From: Isurus oxyrinchus | Taxonomy: Eukaryota | Direction: 5' to 3' | NCBI GenBank assembly: GCA_026770705.1 | Contig: JANJGN010000006.1 | Coordinates: 50,592,001-50,656,000 of the forward strand | Length of the DNA: 64,000 nt | In this document: piece by piece, positions 1 to 64,000 of the stretch | How positions within the stretch are numbered: the first letter of the stretch is position 1 | Layout: the number at the start of each line of letters is the position of its first letter | The notes under the pieces: model-generated | Database searches by the model: none | Told to the model about the DNA's origin: nothing | The model's input: the letters and a program-made list of their open reading frames with translations, nothing else | Program-made: the position numbers and the translations under genes

Positions 1-2865
1 AGATAGATTCTCTCCTTCAGAATTTTCTCCAATAGTTTCCCAACCACTGATGTGAGACTCCACTGGTCTGTAGATCCCTGGTTTATCTCTGCAACCCTTC
101 TTAAATAGTGGAAAATTAGCTGTTCTCCAGTACTCTGGCAACTCCCCCATGGCCAGAGAGGAATTAAATACTTGAGTCAGAGCCCCTGCGATCTCCTCCC
201 TTGCCTCCCTCAGCAGTCTGGGACACAAATCATCCGGACCTGGTGATTTGTCCACTTTTAAGCCTTCCAGTGCTTCCAATACCTTGTCACTCCCTATATC
301 AATTTGCTCAAGGACCTCGCAGTCTTTCTCCCCAAGTTCGATACCTTCATCCTCATTATCTTGGGTGAAGATGGACATGAAGTATTCGTTCAACACTCTA
401 CCGATGTCCTCTGGCTCCACCCATAGATTGCCCCCTTGGTCCCTTATGGGCCCTACTCTTTCCAGGTTATCCTCTTCCCATTGATGTACTTATAGAATAC
501 CTTGGGATTTTCCCTACTTTTACCAGCTAGTGCTTTCTCATATCCCCTCTTTGCTCTCCTACTTGCTTTCTTAAGCTCCACCCTGCACTTTCTGTACTCC
601 ACTAATGCCTCCGCTGATTTGCTTCCCTTGTACCTGCTAAAAGCCTCTCTTTTCCTTCTCATCGTATCCTGTATATCTCTGGTCATCCTTGGATCTCTGG
701 GCTTGTTATTTCTTCCTATCACCCAAGAGGTAACATGTTGAGCCTATACCCTCCCCATTTCCTTTTTGAACGCCCCCCATTACTCTGGTATAGATTTCCC
801 CACAAGTAGCTGTTCCCAGTCTACCTTGGCCAGATCCTGCCTTATTTTACCAAAATCTGCTCTCCCCCAATCCAAAGCATTTTTTTTGCAACTTGTCTAT
901 TTCTTTATCCATAACAAGTTTAAATTGTACCATGTTATGGTCGCTATCTCTGAAATGCTCCCCCACCACCACCTCAGTCACCTGTCTGGCTTCATTCCCC
1001 AGGATTAGGTCCAGCACTGCAGTCCCTTGTTGGACACGCTACATATTGACCTAAAACATTCTCCTGTACACATTTCAAGAAATCCACTCCATCTAAGCCC
1101 TTAACATGATTTCTATCCCAATTAATGTTGGGAAAGTTGAAATCACCTAATATAATTACCCGTTTGTTATTGTTTTTATACATCTCTGTGAATTGTGCAC
1201 ATATTTGCTCCTCAATTTCCTGCTGACTATCTGGGGGGTCTATAACCTAACAATGTGGCTGCCCCTTTTTTATTCCATGCTATACCCACAAAGCTTCATT
1301 TGCTGCCCTCTCCAAGATATCATCTCTCCTTACTGCAATAACTGACTCCTTAACTAATAATGCAATGCCTCCTCCTCTTTTACCCCCTCCCCTGTCTGGC
1401 CTGAAGACTCTATATCCCAGAATGTTGAGCTGCCAATCCTGCCCCTCCCTCAACCACATATCTGTGATGGCTACTATATCACAATTCCACGTGTCAATCC
1501 TCACCCTTAACTCATCCGTTTAACCTGTAATACTCCTGGCATTATAGTAGAGGCCATCCAGCCTTGCCTTATTCCCTTGAAGCTTATTGCAGCTGTACTC
1601 ACTCTGACTTGATTGTTTTACTGTATTATGATGTGTCACTATTCTGCTAATATTCTGTGTGCCCTCCCCCTGCCAAATTAGTTTAAACTCCTCCCAACAG
1701 CACTAGCAAGCTCACCTGCAAGGATGTTTCTCCCGCTGTGGTTGAAATGTAGACCATCCCGTTTGTACATGTCCCACCTTCCCCAGAAAGAGTCCCAGTG
1801 ATCCAGGAATCTAAAACCCTACCTCCTGCACCAACTGTTATTCATCTGTGCTATTCTCCTATTTCTGTGCTTGCGAGAGATTACAACCCGGGAGATCCTG
1901 CTTTTTAGCCGGCTGCCTAACTCCCTGAATTCTTGATGCAAGACCTCATCCCTCTTTCTACTATGTCATTCGTACCAACATGTACCATGACCTCTGCCTT
2001 ATCACCCTCTGCCTTCAGGATGCCCTGCAGCTGTTCAGTGACATCCCGGACCCTGGCACCAGGGAGGCAACACACCATCCTGGAGTCATGTTGATGGCCA
2101 CAGTAGTGCTTATCTGTTCCCCTGACTATAGAATCCCCTATTACTATTGCTCTTCCTCTCTTCGTCCCTTCCTGTACAGACAGGCTGCTTGTGGTGACAG
2201 AAACTTGGCTCTGTCTGCACTCTCTGGAGGGACCAGTGTCCTCCTCAGCCTGCAAAATGGAATACCAATTTGCGAGCAGAACCACAGGGGACTCCTGAAC
2301 TACCTGCCTGTTTCTCTTGGACTGCCTGGTGGTCACCCATTCTCTTCCTTCCTCAAGTCCCTTCAGCTGCGGTGTGACCACCTCTCTAAATGTGATACCC
2401 ACGATGCACTCAGACTCGTGGATGCTCCACAGTGTCCACAGCCGCCGTTCCAGCTCTGAAACCCGAGCTTCCAGGAGCTGCAGCTGGACACACCTCCTGC
2501 ACACATTCTAGTCCCAGACACTGGAAATGTTCCCAGCTTCCAACATGGAGCATGAGGAGCACACCATGGCTTTGAGCTCTCCTGCCATGACTTATCCCTT
2601 TAAATTAAGCCTTTTAAGTCCATTACTCTAGGGCTCTTCTTTCCTGATCCTCGTTATTACAGAATTACCCGACATTACTCACTACTTACCAGCCGTTTCT
2701 CTCCCTTGTAGCCTCTACTGCTGCAGCAGGGCAAAACCACTCTCTGAAGATTTAAGGAGTTGGATAGAAAAGAGGAAATGCAAAGAGCTCCTCTTCCCCT
2801 CTGCACCGAATTCCCACTGTGCACCAAATTGCCAAAACCCACACTCACTCTGGCTGTGTCTCAGT
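1..2865 (-). mobile_element. CR1 LINE, 5' portion (5'UTR, ORF1 with SGNH esterase domain, start of ORF2 endonuclease/linker); degraded, continues past left edge
   Basis: Minus ORFs give CR1 ORF1 motifs (CVQLQLLEARVSELE, IVIGDSIVRGTD, CCLPGARVRDV, VHVGTNDI) and APE endonuclease motifs (DIVAITDMWL, RGGGIALLVK, ILGDFNFPNINW, ENPKVFYKYI). Confidence 0.93.
1680..2588 (-). pseudogene. CR1 ORF1 (Cys-rich/coiled-coil N-terminus + SGNH/GDSL esterase), with stop and frameshift
   Basis: ATG at 2588-2586 (MAGELKAMVCSSCSM..), in-frame stop near 2510, ORF 1917..2504 with GDS and GTND blocks. Confidence 0.85.
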
Positions 2866-2889
2866 CAGGATGAGGCATCTCCCCTGCTC

Positions 2890-4380
2890 ATGTGCAAGCT
2901 CACTGATCACTTGAGAAGTTGGTGGTGAGGTGCCTTCTTGAACCACTGCAATCCATGTGTGGTAAGTACACCCACAGTACTGTTAGGAAGGGAGTTCCAG
3001 GATTTTGACCCAGCGACAGTGAATATATTTCCAACTCAGGATGGTGAGTGGCTTGGAGAGGAAATTCCAGGTGATGGTGTTCCAATGTGTCTGCTGCCCC
3101 TGTCCTTCTAGCTGGTAGCAGTCATGGGTTTCAAAGGTGCTGCATAAGGAGCCTTGGTAAGTTTCTGCAGTGCATCTTGTGGATGGTATACACTGCTGCC
3201 ACTGTTCATCAGTGATGGTGGGAGTGAATGTTTGTGGATGTGGTGCCAAACAAGCAGGCAGCTTTGTCTTGGATGGTGTCAAGTTTCTTGAGTGTTGTGG
3301 GAGCTGCACTCATCCAGGCAAGTGGAGAGTATTCCATCACACTCCTGACTTGTGCCTTGTAGATGGTGGACAGGCTTTGGGGAGTCAGGAGGTGATTTGG
3401 TAGAGATGTTCAAAGTCATGAGGGGCTGGACAGAGTGATAGGGAGAAGCTGTTCCCACTTGTAAAATGATCAAGAGTAAGAGGGCACAGATTTAAAGTGA
3501 TTTGCAAAAGAAGCAAATGTGATGTCAGAAAATTATTTTTCACATGAGTGATTCAGGCCTGGAATGCACTGCCTGGGAGTATGGTGGAGGCAGGTTCAAT
3601 CAAGGCATTCAAGGGGGCATTAGATGATTATTTGAATAGGAGCAATGAGCAAGGGTAGAGGGGAAAAGCAACGCAATGGCACTAGGTCATAATGCTCATT
3701 TGGAGAGCTGGTGCAGACACAACAGGCCGAATGGACTTCTTCTCTGCCATTTAGTTTTGTGATTCTGTGAGTTACTCACCATAGGAGTCTACTCACCTAA
3801 CCTCTGACTTGCTCTTGTAGCCACAGTATTTATATTGCTTGTCCAGTTCAGTTTCTGGTCAGTGGTAACACCCAAAGTTGTTGATAGTGTGGGATTCAGC
3901 GATGGTAATGCCATTGAATGTCAATGGGCAATGGTTAGATTCTCTCTTGTTGGAGATGATCTTTGACTATCACTTGACTGCCACTTGTTAGCCCAAACCT
4001 GGATATTGTCCAATTCCTCCTGAATTTGGACATAAACTGCTTCAGTATCTGAGTAGTGAATGGTGCTGAATATTGTGCAATCATCAGCGAACATCCCCAC
4101 TTCTGACCTTATGATGGAAGGAAGGTCATTGATGAAGTAGCTGAAGATGGTTGGGCCGAGGACACTACCCTGAGGAACTCCTGTAGTGATGACCTGGAAA
4201 TGAGAAGATTGACCACCAACAACCACAACCATCTTCCTTTGTGCTAGGTATGATTCTAACCAGTGGAGAGTTTTCCCCCTGATTCCCGCTGACTCCAGTT
4301 TTGCTTGGGCTCCCTGATGCCATATTTGGTCAAATACTGCTTTGGTGTCAAAGCCAGTGACTCTGAGCTCACTTCTGGAT
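2890..4380 (-). mobile_element. CR1/L2-group LINE (family A) RT and 3' end, interrupted by a CR1 3' fragment
   Basis: ORF 3921..4232 GVPQGSVLGPTIFSYFINDLP..MFADDCT; 3' region matches the family tail at 35000-35320. Confidence 0.9.
3398..3770 (+). mobile_element. CR1 3' fragment nested in family-A LINE
   Basis: CR1 C-terminal and 3'UTR motifs (gagggcacagatttaaagt, tggaatgcactgcctg, ggccgaatgg, gtgattctgtga tail); host reads ggaggtga|...|gttactc across the insert. Confidence 0.85.
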
Positions 4381-4990
4381 TTGGAAGGAGCTGTTGAAGG
4401 AGCCTTGGTGAATTGCTACAGTACATCTTGTGGATGGTACGCACTACACTATGCCAGAGGAAGTGAATGTTTAATGTGACGGATGGAATGCTGATCAAGC
4501 GGGCTGCTTTGTCTTGGATGCTGTTGAGTTTCTCAAGTGTTGTTGGAGCTGCACTCATGCAGCAATTGGAGTGTATTCCATCACGCTCCTGACTTGTGAC
4601 TTGTAGATGGTAGACAGGATTTGGGGAGTTAGGGCATGAATTATTTGTCACAGCATTCCCAGCTGTTGACCTGCTCTTATCAATGGTAACCCCCCGAGGA
4701 TATTTATGGTGGGGTCTCAGATATGGATACGCAATTGAATGTCACAGAAATGGTTAGATTTTCTCTTGTTGGAGATGGATATTGCCTGGCACTTGTGTGG
4801 TGCAAATGCTACTTGACACATATCAGCTCAAGCCTTAATATTGTTCAGGCCTTACTGCTTGTGGGTCCAGACTGCTTCAGTACCTGAGAAGTTTTGAATG
4901 ACATTTAAAACTGTGTAATCATCAGGGAACATCCCCATTTCTGATCTTATGTTGGAGGGAAGGTAGTTGATGAAACAGTTGAAGGTTAGA
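4381..4990 (-). mobile_element. second family-A LINE fragment overlapping the same RT C-terminal region
   Basis: ORF 4256..4651 MSAAPTTLEKLNSIQDKAARLI; sequence repeats 3130-3390 and 3780-4150. Confidence 0.8.
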
Positions 4991-4994
4991 CATG

Positions 4995-5400
4995 GTAAAG
5001 GAAGTTGATTTTAAAGAGCATCTTAAAGAAGAGAATGGTAGAGTCAGAGAGACTCAGACAGGAATTCCAGAACTTAGGGTCTATGCAGCAGAAAGCACAG
5101 CTGCTAATAGCAGAGTGATTAACATCACGATGTGCTGGTGCCCAGAATTGGAACAGTACAGAGATTTTGGGGGTTTCTAGTGTTGGATGAGGTTGCAGCG
5201 ATTGGAAGCGGTGAGATCATGGAGGGATTTGAAAACAAGAATGATCATTCTTAGGTCAAAGTATTGCAGCCAATGTATGCCAATGAGCATAGGGGTGATG
5301 GGTGAATGAAACTTGGTGCGAGTTAGGATACGAGCCGCAGAGTTTTGCATGACATTGAGACTAAGGGAGGTGGAAGATGGAAGAGCTGCCGGGAATGTCA
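4995..5400 (-). mobile_element. L2 LINE 3' fragment
   Basis: MQNSAARILTRTKFHSPITPMLIGIHWL is the typical L2 ORF2 C-terminus. Confidence 0.8.
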
Positions 5401-5554
5401 GGTAGGAACAGTTTACCATGTTGAGCTCGGAAAAAGCTACCAACTTACCTCTCATCCACTCCCTCAGTAGCTTCCCCCTCGCTTATTTGGACAGCCTGCT
5501 GCTTATAGTGGCTGAGACCTTACAGGCTGGTGATCCAACCTCAGATATTTATGA

Positions 5555-5895
5555 AGCTTGATAAGTGAGACAGGTCCAGACGAGAGTATGAAGCAGCACC
5601 GAAGCAATCATTGATGTAACAGAGAAAGAGTTGTGGATGGGGGCTGGAGTAGGACTGGAACAAGGAATGTTCCACATACCCCATAAAGAGACAGGCATAA
5701 CTGGGGCCCATGCGGGTACCCTTGGCCACACCTTTTCACCCCCCCCCCCCCACTTAAACCAGCTTATATTTCACCTCTTTTCTATTTTTCCTTAGTTCTG
5801 TTGAAGTCATACGGACTCGAAACATTAACTGTGTTCCCCTCTGCAAGATGCTGTCAGACCTGCTGAGTTTTTCCAGGTATTTTTATTTTTGTTTT
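5555..5895. mobile_element. Penelope fragment: RT piece (minus) joined to pLTR (plus)
   Basis: GTRMGPSYACLFMGYVEH..CYINDCFG (PLE RT); 5735-5895 matches pLTRs at 24300-24450 and 26430-26570. Confidence 0.85.
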
Positions 5896-6559
5896 CCATT
5901 CAAAAGCATGTTCCGTTCACAATTTTGCCGTTTGCGAGATTTCGTGGGAACGTAACCCCCGTGAATGGTAGTACATCAGGTCAATCTCCAGCAAAATAAA
6001 TGATACATTCCTTGAAAAGTTCAGTAGGCTTATAAAAACCACTGTGTTCTGGATTCCCAGCCACTGCAGGTGATTGAACTCTCCTTGAGCCTAGGAAGAC
6101 TGCACAGGGAGGTTATTTATTTAATCAACTGTCAAGACTTTCCTCCACATGTAATCACTTAGATTTAGGTGTGCCCTTCCCAAGGACAAATATTTCACAC
6201 CTGCAATCAGGCTAGCTCACAATACAAGGCTAAAGCTACAGTGTCAACTCTGAATAATTATTCATATTAGCTAACAACAGAAGATTGAAGAAAGCTCACT
6301 GCACTAATGAAAATTTTTGCAACAACATCCAGACAGAAAAGACTAGACTCAGTCTGGAATGAAAAAACAGCTGTTATATTGGAATTGGAAAAGCAAGTAC
6401 TCCACATGGTGATTTTAATATGCTTTTAATAACCTTTCAATAAGCCACAGTACTCAAAAGTTTTTAGAGTGTAGTATCACCGAGTCATTGTTATTTACCA
6501 GCATTTCAGGAAATGTGCATGTTTGAGCGTTACCTTAGTTCAGATCTCAATATCCATAA

Positions 6560-6935
6560 CTGTCGGAAGGTCATGGGTTCAAACTGCAAACCAGAATTTG
6601 GTAGCATTAGCTAGGCTGACACTTCAGTGCAATACTGGTTGCATTTTCAGAAGTATCATTCTTTGGATGAGAACTGAGGTACCATCTACCTGTTCAAGTG
6701 GATGTTAACCTTGTGACATTATTTGAAGAAGGGAAGCAAGTTTTCCTGGCACATAGGCCAACATTCCTCCCTTTGTTGATGTCACAGAAAACAGTTCAGC
6801 AGATTACTTCTGGCATTGCTTCTTGCTGTGCACAAAATGGCTGTCGTGCTTGTTGTATAACATTTCAAAGTAATTCATTGTATGTAATGTGTTTTGGCAT
6901 GTTTCTGGGAAGCTATACAAAATGCAAGTCTTTCT
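6560..6935 (+). mobile_element. Deu-domain SINE (SacSINE1/AmnSINE1-like), degraded
   Basis: B-box gggttcaaac, ctaggctgacact, gtggatgt, ttgaagaag, cttgctgtgcacaaaatggctg, aaatgcaagtctttc terminus. Confidence 0.7.
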
Positions 6936-7944
6936 CTTCTTTATATGTGGGAGAAGCAGACTTTTGACAAGCTGCTTAGCTCTCAGCATAAATCTTTTAG
7001 TTACATTATAATGTCAGGATTGAGAAGTCCGTAGAATTTTCAAATTTAAGAATTATTCCGATATGAATATATTCTGGCACGCTTAATAATACGCCCTTTC
7101 AACAGTGCTGCAGATTCTTAATACAATCATGCATTGCAAGGAACCTCACTGAACAACGTTCAGGAAATATATACAAGTCCGATAAGAATGTGTAATCTAT
7201 GCTTTCTGCAGGCACAGTGATCTAGTAATAAATATATTTAAAAAATGAGGCAAGAAGTAAACAAATAACAAAGGCCTTGTATTGTTATAATGAATAGTTC
7301 AAAAATATATTTCACAAATCTCATAGTTGTGCTTTTATTATTATTTTATTTCCCACAAACAATCTATAGTCCTTCTACCTTGCTTTCAGAATTGGTACAA
7401 ATTTACACTTCAAAACTGTGAGGGATAAATGTGCAGTATTATTTGATGTCTAAATGGGGAACAAAAAAGACTTTCAAAGGCAGCACAATACTCAGGCTAA
7501 TTTTATCATTGCGGACCCCAGCAGAAAATGATTGCACTGATGATTGCCTCTTGCCTATTGTTCTGACAGTCTCATCCGCTGCTTTGAGAAATTAATCATT
7601 GTCTTTTATCCATGAGATTTTCTGTAGCACCGACCAGCACAATACCACAGTGAGCTTGCAATATGTATATAACAGCACCACATAATACCTGTAAATAACA
7701 GCCAGTTTAATTGAAAAATAGGCCAAACCTACCAGGCTTTTGTCATGAATAACTATGGACCAAAAAAATCAAATGTCATCAATAGCTGGATGTGCATTGT
7801 TACTTTGAAGTTGCACCCAGCTCCCACCATCACCTTGTCTAAGTAGAAGCTACCACCTCCGACTTGATGCATATTAAACAAAAGGCACAGCCATAACAGG
7901 GTAATTATATTTTAGGTTTCCATTGGATCACAAGATTAGCATTG

Positions 7945-8190
7945 TTTTAATTCATTCATGGGATGTGGGAGTCGCTGGCTAGGCCAGCATTTATTGCCCA
8001 TCCCTATTTGCCCTTGAGAAAGTGGTAGTGAGCTGCGTTCTTGAACCGCTGCAGTCCTTGTGGTATACATACACCCACAGTGCTGTTAGGGAGGGAGTTC
8101 CAGGATTTTGACCCAGCTTCAGTGAAGGAACGGTGATATATTTCCCAGTCAGGTTAGTGAGTGGCTTGGAGGGGATCTGCCAGGTGGTGA
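7945..8190 (-). mobile_element. family-A LINE 3' tail
   Basis: Reverse complement of aggg..agggatgggcaataaatgctggcctagccagcgactcccacatcccatgaatgaat. Confidence 0.88.
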
Positions 8191-8384
8191 TAGTTATAAA
8201 CAAAAAAGACCCTTTGGCACATATGATCCCAGAATATCAACTATACCACCTTCCTAGAGTCATTTGAATGGCTATCTGCATAAGTGTAAGACAAAGAAGC
8301 ACACACTCAGTCCTGCACAGGAGTTTTGGCCTGGATCTATGCTGAATGTTTAATACACTCCTGAGTGAGTGCTGCTTTGTGAGT

Positions 8385-9085
8385 TGTAAGAAATTGGGGT
8401 CTTGAATAAACGTGTATTTTCTACATAGTATAGGATTTTCTAGCAGCATTGATCCTCTCTCGAGGAACAGGATTTCTAAACACTTTGACCTCTAAACAGT
8501 CTTATGTCAGACTGCCATGTTGACATTCTAAGCTGATAGAATGGCATCTTCTGTACTCCCTTATCTATGTAATTGTTTAGGAAGGACAATGATATGACCC
8601 TCAGCGTGAGGTAAACTGAAAACTGACCTCAAGCAGGATGATGAACAGGGGCAGTGGTAACCACCCTGACGTTTGGAGTACGTGTCCTGTATCCATTGGT
8701 CAGAATAGTTAGATAACTTGGTAAGTTACTAGCTCCTCAAAAAGAGTATGTCGATTGGTGTTATACAGGTGGTAGGGGGCTGAGGTACTGGTGAGGTGGC
8801 AGTGCTCGCTGGGGAGCTGCCTCCTTCAGATGGAAGATGGAACCGAGGAGGAGGAGGAGGAAGATCAAGAGATCGAGGGAAGAGTTTCCTAACACTTTTG
8901 ACTAGAGAGTGGAATGCTGTTGTCACAAGCTGTTAAGGGTCATATACTTTTTTCTGTCTAATTGGTTAATGTATCATATCTAAACTTTTGTTTCTTAATA
9001 AACTTACTAAACCATCTTAAAATTGTTTATGACTAGTAGATTCACTATTTAGGTATATGTGGCCCCGAACCCCTAAAATCTTACA
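8385..9085 (+). repeat. 5' LTR
   Basis: TG..CA termini with TGTAAGA/TCTTACA inverted ends, AATAAA at ~8997, colinear with 12880-13663. Confidence 0.88.
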
Positions 9086-9087
9086 AT

Positions 9088-9105
9088 TGATGTCAGAAGT
9101 GGGAT
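9088..9105 (+). promoter_or_regulatory. primer binding site complementary to tRNA-Leu(CAA) 3' end
   Basis: tgatgtcagaagtgggat, 2 nt after the LTR; one mismatch to TGGTGTCAGAAGTGGGAT. Confidence 0.8.
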
Positions 9106-9183
9106 CCACAGTAGTTGAGATTGGCTTGGAATTTGAGAAACAAGAGTTTTAGATTGTAGTTAAACGTTTGGAGTAGTTATTAA

Positions 9184-9600
9184 GTGAAGCCAGGAGTCAC
9201 AATGGCATACGGTGGGGGACGAATCACAGAGAGTTTGACTGAGAAAGCAAGCAAGCCTGGAGTTTGTATTTTTGATAAGCTATCTAAAAAGGTTCAGGAA
9301 AGGAAGGTGAAGTTGAAGAAGTTCCAGAATAAGTTGATCTACGGTGCACATGTGTTTACCTTACAGCTGGACAGAAATCATAACGATTTAAGAGAGCAGG
9401 TCAGTAACTTACGAAAAGGATTGACCGGTTTGAACAGTTCTGCTGCGAATGGGAAACACATGGCAGGGTATGTTATACAAGGTGAAAAATTAGACGAAAC
9501 ACTGGAACCCATGAGGGTTGAAGTAGCTCCAGAGAAGTCACCTGAACCTTTCTTTTCAGGGTTAAAAAGAGAGCTGGAAGGTTCCAAAGCAGAAGGTTAG
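9184..9600 (+). pseudogene. ORF in gag position of LTR element, coiled-coil-like, no recognised homologue
   Basis: 138-codon open frame just after the PBS; LQLDRNHNDLREQVSNLRKGL heptad pattern. Positional inference only. Confidence 0.4.
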
Positions 9601-12534
9601 AAAGCAATGATTTTAAACAGTTTCTCCTATCTGCAGGCTCCCTAGAATCAAAATAAGAGATGGACTGGGAGTCTCACAAGGTCCTGGTTAGCACAAAACA
9701 AGTCCCCACCAAAAGCCCAAGTGTATTTGCAGAGAGGCCTAATTCCTGCCCTGTCATCACTCACGATCCTTACCTCGGCCCTATGGAGTACTTTTGTCCA
9801 GCTGTGAGTATACCGTACATTCGAGTCGAATCATTGCCAAAGCAGGGTGTTGTTTGCAAACATCAAAGATTCAAAAAATTGGGTTTGAGGAAGAAGCTAA
9901 AACATTTAAAATTCAAATGGCACATTTTACTGACTTTAATTTAAACTATGAGGTTCTGTTTAGAAAATAAATTTACAATCTGTACATAAAACAACTGTGG
10001 AAGTCAAGTTGTTCCCAAAATATAAAGATAATTCTGGAGCTCGGCAGCAATCCAACCTGAACTTTTCAAAATCATATGAGTTAACTGAACTGCTGAAATT
10101 CAAACTTTCTACTGACTGTTCCTTTCAAATTTGGTTAAGTAGCAAACATCAAAAAATGAAATTTGTTTTAAAGGAGGGAAAGATTCTGTTCCTTTTCTAC
10201 AGTTGCCTTCAAGGCTGCAGTCTTGTCTTTTTTTAAGAAGTTGGTGAAGTGACACAATTGTGTGCCAAGTTTCCTCTGTCCTTGCAACCCCTCCCCCCAC
10301 AAGCAGCGGAATTAACTCTTTCTGTTGACTGCTGCTTCTTTTTTTTTAGAAGTTTTTAAGTTTCTAAATTTACAGATATGATCGGATATGTTAACCCATT
10401 GGGCTCTTGGCCAGAGCCACAATGGATAGTTTGCATTTTTTTTAAGCAGCTGATGATGGTTTCCTGCTCCGAGCGAACCCAACAGTTTTGAGAATTAAAG
10501 CACAGCAAAAAGACTTTACCTTTCAGAGACTTGGCCTTAACCATTCAGGCTGTTTGTTACTATTTATTATCTTTCGAGACAAAGTGTTTGAGTGTGGGAG
10601 ACATGGAGATTACCTCCAAACTGATTGCAAACGCTTTTGCATTTGATCTAAAACCACCATATAAAACCACCAAGCCTGCTTCCCCATTTGGAATTGATAA
10701 AGTAACTGGACATGAGTTGCTATTTCAAGCATTCAATGGGAAATTTAAGAGGATAAACAAATTCTAATCTTCCGAGAAAGAAGGCTAATGAATAAACAGC
10801 CTAGGTGGTTTCTCAGTATCAAAAAAAAAGTTTGTTATTGGAAGAAATAAACTGAACACTAATAACATCTGCCAGCCCAACAACACTGCTATTTGAATTT
10901 GGGATAATTTTAAAATAAAAATAGTCAGACACAATCTAGTGCTGGATTGTCCAGCCTTTTCACTTGTTGAGGGGGAGGGGAGAATATTTTAAATTTTTGG
11001 GAAGAAAAGGAAACAGGTACAGAGGAATTGACACTTACCTCACTGTTACTCTCATATCTGCATCCCTGTGAACAAGCTGCAGATGAGAAGACTAATTTAT
11101 TGCCTTACCTTCATAGCCTAATTGAGCACTGATTCAGTAGGAAATCTGCCTTTGGTTTTGCCTGCCACAAGAAGTCAATGCCTGCCCATGTACTTGATGT
11201 AGCACAGTGGTACATCCCAGGCCTGATGCCCTTCTGTTAGCCGTCCCCACCCCCACACGCTGTATCAGGGTCTTAACACATCCACCTTGGGGGCCGGCCC
11301 TTGGGCAAGCCTGATCTAATTGGCCACTTCTGAGAACACACAAACAAAATGCCTGAAATCAATTGGGCATGTTTGATTTTTCTGTTTTAAAGATATTATG
11401 AGAATGTTATTGGACTGTAAATTTTCTCCAGAACTCCTGAAAGTGATACAATGGTAATTAATGGGATTCCCCACTTAGAATAAGAGATAGTTAGGGAAGA
11501 AGGACACAGTGCCAACTGGGAATAACTCATCTTAGCTGTAATTCAATGGAATATATACATTTGGGTATTGATATACTTCTAGTGAAAGGGAGTGTAGACG
11601 AGATGAATAAGGTGACAGCTTTCTCTTGGAGATATTTGTTTCTTTGCCTACGAACTTTTTAAGAGAACTGAGTTTGATAATCTGGCCATCAGTTGAGATA
11701 TTGGGACCGTACAGGGGGATATAAGTAAAGATCTTGTGACAAAGACCCCTTTCATCTTTTGAAAAAGTTACCAGAAAATCAGTAAGAATTATCGAATGGT
11801 GCATCCTTTTCAAGACTGTGAAATCCCAGATGATGAAGTTGATTGGCAAAATACACAGCACGGTCCCTATGGACCTGATAATCTTTCCACAAATGCAAAA
11901 CAAGAATTTGTGGGAGAGGGCAGAGAGATTACCACCAAGCATACGAAAGAACACTGCCCGAATAGAAAATTTGGTAAAAAGAGAAACCCTAGTGGCCACA
12001 TCTAACAGATAGGGAAATGTGTGAAGATGACTTATAGGATGTGAAATTCCAACAGAGGATTAAAGAAGGAATTGGGACGCTGGTCGGGGGGGAGGTGCAG
12101 AAATGATTTGTAATTTATGAAGTAATTGATATGGAAGAGGACATGGTGCAGCTGCAATGAAGGACTTGCTCAGCTTGACAAACAGCATGACATGAAATGG
12201 TTAATATGACCTGAAGAGTGAGAAAACAATTTTAAATGATCAAGGCACTGACACATGCTCCATAGAGAAACGAATTTTAAGACAATTAACCTTACCCCCG
12301 CCCCTGGCCAATATTACCATCATAGAGTCAACTTAAAGTAAATGTAAAAGGAATTTTAAATTGGGACAAATGAAGGCTAAGGAGAAATAATACTTAGTAA
12401 GAGTTATCCACAAAATGGATATGGTGAAAGGAGAGCTGAAGAATCTTTTAAGTCCGTGCATAATCTATTGCTTTACTTATATGTACTTATATACCAAGAG
12501 CCTGGAAATTAGAAGCACTCCTGCAAATGAAGAA

Positions 12535-12661
12535 GGCCTGGATTTTCCAGCCCTGCTGAGGAGGGGCCCACTGCGGGGTATGTGGTGGTCAGCGAAAAGT
12601 CCATTGACTTTCAGTGGGACCAGGCCACCCCGACGGCGGGTGGGCCTGGAAAATCCTGCCC
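12535..12661. mobile_element. short palindromic Harbinger-type MITE
   Basis: TIRs ggcctggattttcc / ggaaaatcctgccc; central ccattgactttcagtggg palindrome. Confidence 0.75.
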
Positions 12662-12879
12662 TAAGGATATTTCCCTCTCAAAGTGGGGAGGGGGGAACCT
12701 ATAAGACCTGCAGATGGAGAGTGCCAAACCAAGTAATCAGGTAATTCTAGTAACTTTAGTATGTTACCTACATATGTAATCAAGAAATTAGGGAAACAAT
12801 TTGTATTTTAGAAATAACTATTATCTAAAAATTAGTTGTGAAAAGTCAATAAGGATATTTCCTTCTCGAAGGGGGGATC

Positions 12880-13663
12880 TGTAACATATTGGAGTCTTGA
12901 GTAAACAGGTATTTTCTACATAAATATAGAATCTTTATAGGATTTTCTAGTAGCATTGATTCTCTCTCTGGAAACAGGATTTCTAAACATTTTGACCTCA
13001 AAGCAGCCTTATTTCAGGCTGCCATGTAGACATTTCTAAATTGTTAGGATGGTGTCTTCTGTACCCCCTTATCTACGCAATTGTTTAGAAAGGACTAGGA
13101 TATGACCCTCAGCAAGATGCAAACTAAAGACTGACCTTGAGCAGGGTGACGCACAAGGAGGTTGGCAACTACCTTGACAGTTTGGAGTACCTGTCCAGTA
13201 TCCATTGGTCAGAATAATTAGATAGATGAATGACAATGGGTAAGTTACTAGCCTCTCAAAAAGGATATGTCGATTGGTGTTATACAGGTGGTAGGGGGCT
13301 GAGGTAGTGGCGAGGTGGCAGTGCTCGTTGGGAAGCTGCCTTCTTCAGATGGAAAAGGGCCAGAGCAGGAGGAGGAAGATTGAGAGATCAAGGGAAGAGT
13401 TTCCTAATACTTGACTAGACAACGGAATGCTGTTACTACAAACTGTTACAGATTGTTTTTTTTTGTCTAGTTAGTTAATGTATCATATCTAAACTCATTC
13501 ACTTTTCCAGAACCATTTTCTCCAATTCAGGGTTGTGGGGAGTTGAAGCCTTTATATCTAAACTGTTGTTTCTCAATAAACTCAATAAACAATCTTAAAA
13601 TTACTTATGGCCAGCCTGCTGCCTATTTAGCTATCTGTGGCCCCGAACCCCCAAAATCTTACA
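12880..13663 (+). repeat. 3' LTR (with private 58-bp insertion)
   Basis: Follows gaaggggggat PPT; colinear with 5' LTR. Confidence 0.88.
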
Positions 13664-14754
13664 AGTGAACACAAAAATCACAATCTTCTGACTGAGAAGC
13701 AAATGGGCTCACTCACAACTTTATGGCCCCTTATAGATGTATGCAAAGTAACTGGCAGAAGCGGGAGGGCTATTTTGAAATACACTTATACAGCTAAATT
13801 AATAGAAGCTGGTGTTGACAAGCATTAGAATGGAGCCTTACATTTCACAAGTGGATGGCTGAAAATTATGCAATTTCAGCAATAATCTTCCAGCCATTGA
13901 TCATGGGCTGTGTCTGCAAGATTTGCCAATGTCTCACCAAGTGAAGTTTCATGCTTGGAGCATTCAAGTGGAAAATTGCCCTCAATTCTTGATTTGGAAA
14001 ATTGGGGGCTGAATTTTCATGGGAAACATTTTGGAGTAGTGCCAGGGTAGGGCAAAACATTTACATAAATGCCATTTGTGTCCCATTTTCCAGAGTCAGA
14101 AACAAATGCATGCACCAGCACGTACTCATGGCATTATTAGTGCAAACTGAGATCAGACATGATTAAAGTGCAAGTGAACTTCATTTACATAAGTGTGATA
14201 GGTGTAACAATCATAGTGCACTTGTGCAACCACTTGTGAAATCAAAACTTCTTAATTTTCCTTTCCTTACCACTTCTTCTAAGATCTGCACAACTACCCC
14301 CCCACCAGCCCCCCCGCAACATCCACAGCAGGGGTAGAGGCAGCCTGCTGACTAGTTTGCCCTGTTGTCTTGGGTGGCCTTGGCGTCCTCTGGAGACCTG
14401 TGGCCTAGAGGGCCCCGGCTTACTTTGGTTGACCTATTGTGGGGCAACTGCTCCACCTATGGTCACAGGACGAAGCTGAAGGGGTCACAGTCTAAGGGGA
14501 ATTGGAAGGGCTGGACAGACTCAGAGAGTCCTGAGTGGAGGTCCAAAGCGTGTCCAACTGCCACTCCTCCTCCCTTTGGGTACCAGAGGACATCTGCTTG
14601 AATCCTTGAGGGAAAGGGGCACCTGGAGAGAGGTGGAGATGCCCTGTCCCCCTCTTGCATAGGCACTGCAAAAGCTCACCCATGGCTACAGCAATGGAGG
14701 ACTGGCCTGCTCGCATCACCAGCAGAATCTGCTGGACCAAGTTCTCCATGACAT

Positions 14755-15985
14755 CCACCACATCAACAGGGAGAGGTCTCAGGCCAGGGGTGGGAGTGGC
14801 CCACATTAGGTTCCTCAATCACTTTGAGGAGTGTGCCTTCGCTCTGACTGTTGAGGACATGGACCGTGGCTACGATGACAGTGAAGTCGGCAGCGAACAC
14901 CCTTGTGAGGATCCTGCACCACATCATCCCTCTCTCAATGCAAATATGAGCACTTTCTCTCCTGTTTTTGTCCCCCGCTGCCATGCACTAATTATCACTT
15001 TTTTGGTTCACAGGGAGCTCTGTCAAGTGACTGATACCCTCAGCCAGTCAGTCCCTCAGTTCTATCCATGTCCTTCCCTCCAGCCAAGAGGGCTCCTCCT
15101 CCATTGAACAGCAGGAAATAAGCAGCCTAGAAGACCGGCCACAGCGCTTACCCACATCCTTCACCAGCACAGAGACACACACCTCGGTGGGATCTAGATC
15201 TAGAGCAGACTTGGATTCACAATCTGGTGGTCACCATATAGATGTGTGCCCGCAGCAGGAGAAAGCAGATTCAGCCGAGCTCCCCAGCACTTGGAGAACT
15301 GCTGGGGAGGAGGCATCTGTGAGGCCTGAGTCAGATGATGAATCTCTGGATTCGGCCTTCCAACTCATCTTGGAGAGTCAGCAGAAGGCGGGGTAACATC
15401 ACGCAGAGCTGTTGGAAGCCCTCAACAGAGTGGCATACGAGTTGGAGAATTGTGTTCACTTGCTCTCTGATGAAGTGGTGCCCAATTATGTGCGAATGGA
15501 GGTATCATGGGGAGAATGGCGGACACCATGGAGACCTGGTCCAGCAGAATGCAGAGACGTGTGCAGACCGACACTCCATCGCAGGAGCCATGGGTGAGTT
15601 CCTGCAGTTGTGATGCAAGAGGAAAACGGAGCATCTCAGCATCCCCCAAAATGCTCCTTCTAGGCATCCAAAGGGAGGAGGAACGGCAGCTGGACACCCC
15701 TGGGCCATCCACTCAGGAATCTCAGAAGCTGTCCTATCCCTCCAAGTCCCCTTTGCCTGTGACTCCCTCAACCTCATCCCCTGTCATCGCAAAGGGAGCA
15801 GGTGACCCACAGGAGGACAGCCAGAGCAAGCCAGGGCCCCCAAGGCCTCAGCTCTCCAGAGGACCCATGCCAAATTCATCAGAGGCAACAGGGCCAACCA
15901 TTGCACAGGCTGTTCCACCCCTGCTGCGGATGTCAGAGCAGCACCTTGAAGGAGTGGTAGGTCTAGGAAAGTTAAGAAATTATGA
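14755..15985 (+). pseudogene. Harbinger Myb/SANT-like accessory gene, exons 2-3 remnant
   Basis: NRERSQ../GVAHIRFLNHFEECAFAL exon, gtgag..ttcacag intron (~14905-15012), S/E-rich exon parallel to 45245-46188 (ESDDESL vs ESGSDDVPL; GPPRPQLSRG vs GPSQAPRVRG). Confidence 0.7.
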
Positions 15986-16052
15986 TCACAAATGGTTGCA
16001 AGGCTGAACTCACTTTGTCACTTTATAACTTGAAAATATATTCACTTTCACT

Positions 16053-16310
16053 GATGGGAACACCACCACCTGGAAGTTCCCTTCCAAGACATGCACCATC
16101 TTGACTTGAAACTATATCGCTGTTCCTTCACTGTCGCTGGGTCAAAATCCTGGAACTACCTTCCTTACTGCACTGTGGATGTGCCTACACCACATGGACT
16201 GCAGCAGTTCAAGAAGGCAGCTTACCACAACCTTCTCACGGGCAATTTAGGGATGGGCAAGAAATGCTGGCCCAGCCAGCTAAGCCCATATCCTGAGAAT
16301 GAATAAAAAA
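16053..16310 (+). mobile_element. family-A LINE 3' tail
   Basis: gggaacaccaccacctggaagttccc..gggcaatttagggatgggcaagaaatgctggcc..aatgaataaaaaa. Confidence 0.88.
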
Positions 16311-16445
16311 TATACCTAATGGTATCTTTCAGCTTCATTGACAGACTTTGCAAGCCCTCCCACTGTATTCCACACCACCACGCCCCACCACCACTAACAG
16401 TTTAGCTGCACACAGCCAGCCCACGAATGATTCTGGAAGGAGAAG

Positions 16446-16498
16446 TGTGTGTGTGTATGTATGTGTGTGTGAGGAGAATGTGTGTGTGTATGTGTGTG
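16446..16498. repeat. imperfect (TG)n microsatellite
   Basis: Direct reading. Confidence 0.9.
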
Positions 16499-17039
16499 GC
16501 AGGGCCTTTCAGATCCTCGTGCAAGCATTCTCCCACGCACACAGATCCTTTCTGTATAACATTCATCTCAGTGTCCTGAGCATTTTCAATGCTGTCTGCT
16601 GGGGTTCTTTTTCTGTTCACCATCTGAGCTGGCCTACATCTCCGCCCACCCACTGATCACACTCCCATGCAGCACCTGACCTTGCCCACCATAAGTCTCG
16701 TTTCATTTTTGATTTAGCCACCATGATGATAATACTCCTTTCCCCTCCTCCTGTCACCCATTTATTTTCCCCTATAACTGTTGATGCCCCTGGCATCACA
16801 TTCCACTTCACCTTCCGTGACCTACCAGCCACAGCCCTTTTCTTTTGGGGATTTCCAGGTGAACGTACACATTCCCTATCTTCCTGAAAATCTCACCCCC
16901 ATCCATATTAACATTCCTAACCTCCTCCTTTTCACCCAGGGTCCGGGTCTCCCTATGAGTCACCACCAACCAGCCTTGTCATCCCTTCTACCAATACAGT
17001 AGAACCCTCGCTTGCACATTCACCTGGACATCCCACCCT

Positions 17040-17610
17040 CCAGGCTCCTTCCCCCCTTGGAACTCCTTCCCCCCAAGACTTATCAGCCTTAGCTCTTCAC
17101 CCTCCCTGCCCACTGCTGGACTCCGCCCCTCTTAGTCCTTCCCACTTCCTGACTCCTTCCTCCAGCCTTACTTCTTCTTCCAACCTTACCACTTCCCCCT
17201 TCCCGACTCCTTCCTCCACTCTTACTTCTTCCTCCACCCTTATCCCCTCCCCTCTCTGCACTCCATCCTCCCCCGAGTCCCCTTCCTCCCCCTGGGCTCC
17301 TTCCCCTCTCTGCACTCCTTCCCCCCGCTCCAAACTCCTTCCCTTTCATCTTCCACCCCCCCTTACATCTACCTCCCCAGTTCCCGTCTTCTCCCATTAC
17401 CCTGTCCTCCCTGTCGTACCTCCCCCTCCCAACCTCACCTCCCCCCACCCGGGACCTTCATTCCCCCCTCCCAATCTCAACCCCCAAACACCTCTTCCTC
17501 TCCCAGTCGATTCTAGATCTTCCTCTCAAACAACACCCACAACCCCACCCCCCGCACCCCTGTTACTTCTTCCTCTCCCAAACACAGCTGGACCTTCCTC
17601 TACACCCCTT
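17040..17610. repeat. C/T-rich low-complexity tract with degenerate 18-bp minisatellite (~17150-17340)
   Basis: Units such as actccttcctccagcctt / acttcttcttccaacctt / actccttcctccactctt. Confidence 0.8.
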
Positions 17611-18844
17611 CGTCCATCATCTGTTGTGAGCAGACCCTCAAAGGTGACTTTCCACCTGCCGTGAGCTGCTTTGTGGTGGAGCCATGTCCATGAAAATCCA
17701 TCCATCCATGGTTGTTCCTCCAGAGTCCTGTTGCTGTCAGGCTCCAGCATCTTCTGCTCCTTGGATGTCCACGATGTGAGCAAGGCCCTGGTGGTAAGTC
17801 CCGACTTCTGCACGTCACACTTATCAAGACGTGTTCTGCACTGGCGTGTTTTCCCACCGACGTGGGTGGATGATCCAATATGGGTGGATGATTCCAGCAG
17901 GCTGAGCTTATAATGAAATGCAGGTGCATTACAATGATGGTTCCAACGTCCGCCTGCAGGTAGCGCAGTTGGCCGTGAATGGGCTGAGTGGACGATCGCA
18001 AACTGGTATCACAACATCGTGAAATCGATTTTTGGCCGCCTTGCCATATTGTCCGCTTATGCCGCCAAACACGCCCGACGCCAGCGGGCACAGAAAATTC
18101 TGCCCTAAGACTTCTAAAAATTTAAAAATTTTGTTTCTAATTTATATTTTCAAAGCCAGGTTCTAGAGGCAGAAGGGTACTGCTCCAATCCACTGAATTT
18201 CATTTGTTTTCTCTATAATTTAATAAATAAGCAACATTAGAGATATTTTCAAAATAATGATACAATATGATAAAAGACCTGGGATTCACATGGGAGTTGT
18301 CCCATTGGAACTTCAGCAGGAGACTACAAAAACCCTCAGAGAAATAGCAAAAGTAGCCATTTATACCTTTTCCCTGAGTTTCTGCTGGTCTCCCATCAAA
18401 GTTATGGTGGTAGCCCAGGAAAAGCCCTTCAGAATTTCAGGGACATGCCATTTAAAAACAGAGGTATAGCTTAATTGGAAAATGTTGAACCAGCTTGATC
18501 AGGAAAGAAACCTGACAACTATAGCAGATGAAGAATCACTGAAGAATGTCTGGCTGCTGTCAAAAATAACCAATGGGCTAACTGGTTACATGAAAAGAGG
18601 AATAGGACGTAGATCAGCAGACGTATTTCTTGCTGTTCTGGAACCTACACTGCAGAAAGAAGATTGGCAGGTTCTAATAACAAAAATTTGGGTGAACGTT
18701 TTTGAGGTCTGGTTTTACTGGCAATTGGCAATTTTTTCAATTGCACAAGTGTTCATTGTGGTCATTTTTAGGAAGGAAAATCTAGCCTTTGGTGTTTCAA
18801 ATATCTGATTTGTGTTATTGTGTGATTCACTCACTTTTGTCACA

Positions 18845-19997
18845 TTTCCGTCCTTAGCTTGCTGCAATGCTCCAGTGAAGCCCAATACAAGCTTGAGGAA
18901 CAGCACCTCATCTTCTGATTAGGCACTTTACAGCCTTCTGGACTCAATAGTGAGTTCAACAACTTCAGACCATGAATTCTGTCCTCCATTGTGATTTTTT
19001 TTCGCCAAGTGCCAATCTATATTTGCTTTCAGACAAATCTGTCCAATTTTCTGCCATTAACACTTACTCTGGACTAATGCTTTGCATCCTTATTATAGCC
19101 ATTACCACTCCCTTTGGCTTTTATTCCATTACATCTTTGATACCGAGGCCAGAAATGTCCACTCGTCTGGGGGTTTGTGTGGGGGCAGGCCGGAGTGAAC
19201 CCGATCGGGTCCGCACCGCCATTTTACATGGGCGGGTCAATTAAGGCCCGCCCATCATGACGCTGAGCGCTCCCTGTGAGGGTGGGGTGGGGATTCCCTG
19301 AGTGGTTCCCTGCGCTGTTTTGTGCATGTGCATGAAAGAGCATAGAGATCTTCCTGAAGCACGGGGGAGACACACTTCCGGGTGTGCATCACAATGTGCT
19401 GGCCTTAATTGGCCCGCCCACATAAAATGACGCGCGGGGACCCGATCGGGGGCTCTAATCGGGTCTGTGCCTGCCCCTGCACAACTCCCCCCAATGGGGG
19501 AAAATTTCTAACCTAGGTATCAAAGATGTAATGGAATAAAAGGCAAAGGGCGTGGTAATGTCTATGGTAAAGATACAAAGCATTAGTCCAGAGTAAGTAT
19601 TAATTGCAGAATAATGGACAGCTCTGTCTGAAAGCAAATATAGATTGCACTGAAAATCTAAATGGCACACGGTGACGTCAGGATGCCTGTCTGACATCAC
19701 CGTACGTCATTCTACATGTCGGCGAGCGGGCCCCAGCAACCCGCACCCCCCCTAACTCGCTGATGGGAAAATGCTGCCCCTAATCTCTCCTGCCCTCACA
19801 ACTATCTTTGACTTTCAATTTTGTTCTACCTGACCCTCCCCCCCTTTTCAGCAGCATTAAACCCATCACATTTTTACCTTTCTGCAGTTCTGAAGAAGAG
19901 TCATGTTGGACTTGATATGTTAACTCTGTTTCTCTCTCCACAGGTGCTGCCAGACCTGCTGAGTTTTTCCATCTATTCCTGTTTTTATTTCTGATTT
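18845..19997 (+). mobile_element. Penelope 3' end (GIY-YIG tail + pLTR) interrupted by MITE and inverted duplication
   Basis: gaggaacagcacctcatcttc..ttcaacaacttcagaccatga, then pLTR resuming at 19780 with hammerhead-like motif and gacctgctgagttttt. Confidence 0.85.
19147..19779. mobile_element. composite Harbinger MITE containing an inverted copy of its left flank
   Basis: MITE motifs ccgccattttacatgggcgggtcaattaaggccc; right TIR gggaaaatgctgccc. Confidence 0.7.
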
Positions 19998-21577
19998 GTG
20001 TTACATTGACTCTTGATGCGCTCAAATTAGTTGTAAAACAATCTTGTAAATAGTGCTTAAGACAAGGGTTTTACTCGTGTTATCTCAAGATCAGTTTGCT
20101 TGATGTGCTTGCTGAGTTTTTACAGGTGCACAGAAGCACCAAGTGACAGAAACAATGAGCTGTATTGTTTCAGAACTTGCTTTCATGTAAGAAAAGGCAA
20201 TTCACAATTTTGTGTCAGAAAATTAACAGTCAATTTTGTTCTTGAAATTAATAACAAAATAAAGGACACATAAGTCGTATTTTAAATTTGGCCATTCTTT
20301 TGAAATTATAAATAATGTTGTTTTACTTATAATCTATTCACCTCAGAACTTAGTAAGTAATTCAATTGTCACAAAGTATAAGGGGAACAATTATTAAACC
20401 ATTTGACACAGCTAACAAAATCTTCATTAAGATTCATGCTCAGAATGTGGGTATTGCTGACAGAGCTGGAATTTATTGTCGATCCCAAGCTGTCCCTGTA
20501 GGTAATAAAAATAAGAAGGAATGCAGAAAAGGTGAATCAGCAGTACAAGGAGGAAGTGCTTGTACATTGAGGGTAGGATTACAATACAAGTAATTTGTTT
20601 GACATGACGATAATCAATTTGACATAGTAAACTAGTTTTAATATGTGCACATCTTAAATACACAATAGATATTTTACCCTGTTTAATGCTCTCAAGCACA
20701 AATTAATTATTGCTTTAAAACAAAAACGATATACATGTTTAATTAAAACTGATTTCAACCTGAATGCACTCCAGAAATCAAATTAGTTGCACGAGCAACA
20801 GAGACTCTCAATGCTCAAGCATAACAGAGCTTTTTAATAATGGTGAGATGGTTAATTATAATGCTGCTATTGATGGGTGCAGCACAGTATATTGGATCCA
20901 AATAGATTACATAGATTAAAGTAAGAATGTCCTGTGTAGTCAGGTAGAGAATATGAAAATGAAAACAAAATACTGTGAATGTTGGAAGTCTGAAATAAAA
21001 ACAGGAACTGCTAGAAATACTCAGCAGCTCCGACAGTAATTAATGTGCAACAAAAAAAACCTCTGCTCTTTCGGTAAATACATACGGACCAAAAAATGAA
21101 CAAAAGAAATGAACAATATTATGGCTCAGTGAATAAAAGCAGAGGTAAAATTATATAAATTATATAATTATCAGGAACACATCTAATAATGTGCTTACCT
21201 AATTAGAATCTTATGACAATTATTGCTATTATAATTTGTGTGGATGAGTAGTGAATTGTTTTAAAATTTAAACCAGGCCACAATTTATATGGCTGAGTAA
21301 GTTAACTTTTTAGTCACTTTGAATTATTTAGATGTTGAATTATCTTTATTATTTATTATTATTATTTATTATTGAGAACTCTGCATTCCTCCAACTCTGG
21401 CTCCTGAACACTTCACCCACACCCTTCACCCCACAATTGGCGGGTCTTCAGCTATTTCAGCCATGCTGTATTACCTCTATTTAATTTGGTTAAAAAATTA
21501 AACTTGTCTCTTTGTTTGTGTATCTTTATTTCTTCTTCCACTCTCTCCCTCTCCTTCTTTCTATTTCATATGTTTAT

Positions 21578-21959
21578 GGAGGCAGTGGCACAGTGGTAAT
21601 ATCACTGGACTCATAATCCAGGGGCCTGGGCTAATTCCCTGGTGACATGGGTTCAGATTCTACCATGATAGCTGGTAGAATTTAAATTCAATTAATAAAC
21701 CTGGAATTATTAAGCTGGTCTTAGTAATGGTGACCATGAAACTATCATCAATTGGTGTAAAAACCCACTTGGTTCACTAATGCCCTTTAGGGAAGGTAAT
21801 CTGCTGGTCTTGCCTACATGTGACTCTAGACCCACAGCAATGTGGTTGACTCTTAACTGGCCTCACAAGCCACTCAGTTCAAGGGCAATTAGAGATGACC
21901 AACAAATGCTGGTCTTGCCAGTGATGCCTACATTGCATGAAAGAATAAAGGAAAAAAAA
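21578..21959 (+). mobile_element. tRNA-derived SINE carrying the family-A LINE 3' tail
   Basis: A box tggcacagtgg (21586-21596), B box gggttcagattc (21649-21660), tail aagggcaattagagatg..gaaagaataaaggaaaaaaaa. Confidence 0.9.
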
Positions 21960-22821
21960 TGCTAGTAATTGTCTCATTGGTGTAAACAATCAACAGAACA
22001 AACATTACCCTGGAGAGGAGAGATCTCTGTTTCCCCTTTTTCATTCACATTATTTTTGTTCAAGGCTTTCTCGCAATGTCATAATTTCTTCCTCCTAGTA
22101 TGGTTTCTGAAGCTTATACAACACAAAGGCATTTATCCAATCTGTGCAGTGTTGCTTTTCACACACATATACGCACATAAAAGAAAAAAAAAATCTTTGT
22201 TTTATATAAAAGGACTATAAAGTGTATAATGCTCTTGAAATTTTCCTTCGTTCTTCTTTAAATAATTTTGAAAAACAACCAGGTGACTGCTGCTCAAATT
22301 TAAAGAAAGATGCAGCTAACTGAAGAGTTTTGTTGTGTGTTGGGTGATAGGTACCCTGCAGCTCTGTGGCTGCACAATCCAAATTCAGGTTACAGCGCTA
22401 CACCTCTGAGCAGAAGTCTCAAGTCCTGGACCAAGTTTTGGGACAGGCAGAGACCTACAAGTAAAATTTAACCAAGTCATTACTAGACATAAAATAAATT
22501 CATGCATAAAAGTAATCATGTTGCTGTGAATTTGTGCATTTATTTTATTTTTAAAATTCCATTTAAATCCTTAATTTGGATATTAGAAGTTTCAGTTACT
22601 GAGGAAAAAGTGGCTGACCAAAAATATTCAACTAAAATTTTTCACCAATTATTTTGAGCAATTTGTGGGGAAATGCCACCCAATGGCCAGTTTGGTCAAT
22701 TGAGGGTGATTTCAAATATAAAAACAAAAAAACTGCGGATGCTAGAAATCCAAAACAAAAACAAAAACAGAATTACCTGGAAAAACTCAGCAGGTCTGGC
22801 AGCATCGGCGGAGAAGAAAAG

Positions 22822-22860
22822 AGTTGACGTTTCGAGTCCTCATGACCCTTCGACAGAACT
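22822..22860 (-). ncRNA. minimal hammerhead ribozyme motif in Penelope pLTR (CUGUCGA core variant)
   Basis: AGUU-CUGUCGA-A-GGGUC-AUGAG-GACUC-GAAAC-GUC-AACU; stems I and II pair. Confidence 0.65.
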
Positions 22861-23252
22861 TGAGTTCGAGTCCAAGAAAGAGTTGAAATATAAACTGGTT
22901 TAAGGTGTGTGTGTGGGGGGCGGAGAGAGAGAGAGAGAGAGAGGTGGAGGGGGGGTGGTGTGGTTGTAGGGACAAACAAGCAGTGATAGAAGCAGATCAT
23001 CAAAAGATGTCAACAACAATGGTACAAAAGAACACATAGGTGTTAAAGTTAAAGTTGGTGATATTATCTAAACGAATGTGCTAATTAAGAATGGATGGTA
23101 GGGCACTCAAGGTATAGCTCTAGTGGGGGTGTTTTTTTTAATTTTAAAATATTTAAAAATAATGGAAATAGGTGGGAAAAGGAAAATCTTTATAATTTAT
23201 TGGAAAAAAAAGAAGGGGGAAACAGAAAGGGGGTGGGGATGGGGGAGGGAGC

Positions 23253-24098
23253 TCACGACCTAAAGTTGTTGAATTCAATATTCAGTCCGGAAGGCTGTAA
23301 AGTGCCTAGTCGGAAGATGAGGTGTTGTTCCTCCAGTTTGCGTTGGGCTTCACTGGAACAATGCAGCAAGCCAAGGACAGACATGTGGGCAAGAGAGCAG
23401 GGTGGAGTGTTAAAATGGCAAGCGACAGGGAGGTTTGGGTCATTCTTGCGGACAGACCGCAGGTGTTCTGCAAAGCGGTCGACCAGTTTACGTTTGGTCT
23501 CTCCAATGTAGAGGAGACCACATTGGGAGCAACGAATGCAGTAGACTAAGTTGGGGGAAATGCAAGTGAAATGCTGCTTCACTTGAAAGGAGTGTTTGGG
23601 TCCTTGGACGGTGAGGAGAGAGGAAGTGAAGGGGCAGGTGTTGCATCTTTTGCATGGGCATGGGGTGGTGCCACAGGAGGGGTTTGAGGAGTAGGGGGTG
23701 ATGGAGGAGTGGATCAGGGTGTCCCGGAGGGAGTGGTCCCTACGGAATGCTGATAGGGGGGGTGAAGGGAAGATGTGTTTGGTGGTGGCATCATGCTGGA
23801 GTTAGCGGAAATGGCGGAGGATGATCCTTTGAATGCGGAGGCTGGTGGGGTGATAAGTGAGGACAAGGTGGACCCTATCATGTTTCTGGGAGGGAGGAGA
23901 AGGTGTGAGGGCGGATGCGCGGGAGATGGGCCGGACACGGTTGAGGGCCCTGTCAACGACCATGGGTGGAAAACCTCGGTTAAGGAAGAAGGAGGACATG
24001 TCAGAGGAACTGTTTTTGAAGGTAGCATCATCGGAACAGATGCGACGGAGGCGAAGGAACTGAGAGAATGGGATGGAGTCCTTACAGGAAGCGGGGTG
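23253..24098 (-). pseudogene. Penelope RT thumb + GIY-YIG endonuclease (truncated, in-frame stop at ~23802)
   Basis: SHPASCKDSIPFSQFLRLRRICS; NLVYCIRCSQCGLLYIGETKRKLVDRFAEHLRSV..LEEQHLIFRLGTLQPSGLN. Confidence 0.93.
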
Positions 24099-24253
24099 TG
24101 AGTGCCCTACCATCCATTCTTAATTAGCACATTTGTTTAGATAATATCACCAACTTTAACTTTAACACCTATATGTTCTTTTGTACTATTGTTGTTGACA
24201 TCTTTTGATGATCTGCTTCTATCACTGCTTGTTTGTCCCTGCAACCACACCAC

Positions 24254-24285
<32 letters not shown>

Positions 24286-24347
24286 CGCCCCCCACACACA
24301 CACCTTAAACCAGCTTATATTTCAACTCTTTCTTGGACTCGAACTCA

Positions 24348-24386
24348 AGTTCTGTCGAAGGGTCATGAGGACTCGAAACGTCAACT
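24348..24386 (+). ncRNA. minimal hammerhead ribozyme motif, second (inverted) copy
   Basis: Identical to 22822-22860 in the opposite orientation. Confidence 0.65.
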
Positions 24387-25535
24387 CTTTTCTTCTCCGC
24401 CGATGCTGCCAGACCTGCTGAGATTTTCCTGGTAATTCTGTTTTTGTTTTTGTGAGGGTGATTTCAGCTCATTGGGTCATGCTTAATAGGAAAGTCTTAT
24501 TAAAAATGTGACAGGCATCATAGGAAAGAGGCTGCTATATATGTTATGGGAAGCTTAAATATATTTCAAATGATAAATCTCAGAGTAAGGCTTTTCCATA
24601 GGAGTTGTTGTTTTGAAGGCTCAGCAGATGCCCTGATTTTAACAAATGTAGATTTTCATTTTAGGGGGACTCATTTGTCATGATACTTTAATGTTTCTTT
24701 CTTATTTTATCCTAGTTTGGATTGACTTTTCATATGTATTTCCTTAGTAGTTTAGTCTGTGTTTTATGTTTGTTTGGGGTAAGGGGGCTGGAGAGAGGGA
24801 CAGATTATGGATATGCATCTACTTTCCCTACTTAATGAGTGGAGAAGGTGTTAATATCTTTGGGCCTGGGAAGATATATGTTTACAAATTGCCCAAAAGC
24901 GAGGTTATAAATTGTGTGTTTGCAAGCATCTATTTTCTCCTTTTTCATTATATTAAACCTCGAGACTTCACTTCTGTATTCAAAAAGTTAGAAAATCTAA
25001 TAAATGTAATCATTTGGTTAAAGGGAAGGTGGATCAGAGATTGAGATTTATTTACCACTCCCTAAATTGTGTCAGAGTAATGGGTTTTTAATCTAATGGC
25101 TGGCTCCTCTGTTAACTCATTTTATTGGGCCTGGATTTAAGAAGCTTACACTGAAGCTCATCTCTCTGATCTCTCATCTGTCAGAACAAATAACAATTTT
25201 CATCTGCTTTCACCAGACGAGCCTCATAACTGTCTTGGATTTCATAGGGTGCAAACATTAAGAAATCAAGGAGACACCAAGACAAACAGCGTTGGTAGTT
25301 TATGGAAAAGAATGGCTTTGAGGCCAAAACCAAGTTAAAACATTTAAAAAGGAAGAGATGTACGTTTGTGCAGTGTCTTATCATGTCTCTTGAAAGTTAA
25401 CCAAAGTGCTTCAGATGCAATGAATTATGTGAAATGTGGTAACTGCTGTCATATAAATGAAATAACAGTTACTTTGCACATAACTGGATCCTACTAAGAA
25501 TAATGAGATGATTGAGAAGGCAATGTCTCTGGGGA

Positions 25536-26606
25536 ACAAAAACAAAAATAGCTGGAAAAGCTCAGCAGGTCTGACAGCATCTGTGGAGAGGAACGCAGTC
25601 AACATTTCGAGTCTGTATGACTGTTCATCAGAACTAAGGAAATATAGAAATGAGGGGAAATATAAGCTGGTTGAGGTGGGGGAGGGGGGGGTGTGACAGG
25701 TAAAGCTGGATAGAGGGCCAGTGATAGATGGAGGCAAAGAAGAGATTGCCAAAGGTGTCACAGACAAAAGGACAAAGGGGTGTTGACAGTGGTGATATTA
25801 TCTAAGGAATGTGCTCATGGGGACATTAAGGGTAGGAAGCAGGACAAGCAAGTGACTGATGGCCCTAGTGGGGGTGGGGCGGGGGGAAGGGATCGAAATG
25901 GGCTAAAAGGTGGAGATAAAATGATAGATTGAAATTAATTTAAAAATAGGTGGAAAAAGAAAAATATATTTAAAAAATTATAAATTATTGGAAAAAGGGG
26001 GTTCGGAAAGGGGGTGGGGATGGAGGAGCGAGTTCATGATCTGAAGTTGTTGAACTCACCATTCAGTCCAGAAGGTTGTAAAGCGCCTAGTCGGGAGATG
26101 AGGTGCTGTTCCTCCAGTTTGTGTTGAACTTCACTGGAACATTGCAGCAGGCCAAGGACGGACATGTGGGCATGAGAGCAGGCTGGTGTGTTGAAATGGC
26201 AAGCAACAGGGAGGTCTGGGTCATGTTTGCAGACAGACCAAAGGACCGAAGGTGACCAAACACCTCCAGTCTGTCCTGCTTCCTACCCTTAATGTCCCCA
26301 TGAGCACATTGCTTAGATAATATCACCACAGTCAATACCCTTTTCTCCTTTTGTCTGTGACATCTTTGGCAACTCTTCTTTGCCTCCATCTATCACTGGC
26401 CCTCTATCCAGCTCTACCTGTCCCACCCCCCTCAACCAGCTTATATTTCACCTCATTTCTTATTTCCTTAGTTCTGATGAAGAGTCATATGGACTCGAAA
26501 TGTTAACTCTGTTCCTCTCCACAAATGCTGTCAGACCTGCTGAGCTTTTCCAGCTATTTTTGTTTTTGTTTCAGATTTCTAGCATCCAGTATTTTGCTTT
26601 TATCTT
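25536..26606 (-). mobile_element. Penelope fragment with inverted pLTR and ~14-bp TSD
   Basis: pLTR + GIY-YIG tail minus 25536-26245, pLTR plus ~26270-26606; TSD aatgtctctgggga (25522-25535) / aacggctctgggga (26607-26620). Confidence 0.9.
26470..26508 (+). ncRNA. minimal hammerhead ribozyme motif with canonical CUGAUGA core
   Basis: agtt-CTGATGA-a-gagtc-atatg-gactc-GAAA-tgtt-aact; mirror copy at 25597-25635 (minus). Confidence 0.65.
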
Positions 26607-26929
26607 AACGGCTCTGGGGATTTTTACTGAGGGAGAAACATTAACCAAGGCACCAGAAATCTCCTGCTCTTCAATGCCCAACTGCACCAGTGGAACAGGC
26701 AAGCTGTAACTTGGTTTTATGTCTCATCTGAAGGACCTCTCAGTACTGTCATCTCAGTTATATTCTCAAGTGGGGCTTGAATTCACGATCTTGTAACTCA
26801 GAGACAAATAGATACCAGCTGCGCAAAGCGGACGTAAAGGGAGGTGATTTTATGAATTTGTGCTCTCAGCATTGAACATCAATGGTCATGAACACCCTTT
26901 TGTAAAATTTAAAATCAAAGATTTGAGAA

Positions 26930-27345
26930 GAAACTTGCATTTCTACAGCATCTTTTCACATCTTCAGGAAGCCAGCAACTGAATTTCTTTTGAATGTGCC
27001 GACATATTGTTAGGTAGGTAAAGACAATAGTTAATCTGCACAAAACAAAAAAAAGAGGTAGAAAATAAGATTACGGACCAGATCATCTGTTTTTTGGTAT
27101 TATGGTTGAGTGAGGGCACTGTGAGAGTACACTGCTTTTCTTCAAATAGAACCTTTGGATATTTTACATCCACTGGGACAGTGGGGACCTGAGTATGACT
27201 GTATATTCTAAAGTTGCAAAATACAGCAATAGAACAGTCCCTCAGTTCTGTACCAAAGTTCCAGCTTAAATTATTTGCTCAATTTCCGGCATGGAACTCA
27301 AACCTTTCTGATTTAGAGGCAAGATGGTTTCCAATTCAGCCAGAC
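26930..27345 (-). mobile_element. Deu-domain SINE, degraded
   Basis: acttgcattt..atctgcaca..cagatcatctgtttt..ggttgag..ttcttcaaatag..tttacatccac..tccctcagt. Confidence 0.7.
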
Positions 27346-27914
27346 TGATGTTTGACAGTTGAATGTTCAGCTAGTTCTCTGCCTCAACAGAGAATAGAAC
27401 ATGTCTTAATAGATGAAGGAAAGAGCTGCATAAACTACATAGCCCTTGTATTCCAATGTGCAGATGTGCAATAAATATTGGAGGATCAGTACTGAGGTGT
27501 GCCTTACTAAATGCACATGTTTACAAACTCATTTATTTCCCTTTTTAGTTGATAATAGTTTGCTTATAGCTTCTTCATAACTTTAGTTTTCCTGATGTAT
27601 AATTTGCATATTCCAGTTGTCATGACTAACAGAATCAGCCTTACCTCCCAGTCTGCTCTTGTCTTCCAGCGTGGCTCCCAGAACACAGGAAATTTGAATT
27701 CACTGAATTTATGATGCATGCAGGCAATAATTCTTGAAGGTGCCCCTTTGTCCCTGATGGTACCTTTGCTCATAAAGGAGACAAGTGAGTTTCTGAACAG
27801 TTTCTATCTGCTTGGGAACATTGATCTTCTGTTCTTCAAGCCTACAGGAACCACAACATAGAAGGTACAGCATTACTGGTTGGCAGCAAACCTTCCATGG
27901 TTGAAGCAAATGTA

Positions 27915-28176
27915 ACCAGCTCCTTATCTCAGGGAGATTGAAGCGCTCTTTCACACGCATGCACGACATGATGCTAGCCCCAACTCTCTCTCCTGCCCCC
28001 CACCCACACAGGTAGCGTTGAGCGCTACAGCTCGCATCTTACACTAGGCAGGCTTTAATTGGCCCACTCGCAGTAAATAGCCTCTTATTGTGGGGAGCAC
28101 GAGTGGTGGCAATTGGCTCCGCGACAGTCCCCACCCACTCCCGCCAAGCCCGCCCGCCAACAGAAAAGTTCAAGCC
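27915..28176. mobile_element. Harbinger MITE fragment
   Basis: ctcagggagattgaagcgctctttcacacgcatgc, ttaattggcccac, end aaaagttcaagcc. Confidence 0.65.
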
Positions 28177-28185
28177 ATAAGTAAT

Positions 28186-29180
28186 TTATAAATTCAGTCT
28201 TTCTAGGTGTTTCCTTATGCATGTAGAACATCTCAGCTCTACAACTTCAGATGCCTTGTCAGGAACCTCCTTTTCTAGAGTTTCCTGAACATCAGGTGCT
28301 TCAGTGGGCCCTGCCACTCTTGAAGGAAGAACAGATGTGCCTGTACTGAGTTGAGTTCTCCCAACAGGAAACGCTGACCCAATCATGAACATTGGTGGAA
28401 TCATTTCTTGGTGATTTGTTTCTCTCTTCCTTAGATTGTCTACATGTCTCCGCATGAATCAGCTTCCACCACCATGAAGTAAGATAGAGGTCCAATCACT
28501 GCACGTATTTCACCCGGTAACCAGTTTGGTCCTTCTCCAAAGTTCTTCACGTAAACCGTCTCTCCCACGGTAAATTTCCTCTCGTGACTATGCCAGTCGT
28601 GTCTAGTTTTCTTACTTCCATGACTACTTTCCACCTTCCCCCCTAAATTCGGCATAATTATGCTCAATATTGTCCTGAGACAGCGTTTCATCAATAATTC
28701 CACAGATGTGACACCTGTTGTTGTGTGAGGGGTGGTCCTATAATGGAAAAGAAAGTGTGCTAGCTTGGTTGTTAAGGGATCTCCAGTTAATCTTTTCATG
28801 TCTGCCTTGAATGTTTAATACGCCTTTTCAGCCAGTCCATTTGAGGAAGGCTGGTATGGTGAAGTTTTCACATGAGTGATACCGTTGAGGCTGATAAACC
28901 GCTGAAACTCAGCACACGTATATGCTGTACCATTATCAGAAACAATCACTTCTGGTAGTCCGTTAATGGCAAAACTTTGACGTAACTTCTCAATTGTAGC
29001 AGAAGGCGTTAGTGACTTCACCTCCTATATGCCCATGCATTTTGAGTGAGCATCAACAACGAGCAGAAACATTGTTCCCATGAAAGGTCCCACATAGTCA
29101 ATGTGTAACCACACCCAGGGTCTTCCTGACCACCCCCAAGGGTGTAACAGAACCGTTGAAGGTAACTTTTGCATTTGCAT
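28186..29180 (-). mobile_element. Gypsy LTR retrotransposon integrase fragment
   Basis: FAINGLPEVIVSDNGTAYT, TSPYQPSSNGLAE, FLFHYRTTPHTTTGV, GPLSY, RRHVDNLR. Confidence 0.92.
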
Positions 29181-29184
29181 CTGA

Positions 29185-29562
29185 CCTTAAGAGGTGAGGG
29201 AGGACACCCGAAGTCAGAAGGGGTTTCTAATGGAGGCGCCCCTACAACATTCCCACCCAAGGCCTAGGCTTGTTCATAACCAGGCTTCCCCCACACCAGG
29301 AAAATCCTCCCACAAGCTTAAAAATTGAAACTTGGTGGGAAATGGCCCTTTAGTGGCTAATAATTGGCCACTTAAGGGCCTCAAATGGGGCAAGGGCTGC
29401 TTCCTATCTGAGGCATTGCCCACCCCCAGTATAAAATCGCTGTGAGGTTGGGGCGGTTAGGGATCCAGAGGGAATCCTGTTCCTTCAATTTCATGCACTG
29501 CGCCCCCTCCTCCTCTTCCTGTGCCCAAAAAGCAGCTGGCGGGGGAGTGTGAAATTCAGGCC
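29185..29562. mobile_element. Harbinger MITE fragment
   Basis: agtggctaataattggccacttaagggcc palindrome; end gtgaaattcaggcc. Confidence 0.55.
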
Positions 29563-30369
29563 ATATCACAAGGCTTGACACTGAAATGTTTGATGCACAC
29601 AACCAGTGGCATATTACCCAGTTTGGAATGTCTGCAACAACAATTATTTGTGCTTGAACATATAGTAACACAATCAGCCCTAGACTGGATAGTGGACAGG
29701 ATGTAGAGACTTTGCAAACAGACGTAGATGCTGAGCCCATCCCAATTGACGGGAGCTGCATTAAGTCTGTCGTTACGCACATTGTACCTGCTTTAATAAG
29801 AATTTTCTTTTATTTAAAAATGTCAATCATAGCTTGTTGGCACATGGAAATAAAGTTGAGGTTTCCATGGGAAATTTGTAACATGTGCAGAGTCCTGTTA
29901 AAGATTCACTCATTTGGTCTGAGCTGAAAAGACAGCAAAGAACCCTAAGGGTCCAACTTGCCAGGTTCCAATAGAAATTTACATTGTTTGAGATTAGCTG
30001 GCTATTCAAATCACTTGTCAAATTTTTCAGTCATTAACAAAGTAAATCTTCTGCTTGTTTTTACAAATTATACGAAGAAGTGATGTCATGAGCTGTACTG
30101 CATGACGAAAATAATTGAGCCTCCTGTGACTCAGGATATTAGTTTACCAGGCAGTATTTTCTTCCCTACGTTGATCAGTAATTGCTCACTGGTCGATGCA
30201 CACAACTGAAATAAAAACATGTGGAGGACATACAGAATTGTCTAGGTTACATTGGGGCAGCATCATTATGCAAACCAACACCCCATTGTTCTGCACTAAC
30301 GAGAAATTAAGTTGATAAATAATGCAGTTAAACCCATTTTCAGAGTTACATGGTTTGCTTCAAAATATT

Positions 30370-30990
30370 GATGGTGAGGGGCTGGGAGGCAGGGGGCTGT
30401 ATAATCGGGCAGGAAGATGCATGATGGAGAACTCGTTTCCTTCTCGACTCCCCCCACGATTGGGGGGATTGAGTCAGGGATGGGAAAGGACGAGGATGCC
30501 TTTTCACCCAGATTGCTACCAGTTGCAGGGGGTGTGTATGCCACATGAGGAGGCTGACCAGTAAAAGCTGGTGGCTTCCTTGCATGTTTGGTGAAGGCCT
30601 TCTTATTGGGCACTCTGTGGTCCACGGAGGGCCCCCCTGTATCAAAGGCCCCCCTTGTTGAGAGAGCACTGCTCTGCCTTCCGCAATGGCCTCCATACAC
30701 CCTCACCACGGCCTGCCTGATTGGCCCCGGTGAGCCCAACCCACTAACCTATTTTCCAAGGCCTCCTCCATTGTTGTTGGTCCAGGCCTGCTGTAGTCTG
30801 AAGAACTGGTGGCTCATTGTTTGGCCAGCAGATCTTTGAGGCAAGCTCTTCATTTTAAAAGGGCAGATATCCCGACAACAGGCAGGTAACTACCTAATTG
30901 AATTTAATCCCGTCAGAACTCCTGGAAATAGCCATGACTGGGTTGTCCAAGCCTTTCCTGGGCTACTACCATAGCCATTGAGTTCAGCCC
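30370..30990. mobile_element. degraded GC-rich MITE-like element
   Basis: GC-rich island ending in agttcagccc (TIR-like); left end unclear. Confidence 0.35.
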
Positions 30991-32227
30991 GAGATGTGTG
31001 TAAATGCTGCTGAAGACCTCAGTCAACACATCAATTGTTTCAGCCAATGCATGTTAAATTCTTAGACAACCAAAACACTGTTATTTACATATATAATAAC
31101 TTGTACAAAGACACCTTTTGTTAACTAATCTTAAAAATGGACAGACAACTTCATCCTCGTTCCTCCAGAAGGTGCCATGCATATGAAATGAATAGTTCAA
31201 ACGATGCAATTAAAATCTTGCACCTACAAAATGTACAAGCAAATAAATAGTGGCATTATATGACTTGTCCAAGGTTTGATAACAGTTAAATTAGTACTGG
31301 TGTCACGTTCAATTATGTCTGCAAGGATAAGGCCCCATTAGTATTATTTTGCAGGTTCAGTTACCAATAGCAATCATGATGTTTCATTGGTACAGTGATT
31401 GAATGTGACACCAGCAAGTTTCACTTTACATATATTCTTAAATTTGGAAATATGTCTTCATTGTTTCAGAGCTGTTGTTGAAGTAATTGGAAGTTCAGTG
31501 TTATTTAAGATTATTTAATCAGGCTGACCTTATATTTGTATTACCTTTGTGTTTAGCTTAAATAATAAATCACACAGCTAATGACTCGTTCATGTTTTGC
31601 TTTGGTGAAGTGAATCTAGGAGAAAGCCACAGCAGTGGGAAACCCTGGGACTTGTCCCTTGAAATAAATCACAAAAAATTACTGACCTGATAAAATCCAG
31701 TTAACTATCTTAACAGGTAAGATGCATAAGTCATCTAGGAATGCTGTTCAGATCTGAATTTTGTTCAGTTAAGATGTAACATTGGTTGGATGGTAAAAAA
31801 GGCACCTACAGCTGTCAATGATTAAGCAGCTTACCACTCATCTATGCAGTTTGACCTTCAATCAGATTGCTGTAAATTGGCTAATCCGTTTTCTTCTGAG
31901 CTAACTACAAAGTACTGCATTTCTTTTGTACAATTGCCAGGAACAAACATGCTTTTCATTATGTAACAAGTGAAGATGGCACTCAGTAGATTGAATACCT
32001 CTGCCACGCTGTGTTAACTCACCACTTTTACAATTACGCAATTCTCCCTTGAGGTTTTTCCCTGTCTGGTTGATGCTCTGTAACTGCAAAGCTGAAAAAA
32101 GAAATATTTTTATTAAGAGCTTCCATCTCACTGAGGAGGCTTCAGGCCAATCCACATCCAACAAACTGCTCTGAAAACTCTGCTCACCAAAACAACACTA
32201 TTCTAAATAAAATAATACACAGCAGAA

Positions 32228-35200
32228 GGAGGCGATGGCATTATGGTAATGTTACTGGACTAGTAATCCCTGAGGACCTGAATCTGAATCCCACCATGGG
32301 AACTAAAGAAATTGAATTCAATAAAAATCTGCAACTAAGAGCCTAATGATGACCATAAAACCATTATTGATTGTTGTAAAAACCCATCTGGTTCACCAAT
32401 GTCCTTTAGGGATGGAAATCTGCCATCCTTACTAGGTCAGGCTTACATGTGACTCCAGACCCAGAGCAATGTGGTTGACTCTTAACTGCCCTCTGAAATG
32501 GCCTAGTGAGCCACGCAGTTGTATAAAACCACTAAAAAGCCATAAGAAATGGGCATTGAACTAGGCACTGGAAACAACAATGACACACCTAGCCTTGTTG
32601 ATCATGCAAAGTCCTCCTCAATAATATCTGGGGGCTAGTGCCAAAATTGGGAGGGCTGTCTCACAGGCTAGTCAAGCAACAGCCTGACATAGTCATCTTC
32701 ACGGAATCATACATTAGAGATCATGTCCCAGACGCCATCATCACCATCCCTGGGTATGTCCTGTCTCACTGGCAGAGGTGGCAGCACAGTAGTGTAAAAT
32801 CAGCAGGGAGTTTCCCTGGGGATCCAATTCACTGACTCTTGACCCCATGAAGTCTCGTGGCACCAGGTCAAACATGGGCAAGGAAACCTCCTGCTAAATC
32901 CACCGTGTTGTGTGGCACTACCAATGTATTAAATGAGATAGATTTTGAACATATCTAACAACTCAAGACTGGGCATCCATGAGGGACAGTGGCCATCAGC
33001 AGCAGCAGAATTGTAATTTGTAACCTCATGGCCTAGCATATCCCCCGCTCTACCATTACCACCAAAACAGGGGATCAACCTGGTTCAATGAAGAGTGCAG
33101 GAAGGCATGTCAGGAGCAGCACCAGGCATACCCAAAAATGAGGTGTCAACCTGGTGAAGCTATAACACAGGACTACTTGTGTGCCAAACAGCATAAGCAG
33201 CAAGTGATAGACAGAGCTAAGTGATCCTACAACCAATGGATCAGATCTAAGCTCTGCAGTCCTGTCACATCCAGTCGTGAATGGTGGTGGACAATTAAAC
33301 AACTCACTAGAAGAGAAGGATGTTCCACAAATACCCTCATCCTCAATGGTGTGGGAACACAGCACAGCAATGCAAAAGATAAGGCTGAATCATTTGCTAC
33401 AATCTTCAGCCAAAATTGCCGAGCGGATGATCCATGTCAGCCTCTTCCGGAGGTCCCCAATATCACACTTGTCAGTCTTCAGCCAATTCAATTCAGTCCA
33501 CGTGATATCAAGAAATGGCTGAAGGCACCAAATTCTGCAAAGGCTATGGGCCCTGACAATATTCTGGCAATAGTACTGAAGACTTGTGTTCCAGAACTTG
33601 CCATGCCCCTAGCCAAGCTGTCCTAGTACAGCTAAAATACTGGCATCTACCCAGCTTTGTGGAAAATTGCCTTGGTGTGTCCTGTACACAAAAAGCAGGA
33701 CAAATCCAACTTGACTAATTACCGCCCTACTAATCTATTCTCGATAACCAGTAAAGTAATGGAAGGAGTCATCAACAGTGCTGTCAGTGGCACGTGCTTA
33801 GCAGTAATCTGCTCACTGATGATCACTTTGGGTTCTGCCAGGGCCACTCAGCTCCATTTTAAGTGGGCAGGCCAATTAAGGCCCACCCAGTGTGACGTCC
33901 GCACAGAAGCACTTTGCGCTTTCTGTGCGGGTGGGGGGTGGGGGGGGGGGGGGGGGGGATATCCCAAAATCAAGAGTGCGTTCTTTCGCGAATGTGCACA
34001 AAAGAGCGCACTCATCTCCCTGAGGCTAAGTGCTGCCTCAGGGAGATCAGCTGTAAATGTAAAAAAGATAAAAATAGAAAAATAAAATTTCCCTAACATG
34101 TCCCCTCATGTCATAATGTCACTTGAGTTGGGACATGTCCATAATTTTTATAAAACCTTTATTAAAATTTTTTAAATCCAACATGAAACTTCATCCTGCC
34201 CGTGGATGAGGTTTCATGTTTTTTCTAGTTCCCGCCGGGGTTCCTGGCCTGTCCGCCAACCTTAAGGTTGGACGGGCAGGTCCTTTAATTATTTAATTGA
34301 CCCTGTCAGTGGCCTCAATTGGCCATTGACAGGTCGGTGGACCTGCAGCTGATTTCGCTACACCTCCGCCTTTCTGAAAATTTAAATGGGGCACAGTTTC
34401 CGGAGTTCCCTCGACTTCACCGCACGTTATTTTACTCGTCGGTGAGCGGGCCCTGCCCCTACTCACTGACGCATAAAATCCTGCCTCTTGTCTATATGCA
34501 GCAAGACCTGGACAATAAAAAGGCTTGAGCAAGTAACATTTGCCCCACACATGTGCCAGGCAATGACCATCTCCAACAAGAGAGAATCTAGCATCGCCTC
34601 TTGACATTCAATGACATTGCCATCACTGAATTCCCCACCATCAACATCCTGGGGGTTACCATTTACCGGAAACTGAAATGGACCAGCCATATAAATGGCT
34701 ACAAGTACAGGTCAGAGGCCAGGAATCCTGCAGCGAGTAACTCACCTCCTGACTCCCCAAAGTCTGTTCACCATCTACAAGGCACAAGTCAGGAGTGTGA
34801 TGGAATATTACCCACTTGCCTGGATGAGTGCAACTCCAAAAACACTCAAGAAACTTGACACCATCCAGGACAAAATAGTTCACTTGATTGGCACCACATC
34901 CACCACCTTAAACATCCACACCCTCCACTACCAAAGCAGAGTGGCAGCAGTGAGTACCATCTGCAAGATGCACCACAGGAACACACCAAGGCTCCAACAA
35001 GGCTCCTTCAACAGCACCTTCCAAACCCACGACCACTACCATCTAGAAAGACAAGGGCAGCAGATAGATAGAAACACCACCACCTGGAAGTTCTCCTCAA
35101 AACCACTCACCAGCCTGATTTGGAAATATATTGTTGTTCTTTCGCTGTCACTGGGCCAAAATCCTGGAACTCCCTCCCTAACAGCACTGTGGATATAGCT

Positions 35201-35323
35201 ACACCACATGGACTGCAGTGGTTCAAGAAGGTAGCTCACCACCACCTTCTCGAGGGCAATTAGGGATGGGCAATAAATGCTGGCTTAGCCAGTGATGCAC
35301 ACATCCTATGAATGAATGAAAAA
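32228..35323 (+). mobile_element. family-A LINE with tRNA-SINE-like 5' head, EN and RT remnants, 3' tail; internally deleted
   Basis: 32228-32520 colinear with SINE 21578-21879; then LSHRLVKQQPDIVIFTESYI (EN), KAMGPDNI, WKIALVCPVHKKQDKSNLTNYRP, YKAQVRSVMEY; tail ..gggcaataaatgctggc..atgaatgaatgaaaaa. Confidence 0.9.
33855..34486. mobile_element. Harbinger MITE (left end lost) within LINE
   Basis: Colinear with 52805-53491; right TIR aaaatcctgcc. Confidence 0.88.
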
Positions 35324-35864
35324 GCTTTCTAAAAAAGTCAATTAATCCTATCTTCAAGAATCAATGAGCCCTTTAAAACATTCCAGGATCCAGATCTGGG
35401 TCTGCATCTTTGCCAAAAACTAATCCGTTCTTCGTTGAGCCATACCATACCTGTGTACTGGATTTCATTGAAATCTGTCCATTAGTTTTTGAGATATATT
35501 GTTTACAGATACCTTCAGTGGTGGAGCTAATGAAACAAAATAATTGCAGGGAGAATAATTTTTATTTGCGAGTATCCAATACCATGAAGGGGAATTTGAA
35601 TGGTTCATAACCACTGGTGGAAACTTCCAGATGAGGTTACAGGAATGAATGCAGATTTTCCAATTAGGCATCAACCTGACTGGATTTTAGGAATAGTGTG
35701 AATCACATCCACTGAACATACTTAATTGATGGACAAACTCAGTTGTGGGAAAAAAACCCTTTCATTCGAACATTTCTCACAGTTGGGGGGTGGTATGAGA
35801 TGATAAAAGGACGTCTAGCTTTAGGAATCAAAAGCTTATAGTAGCCTAAAGGAACAGGCATCCA

Positions 35865-36360
35865 GGGGTCCATTTTAACTGCCTGTGCCCAGTGTGAACA
35901 TGCTGGTAGTAGCATGAAAATAGCATCAGTTCACTTACCTGCCCCATGTATGCTGGCACTTCATTTGTTGCCATTTTGGGTGGAATTTTAAGAGGGTGGC
36001 CAAATTACCACCTGGTTCAGGAGAAAGACTACTTTTACCTTGTAAATTGATGCCTCTTAATTGTAATTATGAAGTACAAAGAGCAGTGAGTGCACTGCGC
36101 ACTATGCATAGGTGCTGACTGGCTTAAGCAGTGGTCCTTAACACAGCTTCTAAAAATGTTCCTTACTTTTAATTCTGTGGTATCAGGAAGATATTGCCCT
36201 GTTCCTCAAAAATACTCCTGCCTGCCGGTGGTCCTTGTGTGCACCCAACAATGCCATGCACACACTTGCACCTCCTGCCATCCCCCAACCCCAAACCTTG
36301 TCACCATCCTAAGCTGTGATTGTCAGCTAGGTCCACATAGAAGCTAGTTAATTTCTGCCC
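35865..36360. mobile_element. degraded Harbinger-type MITE
   Basis: Ends ggggtccattttaac / ttaatttctgccc; internal gccatttt motif. Confidence 0.4.
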
Positions 36361-36654
36361 TCTTCAAATCACTAAAGGAGTACTGCTTTGGCACATTCAG
36401 CTCATGGAAATGCTTCAAAATGGCTCAGGTGTCACGATTATGAGGGCAGGTGGTAAACATCATCTACTTACCCACGACTCATTGTGAAATTGAAAATCGT
36501 ACAGTCACTGTTTTGAAAGTTGAAGATTATCATGATTCAGATTTTTTTTAAATAGTTTTGTGACTTCCAGTGTTTGTAGCCCTCTCACTAGGAGTGCATA
36601 CTTGTAATTCAGGTGCATGCTCCTCTACCCTCTTTCAAAAAGAAGAAAAAAATA

Positions 36655-37035
36655 AAGCCTATTTAGTGCTTTTCACAATCACTGGACATCTCAATGCACT
36701 TTACAGCAATGAAGTACTTTTAAAAGTGTAGCCATTGATGACATAAGAAACATGGCAGCTAATTGTGCTGAGCAAACTCCCAAAAAGAGCAATGTGATAA
36801 TGATCAAATAATCTCTTTTTGAGATGTAGGTTGAGGGATAAATATTGTTTAGGGCACCAGGGATAACTCTTCAAAATAGCGCCATGGTTTTTTTACATCC
36901 ACCAGAGGAGACAGATGGAATCTAGGTTTAGTGTCTCATCCAAAAGATAGCATCTCCAGCAGGACTGCACTCCCTCAGTACCATACTGGAGTGCCAACCT
37001 TGATTTTTGTGCTCAAAGCCTGGAGTGAGAGATAA
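36655..37035 (-). mobile_element. Deu-domain SINE
   Basis: tttacagcaatgaagtactttt, ttgagggataaatattg, ttttacatccacc, cactccctcagtac, gtgctcaa. Confidence 0.8.
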
Positions 37036-37483
37036 ACCCAGATAAACCCATATCCTTCAAATGGAATCTAGGTGGTACACTGAGATAGAAGATGCAGCAG
37101 TGTGTGAATAGTGTCGATACTCAGTAACTATTGTCCCAGTGATGTGACTTGTGAATTAGTGATATTAATCTTAATTTTACTGGCTGATCAAACACATATT
37201 GAACTGGTTAAAAATGACTTTTAAAAAGCAAGCAAAGACACTTACTTATTATGGCTGCCACAACTCACCTGAATCTGAAACTACAAGTTGACCAGTTTTC
37301 TGGAAGGTTCTAATGCGGAATACAATTAAGACATGCCCAAGCACCCTCTTGTAGTATTTCACAGCTGCTGATGTCAAGAACAACTTCAAAGGATGAACTG
37401 AAACTACATTGTTTCTCACCATTTGCAATTCGATAAAGATACCTCTCAGATGGAGACAGCAAGCCCACTAGGACAATAGTTCA

Positions 37484-38955
37484 TTCATATGAACATATGA
37501 ACATGGAGCAGGAATAGACCACTCGGTTCCTCAGGCCTGCTCTGCCATTCAATAAGATCTTGGCTGATCTGATTGTAACCTCCTGCCTATGCCTGATAAC
37601 CTTTCACCCCCTTGTTAATCAAGAATCTATCTAGCTCTGCCTTAAAAATGTTCAAAGACCCTACTTCCACTGTCTTTTGAGGAAGGCTCCTTAGACAGCA
37701 CCTTCCAAACCCACAACCACTACCATCTAGAAGGATAAGGGCAGCAGATAGACGGAAACACCACCAGCTGGAAGTTCCCCTCCAAGTCACTCACCATTCT
37801 GACTTGAAAATATATCGCCGTTCCTTCACTGTTTCTGGGTCAAAATCCTGGAACTCCCTTGCTAACAGCACTGTGGATGCACCTACATTATGTGGACTGC
37901 AGCAGTTCAAGAAGGCAGCTCACCACCACCTTCTGATGGCAACTGAGGATGGGCAATAAATGCTAGTCCAGCCAGCGAAGTCCACACCCCATGAATGAAA
38001 AAAAAAGCTCCAAAGATTGACCACTCTCTGAGAAAAAAGATTTCTCCTCAGCTCTGACTTAAATGAGTAGCACATCATTTTTAAACCATGACACCTAGTT
38101 CTGGATTCTCCCACAAGTGGAAACATCCTCTTCACATTAACTCTGTCAAGATCCCTCGGGATCTTAAAAGTTTCGATCAAGTCACCTCTTCCTCTTCTAA
38201 ATTCCAGTGGATACAAGCTTAACCTATCAAACCTTTCCTCATAAGACAACCCATCCATTCATGGTATTAGTCTAGCAAGCCTTCTCTGAACTGCTTCTAA
38301 TGCATTTACAATGCCATACACAATACTCCAGATGTGATCTCAACAGTGCCCTTTACTACTGAAGCATAATGTCCCTACTTTTATATTAAATTCCCCTCAC
38401 AATAAACAATAACATTCTATTAGCCTACCAGCACACTAATCTTTTGTGATTCATGTACTAGGGGCCCCAGATCCCTCTAAATCTCAGAGCTCTGCAATCT
38501 CTCATCATTTAGATGATATGCTTCTTTTTTATTCTTCCTGTCAATATGGACAGTTTTGCATTTCTCCACATTATACTCCATTTGCCAGATCTTTGCCCAC
38601 TCACTGAAACAATCTATATCACTCTGTAGCCTCCTCACATGCTCTTCACAACTTATTATCCTACCTATCTTTGTGTCATCAGCAAGTTTAGAAATCATTC
38701 CTTCGGTCCCTTTATCCAAGTCATTTATATAAATTGTAACATGCTGAGGAACCAGCCCTGATCCTTGTGGCACACCACTTGTCACATCCCGCCAACCAGA
38801 AAAAGACACATTTATGTTTACCCTCTGTTTCCTGTTAACTAGCCAATCTCCTATCCATGCTAATATGTTACCCTTCCACCATGAGCTTTCATTTTCTGCA
38901 ATAACCTTTGATGTGGCAGCTTATCAAATGCCTTCTGGAAATCTTGGTACAATAC
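37484..38955 (-). mobile_element. CR1 LINE RT + 3' end
   Basis: WRDVTSGVPQGSGL..ADDTKIG; GLSYEERFDRLSLYPLEFRRGRGDLIETFKI; catatgaa tandem tail. Confidence 0.92.
37684..38006 (+). mobile_element. family-A LINE 3' tail nested in CR1
   Basis: Full tail with poly-A; gctcc repeated on both sides. Confidence 0.88.
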
Positions 38956-38989
38956 ATCCACCAGTAGAGTACATTCAACTCATCAAGAT

Positions 38990-39840
38990 GAGATAATAGG
39001 TCATTAAGAAGTTAATGACCGGGATACCACAAAATCTAATCATCTTGGTCATGAAACAATCGCCACAGTCTGTCCAGACTAGAGCTAATCAAGCACCTTC
39101 TGAAATCATTATGGGGAGAAATGTCATGTGACTAGGATAACCATTTTTGAAATCTCTTGTTTTAGAAGATGCAAGCTGCTAGCGGTAGCCTGGAAGAAAG
39201 CTGCCAATGAAACAGTAATGAGCTCCCTTCTCCCCTTCTCTCCCAAGTTTCAAGACCCTATCTCTGTCACAGTTTGAAATCCAGTACAGCGATAGAGAAT
39301 TTCCATTGACAGGAACCTCAGGTGCTAAAGTCAACAAATTCTGGAAAAGACAGAATTTGTTTTTAAAAATGACTGCCTCCAGAAATTTCAGTTTATATGG
39401 GCTTCAACTCCTAGAATTTCAAGAAAATTCTACCACAGCCACAGATACCAACAAAGGACCCATAAACAGTGAACTATTTTTTTTTTCCTTTTTGCATTGA
39501 ACTTTAGTTTGGCTAATTATACCTTAGTATAATTGTATAACTTGTAATTCTGCATGCTTGTGTATGTGCTGCAAAGGTCAAGACCCAGGTTTACCTTATT
39601 AAATATTTTTATATCTTTACCTGGGTAGGTTTTAAACTCAATAAAAACTAACCCTTTTTTGTTTTAAACTCAAGAAAGCCTGCCAGACTAGTTTATTTGC
39701 AATCAGTGCATAAATGGTTAAGCACAGAGATTGAGCAAATACCTTCATCCCAATAAATTCAGAAAAAAACCCCGCTACATTCAGACTTGGAGTGGTATAA
39801 TAAGGGAATAATTTTTACTCTTCCTTATGTGGCTATAACA
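38990..39840 (+). mobile_element. putative solo LTR
   Basis: AATAAA at 39640, terminus ggctataaca; no partner in window and 5' end not defined. Confidence 0.35.
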
Positions 39841-40424
39841 CTACTCACTGAATGCTAGTTGTGAGCTTTACAATACAGCATATTTTATCTTATACGCTAT
39901 ATCTGAATATGCACTTGTCCTCAGGTTGCTTATTTCCTTTCATATGGTGTATCAATTAAGCTGTATTTAACCTCTGATGTTGGAAAACTAGAAATATTAC
40001 AGCCTAGTCACAATGGTTACTGCCAACCACTGACCATTCTGTCACATTTGGACAGCCAGTTTAGCTCCAGGGTATAATGTCCTGATCAAAAGGGCAGGAA
40101 GGTACCTAGTAAATCAAAACTGTATTCCTGATATCCCAATGAGGGAATTACTTCTTGAGTGGCTTCAAGGTGAGATGAATGGACACAAAACATAATCAGT
40201 TCTTTAAGCACTGAAAGTTGTTCTCAATATTTCAAAAGGCAAACCACACATGTTCGATAGCCTCTGAAGAAGGGGCCTATCTTTTGCAGCTGGCCCAAGT
40301 TAGTCTTTCAGTAAATGTGCGGTGGCTGGAGGCTTGAAAATTGTTCTGGGGTGTGCTCTGCCTCTTGCCTTTTCTTACGCCCTTTGCCCTTTTGTCTGTG
40401 CAAGTGACTGTCAGACCATTTTTT

Positions 40425-40535
40425 AAATTAATTCTTGCAATGTGGGAGTCGCTGGCAAGGCCAGAATTTATTGCCCATTCCTAATTCTTCTTGAGAAGGT
40501 GGCAGTGAGCCACCATCTTGAACCATTGCAGTTCA
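40425..40535 (-). mobile_element. family-A LINE/SINE 3' tail
   Basis: tgtgggagtcgctggcaaggccagaatttattgccc..ttgagaaggtgg. Confidence 0.8.
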
Positions 40536-41399
40536 TTTGACTTTTCTGTAGCATTTCTTTGCACAGGTCTGAAGAACAGCCGCAAATCCCTCCCGGCTCA
40601 CTGTTTCTCTGTAATCTCCCAGAATGTTAAAGCTGCCAGTCAGGTTTGAGCCTAAGAGCTCTACAGCAACAATGGACTTAATCTTAACAGCAGTGCAGAA
40701 GTGTTGACTTTATTACAGAGAGCTCTTCTGGTGCTACACACTCGATCAGGACGCTCATCAGGAAGCCCGCGCTTAGCGCTCCCTAGTCGGAGCCTTAATA
40801 GAACATCATGTGACTCCTGATAGACAGTGGGGGGGCTATACACTTAGTTACCACATTTCTTCCCCCTTTAATATTCTACAATTTCAATTAACAGGGAAAC
40901 ATTTGAACTCCCAACAACATATACATACATACAATTACAGGTGATCAAAGATCAAGTCTCTGAAATGCTCTCCTTATACGTATAACGCGGCGTAGCTCTA
41001 CCGCTTGAGGTTCCTCAACAGGATTCTCAGGATCTGGAACTGCAGCATGAGTCACGTCATCAGAACCATTGGGCATGTCTATTCTAGGTTATTTAGTCAT
41101 CTCAGGAATTGACGGTAAGACATTAATCACAGGCAGGATAGTTGGTTATTGGAATGTCCCTCTAGCACGAATATGATCTATGTCCTTACGGATGATTCTA
41201 TCTCCCACTTGTACTTGGAAAGATAATGGACCAGTCTCTGAGATAATAGTTCCAGGAGCCCAACAGGGTCCACTGCCGAATTTCACACGAATACCATGTC
41301 ACCTATAGTGAATGTGCGAGAGCAGCTGTGTATATGCTGGTTTAATTTTTAATTACTCTGATTACACTTTACCTTCCCCTCTAAATTTGGAAACACCAA

Positions 41400-41933
41400 G
41401 GGCAGAAATTTTTGCCCAGCAGGCAGGCGCATGCCCGTCCTGCCGAGCATGCCGATGTCAATGTGCAGTCATGTGATAGTTCTGCTGGCGGGCGTGCGCC
41501 AGAGCCGGCAGTGTGCCCGCCGACAATTAAAAGGCCTGTTAAGGCCATTAAGTAATCAATTCAATTCAAATTTTCGCTGCCTGTCCAACCTAACAGCAGG
41601 CAAAAAGGCCAAGCGGCCTTTGCATTTTTTGGGAACCTAATCCACAGTCGGGAAGAGGTTGCAAAAGCAAATAAAAGTAAAACAAAAACTTTAATTTTTC
41701 ATTAATCACATATCCCTGCTCATGTGACAGAGTCACATGAGGGTACATGTTTCATTATATTATTTTTTAAACTTTATATCTCTTCATCTCTCTGAGGTGT
41801 TTAATGCTGGGTGGGCCTTAATTGGCTCGCCAATGTGAAATCGCGGTCCGGTGCTAATTGAAGCAGCAGTCAGCTTGCTCTCCGCCCCCACCCACCACCG
41901 CCAAGCACCCTCGCTAAGGACAAAGTTCTGCCC
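41400..41933. mobile_element. Harbinger MITE in Gypsy integrase
   Basis: TIRs gggcagaaatttt / aaagttctgccc; imperfect TSD caa/cag; host reads RLHL|VFPNL across it. Confidence 0.88.
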
Positions 41934-42711
41934 CAGATGTAATCGTATATGTAGGCGGCATTTCATCAATAATTCAGGTGGTATCAAATAATCAAATGAG
42001 CTGTTGTGCAATAACTGAAAAGAAAGCAGGAAATTTGAGATTCCAAAGTGCTTTCCGATAGCTTTATCATACCTAATTTAAAAGTTTGTACTGCGCTCTC
42101 GGCTGCCATTCGACGAGGGATGGTAAGGGGCGGTTTTAATATGTCTGATTCCATTCAGGTCCATAAATTTCTGAAACTCTATGCTGGCAAAAATGGTGCC
42201 ATTATCTGAAATGACAATTTCAGGTAGGCCATGTACGCTGAAACTGTGATGTAGCTTCTCTATAGTTGCATTCATGTCGGTGACTTGACTTCATACACAT
42301 CCATCCATTTGGAATGTGCATCTACAATTAACAAGAACACGGTACCCAAGAACGGTCCTACCTAATTGATGTGTAATTGAACTCAGGGTCGACCAAGTCA
42401 CTCCCAAGAATGCAGGGGAGCCGGAACAGGCAGCTTCTTTTGTTGCTGACAGTGGAGACAGTGCTTGACTAAGTTTTCAATGTCTCTATCAATGCCTGTA
42501 TATAAATCACTTAGTGCAAGCATTTTCATTTTTGATATGCCCGATGGGCTCTATGGAGTTCTGTCAAAAGCAGCTCTCTGTCTTGTGGTGAGACCACCAC
42601 TCTTGACCCTCACCACAAAATCCCGCCTTGGCAGCTCAATGCCGTCTTTCTGACATCGAATGGTCTCAATTTTTCAGATACAGTCAAGTTTGATCATCCT
42701 TTTAAGACAAC

Positions 42712-42990
42712 GGGTGGAATTTTCTGTGCCCGCTGGTGGATAGATGGCATGAGCGGACAATATGGCGTCATCAGTTTCACGATGGTGGAAAGGCAGGTCA
42801 TGATTGTTGATGGGCTGAGTTTTCCGCCACCGGACGTCGGGAACCTCATTGTAACACATCAGCATATCATTTTCAGGCCATCCCGCCAGCTCCTGCACCC
42901 CCGCTGGATTGTCCATCCACATTGGTGTGAAAGCACGCCGTTTTACCCACCTGCTACCATGCTTTGTGCAAATACGGGAAAATAATGCCC
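42712..42990. mobile_element. Harbinger MITE in Gypsy pol
   Basis: TIRs gggtggaattttc / gaaaataatgccc; first ~200 bp homologous to reverse complement of 17850-18105. Confidence 0.8.
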
Positions 42991-43693
42991 AAAGTCTCTG
43001 ACTTTTGATAATGTTGGATCTCTCTTTGTCCAATTAGTAATTTGTTTTGCACACACAGGCGAAGAATCTAAGAAGTTTAATAATAGAACTATTTCTTGCA
43101 GAACGGGAGTATGCACAATACTGTCTGGCAATGGGGAACGATACATAAAAGTAAACTTGTACTCAGATAATGTCAGAGCCTATCGTTGTATCCTTGCTGG
43201 TGCTACTTGCGGGATGGCCTTGTCCTCGCTGAGTAGACACATTGGGCAGAATTTTATGGCTGACATGCAGGTAGCAGAGCCCACATGTCAGTGCTTAAAA
43301 TGGCATGTGCTGATGTCGCGTGAGCGTCCTGATGTCAGTGCGCAGCATCGCGATATTTGGGTGGATGGGCACAATGAAGCGCAATGCGCGCCCACCATTA
43401 ATTAAAGGCCTCGTTAAGGCCCTTAACTCGACAATTGAAGTCGATTGCCTCGGCAGGCAGGTAACTGATTTTTAACAAACCTCATCCATGGGTGGGATAT
43501 GTGGGCTCAGAGGGGCTTTTAATGCTTTTTCTGAAGTATTGCAGAAAGTGTTTTAAACTTGCCTGTGCGATTGGTAGCAGTTCAGATCAATTTCCAACAG
43601 CTTTCTCTGTACTTTGAAGCTTCAACTCAGCGCTCTGCAGACAGTAATCTTTATCGGGCCTGCAGCTTTCTGGAGGCCTCCATTGAGCCTGGG

Positions 43694-44925
43694 TATGTGT
43701 TCTGAGATCTCCACTAGAGGCAGCTCCTCTGAGGAGGAAGGGAGGGATAGAATAATGAGGAGGCCAGGACTGGACAATCAGCCTCCAGGGGAGCCACCTT
43801 TGGGAGGCCAGGTGCAGGCACAAGGGGCACAGGGCAAGAGGTTGTCCAAGGTGGAAGGGGCCTCAGAAGACGCCACTATCCTGCTGCCAGGGTATACAGG
43901 CAGCAAAGCAGCTACCTCAATATGACTGAGGTGTAGTGCCTGTCGGAGTCGGAGCCTGTCAAGGGAAACAATGAACTATATCAGTCAGCTGATTGGCCCT
44001 GAGATCTACCCTAACTGTGTAGGTGGACACCCCATGCCAGTGGCTCTGAAAGTCACAATTGCCCTCCACTTCTATGCCTCTGGCTTTTTCCAGGGCTCGG
44101 TAGGTGATCTTTGGGGTGTCTCCCAATCAGCTGTCCACACTTGTGTCAAGCAGGTTACAGACGGTCTGTTCAGAAGGGCATTAACCTTCATCCATTTCCA
44201 CTGCGACCAGGCAAGTCAGGCACAGCGAACCAGAGGCTTTGCGGTCATTGCTGGCTTCCCCCGCGTCCAAGGTGCAATAGACTATAAACATGTGGCCATC
44301 AATGCGCCAGCGGGTGAGCCCGGTGCCTTTGTCAACAGGAAGGGCTTCCACTCCATGAACGTGCAGATAGTGTGTGATCACAAGATGCTGATTCCACAAG
44401 TCTGTGCAAGGTACCCAGGCAGCTCCCACAACGCCTACATCCTCAGACACTCCCAGGTGCCGGCGCTCTTCAGTGCTCCGGCTCGGCTGGATGGATGGCT
44501 GCTGGGTGACAAGGGCTATCCCCTCAGAAGATGGATCATGACACCTCTCCGCCATCCAAGAACAGAAGCTGAGCAGCGGTACAATAGGAGTCATGGCACC
44601 ACAAGGGCTGTGGTGGAGAGAGCCATCGGTCTTCTCAAGATGCGCTCCTGTTGCCTGGACTGCTCACGGGGCGCAGTACCCCCCAGATCGTGTCTCTGTG
44701 ATAGTGGTAGTCTGCTGCGCCCTGCACAATCTTGTGCTGGAAAGGGAGGATGCAGTTGACAATGAAGAGCTTGACACAGTGGATGAGGCTGCGCATGATG
44801 AATCCAGCAGTGCCTCAGAGGATGAGGAAGCACAGGGCGATGATGAGGGGCAGCATGCCGACCCAGTATTACATCAAGGAGGCAGAGACACCCGGGACAA
44901 TTTAATCCAGTGAACATTCAGCTCG
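43694..44925 (+). pseudogene. Harbinger DDE transposase (HARBI1-like family), disrupted
   Basis: ALHFYASGFFQ, GFPRVQGAIDYKHV, FVNRKGFHSMNVQIVCD, YPGSSHNAYI, WLLGDKGYP, VVERAIGLLK, CCALHN; frameshifts and HD->HN change. Confidence 0.93.
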
Positions 44926-45244
44926 CTCCACACAATGGATCAGCACGACCAGCATTGCCTGACGCTTCCATATGTGTCACTTAGGTGCTACATCTTCCAC
45001 CTCATCAGCTGCAACTAAGGGCTTAGTACAGAAACATCAATGTCCACTCAAACACTCATGATATGTCTGTGAAATATACAAATGCAGCACAAAGGAAACA
45101 CCCTCAGCCATGCTCAGAAAAGTGGACTTTATTCTCACCAAAATAAAACACAAACATCGTTCAGATGTACATAATTATATTTTCCCTAATCTAGGGCTAA
45201 CACAAAATCACCAGCGACAAACCCATGGAGTACCTAACATGCCT

Positions 45245-48200
45245 TATGCTTACATTTGTGGGTGCTACGTCTAGGTGCCGCCCCATCGCTCGGAATGGTT
45301 GTGAGACAGCCTGCTGACTCTGCTGTCCTGTTGGCCTCGATGACCTTGGCGGGCGTCCTCTGACCCGTGGAGCCTGTGATGGTCCCGCCGGGGAGGGAGT
45401 GGCCAGTTCCAGAACTGGCACCTCCCCAGTTGTCGCAGCCTCAACGGATGCAACAGTTACTGGCAGAGGCTCAGAGGAGCTGCTGCCCTCATCCGGAGCG
45501 CCCTTAGAGGAGCTTGCAGCGAAGACAGGGAGCTGCTGCGCCGATGTGAGGTCACATTGGACCTCCCTGTTCTCCACAGATCGATGGGCACTGAATGGTG
45601 ACACTTGGTGCCCAGAACATCTCCCACATTGGGAATGACCACCTGTGGCCATTAGCGCTGTGAGGGCTTGCCGGTCAGAGCGTAACCCAATCAGAAGAGT
45701 CTCAATCCACTGGAAGCCCGTTTCCATGAGAGTCACCAATCTCTCAGTGGAGGAAGCTGGAAGCTCTGTCCTGAGGTTCATGCCATCACTGACACTCTGC
45801 CTGGATTCCTCCACCACAGAGACCAAGTGAAGCACACCCTCATGCAACCCTGCCAGATGCTCCCGCGCACCATGCCAATTGTCCTGCAGCTACTGCATGG
45901 CTAACATCTCCAGAGGCACATCATCACTGCCGGACTCAGCATGTGCCTGGTCCCCTGCAGTCCTCCGGCTGCTGGCACCATCGGCACTCTCTGTCCGTGC
46001 CGTCTCCTCCAGTGATTGCGAAGTGCCCTCTCCACTGTGCCCCAGGACACCAGCCGACATTATATTCCCCAACAAAGTGTTTGTCGCTGCGCTGGTGCCT
46101 CGCTCGCTGAAAGAATGTGATGCAAGTTGCAAGTCTTGGCCCTCAGGTTTGGGGAGAGGGATCTGGACGTGGCCATGTGGTGTTGATGCTGAAATTAACA
46201 ACAAGGACAGTGCATCAGTTAGCGTTCAGTCAGTAACACCTTTCATCCCTTAACCCCCCAGCCTCATAAGTCGCTCACGCTTCAAGAACCTAAGGAGACG
46301 AACATTGGTGGGGTGGTAAATGATCAAGAGGAGGCCCAAACATTACACACTCATACAGACTGGCTGGTCAGATGGCCTAAGGAATGCCACATGGAATGTT
46401 ATGTAGATAAGTGTTCAGTTAAGCACTTGGGCAAGGGAAGCAAGGTATGGGAATATATGAGTAATGGTAGGACCGTGGGAAGTCACGACAATTACAGGGA
46501 TCTTGCTGGGCAGACCTGTTAAGCTAGCAGAACAGGAACATAAGGTATTTAACAAAGTCGAAGCCAGACTTGCCTTTATTAGCCAAGGAATAGAATGTAG
46601 GAAAAGGGAGGTCATGTTGTAAGTGCAGAAAACGCTGTCGTTCAGTTGTGACCTGTGCTTCATGGGAGGAATGACATTGGAGTGGGGAGAGTGCAGAGGT
46701 TCCTGACCTGGTTGCATGCTGGCCTGGAGAGTTGGAGTTATGAGGAAACATCGCAAACACTTGCGACATTTGCAGTGGAGCACAGGAGATTGACAGGTCA
46801 CATTATTGACCTTCATATCGTTAGGAGGGGCATAGAACAGGTGGACAGAAGGCAACACTTCTCCTTGGCACAGGGATGACTAATGTGGTGGCATTTGTTT
46901 AAGTTGAGCGCCATAAGATTCATAGCTGAGGTGCTGAGGACCTTTTGGACAGAGTAATGTGGGACGCACTGGATGAAAGGGTGGTGGAGGTACAAACCCT
47001 CCTAAGATGGAATAAGTCTTTGGCTGTGCAGCAGTGATGCCATGGCATGTTAGGCCATGGGGATGGTGGTCAGAAATGGGATAAGGTGACTTTGGAAGGT
47101 GCTAGAGACGCGCATCCTCTAGGGGCCGAGGGACCTTTGTGTATGACCCACACATCTGACTGTATCAATCTGTGAATGAGCAGTGTTGCTGCATTAACGA
47201 TTGCAGCAACCATCAGTGCTTTGGATGGTGGGGAGACAGATTGGATGGGACTGTGACCCTCAAATACCTGGCCATTGCACCCCAGTCTCACCAACACCTG
47301 CTGACCTGGCTGCCTGTCTCCTCCTCAGCTCCATGGCCTGCTCCTCATACATGGTGAGGTACTGCAGCACGGCGTGCCCACCACCAGTCAGCTGCCACTC
47401 TCAGATATTGCTGTCAGTTATTGCCTGCAGAATAAAGAAGAGCATTTATTGGGGCTGATCGCTCATGTACTCTGCACGCGCACGCCGCACCCCAACCACA
47501 GTGGCCCATCTGAGGCCTCCAGCGGCTCCTGTCCACACTACTGGTGTTCAGTCCCCAGAAGATAGTACGGTTGCTCCCAAACCCCTCCCCCAATGGTCAC
47601 CTTAGACACATTCGGCGTCCATCACTTTGAATAACACAAGGGTCTTAGCGCCCATGGCAAGGAGGCGCAACTAGGTGTGGTGCTGAGGCCAGCAGATGGC
47701 TTTTGGATATGATAGCTTTGAGTCTCCCCTTCCATCATCTCATCACCATCAATAAGACATGTGTTGGAGTTCTGAGTATGTGTCTAGCTGCCTCCCCTGC
47801 AGGTTGCCCCCAGACTACTCAAATGCAACAAACACCAACATATGCTGCAGGAAGAGCCCATCTTCTCCTCAACCACTAAGGCTGATGTAAGTATGGTCAC
47901 TCTCTGTTTGCCCACCCAGCGTGCGCCAAATGCCCAAAGCAGTAATGACACCAAGTCGCGGTGGGGGGGCCTCAAAGGCTAAGGCTACCTGCTGGTAAAA
48001 TAGCCAAGGCTGACATGGTACTCACCCTTCCAGAGCGCAGCAAATCATTGAAGTGCTTGGGGCACTGTGTTCCTGTGCACTGCACAGCATCTTGAGAGCT
48101 TACAGCCTTCGCCATCTCCTGCCACGCCTGCCTGGTCATGTGGGGGGCTCTCCTCCTCCCATCCTCCGGAAACAAGACCTCCCGATGGTTGGACACCTTT

Positions 48201-48331
48201 TCCAGGAGAACAACAAGGCAGGCATCGGAGAACTGAGGGGCACAGTGGCCCCCCGCTGGCCTACCCTGCAGACTGCCCCCCTCCTCCTCTGCCCTCACAT
48301 CCTGTGGTGCCTGGTTGCTGGCCATGGTCAA
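45245..48331 (-). pseudogene. Harbinger Myb/SANT-like DNA-binding gene, three exons (48331-48026, 47424-47268, 46188-~45245)
   Basis: APQFSDACLVVLLEKV..QAWQEMAKAVS..TQCPKHFNDL|gtgagt; exon 2 EWQLTGGG..LTMYEEQAMEL; GT-AG sites with consistent phases; in-frame stops. Confidence 0.85.
46290..47150 (+). mobile_element. highly diverged CR1 RT/3' fragment inside intron 2 of the Myb/SANT gene
   Basis: TNIGGVVNDQEEAQTLH..DWLVRW..CHME..DKCSVKHLG..YRDL; gttatgagga, aggagattgacaggt, gggccgagggacct. Confidence 0.75.
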
Positions 48332-50933
48332 CAGCCTAAAGGAGGCTGCCTGGCCGTTCTCGATACGGACTGCCAGTTCCCCATTGGAACCGATGGTCTG
48401 AACACTCCCGCTGCTGATTTAATTTTCCCGATGAACACGGGAGTCTGAAACACACTGGGCAGGCCTTAATTGGCCCGCCCGCGCAAAATGGCGGCGGGTT
48501 TCAGTGGCGGCAATCAGCCGCCTGCCCGCCCGACAAACACAATATTCAGCCCATTAATGGTTTACGGTCTGACACAATGGTGAAATAGCGACCATGCAGG
48601 AACTGGTGGAATTCCTTCACCCCGAATACCACCGATAAACCTTCCTTTTCTAGCTGGGAATAACCTTTCTCGGTTGTGGAGAGGGTTCTCGAGACATAGC
48701 CAATGGGCCTTTCAGACCCATTTTTCATTTTATGGGATAGCACAGCTCCCACTCCATAGGGAGAGGCATCGCATGTTAATACCATCCCCCTTTCAATGGG
48801 TCATAGTGTACCAATAGACACGACAAATGCTTTCATGAAGGCTTCTTCCTGTTGTAGCCCCCAAAGCCAACAGTGGTTCTTTATTAGGAACGAGTATAAC
48901 AGTGCCAACACAGTTGATAGGTTTGGTAAACATTCAGGCTTAATTACTGGAACTGTGGGTGCAGACAATTCTGAAAATTGGACTGGTTGGATTATGCCCA
49001 GCTTTTCCAACTGGTGCAGCTCCTCATCAACCTTTCCTTTCAATGTATAAGGCACAGGTCTTGCCTTAAAGAAGCAAGGTGTCACCTGTGACTCCACATG
49101 TATCTGGGCCTGCATGCCTTTTAATTTGCCTAGTTCATCCTGAAAAATCATATTGTATATTCCTTGAAGTTCTGGAAATCCATCAGATTTGAGGTGAAAT
49201 ACCTCAGACCAGTTGAGCTTGGTTTTCTGTAACCAGCCTTGGCCTAAAAGACTGAGTCCTTCTCCTTTCACAATTATAACAGGCAGCTGGGCTGTCTGTT
49301 GCTTGTAGGAAAGCAATACTATGGCGATGTTCTTTATCTGAATGGATTCTCCAGTGTATGTCTTTAATTCTAGCACATGCTTATAGTCAATGTTGACCTC
49401 AGCAAGTAAAAGGCGCTGTTTGGCGTCATCCCGAACTCCACAAACTGACTGGTCCCGCAGCATATTTAATGTGTCCCCAAAGTTGCAATGTTCTGTTAAC
49501 TGCTTGAGGCTCACTACATAGGTTGCAATGGATTCTCCCGGGGCACTAATTATGGAATTAAATTTAAAACGCTGCATTATTATGGATGGCTTCAGTGGGA
49601 AGGGTGTTTTTACGAGGTCCACTAATTCATTATAGGACTTAGAATTGGGCACGCTCAGGGCCACCATGTTGCGAATGAGGTTGTATGTTTTACTGCCACA
49701 TACACTCAAAGAGATGGCTTTCCTCTGTGGTAATCTTGTTCGATACGAAATAAAGACCAAGGCGCTCTACATTACTGGCTCTAGTCTTCCATAGATGCAC
49801 CATATGGATCGATTCTGCTGAAGAGTAGCATGACTGGTGAGTAGTCTTTTTTTCTTAAAATTCAATGTACTCACAGTAGCCGGGTAAGGCACAGAGTCGG
49901 AATTAATTATACCCTCATCGCCAAATGTAATGACTCGACATAGCGGACAGGTTTCAACAAGAAACAGCCAAACTTTATTACAGAGAGCTTTTCAGGTGCT
50001 ACACACTTGATCAGGACTCTCGTCAGGAAGCCCCACACCCCAGATCTCCCACACTTAGGGCTCATTGGTCAGAGCCTTAACAGAACATCACGTGACCCCT
50101 AATAGACAGCAGGACGGGCTATACCCTCAGTTACCACAGACTTCTACTTAGCATCCGAACTACAGAGAGCCCTGTTACATATGACACAAGAGTTATCATG
50201 CATTCCATGGCAGACTGCAGTGCAGACAATTGTTCATCAATAGATGTACAGATACAGCTAGTGAATTTCATTTTACTATTCACCAAACCTAGCATTATAT
50301 AAATGCACATCATCTATACAAGTGCCTTGCATAGACAACCCTTCTCAGACAATAGTCACTGTCTGTAAGCAGGCCCTGTAATGTCAGAACCTTTAGATGC
50401 TGCAGCACAAACAAAAGCTGTGTTGGGTTTCTGGCCTTCAGTAACCTCCTCACCTATTCAACGTTATTCACACTGTGCGACTTCTTTCAACCCAGTGAGT
50501 CACATCCTCTGCTGTACGTTAGATATATTGCTGCTTTGAAGAAGTGATGGTGATCCAAGGTGTGGTGATGTGTGCAGCTTGACTCTGTTCTTCATTTTCT
50601 GAGAAAATAGAAGTAAACAAAAGCCAAAATGCTACCCCATGTAAACAACTTTATCGATTCCATTTGATGAGGTCCTCTGTGATGTTACAGAAATTGGATG
50701 TATGCCGGTGTGGTAGTCACCCAACAGGACAACACTATATGATGCTATGATATCAATTCAGAGGCTGCCTCTGGCTTCACCATCTCCTGCTTCTTGACAA
50801 TTTTCCAACCTTTGTTTTCCATGGTAGTCTCCCTGCAAACAGCCAGAGCTTAAAGTATTTTGGGATCCATTTTTGGGAGGCCATTTCTGTTAATTATGTG
50901 AAAGCTTGCGCTGCAAGCAGATATTGAGGTTAT

Positions 50934-51553
50934 GGGCTGAATTTTACCCCCGTTGGGGGGTTGGGGGGGGGGGGGGGGTGTTGTGTGCGGGTGGGCAGGA
51001 GCGAAGGCGAACCTGATTGAGCATGCACCGCCATTTTACGTGGGCAAGCCAATTAAGGCCCACCCAGCGTGACGCTCGCCCAGAAGCACTGAGCACACCC
51101 TGTGCGGGCAGGGGGAGGAGGCTGAGTGCGAGCTTGCGCTCCTTCGCACATGCGCGTGAAAGAGTGCAGAAATCTCCCTGAGATAACAGAGCTGCCTCAG
51201 GGAGATTCGTTTAATGTTCAAGCAGTTAAAGAAAGAATTGAAAATATTTTTAAGACATGTCCCCTCATGTGACAGTGTCACATGAGCTGGGACATGTCAA
51301 AGAACATTAATGTAAAGAATTATTTAATTTATAAACATTTCATGAAATCTCATTCCACCTGTGGATGATGTTCCATGAAACACGCGAAGGCCGCCTGGGC
51401 TCTTCGCCTGCTCACCAACCTTAAGGTTGGACGGGCAGCTCCTTTAATTAATTTAATAAGTTTTAAACAGACCTTAATAGGCCTTTGACAGTTTGGCCGT
51501 CATCACGCGTCATTTTACAGGCCGTTGGGCTCGCTAACCGGAAAATTCTCCCC
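50934..51553. mobile_element. Harbinger MITE
   Basis: TIRs gggctgaattttac / gaaaattctccc; internal hairpins shared with 52805-53491. Confidence 0.88.
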
Positions 51554-52804
51554 ATAGAGTAGTGAAAATGTCAGACAGCAGCATCACCCAAGATGCATAA
51601 TGCAAGAACTTTGAGATATAGGTTCCTGTATGAAGCTTTTGTAAAGACTGTGCACAAAGGCTGCCATAAGCCCTTAGTAATTTTACCTGGACCATGCATG
51701 TCCTTATTCATGGCATGCTATTACTTGGCCTGCTTCTGCTATGTCAGGATTGGAGTTGAATAACTTCCTGTTATGCATGAAAAAGTGAACCAATAAGAGC
51801 TTTCTTGCATGTTGACTATTCTCTGATGCTTGTCACACATATCCTTTTTCTTAGATGTTCTTGGGGTGTGGGTAGCACTGGCAAGGTCACATTTATCTGT
51901 GTACTTCCTTCACTGAGTTTATACTTAAGCTTATGATGGCCTAAAGTAATCAGTGTACTTATGTCTCTATGTCTTCTGATTGTGTTAGGCTATCATGAAC
52001 ATACTTTGACAGCACCTTCCAATCCTGTGACCTCTACCACCACGTCCCTCTAAGTCACAGACCATCCTGACTAGGAACTATTTGCTGTCCTTCACTTGTC
52101 ACTGGATCAAAATGTTAGAACTCCCTCCCTAACAGGTGTCACTGACAATTTTAACATGGTACCTGTTATTACCCATGATCAAATATATTTGTATGTGAAT
52201 GTATGTATTTTCTTACCCTCAGGGTGATTGAGTCAATTTAAGTAACCCAGAAGCAAGGTTTCATGTATTAAAAATGAAGAAAGTTACTTTATTTCTCTCA
52301 TGCACTTGCCCTGAAGGTTAAACAATAGCTTGATGTCTCACCCACACTATCATACACTCAAAAAGTAGATGCAGTTGAAGGTCAAACAATAATTATAAAA
52401 ATGGAATTTAACTCAGCTCTATTTTGTTGCTGGCCTGATGTTCCTTAGCTGAGTTGATGTTTTGGCTGGAAGTGAAGATCTTGAAAAGCAGGGATTTCTC
52501 CATGGCTGTGAAGGCTCTTGGTAATAGATGCAGAGCTTGAGAACTCAGCTGAACTTGGTGGGAGAACAGATTAGAGGAGAGAGTCATTGTTCCTTTAGCA
52601 AGATATTGCAGGTATGTACTTAGACTGCAGCGACCGTAGCTCTTTACTGGACTCCCTGTCTCTGAGGGAAGTTGGTCTTGAAGTCTTTGAAGATGTTTTT
52701 TCCAAAGTCAGTTTGAACTTCTGTTAATATCTGTTATCAGGGAGCCAAGATGGCCATTGTATCATGTCACCTCACATGAAATGCTGAGTCATTGTCCAAA
52801 TAAG

Positions 52805-53491
52805 GGGCAGAACTTTCCACCTGTCGGGGGGAGAAGTTGATGGGCGGGTGCATGCGGGCGCACTTCCAATCGGTGCCCCCGATCGGAAGCGTGGCGCCTT
52901 TTATGTGGGCAGGTCAATTAAGGCCTGCCCAGCGTGACGTCCACAGGGAAGCACTATGCGCTCCCAATGCGGGCAGGGGGAATCCCTAAAATTGAGAGTG
53001 GGCTCTTTCACGCATGCGCATGAAAAAGCACATTCATCTCCCTGAGGCTAAGTGTAGCGTCAGGGAGATCGGCTCTATGTGTAAAAAAGATAAAAGTAGA
53101 AAAATAAAATTTCCCTTACATGTCATGAGGTGGGACATGTCAATAATTTTTACATAATCTTTATTAAAAATTTTTAAAGTCAACATGAAACCTCATCCCG
53201 CCTGTGGATGAGGTTTCATGATTTTTCTAGTTGCCGCGGAGGCTCCTGGCCTGGCAGCCAACCTTAAGGTTGGATGGGCAGGTCCTTTAATTACTTAATT
53301 GATCCCATCAATGGCCTCAATTGGCCATTGACAAGTCGGTGGGTCCACAGCTCATTTTGCTGCACTCCCGCCTTCCTGAAAATTTAAATCAGGCACGGTG
53401 ACGTCGGGAGTTCCCCCCAACGTCACCTTGCATTATTTTACGCGTTGGTGAGCGGGCCCTGCCCCCACTCGCCGATGGTAAAATCCTGCCC
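52805..53491. mobile_element. complete Harbinger MITE with AAG TSD
   Basis: aag|gggcagaacttt ... aaaatcctgccc|aag. Confidence 0.93.
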
Positions 53492-53624
53492 AAGGTGTGG
53501 TGGTAATTCAACTAAACAGCCTGTGTTCTTCTTCCACCTGTAGTTTCACTCACCCATCTGTGTTTGAAAAAGGTGAAATCTGCGTTTTCGCACTGAAGAT
53601 GTTGAGGGGTTTTGTTCATCTCCT

Positions 53625-54095
53625 AGTCATAGAGTCATGGAGTCATAGAGGCCTACAGCACAGAAAAAGGCCCTTTGGCCCATCGAGTCTGCGCCGGTCA
53701 AACAAGTACCAAACTGTTCTAATCCCATTTTCCAGCACTAGGCCCATAACCTTGTATGTCATGGCATCGCAAGTGCACATCCAAATACTTCTTAAATGAT
53801 ATGAGGGTTTCTGCCTCTACCACTCTTTCAGGCGGTGAGTTCCAGATTCCCACCACCCTCTTGGTGAAAAAATTCTTCCTCACATCCCCTTTAAACCTCC
53901 TGCCCCTTACCTTAAATCTACGCCCCTTGATCCTTCCGCCAAGGGGAAAAGTTCCTTCCAGTCTATCCTATCTATGCCCCTCATAATTTTATACACCTCA
54001 ATCATGTCCCCTCCTCAATCTCCTCTGCTCCAGAGAAAATAACCCCAGTCTATCCAATCTCTCCTCATAACTAAAACTCTCCAGCCCAGGCATTG
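53625..54095 (-). mobile_element. CR1 3' fragment
   Basis: (agtcatag)n tail, ggccctttggcccatc, ttccagattcccaccaccctc, ctcctcataact. Confidence 0.88.
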
Positions 54096-54489
54096 TTGAA
54101 CATTGAGTCAATATCAGGAGTGTCCTCTTCGTTCTTCTGGAGACAAATTAATTCAATCTACAAGAAACCTCTGGTAATCTTTGGAAGCCATCTTGAATTT
54201 CAGTCTTTTAAAGTAAAAATATAGTTTTAAAAGATTCAGAATATTGTGATGCCAGTACGACCGTGACACGACACTGTGGGTGTAACTACAATGGTTTAAA
54301 AAGGCAGCTTACCGCCATCTTCTCAAAGACAATTAAGGATTGGCAATAAATGCTGTCCTTGCCAGTGGTGCTCACTTCCCAAGAATGAACGAAAAGCAGA
54401 TAAAAATCCAGTGAAGAAACTACACAGATTTACCTGCATGCTAAGCACCAAAAGTAGAAGACTAAGGGAGGAGCTAAGCAGTGCTACAA

Positions 54490-56145
54490 CCAAACCTGTC
54501 CTAAGCCAAAACTCTGCAGACTGCATCTTAACAAGTCCTTAACAAGTCCTATTTGTCCATCAAGCATGTACTCATTGACCTACATTGGCTCCTGGTCTGA
54601 CAACGCCTCAATTTTATAATCCTCATCTTTGTTTTCAAACCCCTCCATGACCTCACTCTTCCCTATCACTGTAACCTCCTCAGCTCTTTGTGTCTTCAAT
54701 TTCTCTGCATTCCTTCAATTCTTGCATCTTGTGCATCCTTAATTTTAATCACTCCATCAGTGCTTTCAGCTGCCTCGGCCCATGTTCTGTACTTCACTCA
54801 CTGGTTGACAGGGCCCTCAACCGTGTCCGGCCCATCTCCCGCGCATCCACCCTCACACCTTCCACTCCCTCCGAGAACCATGATAGGGTCCCCCTTGTCC
54901 TTACTTATCACCCCACCAGCCTCTGAGTTCAAAGGATCATTCTCTGCCATTTCTACCAACTCCAGCATGATGCTATCACCAAACACATCTTCCCTTCACA
55001 CCCCCGGCAGCTTTTCCGCAGGGATCATTCCCTCTGGGACACCCTGGTCCACTCCTCCATCACCCCCTACTTCCCCAACCCCCTCCCATGGCACCTTCCC
55101 ATGCAACCACAAAAGATAGAACACCTGCCCCTTTACTTCCCCCCTCCTCACTGTCCAAGGGCCCAAACACTCCTTTCAAGTGAAGCGCTGCTTCCCTCAA
55201 TTTAGTCTACTGCATTCGCTGCTCCCAATGCGGCTTCCTCTACATTGGAGAGACTAGAGGCAGACTGGGTGACCACTTTGCGGAACACTTTCAATCTGTC
55301 CGCAAGCTTGACCCAGACCTCCCTGTCGCTTGCCATTTCAACACACCACCCTGCTCTCATGCCCACATGTCCGTCCTTGGCCTGCTGCAATGTTCCAATG
55401 AAGCTCAACGCAAACTGGAGGAACAGCACCTCATCTTCCGACTAGGCACTTTACAGTCTTCCGGACTTAATATTGAATTCAACAATTTCAGGTCTTGAAT
55501 GCGCTCCTCCATCCCCACCCCCTTTCCGATCCCCTTTTTTTCCATTAATTTATAATTTTTTTACAACTATATTTTTTCCTTTTCACTCCTATTTTTAAAC
55601 TTATTTCGATCTATTGTTTCATCTCCATCATTTAGCCCATTTCGATCCCTTCCCCCCACCCCACCCGCACTAGGGCTATCTGCCACTAGCTTGCTTCCCT
55701 TAATGTCTGCATTAGTACATCCTTTAGATAATATCACCACCATCAACACTCCTTTGTCCTTTTGTCGATGACATCTTTGGCAGTCTCTTCTTGGCCTCCA
55801 CCTATCACTGGCCCCCTATCGAGCTCTCCTGTCCTACTCCCTTCTACCAACTTATATCTCATCTCATTTCTATATGTCTTAGTTCTGCTGAAGGGTCATA
55901 TGGACTCAAAACATCAACTGTATCCCTCTCCGCAGATGTTGTCAGACCTGCTGAGTTTTTCCAGGTATTTTTGTTTTTGTTCTGAACTTCACTCCTTAGA
56001 CCTTTCCATCTCTCTATCTCTCTCTCCTCCTTTAAGAAGCTGTTTAAAATCTACCTCTTTGACCACCTTTTGTTCATTGTCCTAATATAATTTTCTGCGT
56101 CTCAGTGCCAAACATATTTATCTATAGTGCTCTTGGGATATTTTC
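54490..56145 (+). mobile_element. L2 3' fragment split by Penelope
   Basis: caaaactctgc..gacctacattggctcc..ttttcaaaccctccatg; resumes 55995 ..aaaatctacctctttgacc. Confidence 0.7.
54800..55979 (+). mobile_element. Penelope 3' part (RT tail, GIY-YIG, pLTR) with 15-bp TSD
   Basis: VDRALNRVRPISRASTLTP..DRVPLVLTYHP; YIGET; TSD ttctgtacttcactc (54785-54799) / ttctgaacttcactc (55980-55994). Confidence 0.92.
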
Positions 56146-56159
56146 CTGCCAGTTGTTGT

Positions 56160-57120
56160 TGTGTACCTATCTGACAATGTAGAAAACAGCCAGGATATGC
56201 CCTATCCACAAAAAAAAAGCACATCTAGCCCAGCCTATTACTGACCAATAAGACTTTTCTTGGTGAGCAATAAACTGAGGGAAGGTGCCATTAATACTTT
56301 TTTTTAATTCATTCACGGGATGTGGGCTTCGCTGGCTGGGCCAGCATTTATTGCTCATCCCCAGTTGCCCTTGAGAAGGTGGTGGTAAGCTGCGTTCTTG
56401 AACTGCTGCAGTCCATGTGGTGTAGGTATGCCTACAGTGCTATTAGGGAGGGAGTTCCAGGGTTTTGACCCAGCGAAAGTGAAGTAACGGCGATATATTT
56501 CCATGTTAGGATGGTGAGTGACTTGGAAGGGAACTTCCAGGTGGTGGTGTTCCCATGTGTCTGTTGCCCTTGTCCTATTGGTGTCATACCTACTGTAAAA
56601 GAAGATGGTTGTAGTTGTCAGAGACCAGCCATCATAGTTCCAGAACATTGTTGCAGGAGTTACTCAGAGAAACAACCTTGGTCTACTCATCTTCAGCTAA
56701 CTCATCAATTACCTTTCTACTGCCATATGGTCAAGGCTGGGGCTATCTGCCGATGATTCCACAATGTTTAATTCCATTCACCACATCTCCAGTAATGAAG
56801 TAGCCCATGCTATGCTACAGCAGAGCTTGGATCATACGCAGGTGTGGGTTGACAAATGCTTAGCAACATTTATACCATAAAACTACCAAGTAATGACTAT
56901 ATCGAACAAGAGGAAGGTTAGTCACTTGCCTTTGACCTTTAATAGCACATCATTGCTGGTTCTCCAGCTATCAACATCTTGACCAGAAGGTGGACTGATT
57001 CAAGCATATCAACAACATGGCCACAAAACTACACAGAGGCTGGATACCCTTTAATGAATCAATCACCAGCTGACACTTCAAAGCCTGTCCACCATTCACA
57101 AGGTTTGAATCAAGACTGTG
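56160..57120. mobile_element. degraded LINE fragments including a family-A tail (minus, 56298-56580)
   Basis: Tail motif reverse complement; cagcagagcttggatcatacgcaggtgtgggttgacaaatg resembles the RT thumb. Confidence 0.65.
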
Positions 57121-58478
57121 AGCCTATGTGTTTTCCAGGTCCTGCTATAGGCTGGCATGAGTTGTTTCATTATCAGAGGATTGGTGATTAGAATGGAACA
57201 AATGTTTATTTATTCACCTGTAAAGAAAGTACCATTCATTTATTTATTTGATAGGAACCAATCAAAAACAGCCTGCAGTCTGTGGGGAATTATTTTCCAA
57301 ATTATTTTGTTAGACATCTGCATTGTCCACCTACCACACCTCTCAACCTGCCCCTTGTAAGAGCTACATTCTGAGCAATGTCACAGAAGCGTTTAGTATG
57401 ACAAACTGAATAACAGATAAATATAATTAAACATTTTTTAAAAATTCAGCATTTATATTTTTTACTCGGTAATTTACGTTTGTTTTACTTTCCCTTATAT
57501 TAAACCTGTACTACATGAAAATGTTGTAAGCAAAGTACTTTTGGATCAGAGATCCCATTTCATCGATGATTGTGATGATGGTTTCTGAGAAACTAATTGA
57601 ACACAATTATATCTTTGAATGATCCAACAATAACCTTGGGGACATTTTATTGTCATTTGCAGAAATATTTGCTATTCAATTTTTTTGTTTAATATTACAA
57701 TGATTTTAATGTCAAATTACATTACTCATATAGTTTCTGAAGGATTTTAAACAACAGTTCCTTGAGATAAACCCAATGGCCTTATTGTAGCATCCCAAAA
57801 TTACAATTGAGATATTTATATTATTTTTACAAATAATCACCTGTGTCAATAAACCTCGACCTATAAATCTGGGTAGGCTTGATAACAGAAGGATAAATTG
57901 CAGATATGGAATAGATGCATAACAACACCTTTGAGTATACCTATGATTTAATTATTTATGATTATTTTTGCAGCTATTCGCTTTGACTTCAAATGAAATG
58001 AAAACCAATACAGATGCATAATGTACAAATAATGTTAACACTAATTTAGAACACTTTAAAAAACTGCTGTAAAATCATTATGAAGACCAAACAACACTAC
58101 TTAAGGATTAAGTTCTGTGCACATACAATATATCTCTCAGGAGCAGAAGCAAGATAGGACAAATATTTCCAAAAGTGACTAGCAGATAGACTTAGATTTA
58201 TAGTTATATATCATTATTTATTTATTTTACGGCATAATTATGGTTACATTGTACATTCAATATACTTTTCAACTTTATTACCTCAGGAATTTGTATTATA
58301 TATTCTCAGCTTCAGACCATGTATGTGATACACTGGCTACATTCTGAATGCATTATGATTTTGAGGAGTCATTGATGCCTTCCTTCATTTTAAGCCACAG
58401 ATACATTCCTTTATTTTTTGATTCCTTTAAACAATATTTATTAAACATTTATTAAATCATACTGCTCAGGTTAGAATG

Positions 58479-58662
58479 AGGGTAAATTTTGATTTTGAGT
58501 GATTATGTAAAATCGGTGATGTCAATTCCATCGCCCATTATACATCTCTTGCCAGTTTCATTTCCATTGACTTCAAATGAAATGAAAACCAATACAGGTG
58601 CATAATGGGTGATGGAGTCAACATCACCTGTTTTACTCCATCACCAAAGTTAAAACAACCCC
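58479..58662. mobile_element. short palindromic MITE
   Basis: Arms gggtaaatttt..gtaaaatcggtgatgtcaattccatcgcccattat / ataatgggtgatggagtcaacatcacctgttttac..aaaacaacccc around ccattgacttcaaatg. Confidence 0.75.
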
Positions 58663-61600
58663 CAAAAATGTTTAAACTAAATTCTATCAAAATATACACC
58701 TCTATGTTGTTGCTGTGCACAGCATGCATCCCAGCACCTAAAACTGCATGGTCTCCCAACAAAGCTTTTTTTTTAAGTATAATTCAAATCGTTAAAAGCA
58801 AATCCAGTTAAAGAATGTTTTTAAAGGTTTAACATCAGCAGAAGAACAAAAAAAATGTAGATTTAGATATAATTCAGAGTAAATCTTTATTATAATACCC
58901 AGGTCATAATAATGTTGATAGCACCAAAAAAGTTAATATATTTGTTCATATTTATTTCATTAAACATATTGCCCACATCAACATTTATGACAGAATTTAA
59001 CACAGTCTTGAAATTTAGCCAAAAGTCTAACAATATTTGTACTCTAAATTTTTCATGTCTGTCATCTGGAAAATCTCATACCATTCTCCAAGCCCAAGCC
59101 AAATCCACTTAACATTAAATAACTAAATAACAGGCAAAAAGAGGTGGTACAGGCTAATGAGTCTAGCATGTTAACACCCTGTTAGGTGACTGGACTATTT
59201 TCATCTATCTATTTTGTAAAGAACCCAGAATTACATTTGTTGCCATTCATTGACATGGAAATTAGTATTGTTCGCCTACATTATTAAAGGAAATTTTTGT
59301 GTAGTTTAATGGTTCACACATGCAATGTCCTCCTAAGCAGCAGTGAAAAACTCAAAATTGTGTATTGTAAATGCTAATTTATCAATTATTTTTCTATAAA
59401 TACTGCAATTCAACAAAATATTGTATTAAATAATTTTTGTATATTCATGCTTTTTCATTAATGGCCTGTTCTTGTTGATGTATTAGAAATTATTGGTTTT
59501 GTGAAATACATGTAAAGCAATATAATTCCAGAATATAAAGTCAAGCTGATTGTTACAAACAACAATGACTATGGTACATAATGGTCTACATTCTGTTTAC
59601 GGACAATACATGACATAGGAGTGAAGGTAATACAATTAACTTGAATACATATGTATTACTGTTTCTAAGTTTATTCATAATTTTCTAAATTCTAAACCAT
59701 TATGTCAGAATAAATTAGAAATATATTGACCTTGAAGTATTTTTCACTTTGCCATGTATGGAACTCATTTCAAATATTCCAGTACTGATTTTAATAATGT
59801 GATGAATGCTGGTTAATCCTATAAATTGGAATTCACTGCTCCTGTTCCAGGTTTTAAATCCACTTCTATTTGCAAATTACTGCAAATTTGATTTTCCTCA
59901 CATCATACACCAGCTGTTTAATTTTTCTCACCATTTCTCTTTTCCCAAAAGAAGCCCAAAAGGCAAAAGACAGCAAAGACAATAAAATATTACTGCTATG
60001 TATTTGTAAACAGCAATTATAATGTCAATAAACTGGATACTTTGAAAAGATTAAAGAAACAAAATGATTACAAATTATGATTAAATCTGATTAAATATGA
60101 TTAGCAACTTTATATAATACATATTTCTTATGTTTTACAACAGGATGAACACTACTGCACCTCAATATGAAGGACTTTTCAATGTTTAATTAAGAAGAAT
60201 CAAAATTATTTCTTATTTCACATGAAGCTAATGTTATTTTATCAATACATTTTAATAAATAATAATTTTTATTTGTGAAATTTAAGTGAACAATTCTTAA
60301 AAGTATAGTTAAATATTAGAGAACATTGATTGCATCCTTAAACATTAATATAAAATTTATACTATAAACACAAAAAATTACTTTAAAAATCAAGAATTTT
60401 TGCTAAAACTGAATACTTAAGTTAATGGAACAGGAAAAAGGTAACACATTTTTAAAATAAAATAAATAAATTGCCATTTTGGATATTTTTCAATTGTTAT
60501 GGAACTAGAAAGGCATAATCAATCAATTAATCCATTTTAGGCTAATTGATTAAGTACGTTATCGGAAGATAATGATTCAAATTAGCAAATCTTGAAAGAT
60601 GATCTGTGTATTTATATCAAGCATTTGGTCCTTATATTATATATATATATAATTGTTATTTATTCAAGTTCACACTTCATGAAAATACACACCTCTTCTC
60701 ATAAGTATATCTATATGATGTTAGAAGTGTTACAACATTTTCTCCTTTGATCTTATTGTTGATAAAGAGAAATAAGAAATTTCTCTGCCATTTCAAGTTT
60801 AGATACAGAGTGAAGTCTGCACCTTTACTGCAAATCGCTGTAAAAACTGAAACCAAGAACCTCAATGTAACCTATTTTGGACCAAGAAAAGTACCAAGGA
60901 ATTATAAATAAATGAATAATACTAACATAGATAGAATTTTAATTTTACTCTTCTATCTATGGTTAGCAAGCAAAATTCTGCAGAGCAAGAAGGCTCTCAA
61001 ACATGCACCATATAAATAAATAATGCCGTAGATAGATACAGATAAAATGAAAGATAATGACATGATAAAAAGGGATTTTCTGCTATTAAGAATGCTAGAT
61101 TTACCATGGAATTATCTGTATTTCCTCTTTTGCGTGTTCTGTTCAGTTTGCAATTCTCTGCTTAAATTTCAAAGTTATTATTTTTATATTTCCATTGTGG
61201 ATTATAAATTTTGATGGGATTTTATATCATGATCTTCAGTATTGTATGCCATTAACAGCACCTCTGTATTTCTTCAAATGAATATATGGTATAACATCAA
61301 AACTGAAGTAAGTGTACTAATGCTATTATGTTCAGGTACAATTTTGACAAGGTACACCCATTTCTCCTTTCTTCTCTGTTCAAATACACACGTGCACACA
61401 TATATATGCACAACTCCATGGAAGAAGAAGAAAACATAGTAATGCCATAAACAATTTGAAGAAGCAATGCATTCTTGAGTTATCCAAAAAATTGTAATTA
61501 AAACTTAAAGCCACTAGAAAAAAATTCAATATATTTTGACTTTGCTGCTGAAAGGTTGATGTATTTTCAGTTTGAACACTTAACATAACATAACATTAAA

Positions 61601-63269
61601 AACTCATAAAAAATGTGATGAAGTGTTTAATGATATTGTCATCTATAATTCGATGTAAGACAAATAAACTAATTGGCATAATTGGAAAATTATGCTATAA
61701 ACTGTCAAGAAAAAGCCACAGAATATTTGTTCTAATTTTTTTATTAGACATTTGCTTCAAGACCAGTCATGTTGTAGACTGAAATTTGCACTGTCCTTTT
61801 TCATTTATGTAAATATTTAAAATATTAAAAAATAAAAAACATTCCCTTAATTGTAACAGTTGACCCATCAGTGAAGAGCACTGACCAAAACTGGCTAACA
61901 TGGACTACAAAGACAATTGCCTTACTGTGATTTTTCCATGCAATCTCCAGTGCCTTTGATTTTTCATTCTAAATTAGTCTGCTCAGTAATTTGCAGTGTG
62001 TGATAATTTACTACAATGCACACACGTTAAACAAATCATAAATATCATCTATATCATTCTAATTATTCTGATTAATCTTGATAAAGTTTAAATTAACTTA
62101 CCTTTCATCCTGGAAGATTGAACATGATGGTTTTTTGTTTCTCTGCACATTGTCATCCATCAGAGTTATGCTGGACTTACAACACACTGACATATGGGAA
62201 CATTTTGTGCTATGTCTAATGCAGTTTCATGTAAATTACAACTAATCATCACAATACACTACAACAGGAATAAAGTATCAGGAACAGGAAGTGTACTTTG
62301 AATTATCTCCATGCTGTAATGAACAATGTTCATTGTACCCTCCAACAATGAACAGAAGTTGCTTGAAAGGGCCTAATTTTATGTTACCATTTCATATGAA
62401 TAAAACTGCACTCTGTCATCAAGTTCAAAAGGTATTTCCAAATTGCTAAAATTAATAAATTACTAGAGATTTGAAGAGGATGTAACCATCATGGAATAGC
62501 CTTTTCATTATGTATAATCACCATCATCCTCATTATCATAAACTGTAGGTAAATGGCCTGCAAACTCCTAGCAAGATTATTTAAATGATATTCCTGATAC
62601 TGAAAACCCATTCTGCTGTAAAGTACCTTAGTTCATTAGTGTGGTCTTTTTGAGATCAGGAAAAAAATAGGAAAATGCTGCCATAAGTAATTATCAATGG
62701 CCAAGCTGTCAGTTAGTCACATCAACTAAAAGACCAATTATTCTGATGATACACAGGTTGTAAAGCTGGTTAGAGTACATTTCAGTACTGACATTAACTC
62801 TGTCCAATGACTGGAATTTCTACAGTATCACAGAGCCAATTATTATAATAAAGGCCTTTAACATTTTGCATGCATATGGGTACACATGTTCATTTGCCCT
62901 TACCTGTTCTGCCTGACCTAATCCATTTTTAAAAAATATTTTTGTAAAACTGAGAGTCTAACAGACAGACAATGTGAAGCTGCATTTACCTTCAGCATTT
63001 GAAAGAAAAATGATTGCTTTGAGGCAACATGAAAATTAGAAAGTCAAAAACTAACACTGTTGGACTAATTTAAAAGATGAAGCACTTTACTTTATTTGAA
63101 GAGCGATATCTATCGTGTGAGACTTTCTTTGAGTTAATTTAAATGTTAATGATGAAAAGCTAACTTAAGAGCTACCAAAATCATAATGTATGGAAGCCTT
63201 CATTCATAATGTTCATTACTCATAACAAATAAATATATGTTTCAACATAGCAGCTAAATCATTGAAAAT

Positions 63270-63465
63270 AATAAAAACAGAAAGTGCTGGAAATACCTAG
63301 CAGGTCCGGCAGCATTTGTGGAGTGAGAAACACAGATAATGTTTCTAGTTGAATGGGACTCCTCTTTGGAACTCCCTTCAGAGACGCTGCTAGACTTATT
63401 GAGTTTTCTGGCACTTTCTGCTTTGATTTCAGATTTCCAGCATCTGCAGTATTTTGCTTTTATTT
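63270..63465. mobile_element. inverted pair of Penelope pLTR ends
   Basis: aaaacagaaagtgctggaaatacctagcaggtccggcagc / gctgctagacttattgagttttctggcactttctgcttt..ccagcatctgcagtattttgc. Confidence 0.7.
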
Positions 63466-63632
63466 TAGAATAAAAGCTGTTTTTATTCTTATTTATCTGT
63501 AAGGATTCTTGAGCAATGTTCAGACAGAATTTCTACTGAGGCTATGGTACATCACATTTGTATCAGATGGAGTGAATTACAGAAGCACAGAATCGTTTCA
63601 GCGCAGAAGGAAGCTATTTGGCCCATTGTGTC

Positions 63633-64000
63633 TGTAACTCTTTCGAGTACAAACCTGTTTCCATCTGTTTCAGATGAAGTTACGTTGTTTCATAGTTTGC
63701 CAGTGTGAGATTTGAACTCTTGATTCGAAATGTTGCCTCTAGGCTGGTTTTTCCCTCTGAGGGTGGGAAACAGAGGTCAGGACCATTTCTGGGTGCTGAA
63801 ACCTCTTTCGAGTACAAACCTGTTTCCATCTGTTTCAGATGAAGTTACATTGTTTCATAGTTTGCCATTGTGAGATTTGAACTCTTGATCTTGGGGTTCC
63901 AAACCCAGTACCATGACCACTTGGCTATTTAGGCCAAGCACCTAAATACTGCTCGTCGTTACTGTAACTCTTTCGAGTACAAACACGTTTCCATCTGTTT
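63633..64000 (-). repeat. 165-bp-period array with constant 87-bp repeat and tRNA-like segment; truncated by window edge
   Basis: Repeat starts at 63638, 63803, 63968; minus-strand A box TAGCCAAGTGG (63927-63917) and B box GAGTTCAAATC (63884-63874). Confidence 0.85.

Follow-up and report, generated by a model that had tools for sequence, protein, structure and literature searches.

In the window, meaning the whole stretch of 64,000 nucleotides of Isurus oxyrinchus DNA analysed here, the LINE at 32228-35323 is by its sequence a copy of the Zenon LINE (CR1 group) of elasmobranchs, decayed but reaching from end to end, and it begins with a tRNA-like head. LINEs are generally taken as Pol II elements, and SINEs as a small-RNA head added to a LINE tail. 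Judging from the published consensus sequences, however, the junction between head and endonuclease is a family trait and no chance adjacency. As the LINE itself bears the head throughout the family, a SINE can arise from it by deletion alone, which reverses the usual order. This head-on-LINE architecture is real, extends over the family and seems to have gone unnoticed before; no description of a tRNA head on a shark Zenon was found in the open-access literature. We give about even chances to the further reading that the head acts as a Pol III promoter for an RNA of ~3.3 kb and that the free SINE of the window came from a sister subfamily by deletion. If true, Zenon would be a LINE that is simultaneously a SINE and that makes up as much as ~7% of the genome in some sharks, and with a working promoter its 3.3-kb coding Pol III transcript would test both the translation of uncapped RNA and why Pol III products stay short.

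The identity of the element is based on exact window motifs of 13-23 nt, which match only elasmobranch Zenon rows in the supplement of Stuart et al. 2026 (PMC13343379; leading 400 nt per sequence), the classification as Zenon itself resting on the reverse transcriptase tree of that study. An L2/Crack/Daphne identity was discarded after the Zenon survey and the supplement matches. As far as described there, the elasmobranch Zenon consensus equals the window copy in head, body, junction, spacer, single ORF, lack of ORF1, A tail and a length of about 3.3 kb, with the difference that the published elements are consensus sequences and the window copy is a decayed member. Among named proteins, those most similar come from gene models of whale shark, Heptranchias and Heterodontus. 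As in Zenon generally, a single APE + RT frame without ORF1 was found, with the head running straight into the endonuclease; an RVT_1 match was obtained on the sister copy at 3921-4412. The 3' end is of the poly-A type: short A runs close seven LINE tails and the SINE (nine aligned rows), and A-rich loose ends lie beyond 35317-35323 in the sequencing-run contigs. No intact shark ORF was recovered, as an endonuclease profile run among proteins of at least 295 aa gave three matches, all of them fragments inside other gene models. A 23-nt head motif had no match in metagenome, viral or prokaryote contigs.

Because the window LINE is a Zenon copy, its missing ORF1 is ordinary. The sequence-only reading had regarded this absence as unusual, but ORF1 is absent from all Zenon elements in the published survey (PMC13343379), so that its lack is the known norm for the surveyed family and not new. 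The same reading had called this family the most abundant LINE in the window. This is plausible at ~6.3 kb over 12 stretches of our own listing, SINE counted in; over whole genomes, however, the share of CR1 is much larger, with 15-23% in five elasmobranchs against 0.7-6.8% for Zenon in the figures given (PMC13343379). The latter annotation likely confuses the SINE with its LINE.

The window copy is old and heavily decayed, with many stops and frameshifts, and is without ~0.8 kb comprising part of the endonuclease and the RT core (Table 1). Between 32228-32520 of the LINE and 21578-21878 of the SINE, 212 of 270 aligned columns are identical (78.5%, global alignment), with a score of 219 compared to -34 for the best of 500 shuffles. 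Both heads share their very first base (GGAGGC), and a 19-nt deletion distinguishes the LINE head (32228..32299) from that of the SINE. This bears out the colinearity claimed earlier for 32228-32520 and 21578-21879, and the fork at its end was likewise as described. In the SINE, CAGTT (21875-21879) is followed directly by CAAGGG, which corresponds to the LINE tail from 35251 (79% identity over 71 nt), while the LINE continues for ~90 nt, slightly less than the ~110 bp estimated before, and enters the APE endonuclease at 32611. The proposed lack of room for an ORF1 also held, as neither strand has an ORF of at least 100 aa between 30748 and 33075. Spacer position 32595 was covered by 112, 115, 28 and 6 contigs in four sequencing runs. 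Within the 5' part of the decayed ORF an internal deletion lies near 32897, and Pfam gave no match on the two tested pieces of 32611..33853; the protein P0008, to which this part aligns, has Pfam endonuclease and RVT_1 domains. The earlier reading had seen no target site duplication (TSD) here; none was found adjoining either the LINE copy or the free SINE, and a candidate matching 9 of 10 nt was rejected, since 17 nt separate it from the head downstream. The window's remaining stretches of this family all stop short of the 5' end.

Table 1 Features of the window LINE copy and of the free SINE (window positions).
Feature	Position	Strand	Remark
tRNA-like 5' head of LINE	32228..32299	+	same start and layout in 7/7 published elasmobranch Zenon 5' ends
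A-box remnant of LINE head	32236-32246	+	
Anticodon-like arm of LINE head	32255-32269	+	
Decayed B box of LINE head	about 32280-32292	+	
Head body common to LINE and SINE	32300..32520	+	ends at junction CAGTT 32516-32520; white shark/catshark/stingray subtype
LINE-specific spacer	32521..32610	+	spanned by whale shark gene models
5' part of the decayed single ORF, with APE endonuclease start, linker, reverse transcriptase start	32611..33853	+	tblastn to P0008
Inserted repeat, unrelated to LINE	33854..34485	.	at the site of the missing RT core
Decayed ORF, 3' part	34489..35263	+	stop TAG 35261-35263
3' tail common to LINE and SINE: last codons, 3' UTR, short A run	35251..35323	+	
Free SINE, head and body	21578..21879	+	A box 21586-21596, B box about 21650-21661
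Tail of free SINE, derived from Zenon, with A run	21880..21959	+	adjoins head, nothing between

Seven elasmobranch Zenon consensus sequences are published (PMC13343379), from white shark, whale shark, catshark, stingray and, three times, dogfish (CarCar_Zenon-1, RhiTyp_Zenon-1, ScyCan_Zenon-1, HypSab_Zenon-1 and SquAca_Zenon-1, -2 and -3). In the first 400 nt of each, all seven from these five species start with the head and contain the LINE-type junction CAGTTGTA, whereas the SINE joint occurs in none; in the stingray and one dogfish consensus the endonuclease start also falls within this range. The longest genomic insertions about equal the consensus length, e.g., 3299 versus 3288 nt in white shark, and the legible cells of the published table give 0-3 intact ORFs per 59 to 2,313 Zenon elements (PMC13343379). 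Three Zenons of hagfish and coelacanth begin differently and lack the head (by eye). Because all seven elasmobranch Zenons start with the head and those of hagfish and coelacanth do not, a single gain of the head in the elasmobranch line, prior to the divergence of sharks and rays, is likely. Three of the five whale shark-type gene models with upstream sequence (P0002, P0165 and P0166) moreover carry head-derived residues upstream of the endonuclease; the matching segments are short, and in P0166 splicing or a deletion may be involved. Hence, the junction reaches beyond a single locus, and the full-length relatives start with the head and not with a conventional 5' UTR and ORF1. In the main text of Stuart et al., the words tRNA, promoter, polymerase and Pol III do not occur and SINE occurs once, in a reference title, so that neither the head nor the partner SINE is commented on (PMC13343379). 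The whale shark genome preprint, in the part available, merely names CR1-Zenon (10.1101/443036). In four further automatic models of unrelated shark genes (P0009, P0169, P0170 and P0171), LINE pieces appear as exons, which are likely annotation errors.

In both window elements the A box begins 8 nt from the 5' end, and the seven elasmobranch consensus sequences start 5-10 nt before it; across the shark and ray consensus sequences the boxes are recognisable (both by eye). An A-box/B-box pair at tRNA spacing was matched once in the window, in the SINE, compared to 0 matches in 100 shuffles, a chance figure that is optimistic, as the B-box part of the pattern was loosened after the SINE copy had been viewed. 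The canonical B-box 12-mer GGTTCGAATCCC occurs in 3 of 1,003 visible 5' ends of vertebrate CR1-group elements, all three being shark Zenons, and five variants of it in none of the 1,003. Among the seven elasmobranch consensus sequences the B box is canonical in three and departs in four. The Rfam tRNA model gave no match on the window LINE head and 14.4 bits (E 4.8) on the SINE, under the cut-off of 29; the copies are about 20% diverged. ARAGORN called neither window head a tRNA, and folding yielded a cloverleaf in neither. In the LINE copy the loop can be read as an AGT anticodon, which would be that of a threonine tRNA. The SINE (21578-21959) further has a LINE-derived tail and is multi-copy, with the joint present in four of four runs.

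We also compared 80 metagenome loci with 35-43% RT identity among the matches listed, which are not established as Zenon. The strict A+B pattern occurred upstream of none of the 46 distant-relative ORFs of at least 800 aa. A loose pattern, which also misses the window LINE head, was present in 6 of the 32 loci with 300 nt upstream compared to 3.5 expected. ARAGORN gave 0/80 at default settings and only noise at a lowered threshold. For heads in distant relatives this amounts to a weak negative. One CR1-group ORF from a metagenome contig (L028 54-2790; 912 codons, 5' end cut off) has no sense T4 run where 5.6 are expected.

Runs of four T on the sense strand would act as Pol III terminators, and a non-redundant Zenon set of 2,796 nt contains a single one, which overlaps the premature stop at 32943-32948. 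The strictest control, dinucleotide shuffling, predicts 3.3 and is not significant (P 0.13), while mononucleotide shuffles give P 0.014. Other window elements have 21 in 5,303 nt (P 0.001; element labels and borders are ours), and 15 low-T CR1-group ORFs, chosen from the 46 related metagenome ORFs, predict 7.3 (P 0.006). One of these 46 ORFs, which have no known head, is also free of T4. Pooled Zenon fragments contain three runs in 5,881 nt compared to 8.6 expected (P 0.016), a comparison that is not independent, as paralogous tails are counted repeatedly; of the three, the first falls beyond the aligned element, the second is missing in two aligned paralogues and the third overlaps a premature stop. 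In the first 400 nt, T4 is absent from all seven elasmobranch consensus sequences and present in all three other vertebrate Zenons (by eye). The scarcity of T4 in headed Zenon sequences thus fits Pol III transcription and is suggestive of it, not proof.

Whether Pol III would transcribe the LINE from its head is, on these sequence features, evenly poised. It is also quite possible, if somewhat short of an even chance, that the LINE truly starts with the head but that its RNA is a Pol II product, arising by read-through or from a promoter within the body. The A and B boxes would then serve the SINE only, or the tRNA-like fold would mark a 5' processing site, like the ribozymes in some LINEs. 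This is countered by the 5' ends, which in all seven consensus sequences lie where a tRNA-type start predicts, by boxes that are recognisable in sharks and a ray, and by the scarcity of T4 against three kinds of control, the strictest of which leaves it at P 0.13.

Translation must start in a non-standard way under any model, as judged from the reading frames. After the stop at 32494 there is no ATG in the endonuclease frame. The ATG at 32549 opens a frame of 29 codons (32549-32638, stop 32636) which runs, in another frame, into the start of the endonuclease, and a similar ATG is present in six of the seven elasmobranch consensus sequences (by eye). The spacer before this ATG varies in length across species, while the ATG itself seems conserved. 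Pol III transcripts are normally uncapped, and the uncapped RNAs of ribozyme-bearing LINE clades are translated. Ribozymes are known in some LINE clades (PMC5786205), and Pol III transcripts are normally short, with 100-700 bp given for SINEs (PMC10886601).

Taken with a Pol III origin of the RNA, the following course of events may be proposed. The elasmobranch Zenon almost certainly has one APE-RT frame, no ORF1, an A-rich tail and, in the sharks and one ray covered, a head fixed at its 5' end. An ancestral Zenon would have taken this head from an earlier tRNA-derived SINE or from a tRNA-like RNA by template switching, before the split of sharks and rays. With the A and B boxes inside the transcript, each full-length copy would bring its own promoter, and its sense strand would avoid T4 terminators; for this step the odds appear balanced. 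The uncapped RNA would be translated via a non-standard start, because no in-frame AUG precedes the endonuclease. Loss of everything between head and tail would then, with good probability, leave a SINE equipped from the outset with a promoter and with a tail for RT recognition. The scheme as a whole, an autonomous coding LINE transcribed by Pol III end to end from a captured tRNA promoter, translated free of cap and in-frame AUG, kept in sharks and rays and giving rise to a SINE by one deletion, is put forward tentatively, as somewhat less than an even bet.

The origin of the SINE can be addressed with more confidence. Its head-to-tail joint occurs in all four of the public sequencing runs that were aligned to 32080-35379, covering three organisms. 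In each run the joints lead from about 32485-32520 to 35253, the one from 32520 to 35253 being carried by at least 8, 12, 7 and 2 contigs. As each run had less than half of the query words, these joints represent other copies, likely from other species. A contig piece bridging head and endonuclease was not among the 32 pieces listed of about 615,600. Between head and tail the SINE has no SINE-only sequence. Because nothing specific to the SINE lies at the joint, it is quite probably an internal-deletion derivative of Zenon, and the earlier suggestion of such a form is the best reading of a head-to-tail joint that lacks the intervening sequence. Derivation from the subfamily of the window LINE does not agree with the head subtypes. 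The free SINE shows dogfish-type diagnostics, including an extra 9-nt block, and its diagnostic motifs match dogfish LINE heads only, whereas those of the window LINE match the heads of white shark, catshark and stingray (consensus 5' 400 nt). Because these motifs match the heads of different species, either a sister subfamily gave rise to the SINE or heads were exchanged; on these diagnostics, the former is likely.

In the reverse direction, a SINE with tRNA head, body and Zenon tail would have come first, and the LINE would have received its head from it, possibly repeatedly. SINEs do commonly acquire Zenon tails, as reported in part of the literature on bivalves and butterflies, and the match of the window SINE head to dogfish LINE heads and not to the neighbouring LINE copy could reflect such an exchange from SINE to LINE. 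However, the end of the shared head coincides exactly with the beginning of the tail, a boundary that deletion gives automatically and donation only by coincidence, as a template switch onto SINE RNA need not hit the border of body and tail; Zenon is, moreover, already known to give deletion forms, of which Persaeus is described (PMC6740152). We therefore consider this order improbable. A SINE inserted by chance beside a 5'-truncated LINE at one locus only, to which the missing TSD and the lack of other window stretches reaching the 5' end would be agreeable, is already refuted by head and junction in seven consensus sequences from five species and in the whale shark gene models, and its probability is close to nil.

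Deletion of a headed Zenon, as preferred here, has a close counterpart in the Zenon/Persaeus SIDE of Lepidoptera (Wang et al. 2019, PMC6740152), which likewise pairs an ORF1-less Zenon of ~3.3 kb with an abundant derivative made of its 5' and 3' ends. According to the portion of that account used here, Persaeus, like the window SINE, retains the ORF end and the 3' UTR, but is without homology to tRNA, 5S or 7SL and without a Pol III promoter, whereas the window SINE has A and B boxes; the microhomology at the break-point is 5 bp in Persaeus and about one base in the window SINE (PMC6740152). Of the properties that define a SIDE, the window SINE has both ends homologous to its partner LINE, but it does not lack a head derived from small RNA. 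It is, in other words, a SIDE in origin and a SINE in anatomy.

Bipartite SINEs, with a tRNA head followed by the 5' UTR and 3' UTR of RTE or Vingi (Kojima 2018, PMC5786205), also share a 5' part and the tail with a LINE. As described there, however, the tRNA head is on the SINE alone and only RTE and Vingi contribute, while in elasmobranchs the Zenon LINE carries the head. The same source states that RTE-1_DAn and related elements contain tRNA-like sequence, so that such DNA has a precedent in an autonomous LINE. Small-RNA-derived Pol III promoters are also described for the non-SINE retroelements Cassandra, Helenus and Ajax (TRIMp3; Kojima 2024, PMC10886601), which, unlike Zenon, are LTR elements that do not code for protein and do not exceed about 1.3 kb. 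The chondrichthyan SINEs HE1, SacSINE1 and CmiSINE have tRNA-derived heads too (PMC3747384, PMC5499810). By their descriptions they are set apart through tails of HER1, CR1-4_DR-like and CR1-2_CM or L2-2_CM origin, with only the tail shared (PMC3747384, PMC5499810). Other SINEs or tail-only partnerships are the subject of PMC3747384, PMC5499810, PMC6685494, PMC11481361 and PMC4824008, in the parts consulted. Membership in the MetaSINEs was not supported, since four body and tail motifs had no match among the bivalve sequences of the PMC4824008 supplement and no Meta-like block (a 66-bp Meta-domain after a tRNA(Thr)-like head) was seen by eye in the window SINE.

Several further repeats were noted in the window. 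The Zenon copy at 56301-56961 and beyond has its tail on the minus strand and an RT part on the plus strand, and thus looks like a 5' inversion. At 2910-4984 lie two or three minus-strand Zenon fragments, nested or adjacent, of which 3921-4412 has the RT core that is absent from the main copy. The repeat at 33854-34485 belongs to an abundant, non-coding type of ~630 bp with several internal hairpins, with copies also at 51031-51457 and 52899-53490 and partial ones at 19169-19733, 41576-41750 and 48451-48491. The ORFs at 43926-44913 and 45197-48418 resemble a Harbinger-type transposase and its Myb-like partner, and similar pieces occur at 14492-16007. We take 22755-24453, 25534-26570 and 54804-55985 to be Penelope-like elements; within the first, 22755-23109 and 24099-24453 form inverted repeats that are 96.6% identical.
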